Shown: piece after piece, positions 1 through 64,000 of the stretch
Layout of the letters: the number at the start of each line of letters is the position of its first letter
Position numbering within the stretch: the first letter of the stretch is position 1
Assembly (NCBI GenBank): GCA_002269645.1
Contig: NIVC01001519.1
Span: 210,999 to 274,998 of the forward strand
From: Macrostomum lignano
Lineage: Eukaryota
DNA length: 64,000 bases
Direction: 5' to 3'
Notes under the pieces: model-generated
The model's input: only the letters and a program-made list of their open reading frames with translations
The model's database searches: none
What the model was told of the DNA's origin: nothing
Position numbers and translations under genes: made by a program

Positions 1-13749: not shown

Positions 13750-14780
13750 CACGGACCTAAACTTAAGACCTAAACTTAAAAAATCCAATATTATAAGACC
13801 TAAAAATTCATGACCTAAATATAACTAGACGTAAATTCCACTAGATCTAAATTTCACTGGACCTAAATTTCACTGGACCTAAATTTCACTAGACCTAAAT
13901 TCCACTGGACCTAAATTCCAGTAGATCTAAATTTCACTAGACCTAAATTCCAGTAGATCTAAATTTCACTAGACCTAAATTCCACTGGACCTAAATTCCA
14001 GTAGATCTAAATTTCACTAGACCTAAATTTCACTGAACCTAAATTCCAGTAGATCTAAATTTCACTAGACCTAAATTCCAGTAGATCTAAATTTCACTAG
14101 ACCTAAATTCCACTAGACCTAAATTCCAGTAGATCTAAATTTCACTAGACCTAAATTCCACTGGACCTAAATTCCAGTAGATCTAAATTTCACTAGACCT
14201 AAATTCCACTGGACCTAAATTCCAGTAGATCTAAATTTCACTAGACCTAAATTTCACTGAACCTAAATTCCAGTAGATCTAAATTTCACTAGACCTAAAT
14301 TCCAGTAGATCTAAATTTCACTAGACCTAAATTCCACTAGACCTAAATTCCAGTAGATCTAAATTTCACTAGACCTAAATTCCACTGGACCTAAATTCCA
14401 GTAGATCTAAATTTCACTAGACCTAAATTCCACTGGACCTAAATTCCAGTAGATCTAAATTTCACTAGACCTAAATTTCACTGAACCTAAATTCCAGTAG
14501 ATCTAAATTTCACTAGACCTAAATTCCAGTAGATCTAAATTTCACTAGACCTAAATTCCACTAGACCTAAATTCCAGTAGATCTAAATTTCACTAGACCT
14601 AAATTCCACTGGACCTAAATTCCAGTAGATCTAAATTTCACTGGACCTAAATTTCACTACACAAATTTCACTAGATGTAAATTCACTAGATATAAACTTT
14701 ACAAGACCTAAATTTCACTACAATTAAATTTTACTGGACCTAAATTTCAGTTGATGTGACCTAAATTTCAGTTGATGTAA
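13750..14780. repeat. 16-bp minisatellite with 224-bp higher-order repeat
   Basis: Unit acctaaatttcactag; rare variant cactgaacc at 14031, 14255 and 14479. Confidence 0.9.
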
Positions 14781-15290
14781 ATTAAAAAAAAACTTTAATT
14801 TTGCATTGCCTGAAAGTTTCAAGCATCCAATTTGAAAGCATGCATTCCGCTTACTGAAATTTAGGTCTTTGTGAATTTTGGGCATTTGAATAAGCTTTGT
14901 TCCCAGGCGATATGAATTTTGATTTTATTAAACCTATTAATAGGGAGAGAAAGACAAACAGAAGAACGAAAAAAGACTTTTCTTCTAGTTGAGTTGTGTT
15001 GGAGTACAGCGTACAACAGAAGATGCAAGTAATAAAAATATCAACCATAAAAATTTTAATTGCAAACGGTGATAACAGCAAAAAATTGCACATAAACTAA
15101 ATACATAAATACACACCATACATACATACAATATTGCGTGACCTAACAGTAAGACACAAATTCACTACATACTACTGCTTTGCTGCTTAACCGGTCAACG
15201 CACATTGGGTCGTGCGTCTATGCAGAAAAAATGTTGAATCAACAGCATTGTAGCATATTTGTCACACGATGCTTTCTCAATGTACTCTTG

Positions 15291-18200
15291 AGACGATTCT
15301 CTTGGTAGTTTAGAGACGATTCTCTTGGTAGTTTAGAGACGATTCTCTTGGTAGTTTAGAGACGATTCTAATTGTACTTTAGAGACGATTCTCTTGGTAG
15401 TTTAGAACGATTATCTTGGTAGTTTAGAGACGATTCTCTTGGTAGTTTAGAACGATTATCTTGGTAGTTTAGAGACGATTCTCTTGGTAGTTTAGAGACG
15501 ATTCTCTTGGTAGTTTAGAGACGATTATCTTGGTAGTTTAGAGACGATTATCTTGGTAGTTTAGAGACGATTCTAATTGTACTTTAGAGACGATTCTCTT
15601 GGTAGTTTAGAGACGATTATCTTGGTAGTTTAGAGACGATTATCTTGGTAGTTTAGAGACGATTCTAATTGTACTTTAGAGACGATTCTCTTGGTAGTTT
15701 AGAGACGATTATCTTGGTAGTTTAGAGACGATTCTAATTGTACTTTAGAGACGATTCTCTTGGTAGTTTAGAGACGATTATCTTGGTAGTTTAGAGACGA
15801 TTCTAATTGTACTTTAGAGACGATTCTCTTGGTAGTTTAGAGACGATTATCTTGGTAGTTTAGAGACGATTATCTTGGTAGTTTAGAGACGATTCTAATT
15901 GTACTTTAGAGACGATTATCTTGGTAGTTTAGAGACGATTATCTTGGTAGTTTAGAGACGATTATCTTGGTAGTTTAGAGACGATTCTAATTGTACTTTA
16001 GAGACGATTCTCTTGGTAGTTTAGAGACGATTATCTTGGTAGTTTAGAGACGATTCTAATTGTACTTTAGAGACGATTCTCTTGGTAGTTTAGAGACGAT
16101 TATCTTGGTAGTTTAGAGACGATTATCTTGGTAGTTTAGAGACGATTCTCTTGGTAGTTTAGAGACGATTCTCAGGGTAGTTTAGAGACGATTATCTTGG
16201 TAGTTTAGAGACGATTCTCTTGGTAGTTTAGAGACGATTCTCTTGGTAGTTTAGAGACGATTATCTTGGTAGTTTAGAGACGATTCTCTTGGTAGTTTAG
16301 AGACGATTCTCTTGGTAGTTTAGAGACGATTATCTTGGTAGTTTAGAGACGATTCTCTTGGTAGTTTAGAGACGATTCTCTTGGTAGTTTAGAGACGATT
16401 CTCTTGGTAGTTTAGAGACGATTCTCTTGGTAGTTTAGAGACGATTATCTTGGTAGTTTAGAGACGATTCTCTTGGTAGTTTAGAGACGATTCACAGGCT
16501 AGTTTAGAGACGATTCTCAGGGTAGTTTAGAGACGATTCTCTTGGTAGTTTAGAGACGATTCACAGGCTAGTTTAGAGACGATTCACAGGCTAGTTTAGA
16601 GACGATTATCTTGGTAGTTTAGAGACGATTCTCTTGGTAGTTTAGAGACGATTCTCAGGGTAGTTTAGAGACGATTCTCTTGGTAGTTTAGAGACGATTC
16701 ACAGGCTAGTTTAGAGACGATTATCTTGGTAGTTTAGAGACGATTCTCTTGGTAGTTTAGAGACGATTCTCAGGGTAGTTTAGAGACGATTCTCTTGGTA
16801 GTTTAGAGACGATTCACAGGCTAGTTTAGAGACGATTATCTTGGTAGTTTAGAGACGATTCACAGGCTAGTTTAGAGACGATTATCTTGGTAGTTTAGAG
16901 ACGATTCTCTTGGTAGTTTAGAGACGATTCTCAGGGTAGTTTAGAGACGATTCTCTTGGTAGTTTAGAGACGATTCACAGGCTAGTTTAGAGACGATTAT
17001 CTTGGTAGTTTAGAGACGATTCTCTTGGTAGTTTAGAGACGATTCTCAGGGTAGTTTAGAGACGATTCTCTTGGTAGTTTAGAGACGATTCACAGGCTAG
17101 TTTAGAGACGATTCTCTTGGTAGTTTAGAGACGATTCACAGGCTAGTTTAGAGACGATTCTCTTGGTAGTTTAGAGACGATTCACAGGCTAGTTTAGAGA
17201 CGATTCTCTTGGTAGTTTAGAGACGATTCACAGGCTAGTTTAGAGACGATTCACAGGCTAGTTTCGAGACGATTCACAGGCTAGTCTAGAGGCGATTCTC
17301 AGGGTAGTTTAGAGACGATTCTCAGGGTAGTTTAGAGACAATTATCTTGGTAGTTTAGAGACGATTCTCTTGGTAGTTTAGAGACGATTATCTTGGTAGT
17401 TTAGAGACGATTCTCTTGGTAGTTTAGAGACGATTCACAGGCTAGTTTAGAGACGATTCTCAGGGTAGTTTAGAGACGATTCTCTTGGTAGTTTAGAGAC
17501 GATTCACAGGCTAGTTAAGAGACGATTCACAGGCTAGTTTAGAGACGATTATCTTGGTAGTTTAGAGACGATTCTCTTGGTAGTTTAGAGACGATTCTCA
17601 GGGTAGTTTAGAGACGATTCTCTTGGTAGTTTAGAGACGATTCACAGGCTAGTTTAGAGACGATTATCTTGGTAGTTTAGAGACGATTCTCTTGGTAGTT
17701 TAGAGACGATTCTCAGGGTAGTTTAGAGACGATTCTCTTGGTAGTTTAGAGACGATTCACAGGCTAGTTTAGAGACGATTATCTTGGTAGTTTAGAGACG
17801 ATTCACAGGCTAGTTTAGAGACGATTATCTTGGTAGTTTAGAGACGATTCTCTTGGTAGTTTAGAGACGATTCTCAGGGTAGTTTAGAGACGATTCTCTT
17901 GGTAGTTTAGAGACGATTCACAGGCTAGTTTAGAGACGATTATCTTGGTAGTTTAGAGACGATTCTCTTGGTAGTTTAGAGACGATTCTCAGGGTAGTTT
18001 AGAGACGATTCTCTTGGTAGTTTAGAGACGATTCACAGGCTAGTTTAGAGACGATTCTCTTGGTAGTTTAGAGACGATTCACAGGCTAGTTTAGAGACGA
18101 TTCTCTTGGTAGTTTAGAGACGATTCACAGGCTAGTTTAGAGACGATTCTCTTGGTAGTTTAGAGACGATTCACAGGCTAGTTTAGAGACGATTCACAGG

Positions 18201-18340
18201 CTAGTTTCGAGACGATTCACAGGCTAGTCTAGAGGCGATTCTCAGGGTAGTTTAGAGACGATTTTCAGGGTAGTTTAGAGACAATTTTCAGGCTAGTCTA
18301 GAAGCGATTCTCAGGCTAGTCTAGAGACGATTATCAGGAT
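15291..18340. repeat. 23-bp minisatellite (3 kb)
   Basis: Unit gacgattctcttggtagtttaga with several variants. Confidence 0.95.
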
Positions 18341-18764
18341 AGTTTATTAATATCATAGAACTTTAAAATTTCAGTGTATATTGCATATGAGATTCCAAAA
18401 AGTCTCGATAAAAGCAAACATAGGCAAATAGCTAACTAATCTCCGACTTCGGAAGTTCTCCCTAAAAATAATAAATTTTATGGCTGTGGACTGCAATTTT
18501 TTCCATTATCCACGCTAGTCACTCCCTGTACTCAACCAAAGGGGAAACGCTAGACAGCCAGTGGCAGAATAAAGAGCAATTAAAGCAATTTTCCAGATCC
18601 ATACAAAAGATTTTGCTAGCGACTCTGAAAAGTTCTAGAACAAGCAATTTTTTTGGAAAAAAGCACGCCCTAGTCACATGGAATTCAAAGACACAGCATA
18701 GTTTAAAAACAGACAAAAAAGCTAAGAACTTTTTAAAACTTAAATTTTTTTAAAACTTGCTTAT

Positions 18765-19480
18765 GTCACCCATAGACTAAATGGCTTGTCTCACCCATAG
18801 ACTAAATGGCTTGTGTCACCCATAGACTACATGACTTGTGTCACCCATGGACTACATGACTTGTGTCACCCATAGACTACATGATTTTTGTCACCCATAG
18901 ACCAAATGGCTTGTCTCACCAATAGACTACATACATGACTTGTGTCACCCATAGACTAAATGGCTTGTCTCACCCATAGACTAAATGACTTGTGTCACCC
19001 ATAGACTACATGACTTGTGTCACCCATAGACTAAATGACTTGTGTCACCCATAGACTACATGACTTGTGTCACCCATAGACTACATGACTTGTGTCACCC
19101 ATAGACTAAATGGCTTGTCTCACCCATAGACTAAATGACTTGTGTCACCCATAGACTTAATGACTTGTGTCACCCATAGACTACATGACTTGTGTCACCC
19201 ATAGACTAAATGACTTGTGTCACCCATAGAATAAATGGCTTGTGTCACCCAGACTAAATGACTTGTGTCACCCATAGACTACATGACTTGTGTCACCCAT
19301 AGACTAAATGACTTGTGTCACCCATAGACTACATGACTTGTGTCACCCATAGACTAAATGACTTGTGTCACCCATAGAATAAATGGCTTGTGTCACCCAG
19401 ACTAAATGACTTGTGTCACCCATAGACTAAATGACTTGTGTCACCCATAGACTAAATGGCTTGTGTCACCCATAGACAAT
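18765..19480. repeat. 25-bp minisatellite
   Basis: Unit cacccatagactaaatgacttgtgt. Confidence 0.95.
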
Positions 19481-19859
19481 AGGGCCTTTGCCATAGACCA
19501 GCTGTTTATTGTTGAATACAAATCTATAGTATCTGCAACAGACAATCGCAATGCGCCGTCAAGAACCCACTCGAGGAACCGAATTTTTAATTTTTAAGCT
19601 ATTTTAAACGCAATTCTCACCTCAATCCATATTTTATAGCCTGTTACACATCCCGACCCCCAATCGAGCGAATCTCAATGCTTTCATCTCAGAACCCCTT
19701 TTCACTTACTCTGTCTGTCTGTCTGTTGCACCTCAAGTAGTTTAATTCATTAGCAGAGTTCAAAGAAAGGGCGTAACTCTAAGATTTATTTAAAAATTAC
19801 TTTATATGAAGGCTCGATGTCTCAATGGCGGCGTTCTTTTGAGTTATAGACACTCGTCG

Positions 19860-20115
19860 TATGGACACTTACCCCTAAATTATGGACACTAACTCCTAAA
19901 TCATGGACACTTACCCCTAAATCATGGACACTAACTCCTAAATCATGGACACTAACTCCTAAATCATGGACACTAACTCCTAAATCACGGACACTTACCC
20001 CTAAATCATGGACACTAATTCTTAAATCATAAATACTAACTCCTAAATCATGGACACTAACTCCTAAATCATGGACAATTACCCCGGTGTTATAGACACC
20101 CATCCTATGGACACT
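19860..20115. repeat. 21-bp minisatellite
   Basis: Unit atggacactaactcctaaatc. Confidence 0.9.
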
Positions 20116-20254
20116 TAACCCCTTGGTCAAGGACCCGCAATTACGTCCATCATTGCTACACTTTTACCTGCCCAGTTGCAACTACCAACTGTCCTGCATT
20201 CAAGGCGGTCCCGATAAAAAACTTTCCCACACATCAACAAGAACACAGACTGAC

Positions 20255-21957
20255 CCAGTCGGACTCGTCAGCTTCGCTTGGTCTAGCGGATGCGGAACCG
20301 TCAGCTGATGACGACTCATCGGGTGCTCCAACTTCAAATACAACATCAATGTCGCCATTCGGTTTGTTATTATCGGTGCCGAACGCACCATCACCGTTCA
20401 GTGACGATTGGAGACTGTCGGTTCTCGGTAGCGACTTTCTTGGCCGGCCCTTCTTGCCGGGTGTTCCGCCACTGAGCAACAAAGAAAAACAAGTTAAACA
20501 ACTGCTAAACTACAACTAAACAATTGAGGATTTACGAGGCTGGCCCAGCAACTGAGCATCTGGGAGGCTGGCCCAGCAACTGAGGATTTGGGAGGTTGGC
20601 TTAGGAACTGACACTCTGGGAGGCTGGCTTAGCAACTGAGCATCTGGGAGGCTGGCCCAGCAACTGACACTCTGGGAGGCTGGCCCAGCAACTGACACTC
20701 TGAGAGGCTGGCCCAGCAACTGACACTCTGGGAGGCTGGCCCAGCAACTGAGCATCTGGGAGGCTGGCCCAGCAACAGCAACTGAGCATCTGGGAGGCTG
20801 GCCCAGCAACTGAGGATCTGCATGGGAGGCTGGCCCAGCAACTGAGGATCTGGGAAGCTGGCTCAGCAACTGACGATCTGGGAGGCTGGCCCAGCAACTG
20901 AGGATCTGGGAAGCTGGCTTAGCAACTGACACTCTGGGAGGCTGGCCCAGCAACTGGGGATCTGGGAGGCTGGTGGCTCAGCAACTGACGATCTGGGAGG
21001 CTGGCCCAGCAACTGAGGATCTGCATGGGAGGCTGGCCCAGCAACTGAGGATCTGGGAGGCTGGTGGCTCAGCAACTGACGATCTGGGAGGCTGGCCCAG
21101 CAACTGAGGATCTGGGAAGCTGGCCCAGCAACTGAGCATCAGGAAGTGTGGAAACCATATCAAGATAACTTGTCGTGAATATATTCAATAAATAAGCAGC
21201 TTTGAATTAACCTTTTCTTCTTTTTCGACTCGTTAGCAGATTGGCTGGACGCCCCTTTTGAAGCGGGACGCTTCTTGGACTTGGGATTTCCGACTGCCGG
21301 GGGCGAATCGGCCGTGGCCGGCAGTGTCGGCGTGTCGGAGGCCGCACCGTCGATGACATCATCGAAGCAGTTCGGCTCTGTGCCTATCGCCGGCAACTCG
21401 GCGTCATCATCTATACTAGCAAACGCTTCTTCTTCTTTACGTTTCTGCTTTCGCTTGTTTTTCTTGTTCTTTTTCGAGTCTTTATTAAAATTATTATTGG
21501 AAGATTCGTCTTCGTCTGGGGAGGCGGAGACCGGCTCTCTGCTAGGCTTGGCCTTCTTAGCGGCGAGCACGCCGGCAAGGGTGTCGTCAAGCGTCGACAT
21601 CGACGACGAACGTCCCTCGTCGGCGACAACGTCGTCAGATGCACGTCGACGTTTGGACTTTTTCTTTTTCTTTTTGTTCGACTTCCGGACGGCGGCAACG
21701 TCGATATCAACGTCGGCGTCAAGACTATCGGCGTCGACATTGGCAGATTGCGATTCGCCCTGTTTAGTTGGCCTCTGTCGCCGACGGTTGTGACTTGATG
21801 ATTGAGGCGGCTGCGGTGGTAGCGGGCAGACTCGGATGACACGTGGCGGCGGCGGCGGCATCAGCTGTGGACTGGGCAGCTGGCCAACACAGTTGGCGGC
21901 ACTGGCGCTGTCAACAACAACAGAAGTCTGTAAAGCGCTACTCGAAGAACTGTCCAT
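20255..21957 (-). CDS. Probable N-terminal exons of the CHD gene (21957-21212 and 20471-20255), Lys/Ser/Asp-rich with an AT-hook-like motif
   Basis: ATG at 21957 in a GC-rich ORF. Donor at 21211 and acceptor before 20471 join in frame (AG+T=Ser, then GGTPGKKGRPRK). Same strand, upstream of the CHD core, but the link to exon 10064 is not phase-matched. Confidence 0.65.
20535..21140. repeat. 28-bp minisatellite
   Basis: Unit ggaggctggcccagcaactgagcatctg, filling intron 20472-21211. Confidence 0.95.
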
Positions 21958-24778
21958 GCCTGCCAGCAGATGACCTCTTGGTAGAGTTGGAAAGAAAAAT
22001 TGACTTTACAATAAGATTGCTTCGGCTAAAGAATTCACTTGATGTGACAAAAACCTGTTGATCAATTTTATTAACAAACTCATACTATCATGCTTTAATC
22101 AGAGTTGGCGAAGGTCTCATCCAAAATCTATGGATTGGCTGGTGCAGTCTGTGTGCTCATGAAAGGATATTATTTTAATGTCAAACATTTTTAACTTTTA
22201 TTTTATTATACAAATAATAGAAAAGCAAGCTAACTAAGGTAGACTAGGTATACTTGTATAATCAAAGATTATCTTTTAGGTCCTAAAATATGCTTGAATA
22301 TCTGCCCACTGATGGTATATTAGTATAGAAGAAACCAATCATCAAATATTGAAAGGATAGTAGGGTACATTTTATAACGACTTTGGACAAAATATGTATT
22401 GAAGAAACCTTATAGCATATATTCTTGATTTCCATAATGGGTCACAAAGTGACAAAGCTTTAATTTATCCTTCTTGGCTTTTATTAGAGGGGCTTTTATT
22501 ATAGGTATGAGTAAGGTTGATATTCAATTTAGATAAAAGTACTCTTGTTAAATTTATTTATAGATTCATTTGATATGTTTAAATTAGGGCCTATATAGAG
22601 TATCTAAAAAAGAAAAACTGTTTTTATTTTTGTTCACACAAAATTTTCAGTACTTTTAAATATATATCTATAATGTGTATTTAGCATATAAAATGAATAT
22701 CCACTTTGATAACTAAAACTTTGAAAAAAACCACATAGAAAAAATAGCAACTTCAATAAAAATTTTGTAGCAAATAATTTATAAGCTTTGTATTTAAAAA
22801 ATCTATAATAAAAATGTTACTAATGACAAAATTTATTAAATAAAGCATAATAGTATTATAGTATAATATATCTTATTAAAATACATGGTCAAAATGTGCT
22901 TAATAAATATCTTAACTATGCTATATCAATAGAGCAATTGGGAGCTCACAACTTTGGATTTTATATAAGGACTATGTAATAGTCTATTATTTGTAACAGT
23001 TATCCATGTATTATATGTCTATATATAAATATTAGTTTTTATATAAAAAATAGTTAACAATAACCATAGTTAAATCTATGCAAAAACTATAAAATAATGT
23101 TATAGTTGTTTTAAAAAGCAAAAAACTTTGATAACTATTTTGATAATTATTTTTATTATAAACATTTCTCCCAAACCTTATATACTAGACTATGTAACAA
23201 ATATACATGACAATCATGGCAAATAAACTAGACTACTTTTATTTGCAAATTGTTTCATTTATATTCTGACTCATAGTCATACAAACTTACTTAGAAATAT
23301 TTTAACAAGTTATTCACTTTGGACTAAATAGGGCTTGAAGTGCTAATAAAAATACTAAGAGAGAGAATTAGAGTTATACAAAAGAAGTTTAGAGAGTAAT
23401 TTTGTGAATTTCTAGTCTAGGCAATGTCTAAAGGACTAGAAAAATATATAAGACCACTTATAGGCTTTTTATATTACTAATTCCAGAACCAGAATCAGTT
23501 TGAAGTTTTACAGATTGTTTGTTCTGTTTTCAAAATCGGTTCTAGAACTGTAATCCAATTCTGGAATTTGGTTCAAGAAATTTTCTCAATCTATTGTTAT
23601 ATGTCTATAGTCTAGAAACAATAGGATGAATTTGAAATAAAATTTCAAAAAGAATACTATTTTGTCAATTTTAAATAATGTTTTTATCTTTTGAAAAGTA
23701 ATACATTTAGACAGAAATAGAATAAAAAGATTCTATGCTTTTCATTTTCCTACTGATTCTGGTTTTGGAGTCAGAATTATTTTGGTTCTAGACTCCCATA
23801 GTTTTTAGACTTCCCATACTTCTAAGACCAGAGTTATAAAGTACAATAGAGAAAGTGGATTTGGGACAACTTTGATAGCAGCCATAGTCCAGATCATGTT
23901 TAGTATATGCCAGAATGCTCTAAACCAATGCATGCCAGTGCCAAGTAGATGCATGCCAGTGCCAAGTAGATGCACACTAGCAAGCAGAGACTATGTACAC
24001 CAAACTAATATATTATAGAAAAACATATAATTTTTTACATTTAAAAATGACTTCAAAAAACTAAGTTTGCAATGTTTTTTGAAACTTTTGTAACATGCAA
24101 ATATATAATGTTTCTTTTTTGTAGAATAAAATTTACTTATCATTTAGCAATAAAAAAGTATGAATTATTGTTTTCACAACACCATGTCTTTTCACAAACT
24201 TTTGTCTCAATAAAACATGCCCAATATCATGCCAGGCCACATTCTATACTAGCTATTCTATACCATAGCATGCCAAGATACCACTTTTGGTGTGTAATAC
24301 CCAAATACACACCAATGCACGCTATAACTTTTAGGCCAAATCAAATGCACACTAGAATTTTCTGGCATGATATATGCTTTCTGGCATATAGGATAGAAGC
24401 TATTTTCTATGATAAAGTTATAATGCTTATTAGGAGGGGGGAGGGGGCTTATAGCTAATGGCTTAACAATGGGATTTAATGTAAAGATATCTAATATCAA
24501 TATATAATATAGGCTACTATGTTAGGGTATATATATTCTCCATAGTCAGGAAGATGGCCTTTGCCATAGAAAATTCTGATGCATACAAGGGGTTTAAGAT
24601 GCACTTGGCACATAATCATAGCCTATTGAAGAGGTCTATATTCTACAATGCTTTTGGACTCTTGGTACATAATCATAGTACACACAAAAAAGTTCCTCTC
24701 CTTCCTGATGCAGTGATGCACTTGGTACATAAAAACTAAAAAGTTTTATAAATAGTATATAAAATATGAAAAATAATA

Positions 24779-25675
24779 GGCAGTGCTTATCCCCATGGTA
24801 CCGTAGGAATAATTTCTGTCTTTTTCCAATGGTACCGTGGGAATAATTTTCTACTTATCCGCACGGCACACTGATGAGATAGCTGCCCTATCTTCTACAT
24901 ATGCTGTGGGAATAATTTTCTGCTTATCCGCATGGCATACTGATTAGATAGGGCGAATTGTTAAAGCAATGCAATTGCATATATCTATACAAACAAATTG
25001 CTAATTTACATGTCTAGTAGAAGTCTACAACAGAAGCGGCAATGCACTTTTCGGTATGATCTCGGGATTATACTTTGCTAAAAATTCAAATAATAAACAA
25101 TTACTAGAGCAATATACCTTAAATCATACATCATAAATACAAAAAAAGTTTTTTTGCATAAAAAGGCAATTAAATCTTTACTTCTATAAAACTAATGGCC
25201 AAGCAAAGTTATGTTATTATACTGCACTTAAACCGTAAGTACTAAACTAAATTATTCCCACAGCACCTGATTGCAGCGCATGGGCATTTTGGCGGACGGC
25301 GTCCGGCGCGGATCTAATACGGCGCGGCGCGGCGCGTACGGCGCGCGGCGATTAGTACGGCGTGGCGCGGTACTAATTAGATGCCGAGGCATTTAGGCTT
25401 GATAAGACAGTCATAGTTACTCCTGCCGTTTACCCAAAACTGCGTTAATTTTGCTTTAGAGTTTCTTTCATAGGTAAGTCATTTCACAGCGTGGCGCAGG
25501 TTGTGTAGGCGTCTGGCGTACTTAAGCCATGCGCTGCAATAGGGCCACAGCATATGTAAAAGATGAGGCAGCTATCTCGTCAGTGTGCCATGCGGATAAG
25601 TAGAAAATTATCCCCACGGTACCGTTGGAATAAGACAGAAATTATTTCTACGGTACCGTGGGAATAAGCACTGCC
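24779..25675. mobile_element. Non-autonomous TIR element, Mutator/MULE-like
   Basis: About 130-bp imperfect TIRs starting GGCAGTGCTTAT, flanked by the 9-bp direct repeat AAAATAATA (24770-24778 and 25676-25684). Confidence 0.8.
25266..25544. mobile_element. About 280-bp MITE (CCCTATTG-type ends) nested in the MULE right TIR, carrying an antisense 28S-derived cassette
   Basis: Ends cctgattgcagcgcatgg / ccatgcgctgcaataggg with a duplicated target CCACAGC(A). Removing it restores the MULE TIR sequence attcccacagcatatg. Confidence 0.75.
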
Positions 25676-27597
25676 AAAATAATAATATGACAATACTCAA
25701 TAGGTCTATTTAAGATAATTAGGCTTACTTATTTATAATAATATAAATATGTATGGCTATGAATGTCTATTTTTTAATTTTAACAATTTAAAAAGTATAA
25801 AAGCACCTTTTTTTGTAAGGTTTAGTTTAAAAAAAACGATTACTATAATTATAAGAATTATGATAGATTAGATTTTTAGTTTGAAGTTTGTTGTTATCAT
25901 TGTAATAAAAGGCTAAAAATGTTTTTTTATGACAAAGAAAAAGTAAGCCTAGGGCCTATTTTTCTTTTCTTTCTAGTTTATACTTAAAAGCCTTTTTACT
26001 GATTCATAATTTAAGACTTTAATATTGCTAACATACGCCTAAGCCCTAACTAAAGGCTAAAGTAAGCCAGTCTGCCAGTTGACGGTAGGCCTAAAGAAAG
26101 TTTAAGAGTTTACACGTGTGGCCGCATCCCGTGACCTATTAATTAAGCTCTACACCTGGACCTACACTTGTGACTCATCCTGGCATGCATCCCTGGCATG
26201 TCTGAAAGCCATGTAGTAAAATGTTTACTACAAACCAACCAAAGTGACTTTAAAGCATGTAATGTTGACGAGCTCACTTTTGATGCCTTTCCAAGAACAA
26301 TTTTAATTACAAGTTAAACTTACACGTTGTGATATATAACAAAGTTTGCATTCTCGTATTCTACAAAGAGAATATAATATCAAAATATTATTAATGTTAA
26401 AAAAAAAACTTTTTTAGCAATAAGTATATGAATTTTAGATTTAATTTTATCTTACTAAAAATCACTTCTAATTTGATTTTCTCTAATTTCGTTGAAAAAA
26501 CACCTGGAACGCGGGACGAGCAGCAGTGTGCTAAGTGCCGGTTTAGTTTGTCTGGCGTACTACTACCAATAGTTTTTTGACTTTACGTCTACAGTGTTCT
26601 TATATTTAGGCCCAACAATAAGACTTGATATAAATTGCGCACACTATATCAGTGGGTCATGATTTATGAGCAGCTTCAGTTGTAAGTAAATGCATCATGC
26701 ATGTCTGTGTGAAATGTTGTCACTTAAAGACTAAAGTTTATTTCAATCGCAATAGGCCTATGCTTATCGAAGTTATCAAATAATTTTCAGCTTTTCTAAA
26801 ATATCTGAATTTTTTGTTAGTTAGTCAAAAAAGCTTTACTTTTCTGTGCCATTATCTGTATGGATGGTAGGCCCCTAGGCCTATTCCATAGTCTAGATCA
26901 TGGCAGGTGTATGCCGGAATGAAAATTCATTCATTGATGAATGAATGAAAGTTACTCTGAAAAAGTAACTTTGGTTAAGTAACTTCTAGTTCCAAAGAAA
27001 GTAACTTCTGACACTTGTTCTAGTACCAGTACTTTAAAAAAAGTAGGCCTAACTTCTGGTACTTCCATTACTGGTCCTTTCTAATTTCAAACTGCCAATT
27101 AAAAAGTACTTAAACATGTCTTCATGAAAAAAACAAAAGCATGTATTAGTCTAGAGTAAAACATGATGTTATTTCTCAAATAAAGATGCTACATGTTTTA
27201 TTATTATTATCACATCCAAAATGTGAGTGAATAAAAAACACCTTTACAAAACAAAGATCAACAGTATATCAGGATGATTCACATAAAAAATTTAGAGGCT
27301 GATTTTCAAATATTGTTTCTGATTCTTCAGAGAAGTATATATGGAGATCATTTTTGTCCAATAGATATGTCACAATGATCAGTGTAGAATACTTTAGGCA
27401 ACTCTTAGTTTGTGTAAGCCATTCTCTTGTCACCCTACTATATATATTATTGTGCTATAGTCTTATAGCAGCTATATTTTTACAGTAGTATAAGTATACT
27501 TTTGTACTGCTGACTCATTTAGAATCAATAATAATATTCTAGGAGCTTTAGAAATGCCAGTTAATAGTTAACAAAAGAGATACTAGACAACAAATGG

Positions 27598-28843
27598 CCC
27601 CTATTGGAATAAGTGGTATTTTCGCGGACGGCGTCCGGCGCACTTTTTCTTTTTCCTCATAGTCATGGCGCATGGCGCGCTACGCGCGCCATGCGCCATG
27701 ACGCACAGCAGCTCACAGGTAAGATGCAAGGAGGACATCACGCGCTACATACAGCGCTGCTGAACAAGGATGAGAAGCATGCACAGGAGAAAGTCAGCAG
27801 CACGGTGGAAATTCAGCAAACTGTAAGTAAAACTTGTTTTTCTAATTTCTATAACTTTGATAATATTGCTATGGGCTATAGTATAGCATATCTCCTATCA
27901 TATGTATTGATTGCTGTGTCATCTAGAATATGCATGCAAGTTAATCGTAAAATTGGAAATTGTAGTTGAAAGATCGCAGCAGAAATGTTCTTTATTGCCT
28001 CATAAACATTATAACATAGTGCCAAATGCTAATTGCTCTTAATGTTCTCTTATAACGCAGTTGCAAGAAATAAAAAAGTAAACTAAATTCTATTAAAAGT
28101 CTCAACAAATTTTCTGCTTTGTTTAATTATCTTTTTGATTGGTTGCGCGTACATTTATTTATGCTGACATTTAAATGTGAAAATATTCTTCGAAACACCA
28201 TGCTAAATAGTTATCAGATTTGATAACCCGACCCAAGCCAAAGTGCTACAACTACTACTGAAAAAGTGTGTGGATAAGGCAAAGACAATTTTGTTTGTTC
28301 GTGAACTCTGTGTTGTTCATCACGGAGTTTCTTCATTTTGTATTAACCGATTAGCCAAATAGAAGTAAAGGGTTTCAGTGTTCGTAATTATTTTAAGTAC
28401 TCACTGATGCAATTGCCACACTATTTACATTATTTATTTTTCTTTGAATAGACCAACAATGTAACTTTGTAAGTCAAAAGACGAGTAGACTAAGAATTAA
28501 GAAATAGATACAACTACAACAGAAGGGGGCAGAAGTACAGTACAGAACAGAGTGCAGTAAAACACAAGTGCGGTAAAACACACAACTTTCTCTCAATCTC
28601 TTTAAATCTCTCAAAAACGAGTGATGCATCATCAGAATGAACATGATAGAGACTGGAGTCATGCACAATATCACCTAAACCTAGAGTGCTATGGCACCCT
28701 AGGATTTGAAGATTTGAATGACACATCGTCCATACCACCTTAGGATTTGAAGATTGTCATGACGCACCGTCCAGGCCACTTTATGATTGCCATGGCGCAC
28801 TAGATGCACTGTCCACAGTGTCTGAAAACTTATTCCAATAGGG
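27598..28843. mobile_element. 1.25-kb non-autonomous TIR element with CCCTATTGGAATAAG ends
   Basis: Perfect 15-bp TIRs; 7-bp direct repeat CAAATGG on both sides. Shares the subterminal GCGGACGGCGTCCGGCGC with the 25266 element. Confidence 0.75.
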
Positions 28844-29289
28844 CAAATGGCTGGAAATTGATAGATGGACCAAAGCCTCAAAGGAGTTAAAACTCAAAAC
28901 CTTCTTAAAATGTATAACTTATGTCATCTTACATGAACATTGAAAGGAAGAAATTGCAGCCTTCAAAAAATGTTCCACGAATCACAAGTGTAGTGTCCTA
29001 ATGTATTGCTAGTTATGCTTGTTAAAAAACTTGCAGAGTTATTAAACAAGGATTTTTATTGTTTTGAATGTGGCATGTTTCAGCAATAGTAGTACCAAAA
29101 TAATTTCTTCATTCTATGATTCTATATGATGCTTAAAATGTGCTTTAACTAAAAAAAAACCACCTGATCTAGGATCATCATTTTTACCTTTTTGTCATTA
29201 TACTACAAGTATTTTGGTGAAATTTTTGCACTTTTAGGAAATATTTAGGGCTAAATTGATTGTTTGGCACCTAAAATTTTATGTTCAAG

Positions 29290-29433
29290 TACTAGAAGAC
29301 CAGACTTATCAAAAAGTAACTTCCATTACTAAAGTCTGGCATTCTAAAAAACAACCAAAAAAAGTGCCACTTTAAAAAAAGTAACTTCCAGTTACTAAAA
29401 TTGCCAGAAGTACCAGAACTTTGCTCAACACTG
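29290..29433. mobile_element. Probable decayed hAT-like terminus with AGTAACT subterminal repeats; related repeats at about 26950-27090
   Basis: Repeated aaaagtaacttcc motifs ending in caacactg (reverse complement CAGTGTTG). The partner TIR was not located. Confidence 0.35.
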
Positions 29434-29758
29434 GTTCCCATTGTGTTTTTGTCTAGGCCTAGTTTTTTTACCATTTTATTGCATCTGCTACTTGAGATAA
29501 AGCCTAACCACACTGCCAATAATGATGGACCAAATGTGGATTTTTGTAAGTTTCTAAACCCAAATCCAAATCCAAATATCCAACTGTAAGCAAAAAGTAC
29601 GGTAAACACTGGGAGTAACTAAAAGACGTTTACTTTACAAAAATGTCTCATCATCTAATTAGTGATCTATTTATATGAATAATATAGACCTAATAAAATA
29701 ACTGATAAGATTCTATCTTAGGCTTATATATTATTATTATTAGGTCTATATCTATCAC

Positions 29759-30054
29759 CATACATGCGCAACCTCCAAAATTCAGTCAGCCATGCGACTT
29801 AGTTTTAACAAAAATGTGACGTAGTTTTTGGCCAAAAATGTGACTTACCTATGAAAGAAACCCTAAAGCAAAATTAAAGCAATTGTGGGTAAACAGTAGG
29901 AGTAACTATGACTGTCTTATGAGGGCTAAATGCCTCATCATCTAATTAGTATTACATCTGTATTCTTCGGGGTAGGCATTTTTGCGACTTACCTTGGTTG
30001 GCTGCCAAATCGTCGGCTGGATCGGCCGACTCGGCCAACTGTTGCGCATGTATG
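29759..30054. mobile_element. 296-bp hAT-type MITE carrying the 28S-derived cassette
   Basis: Perfect 14-bp TIR CATACATGCGCAAC; 8-bp TSD TCTATCAC (29751-29758 and 30055-30062). Confidence 0.85.
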
Positions 30055-32952
30055 TCTATCACTATCTAGTATCTAGCAAAACCAAATGATTCAAAAGTTT
30101 TATTTCTTTTACATTTGCATTTGTTTTGGTTTCTTGACTTGTTTTTTATGTGTGGAAGCTCATTTAAAATATTTGGAAACATTTCTAAGTTTGAAACATT
30201 TATAGCCATAGGCCTATTTCTTAAAAATTGAGACACTTTTTAGATTTGGATTCTGAATCCAAATGTTTGTATCCATCAGTAGCTTAAAATTTAATGCCAA
30301 TAGATTTTAACTGTACATAAAGGTAGGGACTCCAATGAGTGTACCATAAGCTATTAATTATATGAAAAATCGTAAAATAGGGTTTTTTATTAATGAAATT
30401 GCCAAGCATAAAAAACATTTTTAGCAAAAACAAAATATACATGTTAAAGAAGAGTTTATACTTGTTCTAATTAGATAAAGAAACAAAAATATATATACAT
30501 TATATGCCAAATAGTATCCCACTGAACTTTGTCTTTTTGTATACACTCATTTTGTTAAAATAATTGGTTTCTAACAAAAAAAACAAACTTTCAAAAGTCA
30601 CTTTTTGTGGCAACAAAATATAAATATTTAGTGATACAAGCAAATATATTGGGTAACTTTTTCTACATCTTGAAAAAATTTTTTTTCTCCCTATTTAGAC
30701 AGTATAAAAAAATAAAGTTGAATAAAAATTGTGCTTGCATTTCCAAAGCTTAGTAAAACCCAGATATGAATGCTATTCCAAAATGTGATTACATAAGAAA
30801 AAACTGCACATGTCTATCTATATCCACCAAAAAGTTATTGGGACCTATTTTTGCCTATCTCCTCAGTGTAAAATAGATTTGTTTTAAGTCAAAGAGCAGA
30901 ATTTTTCTAGCAAGAATTCCTAAGACTATTATTTTACTGTATTTAATAGAGGAACTTATAGGAATTCTTCATATCACTTTTTTTCTTTCTGCATATATCT
31001 GCTAAGGACCAGCAGCAATGTTTGCTTTTAGTAGCTATACTACTTATATGCTACTTATATTGATTTTTGAGTTTTCTTTGGTTTGTTACTAAACAGTAAA
31101 ATGTCATAGACTCTTAGATAACAATTTGACAAAGTTAGCAATCTCCTTTTTTGTGTCAGAAGCATGCAATCACAAGTTCTTTTTTTCAAAAAATATGTAC
31201 ACACACACTACTTACATGCTACTTATATAAAAAGTGGGTTGTTATAGCTTTTCTTTACCATAAAGAAGGACTTTTACCATTGCAAATTTGTCTATAGGTA
31301 ATATAATTCAAATAAATGTATGTTTCAGCTTATTGAGCTATAGCAATTGCAATCACAACAAGTGATTGATGCTTTGAATGCATGTAACCTTGGTCTGCAA
31401 TGCAAACTCTCATAAAGTGAACTGAATTTCATAAGAAATTGTGTTTATTCAATTTGTATATTTAATAAGCAACTTAAAAATATACAATTTTAAGTACAAT
31501 ATATTTTAAATACTTCTTTACACTTTCGTGTAGATATGAAAGTTCATTAGCAGCTTTACTCATACACAATATAAAATTTTACAATAGGAGGCTCAATACA
31601 AAAATATACAATACATTAGTCTATCAACAATCATTTATCTATATATTTTGCATTTAAAAAGCAAAGCAGACAATATATATTGTGTATGTAATGAAAATAA
31701 GCATTAAATATAAAACATGCTAACTTCAGTCTTTAGTTGCAGCTAATCAACAAGCAAAAATATTGGGAAAAATGAAAAAAGCTTTTGAATAAACCAAAGT
31801 ACACAATGAAAATTTTCATATGTTTCTCAATAAATAAAACAAATCAAACTTGATATATGTTCATAAGTCTAAAAATTATAATCATTCAAAGTTGAAAAAT
31901 GTGCAAATTTAAGATATGCTATTAAGTTCCAGTAGCAAAAAAGTCACCAAATTGGGTGAATTTTTTAACCCTTGCCAATGTATAGGCAAAAGAGGTATAA
32001 TAACATATACTTTTATGTGTTGTAAAGCAAACAAAAAAAAAGATTTCAGAAAAAGCAAATAACTTTTAAATAGTAGCCATTTGAAATTTTCATTTTGCTC
32101 TATTTTTGATGTGCCCTTTTCACTTTTAAAAAATTCAAATGCAAACCCCAAAAAAGATGCATTAAAAAGAATAAAAACAATTTGCTAATCTTATTTAAAA
32201 CTGATTGATCTTTAAAATGATACCAGACTCAACATTATAAGTTGAATAGCAAAAAAGATATGACAACAAAAAGTGAAAAATTTTGTTTTCATACTTCCAA
32301 TGGCAACAACCTATAATGTATTTTTCCTATCTAAAAAAATTGTAACTGGACAAAAAATGCTATAACTTTTTTATTATTTAACCAGATCTTGGTACTAACC
32401 CAGATCTAAAAATATAGCAAAGAAACTGCATTTGTTTCAACCTCTATAATAAAGATCAATTGACTTTTAGCTCCTAGAGAGCTACTAAAGTTTGGTATAA
32501 TTAGGCTTAATTACTATTCATTATATAATTTTTTTATTTTGGTCGCTATAGTATCATGACATAATATGCCTGTAGTCTTTTTATGTATGCATTTAGTAGG
32601 CCTAGTTTGTTTTTTTCAGTTATTTTATTAAATAAGTATTAATTTGCTTTGGTATCATAAAGTAATTTTTTATATTTTAATTATAAGTGTATAGTATTTA
32701 ATAACTCTGTTTTTTCTAGTAAATGTAAATATTAAGTAATCACAACTCAATTAATAGCAAACTATTAATTTGTACTTCTATGTGATTTTTAGCTTTTGCA
32801 TTATTTACATGCTTAAGAATTATTGTATGTAATAATGAATACTTTGTAGCTTTAGTAATATTTTGTAGTTCATAATGGTATAATTTAGCCTTTTTCCATT
32901 TCAATGGCTGGCAAACAAGCTGGTTCAATTAATACTTTAATTAATGTTTTAG

Positions 32953-35900
32953 ATACTCAACCACAGAGAAGTTTATAATTCAGCCAGTTGATGGTAATGA
33001 AATTCTGGTTATTGACAAACAGACAACCGATGTTTCTGTCACTGGTGAGTTGCACTTTGTTAGAATTGCAAAAATTCTACACATTGAATGTAGATATTTT
33101 ATTCACAAAAATGCTAGTAGTCTACTTTTAGTAGCAAAGATAAGTATTTATAAATTTTTAAAGGCCTAAAAAGCAATAAAAATTGATCTGTTATTTTCAA
33201 TTTTGATTTAATTCAAATTTTATTGGATTTTTTGTCTCCCTGTGTCTCCTTGTCTTTTCTCTGTGTCTCCCTGTCTTTTCTAGGTGTCTCCCTGTCTTTT
33301 CTCTGTGTCTCCCTGTCTTTTCTCTGTGTCTCCCTGTCTTTTCTCTGTGTGTCCCTGTCTTTTCTCTGTGTGTCCCTGTCCCTGTGTCCATGTGTAGGAA
33401 TGGGGTGATGGGTTAGTGGGACATCGACCCTTGGCGGTGCAGTAGGCGGTGCAATTTCAAAATTTAATTTTGCTACTTTCAGTAGTTAAACTTTTCTAGC
33501 TGTTTTTTTAACACCCCTCCTTGTAAAGCTGATCGGTCCATTGTGCCAACAACAACTGGCACTCAGCCAACTACAATCTACGGCCTGTGGGGCATCATCC
33601 GTCTGCCTCCTCCAGCCGGGCCTCAGCTGTTAACTATTCGATCGCGAGCTCTAGTTGGCAATCTGTGGGGTCACAATGTCTGGCGCGTCGATGCCACCGA
33701 TGTGCTGCCGTTTCAACGCCTCTCAGCCAGCCTGTCGCCACAGCAGGCCTCCGACGCGGCCGCCTATCTAGCCATGGTGCAGGAGGTTCTCAAAACTCCC
33801 AATTATTATTTCTCCTATACGTTAGACGTGACTCACTCCGCTCAACGTCTAGCCGACACCAGTCCGGAGTTTCGCAGCCTGGCCTTAGCCGAACGTGCCG
33901 ATGAACGATTTGTTTGGAATCACCAGTTGCTAGGCGATTTAAGAGGCTTTTCCCGTTTTGCTTTGCCAATTATGCACGGATTTGTCAGCATTTGGAGTTC
34001 GGTTTATCGGGTAGGTCTGGGGCGTTGTTGATCTATGAAATATTCTGTTTGTATTTCTGCTCCTTTATAGCAAATCTCACTCCCATTCTTCCCCATCCCC
34101 CTAGTGATCTTTAATCCCACTCCCATTCTTCCCCATCCTCCTAGTGATCTTTAATCCCACTCCCCATTCTTCCCCATCCTCCTAGTGATCTTTAATCCCA
34201 CTCCCATTCTTCCTCATCCTCCTAGTGATCTTTAATCCCACTCCCATTCTTCCCCAACCCCCTAATGATCTTTAATCCCACTACCATTCTTCCCCATCCT
34301 CCTAGTGATCTTTAATCCCACTCCCCATTCTTCCCCATCCTCCTATTGATCTTTAATCCCACTCCCATTATTCCCCATCCTCCTAGTGATCTTTAATCCC
34401 ACTACCATTCTTCCCCATCCTCCTAGAGATCTTTAATCCCACTCCCATTCTTCCTCATCCTCCTAGTGATCATTAATCCCACTCCCATTCTTCCCCAACC
34501 CCCTAGTGATCATTAATCCCACTCCCTATTCTTCCCCATCCTCGCAGTGATCCCTAATCCCACTCTCATCTCTTTACCACGTTTCCAGTGATCCCCTATG
34601 TCTCTTTATCTCATTCATACCCCGATTATCCAATTATCCCTAATCCCATTCCCCGCGTCATAAATCCCATTCCCCAATCATCACAGGACCGGGCATTCGA
34701 CTACGCCCTGATCAGCCGGCGCTCCCGATTCCGGGCCGGGGTTCGATTCTACATGCGCGGCGCCGACGAGAATGGCTGCGTGGCCAATTTTGTAGAGACA
34801 GAGCAGCTGGTACAGGCGCAGGGTCAAAAGTTCAGCTTTGTGGTGACTCGCGGCTCCGTGCCGCTCAGCTGGTCGCAGTATCCCAATTTAAAGTACAAGC
34901 CGAAACCGGACCTGGCTAAGGAGGCCCATCTGCAGACGGCCGTGTTCTCCGCTCACTTCAATGATCAGGTTAGGAAATTTTATCATTTTTATTCAGTTAA
35001 AGCCAAGTCCTTGTGTGACGCCAAATCCAATTTAGTAGAATTCCAGCTGTTTCATGGCGCCAAATCCAATACAGTAGAATTTCAGGTGTTTTATGGCGCC
35101 AAATCCAATACAGTAAAATTCCAGGTGTTTTTGGCGCCAACTCCAATACAGTAGAATTCCAGGTGTTTTATAGTGCCAAATCCAATCCAGTAAAATTCCA
35201 ACTGTTTTGGCGCCAAATACAATCTACTAGAATTATAGTTGTTTTTGGCGCCAACTTCAATCCAGTAGAATTCCAGCTGTTTTATGGCACCAAACCCAAT
35301 CTACTAGAATTATAGTTGTTTTTGGCGCCAACTTCAATCCATTAGAATTCCAGCTGTTTTTTTGGCGCCAAATCCAATCTACTAGAATTATAGTTATTTT
35401 TGGCGCCAACTTCAAGCCAGTAGAATTCCAGCTGTTTTTAGCGCCAAATCCAGTCCAGTGGAATTCCAGCTGTTTTCGGCGCCAACTCCAATTCAGTAGA
35501 ATTCCAGCTGTTTTATGGCGCCAAATCCAGTCCAGTAGAAACCCATAAAACTCCTACCCCACATCGCAGGTGTTCACTCACAGGTACGGCAAGCAAATAG
35601 TAATCAATTTGCTGGACACCAAAGGCGCCGAACGCGAGCTGTGCGCCAGTTTCAGCCGCAGCTGCTCTCAGCCGGAGCTGCTCGGCGCCGCCGAGGTTCG
35701 CTACGAGCATTTCGACTTTCACAAGGAGTGCAGCCGGATGCGCTGGGACCGGCTGTCTCTGCTCATGGACCGGACCGAGCCTGATCATCAGGCTATGGGA
35801 TATTTTCATATTGCAGCCGATGGTCAGTCAGCCTCCGATCATTATGCCTCATCTAATTATTCTCCCATTGTACTCTCAACCCGCCTCGTCTTCCTCTCTT

Positions 35901-37318
35901 CACCCGCCTTGCTTTACCCTCTCTTCACCCGCCTTGCTTTACCCTCTCTTCACCCGCCTCTCCTTACCCTCTCCTCACCCGCCTTACCTTACCCTCTCTT
36001 CACCCACCTTGCTTTACCCTCTCTTTACCCGCCTCTCCTTACCCTCCCCTCCTCACCCGCCTTACCTTACCCTCTCTTCACCCACCTTGCTTTACCCTAT
36101 CTTTACCCGCCTCGCCTCACACTCTCTTCACCCGCCTCTTCTAACCAGCTCCTCATCCGCCTTGCTTTACCCTCTTTCCTCGTATTGTCTCACCCTCTCT
36201 TCACCCACCTCGCCTCACCATCTTCACCCGCCTCGCCTTACCCTTTCCTCACCTGCCTTATCTAGCCCCTATCTAACTCTCCTCGTCGCTTCATCCGTCG
36301 CCTCATCACTTGGCAGGCTCGGTGGCTCTCCAGCAGAAGAGTGTATTCCGGGTGAACTGCATAGATTGCCTAGACCGCACCAATGTAGTGCAAGGCATGC
36401 TGGCTAGGCGGGCACTGCTAGACCAATTCCGTTCGCTTGGCTGGCTAGAAGACGGCGCCAATGGCCGCCTATCCGACGATGTTGAACGATTTCTAAAGAA
36501 CGTCTGGGCCGACAATGCAGACACGCTGGCCCAGCAGTACACGGGCACTGGCGCTTTGAAGGCCGATTTCACGCGCACTGGCAAGCGCACTAAATACGGG
36601 GCACTGATGGACGGCTACAACAGCATGGTCAGATATGCTAAGAATAATTTCACCGATGGATTTCGTCAGGACGCTATCGATTTGTTTTTGGGCAATTATC
36701 AACCGGAACCGGGTGCGGCTAGTCCCTTTGAAGTTGCCGCCGAGTCGGCTAGCTTGATGAAGAGAGCCCTACCAGCTGCCGCTTTGATTGGCCTGGCTCT
36801 GCTAGTGATGCGTATTCTGCTACCAGCTGGTGAGTGACAGATTGAAATGCTGTTCTTTAAGGTGGGGTTCTTCTGGTAAACTTTTACTGGGATTCCTTGA
36901 ATGATTTCCAAGATTATTGAATTAGGGATCATTGAAAAAAAATCTATAAAAGGGATATTCTCAGAATGATCTGTTAGTAAGATTCTCACAATAACTCGAA
37001 AGTGTGATTTTTAAAATAATCCACTGTGGGATTCTTGGAATGACCCGAAAGTGGGATTATTCTCGGCGGGCAATTCGTCTGCGGGAAACTCTCATGGACC
37101 CTGTTTTTGTGATGTTTTTTTTAAACTCCATTGGATTTTCACCCCCCCTTCCTTCTCTCCCTCTCCACACAGAGCGCTGGACAGACACGGCACTGCACTG
37201 CCTGATATTCATCGGCCTGATAGCGCTGTCGCTGTTCGGCATTGTTCGCCATGGCGACGAGTTCGTGGACCGGCCTCGCCTGGCCCTGAAAATTGACCGG
37301 CAAAAGAAGCGACAATGA
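32953..37318 (+). CDS. SACM1L: SAC1 phosphoinositide phosphatase (first coding exon not found)
   Basis: Exons 32953-33044, 33529-34010, 34687-34968, 35570-35822, 36317-36829 and 37173-37318 have consistent phases. Motifs: ERFVWN, LISRRS..RAGVRF..RG, NFVETEQ, RGSVPL.WSQ, catalytic [16 protein letters not shown], and two C-terminal hydrophobic segments. Confidence 0.95.
33230..33395. repeat. 21-bp tandem repeat (SAC1 intron)
   Basis: Unit ctgtgtctccctgtcttttct. Confidence 0.9.
34070..34565. repeat. 40-bp minisatellite (SAC1 intron)
   Basis: Unit cccactcccattcttccccatcctcctagtgatctttaat. Confidence 0.95.
35010..35545. repeat. About 39-bp minisatellite (SAC1 intron)
   Basis: Unit approximately ggcgccaaatccaatccagtagaattccagctgttttt. 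Confidence 0.9.
35880..36300. repeat. Pyrimidine-rich imperfect tandem repeat (SAC1 intron)
   Basis: Recurrent ctcttcacccgccttgctttaccct. Confidence 0.85.
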
Positions 37319-38370
37319 ACTTTACATGCAAAAAAGTTATAATGCTAAATACCATTGGCTAGTAGACGTGTGATGTTAACACTTGGTAATTAAATTATTT
37401 TTATTAGCTAAATTTTGATTGAAATTGCATCAGCTAGACAGAAATATCTGTTGTCTTTTAGTGACTGCTTTTACATGGTCCCACAACCAGCACTGACGGC
37501 AATTCTGCCCATTCCACTGACTCAGCTGAGCACATACAAGCGCGCCAATACTGAACGCAGGCAGGCACTTACACACAGGCTCACACGGGGTGCACAGCAT
37601 TTCTCTCACCTTGTAGACTTTTAGGCATCATTTGAAGCTTATAGTCAAAGCAACATATTAATTATCGAAATTTAAATTTGAGAACAGCATTTTTTCTCTA
37701 CCAAGTTGAACGTTTGCAAAATTTTATTTTTTCCTAATGGTCATTGTGCGCTACTTGCTCTACTGACGAGTTATTTAATAGCAGTAGTATCTGCAACAGA
37801 TAAATCAAGATTTGGACTATTTCTGTTATGTGCTAGCAACGTAAATGATGATTCTCATAATTTCCCACCTGGTGACCGGTAAGGCCTCCATAATAGAATT
37901 TGTGCTGTGATTGAACTGTTTATTTGACTTTTCTCCCATAACAGCAAGCCATGTTTGAATCATATTATACATCTAATCTGTTTACATTCTAATGCTTGAT
38001 AGCAAAGTATTAACTATTTTATTCGTACTAAATTTGCGCTAATTAATGGTTGAGTTCCCCACAAAGCCCACTGTTATAAACCAACGCCGTTGATACATGT
38101 TTTGTTAATTAGCTATCGTTTGAGCGCCCTATATTGATCAGTTATTCGCTTGTTGTAAGAGTAGTATAGCATAAATATTTGTGAACATTAACATGATTCG
38201 TATTTACTATTCGTTATTATCTATCAATAATTGTCCTACTCATCAATGTGACGACTAATGATGATGATTAATATATGCAAAAGATTTATTGAGTCTACTA
38301 TGAGTTACAGTATTCCAAATCAGTCTTTTTGTGCTTTTCTTATGCAAGCGTTGTGGTTGGAAAAAATTTA

Positions 38371-39290
38371 TCCTCAGGGTTCTGTGTCTCCCTAGCAACT
38401 GCTGAGTTCTTCCTCAGGGTTCTGTGTCTCCCTAGCAACTGCTGAGTTCTTCCTCAGGGTTCTGTGTCTCCCTAGCAACTCCTGAGTTCTTCCTCAGGGT
38501 TCTGTGTCTCCCTAGCAACTCCTGAGTTCTTCCTCGGGGTTCTGTGTCTCCCTAGCAACTGCTAAGTTCTTCCTCAGGGTTCTGTGTCTCCCTAGCAACT
38601 CCTGAGTTCTTCCTCAGGGTTCTGTGTCTCCCTAGTAACTCATGAGTCCTCGGGGTTGTGTTTCCCCAACAACTCATGAGCTCGTCAGAATCGTTTCCCC
38701 AGCAACGCATGAGCTTCTCAGGATTGTTTCCCCAGCAACTCATGAGCTCCTCAGGATTGTTTCCCCAGCAACTCATGAGCTCCTCAGGATTGTTTCCCCA
38801 GCAACTCATGAGCTCCTCAGGATTGTTTCCCCAGCAACTCATGAGCTCCTCAGGATTGTTTCCCCAGCAACTCATGAGCTCCTCAGGATTGTTTCCCCAG
38901 CAACTCATGAGATCCTCAGGATTGTTTCCCCAGCAACTCATGAGCTCCTCAGGATTGTTTCCCCAGCAACCCGGCCATACTCCTCAGGATTGTTTCCCCA
39001 GCAACTCATCAGCTCCTCAGGATTGTTTCCCCAGCAACCCATGAGCTCCTCAGGATTGTTTCCCCAGCAACTCATGAGCTCCTCAGGATTGTTTCCCCAG
39101 CAACTCATCAGCTCCTCAGGATTGTTTCCCCAGCAACCCATACTCCTCAGGATTGTTTCCCCAGCAACTCATCAGCTCCTCAGGATTGTTTCCCCAGCAA
39201 CCCATGAGCTCCTCAGGATTGTTTCCCCAGCAACTCATGAGCTCCTCAGGATTGTTTCCCCAGCAACTCATCAGCTCCTCAGCATTGTGT
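38371..39290. repeat. Adjacent 40-bp (38371-38640) and 33-bp (38640-39290) minisatellites upstream of KPTN
   Basis: Units ttcctcagggttctgtgtctccctagcaactcctgagttc and ctcaggattgtttccccagcaactcatgagctc. Confidence 0.95.
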
Positions 39291-39489
39291 ATCCGTAGCT
39301 CCTCTTGACGCATCTTTATTTTCATATCACGCAGTTGATTCTATCTAGTACCAGCGCTGTTGTGTATCAATAGCTGCTTTATTGTTTTTTTCTAGTCGTG
39401 CTTCTTGTAAAATAAAGTCAAGTCGCTTTAAAATTGTACCCGCAGCGGTAGCGGAAATCTCTTAACAGCGCCCCAGCAGCGCCAGCGCC

Positions 39490-42400
39490 ATGCACTATAA
39501 CGAGCTGCAATTTTCCCCGCTAGACAGCGCCGGAAATGCTTATAGCATCTGTCTTGTTGAGCCGGACTCCGCCGTTTCTAAACCGCTCAGTCCCAACGCC
39601 GATCGTGCTGTCTGCTTAGTCGCTATCGCCGGTGGCATAGTCTACGCTATCCGTTTCGCTGATCTTGACAATCGTCAGCGTTGCACTCCGCTGGTAGTCA
39701 GCCGTTATATTCTGTTGGATTTGAAGTCTAATTTTCATGCCAAACGCAAGATGTTTGGTAAGTTGTCACGAGTATACACATAGGCTTGCTAAATAAATTA
39801 CTTTCGTGTTATATAGTATTTATATTAAAAAGTTTGTATTTCTGTCAATCTTAATTTTAGCTTATTTGTCAGTTTGTCGCGATTAGATCTGTTATTAGTT
39901 GGGGCGGGGGCTATATCGAGGTTTAGAGTTCGAGTGGTCAATTCGCGTACATCGGGGGTAGAGTTATAGAGCGGTCAATTTTCGTACATCGGGGGGCGGG
40001 GGTAGAGAGTTATAAAGCGGTCAGTTTGCGTACATCGGGGGTAGAGAGTTATAGAGCGGTCATTTTGCGTACATCGGGGGGCGGGGGTAGAGAGTTATAA
40101 AGCGGTCAATTTGCGTACATCGGGGGTAGAGAGTTATAGAGCGGTCAATTTGCATACATCGGGGGTTAGAAAGTTATAGAGCGGTCAGTTTGCGTACATC
40201 GGGGGTAGAGAGTTATAGAGCGGTCAATTTTCGTACATCGGCGGGCGGGGGTAGAGAGTTATAAAGCGGTCAGTTTGCGTACATCTGGGTAGAGAGTTAT
40301 AGAGCGGTCATTTTGCGTACATCGGGGGGCGGGGGTAGAGAGTTATAAAGCGGTCAATTTGCGTACATCGGGGGTAGAGAGTTATAGAGCGGTCAATTTG
40401 CATACATCGGGGGTTAGAAAGTTATAGAGCGGTCAGTTTGCGTACATCGGGGGTAGAGAGTTATAGAGCGGTCATTTTGCGTACATCGGGGGTAGAGTTA
40501 TAGAGCGGTCAGCTTGTGTACATAATGTTAGTTGCCACTGTGTGTATGTATTTTAGGTACAAATTTATAAACATGCTTCTTTGTTAATTACAAAGTACAC
40601 AGAAAAATGAACACGAACAATTCTAGACGAAGTTGTTGCTTTCGACGTTGAAATCTGCTCAATAGACTCATTGCAAGCGAATAGCAAGACTTTTGTAGGA
40701 TTGACGTTTTCCAAGGTAATTGATTATTAATTTAGTAAATGTTATTATTAAAGCCTATTGTCATTACCAAAGAAAATCATTAATCTTTTAATCTCCAGGC
40801 CACCAGGAAGCCAGATAGCAGCGATCCAATTACGTACGGGTTCGCCCTATTCGAATTGGTTCGCTCAAGCGAAACTAAAAAGATGGAGCTTGTCTATTTA
40901 TTCAAGCACAAGCTGGCTTATATGCCGTCGTTACTAACCCATACAAAGTAAGCTCTGATTGTTTCAGCGTCTGTTGGTATTTCTTCGGCAAATAGATAAC
41001 TATATTTAGCATAGATACTAGATAGCCTCTTATAAATGTTAAAGTCCAAACTTTCATCCATAATATTTTACTTTAGAATATACAGGCTACACGAGAGCAA
41101 GCTCGAAGATGTATTTGTCTGTTTCTGCTTTGAAAAATCGCGCCACGATATGGGCTGCGATTGCGAAGTGTTCTCGCTAAATCAGGCAAGTTAAATAACA
41201 CTTAATTGCGCCTTTTTGGTGCGAATTTTACCATCATTTTAATAATTTGTGTCGCATTTTACTGCCAGCTTAATTCCTTCCTTTATTGATAGAAAAATGT
41301 ATTAATCTATAAATGCATGAATTATCGCGAAAAATGCAATTTATTTTTGTTTATCTTTTGCGCACAGTTTGTTTAGAAATTAACATAAACAATTAAATAC
41401 GAGTATTTTATTCGACAAGACAAAAAACCATGAGTCATCAGATTCGATTATCCGTGTGGTTTTATGGGTCAATTGGTGCCTTGGTGGTTTTTACTTTTTT
41501 AACAAGGCTCAACTCAAACATACTTTCTGAATCTCTTCTAATCTACAAATCTGGTTGCGTGTGTTAGTATGATTTATCTAGCTAACTATTTTATGGTCTG
41601 TTTTATTGCCTCGCTGGCTAATGTTGTGCAGTGTGCTGGTTATCGATTTTTTCTTTTGATTGGCCTGCCGCACTTGATTTAGCTCGTAACCATCTTCTAT
41701 TTTCACCGTATTTACCAGTGCCCAGTAAGGCTTGTCTAATGACTGGTTTCCGTCCCTCTAACCCCACCCCCTCTCCTTTCCCTCTCTGACCCCCATGTGT
41801 GTACATTGCGGCTAGGACTTATCGATTTTAGTAACAGTCTTCCAACCCCAGTACTCTCACCCTTCTTCTCTATCCACGCTAATTCATACTTTTATTGTCG
41901 CGTTGGCCTTTAAACAACTTTGGTCGCAGCCTTGCCACAATAGTTCTTGTGAAAAAGTCTCTTTACTCTACAAACTAATTACTGACTTACCAGTGGATAG
42001 CCTATTTCAGCTTCAACTCTAACATATGCAGTTATGTTTTGTTTATTTATTTTACAATCAGTTGGCAATGCCATGTACTCACTGCAATGCCTATATTAAG
42101 TAGAACTTAACCCGTAGTCTTAATCCTTTTGATAATTTTGAACTGTTTTAAATAATTTTTTTTCAGATAAGTAGTGCTAAGTGCCCCCCTACTGGTAATA
42201 ATTATTGAATGCAGATAGCAGACTGCAGATTGCAAAGCTTGCTTTTTGCGTATGATTTTTACCGCATACTAATGTATAGATAAACGCTTTTATTGATTTT
42301 CCTTGGAGTATTTTAAGAAAATTAATAAAGATCTAACTATTCATAACTAGCAGTTTTTGCTGTTTAACTGTTCGATAAAAAATTAAACTAATTTTTACTG

Positions 42401-45143
42401 TTAATGCAGTACGGTATTTATGCTAGTTGATTGTATGTTATACCCTTAATTTTTCTCTTATCTAATCGCGCTACCCTGAATTTTATTGTTTTTCAGCACG
42501 AAAAGGAAAATCTTCGACAGCAGTACTTCCCGGATATTGAGCATCCACTCAAAAAGTAAGTTTGAGCGACACAATAGTCTATAAAAACGTTCTCTAAGCT
42601 ACAACTTGGAAGTAGAGCTCAGTGGTAGACGCATCATCAAACTCTGGCGCCATTGATTGACATTGGGTTTGTGCAGGAAACCATAGGCGCAGGAACGGGG
42701 GGTGGACAGTGGGGCCATGCCCCCCCCCCACTTAGTGGGGGGCAGTAATGGTATCTGGCCCCTCCACATTTTAAATTCAAAATGTCGAATTTTTGGCTTA
42801 TTTTTTACTCTCATTTTTTATTTTTGCTGCTTTGCATGAATGCATTTTGCTGCAGGGCGACAAAACATAGCGCTAGAATGAGTGCCTGCGGCGCCAAAAT
42901 GAGTGCTTGCGGCGCCAAAATGAGTGTCTGCGGCACCAAAATGAGTGTCTGTGGCGCCAAAATGAGTGCCTGTGGCACCAAAACGAGTGCTGACAACACC
43001 GATTCTGAAAATAATCGATACATAATAATTAATAATGTGCATTTTCCATATAAAAAATGACAAAAATCTAACTCGACGGGGTGGCATGCGCCCTGTGCGC
43101 CCCCCCCCCCAAATCCGCCACTGAACCCCCCCCCCCACTTTTTGAAACGTTCCTACGCCTATGCAGGAAACTAAGGTCGGGCCTGTGCAATTCATGCCTA
43201 TGCGGACCAATCCTGCCGTGGTATCGTGTACAATGCTGTACATGTCTGAAAGAAAATTTGTTATAAGAAAAATGATTCTATTTTTTGATCTTTCTAACAA
43301 GGTTTCACCTTAAGAATCAATTCAATTGCCCGCCCCCATCCCCAATCCGCAGCGTTTTCCAAGCGCAATTCGCTTTGGCCAATGAAAACAAAATCCGACT
43401 GAGCGCATGGGGCACTGACACTGGCAGTCTGAGAGTGTGCGCACTCGACCTGCTCAGCCTAGATCTACTCGCCAACTGCAGTCTGGAATACGATATCAGC
43501 ATACTTAATTGTAGATTCCTATGGCCAGCGCATGCCAGCTCGACAGTCGGTGCCGCTGATCGGGACTATCGCGATCCGCAACTTGGCTTACTTGTTTCAG
43601 CAATTACCGAACCAGTAGTACTTTTCACCGGCTTGTTTGCTTCTAGTAGCAGCAGCAATAGTAGCGGTAACAGTTCAATTCCGCAGCGCCAGGTGGCTCT
43701 GCCAGGCACCAGAGATTTGGACTGTCCAGCGTTTCTATGCGTACTGGATGTTGACGAAGATGGCGAAGATGAAATTGTTGTTGGCAGCTTCTGTCAGCGG
43801 ATTAGGATTTATAAACGACAGCCGGAGACTGGTGGGTAGCCTTTGTTTGTTGGTTTTTCTTGAAAATAGCCCTCCAAGCTACAACTCGCTTTGAGAATCA
43901 GCCTCCAAGCTACAACTCACTTTGAGAATTACCCTTCAAGCTCCAGCTCATCTTGAGAATCAGCCTCTAAGCTACAACTCACCTTGAGAATCAGCCTCCA
44001 AACTACAAATCACTTTGAGAATCAGCCTCTAAGCTACAACTCACTTTGAGAATCAGCCTCCAAGCTACAACTCACTTTGAGAATTACCCTTCAAGCTCCA
44101 GCTCATCTTGAGAATCAGCCTCTAAGCTACAACTCACCTTGAGAATCAGCCTCCAAACTACAAATCACTTTGAGAATCAGCCTCTAAGCTACAACTCACT
44201 TTGAGAATCAGCCTCCAAGCTAAAACTCACTTTAAGAATCAGCCTCCAAGCTACAACTCACTTTGAGAATTACCCTTCAAGCTCCAGCTCATCTTGAGAA
44301 TCAGCCTCTAAGCTACAACTCACTTTGAGAATCAGCCTCTAAGCTACAACTCACTTTGAGAATCAGCCTCTAAGCTACAACTCACCTTGAGAATCAGCCT
44401 CCAAACTACAAATCACTTTGAGAATCAGCCTCTAAGCTACAACTCATCTTGAGAATCAGCCTCTAAGCTACAACTCACTTTGAGAATCGCCCTCCAAGCT
44501 CCAGCTCATCTTGAGTATTACCCTTCAAGCTCCAGCTCACTTTGAGAATTACCCTTCAAGCTCCAGCTCATCTTGAAAATTACCCTTCAAGCTCCAGCTC
44601 ATCTTGAGTATTACCCTTCAAGCTCCAGCTCACTTTGAGTATTACCCTTCAAGCTCCAGCTCACTTTGAGAATTACCCTTCAAGCTCCAGCTCATCTTGA
44701 AAATTACCCTTCAAGCTCCAGCTCATCTTGAAAATTACCCTTCAAGCTCCAGCTCATCTTGAGAATTACCCTTCAAGCTCTAGCTCATCTTGAGAATCTA
44801 ATCTTGCTTGCGAGACGTGCGCAAAAGGCTTGATTGGATGAAAAAGCCTCAATGTTACCTAATTTCGGCCCTCAATGTATCACCTGTCTTAACTTGTCAT
44901 GCATCAGGTGAGTACAGCCTCACCTTTGAACGGCTATTCAACACGCCAGTCCAGTGCGTGGCCCACGCCGACGTAACTGGCGACGGTGTACGCGAACTGC
45001 TAGTGCTGACTGTCACCGGGCTGCATGTGCTCCAGCGCAGTCGGGCCGACATCGACACCAAACTGCGGGACCGACTCCGCCAACTTGGCTGTCTGTCATC
45101 GGCTAACGAAGATGCGGTCAGAACTGCTAAGTCAGCATCGTGA
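39490..45143 (+). CDS. KPTN: Kaptin (KICSTOR subunit)
   Basis: Exons 39490-39757, 40627-40715, 40799-40947, 41086-41185 (GC donor), 42497-42555, 43353-43831 (alternative in-phase acceptor at 43302) and 44908-45143. Kaptin-like segments: DVEICSID, RLSAWGTDTG, LDVDEDGEDEIVVGSF, AHADVTGDGVRELLV. Confidence 0.85.
39915..40515. repeat. About 40-47-bp minisatellite (KPTN intron 1)
   Basis: Unit approximately gagttatagagcggtcaatttgcgtacatcgggggtaga. Confidence 0.9.
42682..43163. mobile_element. 482-bp hAT-type MITE in a KPTN intron
   Basis: TIR CATAGGCG(C/T)AGGAAC; 8-bp TSD CAGGAAAC (42674-42681 and 43164-43171); internal short tandem repeat. Confidence 0.85.
43865..44795. repeat. 31-bp minisatellite (last KPTN intron)
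   Basis: Unit ttgagaatcagcctctaagctacaactcact, shifting to the variant ttgagaattacccttcaagctccagctcatc toward the 3' end. Confidence 0.95.
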
Positions 45144-46574
45144 GCGCATGATTTGAAACAGTCTTCTTATAAAATGGAGAAAAAAATTGCTCATGTATAA
45201 TATAGCATTTTGCAGCTCATTTGAGCATTGAATTTAATCCCAGATATGTTAGCCAAACTAATAGGAGCTTTTGTCTACTCATATGTTAGCAAGGCTGGCA
45301 TAGCAAGATTTAATTTGGTCCATAGCGTCTATGAAACCCAGTCATAAGTTACAGCTGTGACTCACATTGCCAATGTGATGGGAGTTTTTGTTTATGGCCA
45401 ACATATCTGGTATTAAATTCGTTGTTTAGCAATTTGACGATCATTATTCACATTTTTAATGCAGAACAATCCATTGCATTGTCTGTAGGATCGTCAAACA
45501 GAAAAAAAATTCAAAGAAATCAGTGGTCACAGCACGTGACAACGATTTGTTTATGGCTCGCGTCTACCGGCGCTCGCCAGACAATCGTTGTCACGCACTG
45601 GGACCGCTGATTATTTATCCATTGCGTGTAAACCCGAATGGGCTGCAAAAAGCTATAGTAAACAATTCTATTTAACGAATTTTGCGACCTAAGCAGAGAC
45701 TACGGAGCAAGCAGTTGAATCCACGATATGAAAATTTTGTCACCTCTAAAACCATATTGACAGTCTAACATTATTCTATGTTCCACAACAAGTAGTGTTG
45801 TTCACCGCTTCATTTTCGCCCAAGTCTCCGGGGGGGGCAGAAAAGAATTACGATAAATACTGAATTTGTTTGCTTGTTCGCAGTGACCTCTAGCTCACAA
45901 AATGCTCATATTCATTTAATTATTTGAAAAAAATGCGTCTTTCAAAGTAATAATAACATCAACTTTTTCAAAGTGCTGTTTTTCATCTACGCTCGTAAAA
46001 TGTATGTAATGCGTATCTAGTTGTAATTGCTACATGATACGAAAGCATGCATCTTGATTCCTTTATTATTATTACTATTATTATTATATTTCATACTTTC
46101 AAACCCGATCCCTAATAACGTACTTAGTAAATTTATTAACTGTAAAATTGTTTTGCTTTTTTCTTCCGGAGAAATGTTCCATTCGGAAGATATTTTTTGG
46201 GTAAGAAATTTGGATAAGTTGTTTGTGTACGTATCAATTAGGATACGTACTTGATTTTTTAGTATGCAGAAAATATACACCAAGCTTTGTAATTCTTTCT
46301 TCTATATCTTAGTTTCCTATACTGTAGACAGTTATAATTGTCTGAAAGGTGCTATTGTTCAAAAACTTTTTAACTACTTTTAAAAATATCTCTACATCAA
46401 ATTATTAGAATGCAGACGACCACACTAGCTAATTTTTATATACTATAAAACAATTTCAGAACTGTAAATAGTAGAGCCGATTTTGAAGGGAACTTATCAA
46501 GTTTTGATATGCTGAAATGCATTGACGTTTTTATGGTTTATGGTTATTAGCTATAAATTTTAGGTCAATCAAGA

Positions 46575-46960
46575 TCAGACGGGCAAGCGTATAGGCAGGT
46601 AGATAGATAGGTAGACAGACATGTAGGTAGATCGACAGCCAGGAAGATAGGCGTGTAGGTAAATAGACAGACAGGTAGTTAGGTAAATAGACAGACAGAT
46701 AGACAGGTAGTTAGATAGATAAACAGATAGTCAGGTAGGTAGGTAGATAGACGATAAGTAGGTGTGTAGGTAGGTAAGTAGGTAGGTAGATGAACAGATA
46801 GACAGGTAGGTAGATAGGAAGGTAGATAAACAGATGGACAGGTAAGTAGGTAGGTAAGTAGGTAGGTAGATAAAAAGATAGACAGGTAGGTAGGTAGGTA
46901 GACAGGCTGGTCGATAGACACACAAACGGATACGAAGTCACCTGGCACAAACACAGACAG
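46575..46960. repeat. Mixed (TAGG/CAGA)n microsatellite
   Basis: Direct reading of the sequence. Confidence 0.9.
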
Positions 46961-46996
46961 ACAGGCTTGACTTAAACAATCCTATTGGTCCATCTC

Positions 46997-48325
46997 ATGC
47001 TGCCTATCAGTCGTCATTTAATTCGCGGCTCGGCTTCGCTGCCACAGCTGCTGCCGCTTCGCCTGCGACCGAATTTCCGCTTCAGTCGACAATCAACGTA
47101 CTGGTCGAGGTATTTCGATCCGCCGCTGGGCGACGCCACCACAGAGCCGCCGCAGCCGGTGCACCCGGAACCGGAGGGTCTGGAGAGCCTGCCGGACAAG
47201 AAAGCCCGACTGTTGTTCGCAAGTCGCCAGCGTCGTCTGCCAGACTGCGCCGGCCTGTTGCACGCGTTCGCCGACGCCAGGCTAGAGAGCATGTCGGCTG
47301 GACAGACAGACGAATTCGATCGGCTGCTGCGGCTGCAGCTGCCCGACGAGGAGCTGCTGGCCTATGCGCACGGCTCGCTGACTCCGCCGCCGCCGCAGCT
47401 GAACTGTTTGAGCGCATTTCACGAGCTGGCTGAGTTCGCAAGGTTAGTCATCTACATGGGAGTTGTAGCCTAGTGGTTGAAGGTCGGGGGTTCGATTCCC
47501 GATCCCGCTCGGAACAATTTGTGTCCTTGAGCAAGACACTTAACTCTGCATTGCTTCAGTTCACCCAGCTGTAAAATGGGTGCCAGAATTAGCTGGGGCT
47601 GGGGTGTGACGACCCCCCAGTCCTTGGACTGAACAGCCGTACGCAGCCTTCAGATGCGCCGCGCAATTATAGCTGCGGCTGAGCTGTCGGTTGCACATCT
47701 GACCATTAGGGCAGGTGTAATGAATTATTATTATTATTATTATATGTAGCTTTTTAAGATATTTAATCTCTAATAATCTCCAGTCCAATGGGGGAATTAC
47801 CATTCAAAGCCTGTGACACATCCTTCAGTTGCTTTGTACATTGGTGGCATCTGGCGTGATTCAGATGGTGTTCGAACTTATTTAAAGAGGGCGTTGCACC
47901 CTTATAATAGCAGCATTAACTGCGGATAGAAACAATGAGTACAATGAGTCGCAAAATCGCTTTTTAGATCGCCGCCGCTGCCTCTGCGCAAGCGGCAGCA
48001 GCAACAGCAGAAGAATTCCGCTGTCGAGTCCGTTGAACAGCAACGTCAGCGCCTGCTCTATCAGAGCCGGAAACGCGGCATGCTAGAGAACGGTCTGCTG
48101 CTGAGCTGCTTCGCCGATCGGCATCTACCTGGCATGTCGCCCGCACAGCTGGACATGTACGACGCAATCATTAACGAACCGTCGAACGATTGGGACATTT
48201 TCTATTGGCTAACCGGGGCTAAACCGTTGCCTAGTCGATATGACAACGAGGTAGCCAAGGCTATGATCGAGTTTGTTCGCAACGAAGATCGCGAATCGCG
48301 TATTCGTCAGCCGGATTTGCGATGA
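46997..48325 (+). CDS. SDHAF2: SDHAF2/Sdh5, predicted as a two-exon gene (46997-47442 + 47968-48325) encoding 267 aa with tandem Sdh5 domains
   Basis: Exon 2 encodes canonical [14 protein letters not shown]...[14 protein letters not shown]. It has no upstream in-frame ATG and starts at acceptor tttttag|a. The phase-2 donor AG|GTTAGT at 47442 joins it to exon 1, which encodes a basic presequence-like N-terminus and a divergent Sdh5-like domain. Confidence 0.85.
47458..47702 (+). mobile_element. CORE-SINE copy inside the SDHAF2 intron
   Basis: Same A/B boxes, CORE and tail as 53075-53343, with a deletion in the tRNA-like head. Confidence 0.8.
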
Positions 48326-48753
48326 TTTAATAGCAAGCTATAATATGACCATAAATATTTGTATTATCATCTCTGTTGCAAAGAAATGCGTATCGTAGCT
48401 GAGAATTGTGTAGTAAATACACGAATCAGTACCGTCTTTAGTACTATCTGTAGCTGCAGTAGTGATCACTATTATAGATCAGCTTACTTAAGGCTTAGTT
48501 AAAACTTCTTTGACTTTTCTGCTCAAGTGTCTATTTGCGTGTATGTAACTTTGTGTCTTCCCGATTCCCACCCATAAGGGCCAGACCCACAAGGTACAGT
48601 ATTGGCACGCTTGTGTGTGCTCAGGAGCTCAGCGGAATGAGCAGCATTTCCTGTCGCCGAAGGCGTCACCCACCCTCCCGCAAATGCATATGAGCTAATA
48701 TCAGATGCATGCATATCTGAGATCATTGCGACTGCTAGCAAGGCTGTCTGTAA

Positions 48754-49578
48754 ATGCTGTCTATCATGTCTATCACGGCCGTTAACAAACACTTCATGCT
48801 CAGACTAGGCAACGCACTGCTGTCAGCAGCTTTAGCTACTAGTAGAGCGGCAATGAGCAGCTGGACTCACCTAGGCCAGGCATCGGCTGTTCGAATTGAC
48901 GAGCAGCTGTTCGCGGAGTACGGTTTCAGCGTTGAGCAGCTGATGGAGCTGGCTGGATTAGCCTGCGCTCAGGCTGTGCACCGGGCCTACCCGCCGGCCT
49001 CTGAGCTGGACGGCAGCACCAGCCGGCCGCGGGTGCTGATCTGCTGCGGCCCCGGGAACAACGGCGGCGACGGGCTCGTGTGCGCCCGCCACCTTGGCCA
49101 GTTCGGCTACTCGCCGTCAGTTTATTATCCCAAGCGGACGGACAAGCCGTTGTACCGCAATCTGCTCAAGCAGTGCATTGGCTCCGGTATCCCTATAGTT
49201 GAATCGCATCCCACCGCTGCCACAATGGCCGCTGATTACGATATTGTTGTTGACGCCCTGTTTGGCTTCTCATTTAAGCCGCCAGTCAGACCGGAATTTG
49301 AGGCGGTGATGTCGGCACTGTCTGGCGCCAGTGTTCCCGTTGTCAGTATTGATGTGCCCAGCGGTTGGGATGTGGAACTTGGCCCCGTGCTGGAGACTCA
49401 GTCTATCCAGCCCGACTGTCTCGTATCGTTGACGGCGCCTAAAATGTGCGCCAAACATTTCACTGGTAGGCATCACTTTTTAGGCGGCCGGTTTGTGCCG
49501 CCAGAACTGGCCAGATCGTTTAGCCTGAATCTGCCGTGCTATCCAGGCTGCGAGCAGATCGTGTCTCTGAATAATTGA
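48754..49578 (+). CDS. NAXE: NAD(P)H-hydrate epimerase (YjeF_N / APOA1BP), intronless
   Basis: Motifs LMELAGLACA, VLICCGPGNNGGDGLVCARHL, IVVDALFGFSF, SIDVPSGWDV, LVSLTAPK and HFLGGRFVP. Alternative ATGs at 48796 and 48853; AATAAA near 49664. Confidence 0.95.
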   Translation: MLSIMSITAVNKHFMLRLGNALLSAALATSRAAMSSWTHLGQASAVRIDEQLFAEYGFSVEQLMELAGLACAQAVHRAYPPASELDGSTSRPRVLICCGPGNNGGDGLVCARHLGQFGYSPSVYYPKRTDKPLYRNLLKQCIGSGIPIVESHPTAATMAADYDIVVDALFGFSFKPPVRPEFEAVMSALSGASVPVVSIDVPSGWDVELGPVLETQSIQPDCLVSLTAPKMCAKHFTGRHHFLGGRFVPPELARSFSLNLPCYPGCEQIVSLNN

Positions 49579-49921
49579 ATTATCAACTTTCGCTTTTTTC
49601 GGTAGTCCTACTCATCTGATCTGTAGTGCAGTTCCAATTGGAGCTAACTCCTTGTAGAATACCCAATAAAATGTGATTTTTATACCTATTACTAGTGGGA
49701 AAAGTTAATAAACTTGATTCGTTCAAAAAAATGAAAAGAACGCTCTCGTACTGTTGAAGTTGCAGCTTTGAACATAAATGCAAATTCGATGCTTAGAGTT
49801 CGTCTTTTAACATTGTGCTACACGTGGATTTGTGGGTGTCTTTGTCTACAGATGACAACTGGCTTATTCTAGCAATCATTCTTAAACTTCATTATTATCC
49901 CTGGATAAATCATTCGTCAGT

Positions 49922-50029
49922 GGGGTTGTAGCTTAGTGACTAGAGTGTCGGACTCAGGACTCAGGACTGAGAAGCCGGGGTTCGATTCTCGACCAGATCA
50001 CGGAACAACTCTGCATTGCTTCAGTTCCC
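49922..50029 (+). mobile_element. Truncated CORE-SINE copy
   Basis: A/B boxes followed by aactctgcattgcttcagttc shared with the other copies. Confidence 0.65.
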
Positions 50030-51711
50030 CTAGGTAATTGAGGGGAAATTAGTTGGCTAAATCATCGCAAGTTGGCTGCGAACAAACTCGATCATAGCTT
50101 GGCTACTTGGCCCTAATCTGCAGATGCTATTAGGAATTGTTAGATGTGGAATTGCTCTTGTCACTTGAAAGTGTGGTTCTGTTAGTCTTAATATACATAT
50201 ATATGCTCGTACTATTGTAGAACAACAGTTTAATTATTTATCAAAATTGAAGTTGCAATTTGTAAAACGTTAAACACGCTCGTGTATTTAAGCATTTAAC
50301 CCGATGTTCACAAGTAAACGCAAGTACTACAAAGAATTTTAGTACAGTCTACTTTAAACAGAGTAGGTTAGTTTAATTCTGGGTTTCATGTACTTTGTTC
50401 ATGCAGTGACGAGCAATGTCAATATCGTACGAGTCTGATTTGTCTGTTTGATCACGCAAGCTACGTCTCACTTATCCGTTGCACGCCTCCATTCCTGTTG
50501 AGTCCTCCAGGTCGCCCTCGTTCATCAGCTCTCCAGGACGGCCCGAAACAGCTTGAATTTTCTTGTCTTTTGACTTTTCTTCTTGAATTCTTGACTTTTT
50601 GAATGACTTGCTTGCAGACTTGGATACGAGGGTCACTCAGAATGTCTTTTTAGCCCGAGTACGTCCGTTTTTCTTGCTTAAATGCCTATGGCCACTCTTC
50701 TGCTGCACGCATTTGGCCATAGCCATCGTTAACACTTAACACTAGCGTTTAAATTCACGGATTTCTTAAAATTAAGTAACTATAGTCAGTTTGTTGTTAC
50801 CAGAAAATAACCAAATAGACTATTCTGAGAAATAAATAAGTGGTTGAAATATTGTGGCGCTGCTCAATAGCTTGCGTCACTATTGACGAGCTTACGAATC
50901 TTACGATCTGTGTTTTCTATTGACTGATTTTATAAGTTTAATGCATGCATGTGTAAGTACTGTACTCATATTGTGAGGCCGCTTTATCGGCGTGAGCTCT
51001 TGTAACTTATTGCACTTGATTGAGACCTTCACTTGGGGGGGGGGGGTGTTACAGTACAATATACTGTATACTCCGCTACAGTTAAACCCCTTACGCTGTC
51101 ACGCGTCTCAAAATTTGAGGAACGTTTTTAATCATCCAAATACAATTGCTTCAGTATCGTGAGCAGAAACAACGAGCATGCAAAACTGCCGTCATGATGC
51201 ACCGATGAGGCACCTATGGCATGAAAAAAGCTTTATTGAGCAGTGTCGCATCAAGCTGACGTCAGTCGATACTTCATAACCCGCTTAGAAAACTATTGGC
51301 TCCGATACAGCCTCTCTGTCTCCAATCTCTGGCTGAATTGACATCCAATTTTGCCATCAAACCCGATGGGCCATGTTTATCGCTTTTTCTTGCCAAGCTT
51401 CAAGAAACTTTTCGCTATTATATTTGTACGAGCGTAGAATAAAAGCCAATTGTGTCCTGAACTCGTGTAGAAACTTTTCAACTCTTTACCTTTTCAACTT
51501 CTCAGATGTCATTTCTGTTTTTTTTGCCGACACTCCATAAGGAGGGCGACAATTTTATGATGCCGATTCTGTCATTGAAGAAAAAACCGTCACAACTTTA
51601 TCCTCTATTTAATGAGAGCCCCAATCGAGACAGCTTCCTACTAGCTATTTAGCCGTGGGAAAACGGTACTCAGTTGGAAAGCATTCAATACTTCAAATTT
51701 CCTACAGCAAA

Positions 51712-52560
51712 ATGTTCCCATGCGTTCAACTCCGTGCGATTGTTCCCCTGCTGCTGCCGCTGCTGCTGCTGACTCGGCCCGCGACCTGCTGCAGGCAGCG
51801 AGTCGCCTTCCACCCGATCCTCACCTCGAACTGCGTGTCCCCAGCTCACTACCAGCTGCTCGACTTTGACATCGCGGCCTGTGCGCTTCGCTGCGGAGCG
51901 GCTCCGAGATGCAGAGCCTTCGCCATGGAGGCTGCGGCCGCCTCGGACCGGCAGCTCTGCCTGCTGTTCGCCTTCGATGCCTGCAGCTCGCAGCTGCTGC
52001 TCGATCCCGGCTCGTGGAGCGGCGGCTGCCTCAGCAGGAGGCTTCGAGTCTTCGTCAAGCAGTCGGAGGGTCTCGAGCCGGGCCGACTCTGTCCCGTCGA
52101 CTATCGCTGGGTGCCTGGCGTCAGCGGCAGCCGCTTCAAGGGTTCGCTGTACAAGGCTGCTGGGAGCGGGCAGGTGGCCGACTGGAGCGCTCAGGCCGTC
52201 AGCTGCCGGAGCTTCCTGACCACCTCGGACAGGTCCGCCATGCCGCTGACGAAGCTCGCCCACCTGAGCAGCGTCGAGGAGCTCCAGGATGTGAGGGCGT
52301 CAATTGGCCTGACTGGCAGCCAAAGGATCTGGGTGGGCGCCTCGATTCTTGGCAACGGCAGCTGGGCGTGGGCGGACTGCGGCTGGCCGCTGCCGCTGCT
52401 GGACGTTGACAGCGGCGGATTGTGGAAGTCTGGCAAGCCGAACTCCAAGGATGACGTTAGATTTCGTGGCAGAATTTCGGACTCTGCGTTGACCGACTTT
52501 GATTATGCAGACCCCTTTCGCGGAGCTTGTGAATGCCTTGATCCATTCATCGAACTTTGA
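51712..52560 (+). CDS. Secreted protein: signal peptide, PAN/apple-like Cys domain and C-type lectin-like domain
   Basis: ATG at 51712 followed by a hydrophobic leader (IVPLLLPLLLL); CALRC...CRAF...CLLF; then WSAQAVSC, KLAHLSSVEE, IWVGA, WAWADC and W..GKPN. Intronless and GC-rich. Confidence 0.7.
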   Translation: MFPCVQLRAIVPLLLPLLLLTRPATCCRQRVAFHPILTSNCVSPAHYQLLDFDIAACALRCGAAPRCRAFAMEAAAASDRQLCLLFAFDACSSQLLLDPGSWSGGCLSRRLRVFVKQSEGLEPGRLCPVDYRWVPGVSGSRFKGSLYKAAGSGQVADWSAQAVSCRSFLTTSDRSAMPLTKLAHLSSVEELQDVRASIGLTGSQRIWVGASILGNGSWAWADCGWPLPLLDVDSGGLWKSGKPNSKDDVRFRGRISDSALTDFDYADPFRGACECLDPFIEL

Positions 52561-53074
52561 AACATTTTGCGTAAACTGCGTTGCAAAATGAATTTTTTTG
52601 TAGTGTGTGGTACGCAGGATGAATGAGAAACTTGTATCGCGTGAAAATGGACCTATTATTACTTGGTACTCCTAATTATAAACCAGTGCAATTAAACCTG
52701 ATTAGAATGGCAGAACATGAAGAGTTCCTATCTACGCCCGTAGTTAATTTTGTGAGCTTTTTCTTTGTGGCTTTTGCTTTTAAAAATGCCCAATTTTCCC
52801 TGCAATTTTTATCTATAATTAAAACCGTAATCATCTTTCTAGCAGTTGATATTTTTATGTCCCGGAAGTTTCCACCAACCACTTTATTAAACCGAAGTTG
52901 TTTCAACTAATTGAAAGCAATAAATACTATTTTGTTGGAGCTCTGTAAGAGCGGGTCTAAATTGTAACTTAATATACCGTTTTTGCAATTGTTTTGTTGC
53001 TTCTTTCTAGTACAAAGGGGTTGTTAAATGCAAAATGTTCTGGACTGTGTTTACTCTCAGTCAGTTTACTCTCA

Positions 53075-53343
53075 GGGGGTGTGGCCTAGTGGTTTGAGCG
53101 TCGGACTCACGACACTGGAAGGTCGGGGGTTCGATTCTCGACCCAGTCGGAACAATTTGTGTCCTTCAGCAAGACACTTAACTCTGCATTGCTTCAGTTC
53201 ACTCAGCTGTAAAATGGGTGCCAGCATTAGCTGGGGTAACTGAGGGTGTGTGTGGCGACCCCCCAGTCCTTGGACTGAACAGCCGTACGCAGTCTTCAGA
53301 TGCGCCCCGCAGTAGCTGCGGCTGAGCTGTCGGTTGCACATCT
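53075..53343 (+). mobile_element. tRNA-derived CORE-SINE, near full length
   Basis: A box (TGGCCTAGTGG) and B box (GGTTCGATTC), then TGTGTCCTTCAGCAAGACACTTAAC...CTGTAAAATGGG resembling the MIR CORE consensus. Confidence 0.8.
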
Positions 53344-53613
53344 GTGCCTATCATCTGTGCACACCATTTGCTTAACTCTTAATGCATATGAATAGTATAT
53401 TGTTTGAGTTCGCGGCGCTTCTGCAGCGTCGCCACGTGCTTACCTACGACTGCCTTTAGTCCTTTAGAAGCAGTGAGGTTTTTCACCCTGTATGACACAA
53501 CTTTTTTTCAAAGACCCTGACATGGTATTTTTGTAGTTGTGTTGAGTTGCATTAATTGTTGGTTAAGTTTATTGAGTGCAAAACTTAATACTTGCGTTCA
53601 ACCTAATTGAATC

Positions 53614-53661
53614 CAGGGACTACTTAAACTAGTACTAGTAAACTAGTTTAAGTAGTCCCCG
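53614..53661. mobile_element. 48-bp micro-MITE (TIR-only hairpin), hAT-like
   Basis: Perfect 18-bp inverted arms GGGACTACTTAAACTAGT with an 8-nt loop, CA...(C)G ends, and 8-bp direct repeat ATTGAATC on both sides. Confidence 0.65.
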
Positions 53662-54088
53662 ATTGAATCTAAGTTAATATAAGCGTTGACGGAACAATTA
53701 GTTAACAGGAATTCAATCACACGAACGGAGCGAATGAAATACTTAACGTACATGTACATGTAGATATAACTAACAGCTTAAACGAGCGATAGGTAATATT
53801 TTTGAGAATATATTGAGTGATTGAAAATACATGTAAGTCGAATAAACATATTCATGTAAACTGCAGATCCACGGGTTGAAAAATGTGTATTACTGAGAAT
53901 GCTATGAAACTATAGGTATAAACTAAAAGCTAGAAAAAACATAGAAAGCTGAAAATTGCATTGAGTACATTTATAGACATCATGAAACACACACGACACG
54001 GCAAAGAAATCGGAGGAGAGTTATCATATTAATATAGTTATCATTAGTTATAGTATGCGGTAAATGACTAATATAAAACACCCCGTTT

Positions 54089-55390
54089 CGAGTGGTTGTC
54101 AGGAAAGTTCTGTGTATTAGAGAATAGCTCAGCTCTATGAACAAATGAAGAGTTGGGGTTTTAGCCATAGACATATACATATATAAAGAGTCGCTAGCTT
54201 CAGTTTTAGAGCACCAGATCATTTCTAGCCTGTGTTAGCAGTAATTTTTCAACCACACCCATGGCGCATTCCGTCCCGCGAGAGAGTTTTTCTAAACGCG
54301 ACAATCGAGCGATCATCAAGTTTCATGTCCTTCAGGGGCGTACAGCAACCGAGATTTTTGAAGAAATGCGGCAGACCATAGGAGACCATAGCAACGGCAA
54401 AGAAGACCTCGACGACAAGCCACGCAGTGGACGACCAACGAGTGCTCGGACTGACAGCCTGGTGAGTCAGGTGGAGGCAGCCGTGCTGCAGGACCGGAGA
54501 CTGACCACCAGGCAGCTGGCTGATGCCACAGGGGTGTCCCACGACTCAGTCCACAAGATCCTGACCGAGGACCTTGGGATGCGCAAGGTCTGTGCCAAGT
54601 GGGTGCCGCATCTGCTCACTGACGATCAGCGGGCTCGGCGGGTCGCCATGTGCGCATCCAACCTGCAGCGGTGTCGGCGGGAGGGCATGGCGTTCCTGCA
54701 AAGGATCGTTGCCTGCGACGAAACCTGGGCGCATTTTTGGGAGGCGGAGTTGAAGCGGCAGAGTGCCACATGGTGCAGGCCAGGTTCTCCGCGACCTCAA
54801 AAGGCCATCCGGAGCATCGGCCAGCTGAAGGTCATGCACGTGACTTTCTTCGACCGGGAGGGTCTGTTGTTCGATCAGCCTGTGCCAGTGGGGCAGACGG
54901 TCAATGGTGATTTCTACCTGTGGGTTCTGGTGAAAGGTCGGCGTGCCATTCGGGACAAAAGGCCTGCACTTCACGCGGCTGGCCCGATTCTGCTTCACGA
55001 CAACGCAGCCCCGCACCGAAAGCAAAGCGTGCTGGCTACGATCGAGTCGTGGGGGTGGGAAATTCTTCCGCATCCGCCTTATTCCCCGGACTTAAGTCCA
55101 TGCGACTTTTTCCTCTTCCCTCGCATCAAGCAGTCGATGGGGGGCCAGCGTTTCAGTGCAGAGAAAGACGTGAATCGGGCCTAACAAGGCTGGCATTGCC
55201 GCCGTGACGAACAATGGCATGACTACAGGCATTGACGGGCTGGTGCGGCGTTGGGAGAAGTGCATTGAAGCTGAGGGCTCATACTTTGAGTGAATAGATG
55301 TTAAGGAAGACATTTGTAACTTTTAATGTTTCTGCTGATTATCGTTCTCAAGTTATTACAATATACACAGAACTTTTCTGACAACCCTCA
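54089..55390 (+). mobile_element. Mariner (Tc1/mariner, DD34D) transposon, defective copy
   Basis: About 30-bp TIRs (cgagtggttgtcaggaaagttctgtgtat / atacacagaacttttctgacaaccctca, then TA). ORF 54261-55184 has WVPHLL, CDETW, HDNA and YSPDLSPCD with 34 residues between the last two Asp. The C-terminus (RRWEKCIEAEGSYFE, stop about 55292) is in another frame. Confidence 0.95.
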
Positions 55391-56254
55391 TAAAATAAGC
55401 ACTATTCCGAGTATACTAGCATCTGACAACAAAGGGCGCTCCGACCGGTAGGTCTGGGATTTTAATACGCTCGTGTGATATTTTGCAGTTTAAAATTTAC
55501 TGTAAAACTTGGGGAACCTGGCTATAATCCTCAACTTTTTCCTGTTGATTTATGTTACCTTGGTTACCGCGCCCACTTCAGGCACACGATATTGGGTGCA
55601 TTCTTCCCCGTATTCCGCATCTGGCCCTTGCACCACCTCCCAATATAGCTATAATTCTCTTCTGAGCTTCAATTGACGGGTCCAAAACTAAACAAGCTGC
55701 CGCAATTGCAATGTCCTTGATCAGTGGTCCTTGATTTATTTATCCTTGAACTTGACCAAGCTCCCTTGAATCAAACGGGGAAAAAGTGAGATATTCTTAC
55801 TGTGCTGCCTTGACGCTCTCTCGTACTGCTTCAGCTTAAAAGAGATGATGCAAATTCAGCGCATAGATCTAGAGTTCGTTTTTTAGCGACATTCAGCCGC
55901 TCATGCCTTTGCGGGTGCCTGCAACTGCATACATGTAGCTTATTCTAGCCACCATTTTTAGACCCATTATCTCTGAACTGCAGTAGAATATCCGGTAGCT
56001 ATACAGCCTCGAATGTCAATAAAAATCACAATTCGCTAAAAGCATGCAGGTGAAATGATCAACACAAGCGATATGTAGCTATACATGTATTCTCTGAGAT
56101 ATAGATGGTTGTCAGTCAACGCATAAAAGCTTTCTTGAAGCGAAATTTACATTTCTGTTCATTTTTCCAAATTTTTGTTGTCAATAGTGATAGAAGTTAG
56201 AGTTGGAGGTTTTTCGGAGTTCAAGTCATCGGTCCTATGCATCTATAATTTCAG

Positions 56255-59200
56255 AGAATCGGTCCAATATGACAAATTTCTAAGAATCGGTCCAATATGA
56301 CAAATTTCTAAGAATCGGTCCAATATGACAAATTTCTAAGAATCGGTCCAATATGACAAATTTCTAAGAATCGGTCCAATATGACAAATTTCTAAGAATC
56401 GGTCCAATATGACAAATTTCTAAGAATCGGTGTTATATAGCAGCTTTCTAAGAATCGGTCCTATGTAGCAAATTTCTAAGAATCGGTCCTATATAGAAAC
56501 TATCTAAGAATCGGTATTATGTAGCAACTTTCTAAGAATCGGTCCTATGTAGCAACTTTCTAAAAATCGATCCTATATAGAAACTTTCTAAGAATCGGTC
56601 CTATGTAGCAACTTTCTAAGAATCGGTCCTATATAGAAACTTTCTAAGAATCGGTCCTATGTAGCAACTTTCTAAAAATCGGTCCTATATAGAAACTTTC
56701 TAAGAATCGGTCCTATGTAGCAACTTTCTAAGAATCGGTCCTATGTAGCAACTTTCTAAAAATCGGTCCTATATAGAAACTTTCTAAGAATCGGTCCTAT
56801 GTAGAAACTTTCTAAAATCGGTCCTATGTAGCAACTTTCTAAGAATCGGTCCTATATAGAAACTTTCTAAGAATCGGTCCTATGTAGCAACTTTCTTCGG
56901 TCCTATATAGAAACTTTCTAAGAATCGGTCCTATGTAGCAACTTTCTTAGAATCGGTCCTATATAGAAACTTTCTAAGAATCGGTCCTATGTAGCAACTT
57001 TCTAGAATCGGTCCTATATAGAAACTTTCTAAGAATCGGTCCTATGTAGCAACTTTCTAAGAATCGGTCCTATATAGAAACTTTCTAAGAATCGGTTCTA
57101 TGTAGCAACTTTCTTAGAATCGGTCTTATATAGAAACTTTCTAAGAATCGGTCCTATGTAGCAACTTTCTTAGAATCGGTCCTATATAGAAACTTTCTAA
57201 GAATCGGTCCTATGTAGCAACTTTCTAGAATCGGTCCTATATAGAAACTTTCTAAGAATCGGTCCTATGTAGCAACTTTCTAAGAATCGGTCCTATATAG
57301 AAACTTTCTAAGAATCGGTCCTATGTAGCAACTTTCTAAGAATCGGTCCTATATAGAAACTTTCTAAGAATCGGTCCTATGTAGCAACTTTCTAAGAATC
57401 GGTCCTATATAGAAACTTTCTAAGAATCGGTCCTATGTAGCAACTTTCTAAGAATCGGTCCTATGTAGCAACTTTCTAAGAATCGGTCCTATATAGAAAC
57501 TTTCTAAGAATCGGTCCTATGTAGCAACTTTCTAAGAATCGGTCCTATATAGAAACTTTCTAAGAATCGGTCCTATGTAGCAACTTTCTAAGAATCGGTC
57601 CTATGTAGCAACTTTCTAAAATCGGTCCTATGTAGCAACTTTCTAAGAATCGGTCCTATATAGAAACTTTCTAAGAATCGGTCCTATGTAGCAACTTTCT
57701 AAGAATCGGTCCTATATAGAAACTTTCTAAGAATCGGTCCTATGTAGCAACTTTCTAGAATCGGTCCTATATAGAAACTTTCTAAGAATCGGTCCTATGT
57801 AGCAACTTTCTTAGAATCGGTCCTATATAGAAACTTTCTAAGAATCGGTCCTATGTAGCAACTTTCTAGAATCGGTCCTATATAGAAACTTTCTAAGAAT
57901 CGGTCCTATGTAGCAACTTTCTAAGAATCGGTCCTATATAGAAACTTTCTAAGAATCGGTCCTATGTAGCAACTTTCTTAGAATCGGTCTTATATAGAAA
58001 CTTTCTAAGAATCGGTCCTATGTAGCAACTTTCTTAGAATCGGTCCTATATAGAAACTTTCTAAGAATCGGTCCTATGTAGCAACTTTCTAGAATCGGTC
58101 CTATATAGAAACTTTCTAAGAATCGGTCCTATGTAGCAACTTTCTAAGAATCGGTCCTATATAGAACTTTCTAAGAATCGGTCCTATGTAGCAACTTTCT
58201 AAGAATCGGTCCTATGTAGCAACTTTCTAAGAATCGGTCCTATATAGAAACTTTCTAAGAATCGGTCCTATGTAGCAACTTTCTAAGAATCGGTCCTATA
58301 TAGAAACTTTCTAAGAATCGGTCCTATGTAGCAACTTTCTAAGAATCGGTCCTATGTAGCAACTTTCTAAGAATCGGTCCTATGTAGCAACTTTCTAAGA
58401 ATCGGTCCTATGTAGCAACTTTCTAAGAATCGGTCCTATATAGAAACTTTCTAAGAATCGGTCCTATGTAGCAACTTTCTAAGAATCGGTCCTATATAGA
58501 AACTTTCTAAGAATCGGTCCTATGTAGCAACTTTCTAGAATCGGTCCTATATAGAAACTTTCTAAGAATCGGTCCTATGTAGCAACTTTCTAGAATCGGT
58601 CCTATATAGAAACTTTCTAAGAATCGGTCCTATGTAGCAACTTTCTTAGAATCGGTCCTATATAGAAACTTTCTAAGAATCGGTTCTATGTAGCAACTTT
58701 CTAGAATCGGTCTATATAGAAACTTTCTAAGAATCGGTCCTATGTAGCAACTTTCTTAGAATCGGTCCTATATAGAAACTTTCTAAGAATCGGTCCTATG
58801 TAGCAACTTTCTAGAATCGGTCCTATATAGAAACTTTCTAAGAATCGGTCCTATGTAGCAACTTTCTAAGAATCGGTCCTATATAGAAACTTTCTAAGAA
58901 TCGGTCCTATGTAGCAACTTTCTAAGAATCGGTCCTATGTAGAAACTTTCTAAGAATCGGTCCTATGTAGCAACTTTCTAAGAATCGGTCCTATGTAGCA
59001 ACTTTCTAAGAATCGGTCCTATATAGAAACTTTCTAAGAATCGGTCCTATGTAGCAACTTTCTAAGAATCGGTCCTATGTAGCAACTTTCTAAGAATCGG
59101 TCCTATATAGAAACTTTCTAAGAATCGGTCCTATGTAGCAACTTTCTAAAATCGGTCCTATGTAGCAACTTTCTAAGAATCGGTCCTATATAGAAACTTT

Positions 59201-62200
59201 CTAAGAATCGGTCCTATGTAGCAACTTTCTAGAATCGGTCCTATATAGAAACTTTCTAAGAATCGGTCCTATGTAGCAACTTTCTAGAATCGGTCCTATA
59301 TAGAAACTTTCTAAGAATCGGTCCTATGTAGCAACTTTCTAAGAATCGGTCCTATATAGAAACTTTCTAAGAATCGGTCCTATGTAGCAACTTTCTAAGA
59401 ATCGGTCCTATATAGAAACTTTCTAAGAATCGGTCCTATGTAGCAACTTTCTAAGAATCGGTCTATATAGAAACTTTCTAAGAATCGGTCCTATGTAGCA
59501 ACTTTCTTAGAATCGGTCCTATATAGAAACTTTCTAAGAATCGGTCCTATGTAGCAACTTTCTAAGAATCGGTCCTATGTAGCAACTTTCTAAGAATCGG
59601 TCCTATGTAGCAACTTTCTAAGAATCGGTCCTATGTAGCAACTTTCTAAGAATCGGTCCTATATAGAAACTTTCTAAGAATCGGTCCTATGTAGCAACTT
59701 TCTAAGAATCGGTCCTATATAGAAACTTTCTAAGAATCGGTCCTATGTAGCAACTTTCTAAGAATCGGTCCTATGTAGCAACTTTCTAAGAATCGGTCCT
59801 ATGTAGCAACTTTCTAAGAATCGGTCCTATGTAGCAACTTTCTAAGAATCGGTCCTATGTAGCAACTTTCTAAGAATCGGTCCTATGTAGCAACTTTCTA
59901 AGAATCGGTCCTATGTAGCAACTTTCTAAGAATCGGTCCTATGTAGCAACTTTCTTAGAATCGGTCCTATATAGAAACTTTCTAAGAATCGGTCCTATGT
60001 AGCAACTTTCTTAGAATCGGTCCTATATAGAAACTTTCTAAGAATCGGTCCTATGTAGCAACTTTCTAAGAATCGGTCCTATATAGAAACTTTCTAAGAA
60101 TCGGTCCTATGTAGCAACTTTCTAAGAATCGGTCCTATATAGAAACTTTCTAAGAATCGGTCCTATGTAGCAACTTTCTAAGAATCGGTCCTATGTAGCA
60201 ACTTTCTAAGAATCGGTCCTATGTAGCAACTTTCTAAGAATCGGTCCTATGTAGCAACTTTCTAAGAATCGGTCCTATGTAGCAACTTTCTAAGAATCGG
60301 TCCTATGTAGCAACTTTCTAAGAATCGGTCCTATATAGCAACTTTCTAAGAATCGGTCCTATATAGAAACTTTCTAAGAATCGGTCCTATATAGCAACTT
60401 TCTAAGAATCGGTCCTATATAGAAACTTTCTAAGAATCGGTCCTATATAGAAACTTTCTAAGAATCGGTCCTATATAGAAACTTTCTAAGAATCGGTCCT
60501 ATATAGCAGCTTTCTAAGAATCGGTCCTATATAGCAAACTTTCTAAGAATCGGTCCTATATAGAAACTTTCTAAAAATCGGTCCTATATAGAAACTTTCT
60601 AAGAATCGGTCCTATGTAGCAACTTTCTAAGAATCGGTCCTATGTAGCAACTTTCTAAGAATCGGTCCTATGTAGCAACTTTCTAAGAATCGGTCCTATG
60701 TAGCAACTTTCTAAGAATCGGTCCTATGTAGCAACTTTCTAAGAATCGGTCCTATGTAGCAACTTTCTAAGAATCGGTCCTATGTAGCAACTTTCTAAGA
60801 ATCGGTCCTATATAGCAACTTTCTAAGAATCGGTCCTATATAGAAACTTTCTAAGAATCGGTCCTATATAGCAACTTTCTAAGAATCGGTCCTATATAGA
60901 AACTTTCTAAGAATCGGTCCTATATAGAACTTTCTAAAATCGGTCCTATATAGAAACTTTCTAAGAATCGGTCCTATATAGCAACTTTCTAAGAATCGGT
61001 CCTATATAGAAACTTTCTAAGAATCGGTCCTATATAGAAACTTTCTAAGAATCGGTCCTATATAGAAACTTTCTAAGAATCGGTCCTATGTAGCAACTTT
61101 CTAAATCGGTCCTATATAGAAACTTTCTAAGAATCGGTCCTATGTAGCAACTTTCTAAGAATCGGTCCTATATAGAAACTTTCTAAGAATCGGTCCTATA
61201 TAGAAACTTTCTAAAAATCGGTCCTATATACTAAACTTAATTTCCAAGAATCGTCCTAATGCAAAGTTTTTTATAGCTACGAGCTAAAAAATGCAAAGAT
61301 TCGCTCCTAATGAATTTGCACCTTTAACTAACCAATTCTCCTATGTAGCAACTTTCTAAGAATCGGTCCTATGTAGCAACTTTCTAAAAATCGGTCCTAT
61401 GTAGCAACTTTCTAAGAATCGGTCCTATGTAGCAACTTTCTAAGAATCGGTCCTATGTAGCAACTTTCTAAGAATCGGTCCTATGTAGCAACTTTCTTAG
61501 AATCGGTCCTATATAGAAACTTTCTAAGAATCGGTCCTATGTAGCAACTTTCTTAGAATCGGTCCTATATAGAAACTTTCTAAGAATCGGTCCTATGTAG
61601 CAACTTTCTAAGAATCGGTCCTATATAGAAACTTTCTAAGAATCGGTCCTATGTAGCAACTTTCTAAGAATCGGTCCTATAGAAACTTTCTAAGAATCGG
61701 TCCTATGTAGCAACTTTCTAAGAATCGGTCCTATGTAGCAACTTTCTAAGAATCGGTCCTATGTAGCAACTTTCTAAGAATCGGTCCTATGTAGCAACTT
61801 TCTAAGAATCGGTCCTATGTAGCAACTTTCTAAGAATCGGTCCTATATAGCAGCTTTCTAAGAATCGGTCCTATATAGAAACTTTCTAAGAATCGGTCCT
61901 ATATAGCAGCTTTCTAAGAATCGGTCCTATATAGAAACTTTCTAAGAATCGGTCCTATATAGAAACTTTCTAAAAATCGGTCCTATGTAGCAACTTTCTA
62001 AAAATCGGTCCTATATAGAAACTTTCTAAGAATCGGTCCTATGTAGCAACTTTCTAAGAATCGGTCCTATGTAGCAACTTTCTAAGAATCGGTCCTATAT
62101 AGAAACTTTCTAAGAATCGGTCCTATATAGCAGCTTTCTAAGAATCGGTCCTATATAGAAACTTTCTAAGAATCGGTCCTATATAGAAACTTTCTAAAAA

Positions 62201-62395
62201 TCGGTCTTATATAGAAACTTTCTAAGAATCGGTCCTATATAGCAGCTTTCTAAGAATCGGTCCTATATAGAAACTTTCTAAAAATCGGTCCTATATAGAA
62301 ACTTTCTAAAAATCGGTCCTATATAGAAACTTTCTAAAAATCGGTCCTATATAGAAACTTTCTAAAAATCGTCCTATATAGAAACTTTCTAAAAA
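56255..62395. repeat. 28-bp satellite array (about 6 kb)
   Basis: Unit aagaatcggtcctatgtagcaactttct with variant ...tatatagaaac..., interrupted at 61231-61340. Confidence 0.97.
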
Positions 62396-63049
62396 TTAAT
62401 TAACATTAATTTCCAAGAATCGTCCCAATGCAAAGTTTTTATAGCTACGACTAAAAAATGCAAAGATTCGCTTCTGACAAAGAAAACTAATGAATTTGCA
62501 CCTTTAACTAACCAATTCTCAATCCTCAACTATAAACAGTATAAAGTCTTTGCTCTTTTGGCAATCCGAATCTATTAATAATACAATAGTTTTGGTTGAA
62601 ATTGCGCGTACTTTCAAAAAACTTAGCAAAATGACAGCTTGTACTCTCTTGATTGTATTGTCAACATGCAAGCGCTCAAGTTCTCAACAGCTACACAAAC
62701 CTACATTGCAATTTACATGCAGTAATTATAATTAAACTTCTGAATCTTGCGTAAAGTACATTTTTTACTAATATACGTTCTCTTGGAAACTCCGCACTTA
62801 TCTAATTTCGATTCTCAAGGGTATTCTAAATACACAGTTAGTGATACAACAAATAGGTTCTTTACCTTATTTACTTAATTAGCTCATTTCTAAAAAGTTC
62901 CAGTGCAGCGTTCCTTTACTGTAGTTGTCTCACGATTTACATGTAAGTTCAGCATTACAATCTGTTTATGCACATGAGAAAAGCATAACGTGTTCTTGCA
63001 TTGCGTCAAAAATACGAAAAAGGGTCGATGCATTCGCAGGCTCCGTAGA

Positions 63050-63853
63050 ACTTGTATTTACCAGACCAATCAAACAAGACGGTGCTGAAAATCCTGGCTC
63101 GGATAATGGGATGTTTTTCTTCGTTGGATTACCGGGACCCATAATCCGCCGCTGTCAGCGTCCAGCAGCGGCAGCGGCCAGCCGCAGTCCGCCCACGCCA
63201 GCTGCCGTTGCCAAGAATCGAGGCGCCCACCCAGATTTGCTGGTTGCTGCCAGTCAGGCCAGTTGACGCCCTCACATCCTGGAGCTCCTCGACGCTGCTC
63301 AGGTCGGCGAGCTTCGTCAGCGGCATGGCGGACCCGTCCGAGTTGGTCAGGAAGCTCCGGCAGCTGACGGCCTGAGCGCTCCAGTCGGCCACCTGCCCGC
63401 TCCCAGCAGCCTTGTACAGCGAGCCCTTGAAGCGGCTGCCGCTGACGCCAGGCACCCAGCGATAGTCGACGGGACAGAGTCGGCCCGCAATCGAGACCCT
63501 CCGACTGCTTGACGAAGACTCGAAGCTCCTGCTGAGGCAGCCGCCGCTCCACGAGCCGGGATCGAGCAGCAGCTGCGAGCTGCAGCGTCGAAGGCGAACA
63601 GCAGGCAGAGCTGCCGGTCTGAGGAGGCGGCAGCAGCTTCCATGGCGAAGGCTCTGCATCTCGGAGCCGCTCCGCAGCGAAGCGCACAGGCCGCGATGTT
63701 CAAAGGTCGAGCAGCTGGTATGAGCTGGGACACGCAGTTCGAGGTGAGGATCGGGTGGAAGGCGACTCGCTGCCTGCAGCAGCTCAAGGGGCGGCTCAGC
63801 AGCAGTAGTAGCAACAGTAACGTGTTTGTGTACTTGCATCTATTTGACGACAT
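63050..63853 (-). pseudogene. Frameshifted inverted paralog of the 51712-52560 lectin-like gene (pseudogene or sequencing indels)
   Basis: Near-identical blocks (RQRVAFHPILTSNCVS; YRWVPGVSGSRFKGSLYKAAGSGQVADWSAQAVSC) are spread over three frames by many 1-bp indels. Confidence 0.75.
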
Positions 63854-64000
63854 TCTTTCTCGTTAGTTAATTAAAAAAATTAACGGAAATTAAATTCTTG
63901 ATAAATATCTCGTATTACGGTTTTTCAAATTTAACGGGTATGAAAAGTGTTAAAACTTTTGTCCATTTCTGAGCTTTAACTTTTTTACTACTTTTACCTG

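Follow-up and report, generated by a model that had tools for sequence, protein, structure and literature searches.

Two MITEs of Macrostomum lignano with unrelated ends, here named MITE1 and MITE2, carry the same internal cassette, the 3' part of which evidently derives from 28S rDNA. Both lie in the stretch of 64,000 nucleotides analysed here (the window), which is the end of a contig. The 28S fragment was probably captured in the MITE2 family, carried passively and later copied to MITE1, and it is decaying with no rRNA function. The cassette is real, yet it is an ordinary sort of sequence capture. The DNA read amounts to ~328 kb in total (the window and ~264 kb of additional sequence) from a genome of ~760 Mb.

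Table 1. Features of the window and of the other loci; positions are those of the window unless a locus is named (L127, homeologous contig)
Feature	Position	Strand	Description
Foldback element	24779..25675		~140-nt inverted arms, ends GGCAGTGCTTATCC; MITE1 within right arm
MITE1	25266..25544	-	279-bp non-autonomous TIR element; TIRs CCTGATTGCAGCGCATGG / CCCTATTGCAGCGCATGG; 8-bp TSD CCACAGCA at 25258-25265 and 25545-25552
Cassette copy A	25371..25481	-	111 nt; core 25372-25435; 54/64 to 28S; E 1.3e-13 vs rDNA contigs
SAC1 phosphoinositide phosphatase gene	26659..37318	+	PAA66959.1, 596 aa
MITE1 relative	27599..28843	+	1245 bp, non-autonomous; perfect 16-bp TIRs CCCTATTGGAATAAGT, TSD CAAATGGC
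Block	29330..30692		1.36 kb; contains loose unit and MITE2; missing on homeolog; no clear TSD
Loose unit	29600..29665	+	arms GGTAAACACTGGGAGTAACTA, TCTCATCATCTAATTAGTGA kept, centre replaced; z = 14.6; nhmmer E 0.006
MITE2	29759..30054	+	296-bp non-autonomous TIR element; ends CATACATGCGCAAC; 8-bp TSD TCTATCAC at 29751-29758 and 30055-30062
Cassette copy B	29841..29951	+	111 nt; core 29887-29950; 54/64 to 28S; E 1.1e-14 vs rDNA contigs
MITE2 relative	L127 2508-2802		full length, 84% identity; TIRs, 8-bp TSD AGACTATA
Second MITE2-like copy	L127 13646-13793		cassette and 3' arm
hAT-coding element	L127 5290-9139		Dimer_Tnp_hAT protein (P0405); TSD TTTACAGT; ends CAGTGGCGTATCC / CAGGCGCGTAACC
Loose unit	L124 19454-19520		outside MITEs
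Loose units, four in tandem	L125 17610-17858		array also in paralogs L132, L133
Loose unit	L135 2295-2360		outside MITEs

The two cassette copies of the window have 111 nt in common at 90% identity, and outside this segment MITE1 and MITE2 do not align. The preliminary description had recognised the shared segment correctly, but had set its plus-strand start at 29826, ~15 nt too far to the left. The 28S-like core occupies the 64 nt at the 3' end of the cassette and spans helix 69 to 71, from -36 to +28 relative to the R2 nick. Each of the two copies is identical to the 28S core (the universal core from metagenomic rDNA) at 54 of the 64 positions, and our recount thus agrees with the earlier one made by hand. 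This reference was verified: of the eukaryotic rDNA contigs from metagenomes, at least 120 contain a stretch of 145 nt of it exactly, and in one of them the stretch falls within a full Rfam LSU_rRNA_eukarya match.

When the window and a further 105 kb from M. lignano were compared by BLAST with 120 rDNA contigs, the two cassettes were the sole matches. Comparison with shuffled controls had been named beforehand as the test that could refute the similarity, and the local alignment of the cassette with 28S proved significant (z = 29 against shuffles). For the ~47 nt upstream of the core, between 25 and 767 of 2000 shuffles reached the observed 28S score, so that this part is not significant alone and had fairly been called at most weakly rDNA-like. 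The reading of all 111 nt as collinear with 28S was dropped on this result. Neither an Rfam search of the whole window, run at the gathering threshold, nor one of positions 24500-30500 at E values up to 10 gave an LSU match or anything else credible; since a covariance model misses a decayed fragment of 64 nt, the 28S similarity was tested by BLAST, alignment and nhmmer. A cassette-specific 22-mer had zero matches in the metagenome scan. The BLAST and alignment results show that the core derives from 28S rDNA.

Both carriers are mobile, TSD-flanked TIR elements, and the earlier claim of two different TIR carriers was borne out, each being a clean insertion with an 8-bp TSD. The TIRs of MITE2 (CATACATGCGCAAC) are 14 bp long, those of MITE1 18 bp, with 16 of 18 positions matching and terminal CCCTATTG; both elements have stop codons in all six frames and no coding capacity. 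Excising MITE1 together with one copy of its TSD makes the right arm of the foldback element continuous, with 132 of 147 positions matching the reverse complement of the left arm, and the whole foldback is missing on the homeologous contig. MITE1 lies 1.1 kb upstream of the SAC1 gene, an intron of which hosts MITE2, a 28S-like unit outside the MITEs (loose unit, see below) and the 1245-bp element. In the latter the terminal CCCTATTG of MITE1 recurs, as does a subterminal block of 27 nt (subterminal GGTATTTTCGCGGACGGCGTCCGGCGC); it is without the cassette and has its empty site on the homeolog. A 12-nt direct repeat, GCGCCACGCYGT, brackets the cassette block in MITE1 and may represent two copies of a subterminal motif.

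The cassette is not confined to a single locus; such confinement would have spoken against the preliminary description. The homeologous contig carries two further cassette carriers of the CATACATGCGCAAC family at non-orthologous sites. The first is a full-length relative of MITE2 in which both TIRs and TSD recur, the recurrence of boundaries having been proposed earlier as a check, and the window carries the empty site opposite this copy. MITE2 of the window sits in a block that the homeolog lacks, so that no empty site of its own was observed. In the ~328 kb sampled, MITE2 is thus represented by two full copies and one partial copy, and MITE1 by one copy and its 1245-bp relative. No copy of either MITE was found in ~240 kb of unlinked loci, and all four cassette-bearing MITEs belong to one homeologous gene neighbourhood. 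Because of the empty sites in the homeologous contig, all these insertions postdate the M. lignano genome duplication.

The four cassettes are pairwise 80-88% identical and have in common the same departures from 28S, namely GGCGGG to GGCAGG, CTCTC to CTGTC and TTAAGGTAGCC to TTATTAAGGCT. The family consensus differs from 28S mainly at the R2/Pokey/I-PpoI site (+TTA, -TAG). The shared derived states show the common descent of all four and point to one capture, ancestral to the MITE2 family, which agrees with the earlier proposal of one cassette rather than two captures. Multicopy rDNA is an easy template and the common part is short, so that both MITE families might be imagined to have taken the identical 28S segment independently; such a coincidence would have to account for at least three substitutions that both copies have, for a centre rearranged from that of 28S in an identical way, and for the ~47 nt of non-rDNA upstream sequence, which is also common to both (31/35 identity). 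We regard it as extremely improbable and as already contradicted, barring the case that the 28S of M. lignano itself carries all the changes.

MITE2 arms are present in three of the four carriers and MITE1 arms in one. In each of the three MITE2-type elements a motif lies on the 3' side of the cassette that is repeated at the 5' boundary of the cassette in MITE1 (TGACTTACCT), and because of this position the motif looks native to MITE2. We infer that the cassette belongs to the regular make-up of the MITE2 family (three elements) and that MITE1 is the single recipient. As neither a cassette-free MITE2 nor a second MITE1 was seen in ~328 kb, the order of events rests on parsimony. In the history that we favour, the 64-nt 28S fragment and the ~47 nt would have become an internal part of a non-autonomous cut-and-paste MITE2 with 8-bp TSDs, and the cassette would then have spread as passive cargo during MITE2 transposition. 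Later, the 111-nt internal stretch of a MITE2-family member would have been copied into the middle of the unrelated MITE1, most likely by template switching or filler synthesis during repair of a double-strand break or gap. The same mechanism has been put forward for Pack-TIRs and chimeric MITEs. Among known elements, chimeric or recombinant MITEs and internally deleted derivatives of the Ac/Ds or P type, which contain filler DNA, come close. As in chimeric MITEs, unrelated ends surround a common internal block, and the two elements lie 4 kb apart at one locus, an arrangement that template switching during repair would produce.

The elements also resemble the products of Pack-TIR/Pack-MULE transduplication (PMC8277862), in which a TIR element with TSD contains an internal piece of a host gene and is spread by transposition. 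A host-gene-like internal segment between TIRs, flanked by a TSD, is what was found here. The origin proposed in both cases is gap filling or template switching, animal Pack-TIRs arising by gap filling or fork switching being documented (PMC8277862). Unlike in Pack-TIRs, the piece comes from an rRNA gene, is non-coding, and was probably transferred in a later step to another TIR family with no relation to the first. Recognisable rDNA segments in mobile elements are known from 5S-headed SINEs, SINE28 and the IGS repeats of Pokey (PMC10946416, Table 2), as well as from fish R2, which has 28S-derived segments in its 3' UTR (PMC5035012). Those elements are either retroposons, in which the rDNA part serves as a promoter or for targeting, or residents of rDNA, whereas MITE2 is a cut-and-paste carrier found in genes and spacers, with a piece of 28S H69-H71 that has no evident role; no MITE-carried 28S core appears in PMC10946416, Table 2. 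The M. lignano elements thus provide a clear animal example both of a cut-and-paste MITE family carrying an rRNA-gene fragment and of an internal block passing between unrelated MITE families.

Further 28S-like units were found outside the MITEs. The degenerate one at 29600-29665, 95 bp upstream of MITE2, had been overlooked in the preliminary description. These loose units are ~65 nt long and have the same 28S limits as the match of the MITE cassette: with a 28S query of 166 nt, every nhmmer match begins at 45-63 and finishes at 120-132, and against the full LSU all matches of at least 34 bits fall inside positions 2503-2568. Their arms are indel-free and 80-100% identical to 28S and their centre (-14 to +10, the R2 cleavage region) is replaced by 8-30 nt, a contrast that is partly due to ascertainment, since loose units are detected through their arms. 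A locus at L123 (~19965-20030) has the opposite pattern, with the centre kept and the arms replaced. A 13-mer 28S match in a satellite of L124 is at chance level, and a reading of the loose units as C/D-box or H/ACA snoRNAs was rejected, as the antisense arms are not followed by D boxes and no Rfam family matches.

Since loose units exist outside MITEs, the MITE ancestor may have captured one of them rather than rDNA itself. The primary entity would then be dispersed ~65-nt units of 28S (-36 to +28) produced by R2-type biology, of which the MITE2 ancestor acquired one; candidate routes are retro-copying of 28S/R2 co-transcripts that start at a ribozyme cut as far as 36 nt upstream, duplication at junctions, or scarring of ectopic 28S copies by the R2 endonuclease at the nick site. 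The occurrence of the units at four loci (the window, L124, L125 and L135), their fixed limits, which are also those of the MITE cassette's significant match to 28S, and the well-kept arms around a replaced centre are consistent with such an origin. Moreover, the published upstream footprints of R2, -37 to -25 and -21 to -15 (PMC11204384), correspond to the left arm (-36 to -15), which also agrees with position -36, the furthest at which an R2 ribozyme cut has been reported, 28S duplications of 22-24 bp have been reported at R2 junctions (PMC3774820), and flatworms have R2, including non-site-specific R2 (PMC5035012). Nevertheless, we consider an R2-linked origin unlikely, given that the sampled DNA contains no R2 element or reverse transcriptase, the units have neither poly(A) nor TSDs, the contrast of arms and centre is open to the detection bias mentioned above, the L123 locus shows the reverse, and the centre of the MITE cassette is still recognisable, with small indels only. 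Somewhat less probable still is the wider proposition that thousands of such units arose by a recurrent R2-linked process, some of them being antisense 3' UTR elements and the MITE cassette one that was mobilised. If genome-wide, dispersed units whose boundaries are fixed at the R2 target would record, in sequence, the activity of R2 outside rDNA, or else form a new class of UTR elements complementary to rRNA.

The 28S TTAAGG/TAGC site, the target of R2, Pokey and I-PpoI, lies at the centre of the fragment. Unlike these, none of the elements is inserted at that site or elsewhere in rDNA, where the preliminary description had suggested looking for copies: all flanks are intron or intergenic, and the internal cassette is the window's only rDNA-like DNA. 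In addition, the 28S piece is internal and contiguous instead of forming paired flanks, and the elements contain no ORF for a reverse transcriptase, an endonuclease or a piggyBac transposase, their TSDs being of 8 bp and not TTAA.

With passive carriage as the preferred reading, no sign of function of the cassette was seen, be it as a source of small RNAs, a homing device or a decoy, and it probably has none. The stem of 28S H69 is broken in every copy by the CTCTC to CTGTC change, and this, together with the lack of an Rfam LSU match, fits a pseudogene piece and not a functional LSU rRNA. RNA folds of the cassette and the units are no better than those of shuffles and none is conserved; a hairpin or miRNA-like reading was rejected, the folds being inconsistent (z-scores -0.9 to +1.0). 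The variable sites among the MITE copies do not cluster at the nick region. A role spread by the MITEs, as bipartite antisense-28S sites in mRNA 3' UTRs, as targets or sources of rRNA-derived small RNAs, or as decoys for an rDNA-specific nuclease, is nonetheless conceivable. In L125 (TIR-domain gene) and L135 (spermine synthase), which make up half of the four loci with loose units, the stop codon is followed after 40-350 nt by units that are antisense to 28S in the mRNA. The arms, 22 and 18 nt long, fall within the size range of small RNAs, and a regulatory role has been proposed for complementarity between rRNA and 3' UTRs (PMC4911919). We hold such a role to be very unlikely: besides the absence of a conserved fold or an Rfam family, the loose units of the remaining two loci, like two of the MITE copies, lie in introns and have the sense orientation, the MITE cassettes diverge by 12-20%, like the MITE arms, and of the 7 differences between the L125 array and its paralogs (98.5% identical) 3-4 are located in the arms, roughly as many as would be expected if there were no constraint. 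For annotation, 28S-like matches in flatworm introns or UTRs should be read with caution, as they can be transposon cargo.

As to the class of the carriers, the TIRs and fixed 8-bp TSDs, with no A-tail, do not correspond to an rRNA-derived SINE such as SINE28 or the 5S SINEs. It is the length of the TSDs (TCTATCAC, AGACTATA, CCACAGCA and CAAATGGC, all of 8 bp) that supports the earlier label hAT-type. The hAT TSD consensus is nTnnnnAn, and none of the four fits it at both positions, so that P, Merlin and MULE, with TSDs of ~8 bp, may be alternatives. A look-up of the ORF at 21163-21957 gave no recorded gene, and a homolog search with the mariner ORF gave no copies identical to that of the window. 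No autonomous partner with matching ends was found in the ~328 kb sampled. The sole hAT-coding element found lies nearby on the homeologous contig, and its ends are unlike those of either MITE.

The preliminary description reported one cassette shared by two small non-coding TIR elements with unrelated ends, MITE1 and MITE2. This was confirmed by both a repeat finder and BLAST, which agreed on a single inverted match of 111 nt between 25371-25481 and 29841-29951, with 90% identity. Global alignment of MITE1 and MITE2 revealed no likeness beyond this block. Every reading frame is closed in both elements, and no RNA family was matched by the cassette elements in an Rfam search. MITE1 lies 1.1 kb upstream of the SAC1 gene, one intron of which hosts MITE2, one loose 28S-like unit and a 1245-bp element. 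A foldback element containing an internal 34-nt repeat with GGTACC palindromes hosts MITE1 in its right arm. Once MITE1 and one TSD copy are taken out, this arm is without interruption, and 132 of 147 positions agree with the left arm in reverse complement, which amounts to an internal empty-site proof for the MITE1 insertion.

Coordinates of the elements, 28S-like units and gene discussed in the text (L-numbers, other sampled M. lignano loci)
Feature	Location	Strand	Details
MITE1	window 25266-25544		18-bp TIRs (16/18), 8-bp TSD CCACAGCA
MITE2	window 29759-30054		14-bp TIRs CATACATGCGCAAC, TSD TCTATCAC
Foldback element	window 24779-25675		~140-nt arms, 92% complementary; TSD AAATAATA
SAC1 phosphatase gene	window 26659-37318	+	
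Full-length MITE2 relative (c1)	L127 2508-2802		84% identical, TIRs present, TSD AGACTATA
Second MITE2-like copy (c2)	L127 ~13575-13850		cassette and 3' arm match at 13646-13793
hAT element, 3.9 kb	L127 5290-9139		ends CAGTGGCGTATCC / CAGGCGCGTAACC, TSD TTTACAGT; encodes hAT dimerisation-domain protein
Loose unit	window 29600-29665		outside MITEs
Loose unit	L124 19454-19520	+	~25 nt inside intron
Four tandem loose units	L125 17610-17858		antisense to TIR-domain gene
Loose unit	L135 2295-2360	-	40 nt past spermine synthase stop codon, antisense to gene
Reverse-pattern unit	L123 ~19965-20030	-	centre kept (17/18)

The reference for the 28S core was a 145-nt stretch that at least 120 rDNA contigs from metagenomes contain without change and that falls, in the rDNA contig L005, within a full-length Rfam LSU_rRNA_eukarya match. 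When the window, together with a further 105 kb of M. lignano sequence, was compared by BLAST with these 120 contigs, only the two cassettes matched (E 1e-13 and 1e-14). The last 64 nt of the cassette had been described as 28S-like at 54 of 64 positions, and the same count was obtained for each window copy. Local alignment of the cassette with 28S gave a z of 29, and the similarity is significant against shuffles for this core. The alignment extends into the upstream part of the cassette; this part alone is not significantly 28S-like, its observed score being reached by 25 to 767 of 2000 shuffles, and the safe claim is thus limited to a 64-nt 28S core preceded by ~47 nt without significant 28S likeness.

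The window forms the final 64 kb of contig NIVC01001519.1 (assembly GCA_002269645.1). In the protein clusters to which its proteins belong, members have locus tags of the BOX15_Mlig type and are named as Macrostomum lignano. The genome sample consisted of contigs encoding known proteins and covered ~264 kb beyond the window. The homeologous contig (NIVC01001485.1, locus L127) is collinear with the window, with 81-95% identity in most aligned blocks, and lacks the foldback with MITE1, the 1245-bp element (TSD CAAATGGC) and also the 1.36-kb block in which MITE2 lies. It holds two MITE2-type copies, both with the cassette, which is thus found beyond the original locus. Opposite the full-length copy, c1, the window has an empty site near 23186; c1 has the MITE2 ends and an 8-bp TSD, so that these boundaries recur. 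Accordingly, the MITE2 family has transposed after the homeologs diverged, and the cassette is a standing part of this family. Neither MITE was found in ~240 kb of unlinked sampled loci. The 1245-bp element is without the cassette; its terminal CCCTATTG and one subterminal block of 27 nt are also those of MITE1. It also contains a perfect 19-bp hairpin (GTCATGGCGCATGGCGCGC / GCGCGCCATGCGCCATGAC) at 27662-27702, with a weak Rfam mir-4847 match (E 0.008) far under the gathering score.

Three departures from 28S are common to all four cassettes, which show 80-88% pairwise identity and are carried by MITE2-type arms in three cases and by MITE1-type arms in one: GGCGGG to GGCAGG, CTCTC to CTGTC, which disrupts the H69 stem, and TTAAGGTAGCC to TTATTAAGGCT, which may most simply be read as a gain of TTA and a loss of TAG around the R2 nick. 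The non-rDNA upstream part is likewise common to all four, and the proposal of one cassette for two families is thereby supported and sharpened. At its 5' edge the block has TGACTTACCT, which recurs 3' of the cassette in every MITE2-type copy and thus looks native to MITE2. Most economically, a 28S fragment would have been captured once, in the MITE2 lineage, and a 111-nt internal piece of MITE2 would then have been copied into MITE1, possibly by template switching during repair, a route suited by the distance of 4 kb between the two in the window. The flanks of the block in MITE1, GCGCCACGCTGT and GCGCCACGCCGT, were rejected as a TSD, since the similar motif (T)ACGGCGYGGCGC occurs at other places in the same arm. 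The cassette and ~35 nt are bracketed by the direct repeat GACTTACCT in all MITE2-type copies, including c1 and c2 (29843-29851 and 29986-29994 in the window), and this repeat may be a mark of the original capture event.

Animal Pack-TIRs, which capture host DNA through gap filling or fork switching, have been documented (PMC8277862). The present MITEs likewise carry captured host DNA and the cassette fits this kind; its particular features are the rRNA-gene fragment as cargo and the putative secondary transfer between element families. Other rDNA-derived parts of transposable elements are 5S-headed SINEs and TRIMs, SINE28 and Pokey IGS repeats (2024 rDNA-TE review, PMC10946416), and 28S-derived 3' UTR pieces are present in fish R2 families (PMC5035012). 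None of the cassette copies found sits in rDNA, the TSD length is 8 bp, and TTAA was not seen as TSD. MITE2 had been called hAT-type. Its 8-bp TSD agrees with this name, but the only hAT-coding element seen, in L127, differs in its ends from the MITEs, so that it is the TSD length that points to hAT. This element is absent from the window at ~25824; the UniProt gene model P0404 joins it to SAC1. The functional readings of the cassette are unsupported.

Loose 28S-like units of ~65 nt, spanning -36 to +28 around the R2 nick, occur outside any MITE. Their arms, GGGTAAACGGCGGGAGTAACTA-like and CCTCGTCATCTAATTAGT-like, have no indels whereas their centre is replaced (8-30 nt), a contrast that is biased because the units were detected via the arms. 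With a 166-nt 28S query, all nhmmer matches began at query positions 45-63 and ended at 120-132, and 28S conservation continues downstream of these ends; in the full LSU comparison, every match of at least 34 bits lay within positions 2503-2568. The left arm, which covers positions -36 to -15 counted from the R2 nick, coincides with published R2 footprints (PMC11204384) and with the most distant R2 ribozyme cut reported within 28S (PMC3774820). The L125 array follows the stop codon of the TIR-domain gene at a distance of 94-350 nt and is kept in two paralogs (L132 12661-12912 and L133 9733-9984) at 98.5% identity. Given the unit orientation, mRNA from the L125 and L135 genes would carry antisense 28S. 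Against a function of the units stand, besides the detection bias, their inconsistent folds, the lack of an Rfam match, the finding that the arms account for 3-4 of 7 differences among the paralogous arrays, and the opposite pattern at the L123 locus, where the right arm is seemingly inverted in place. Given these units, the MITE may have taken up one of them and not rDNA itself. Next to the L124 unit, at 19520-19740, is a satellite with a ~62-nt unit containing CACCCACTGATAGAACAGGTAG; its resemblance to the 28S CACCCACTAATAGGGAACGTGAG was discounted, a 13-mer match being no more than chance would give in this amount of sequence.

Elsewhere in the window, ORFs overlapping on both strands at 38552-39325 are made of a short tandem repeat (SPATHELLRIV / MSCWGNNPEEL) and are most likely a minisatellite, not a gene. 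A mariner-type element at 54097-55396, with an ORF (54261-55184) carrying HTH_48 and Transposase_1 domains, is without counterpart in the homeolog L122 and is thus a lineage-specific insertion. At 56228-60000, repeats of 28-bp period form a long tandem array that both homeologs have (L122 16448-18342).
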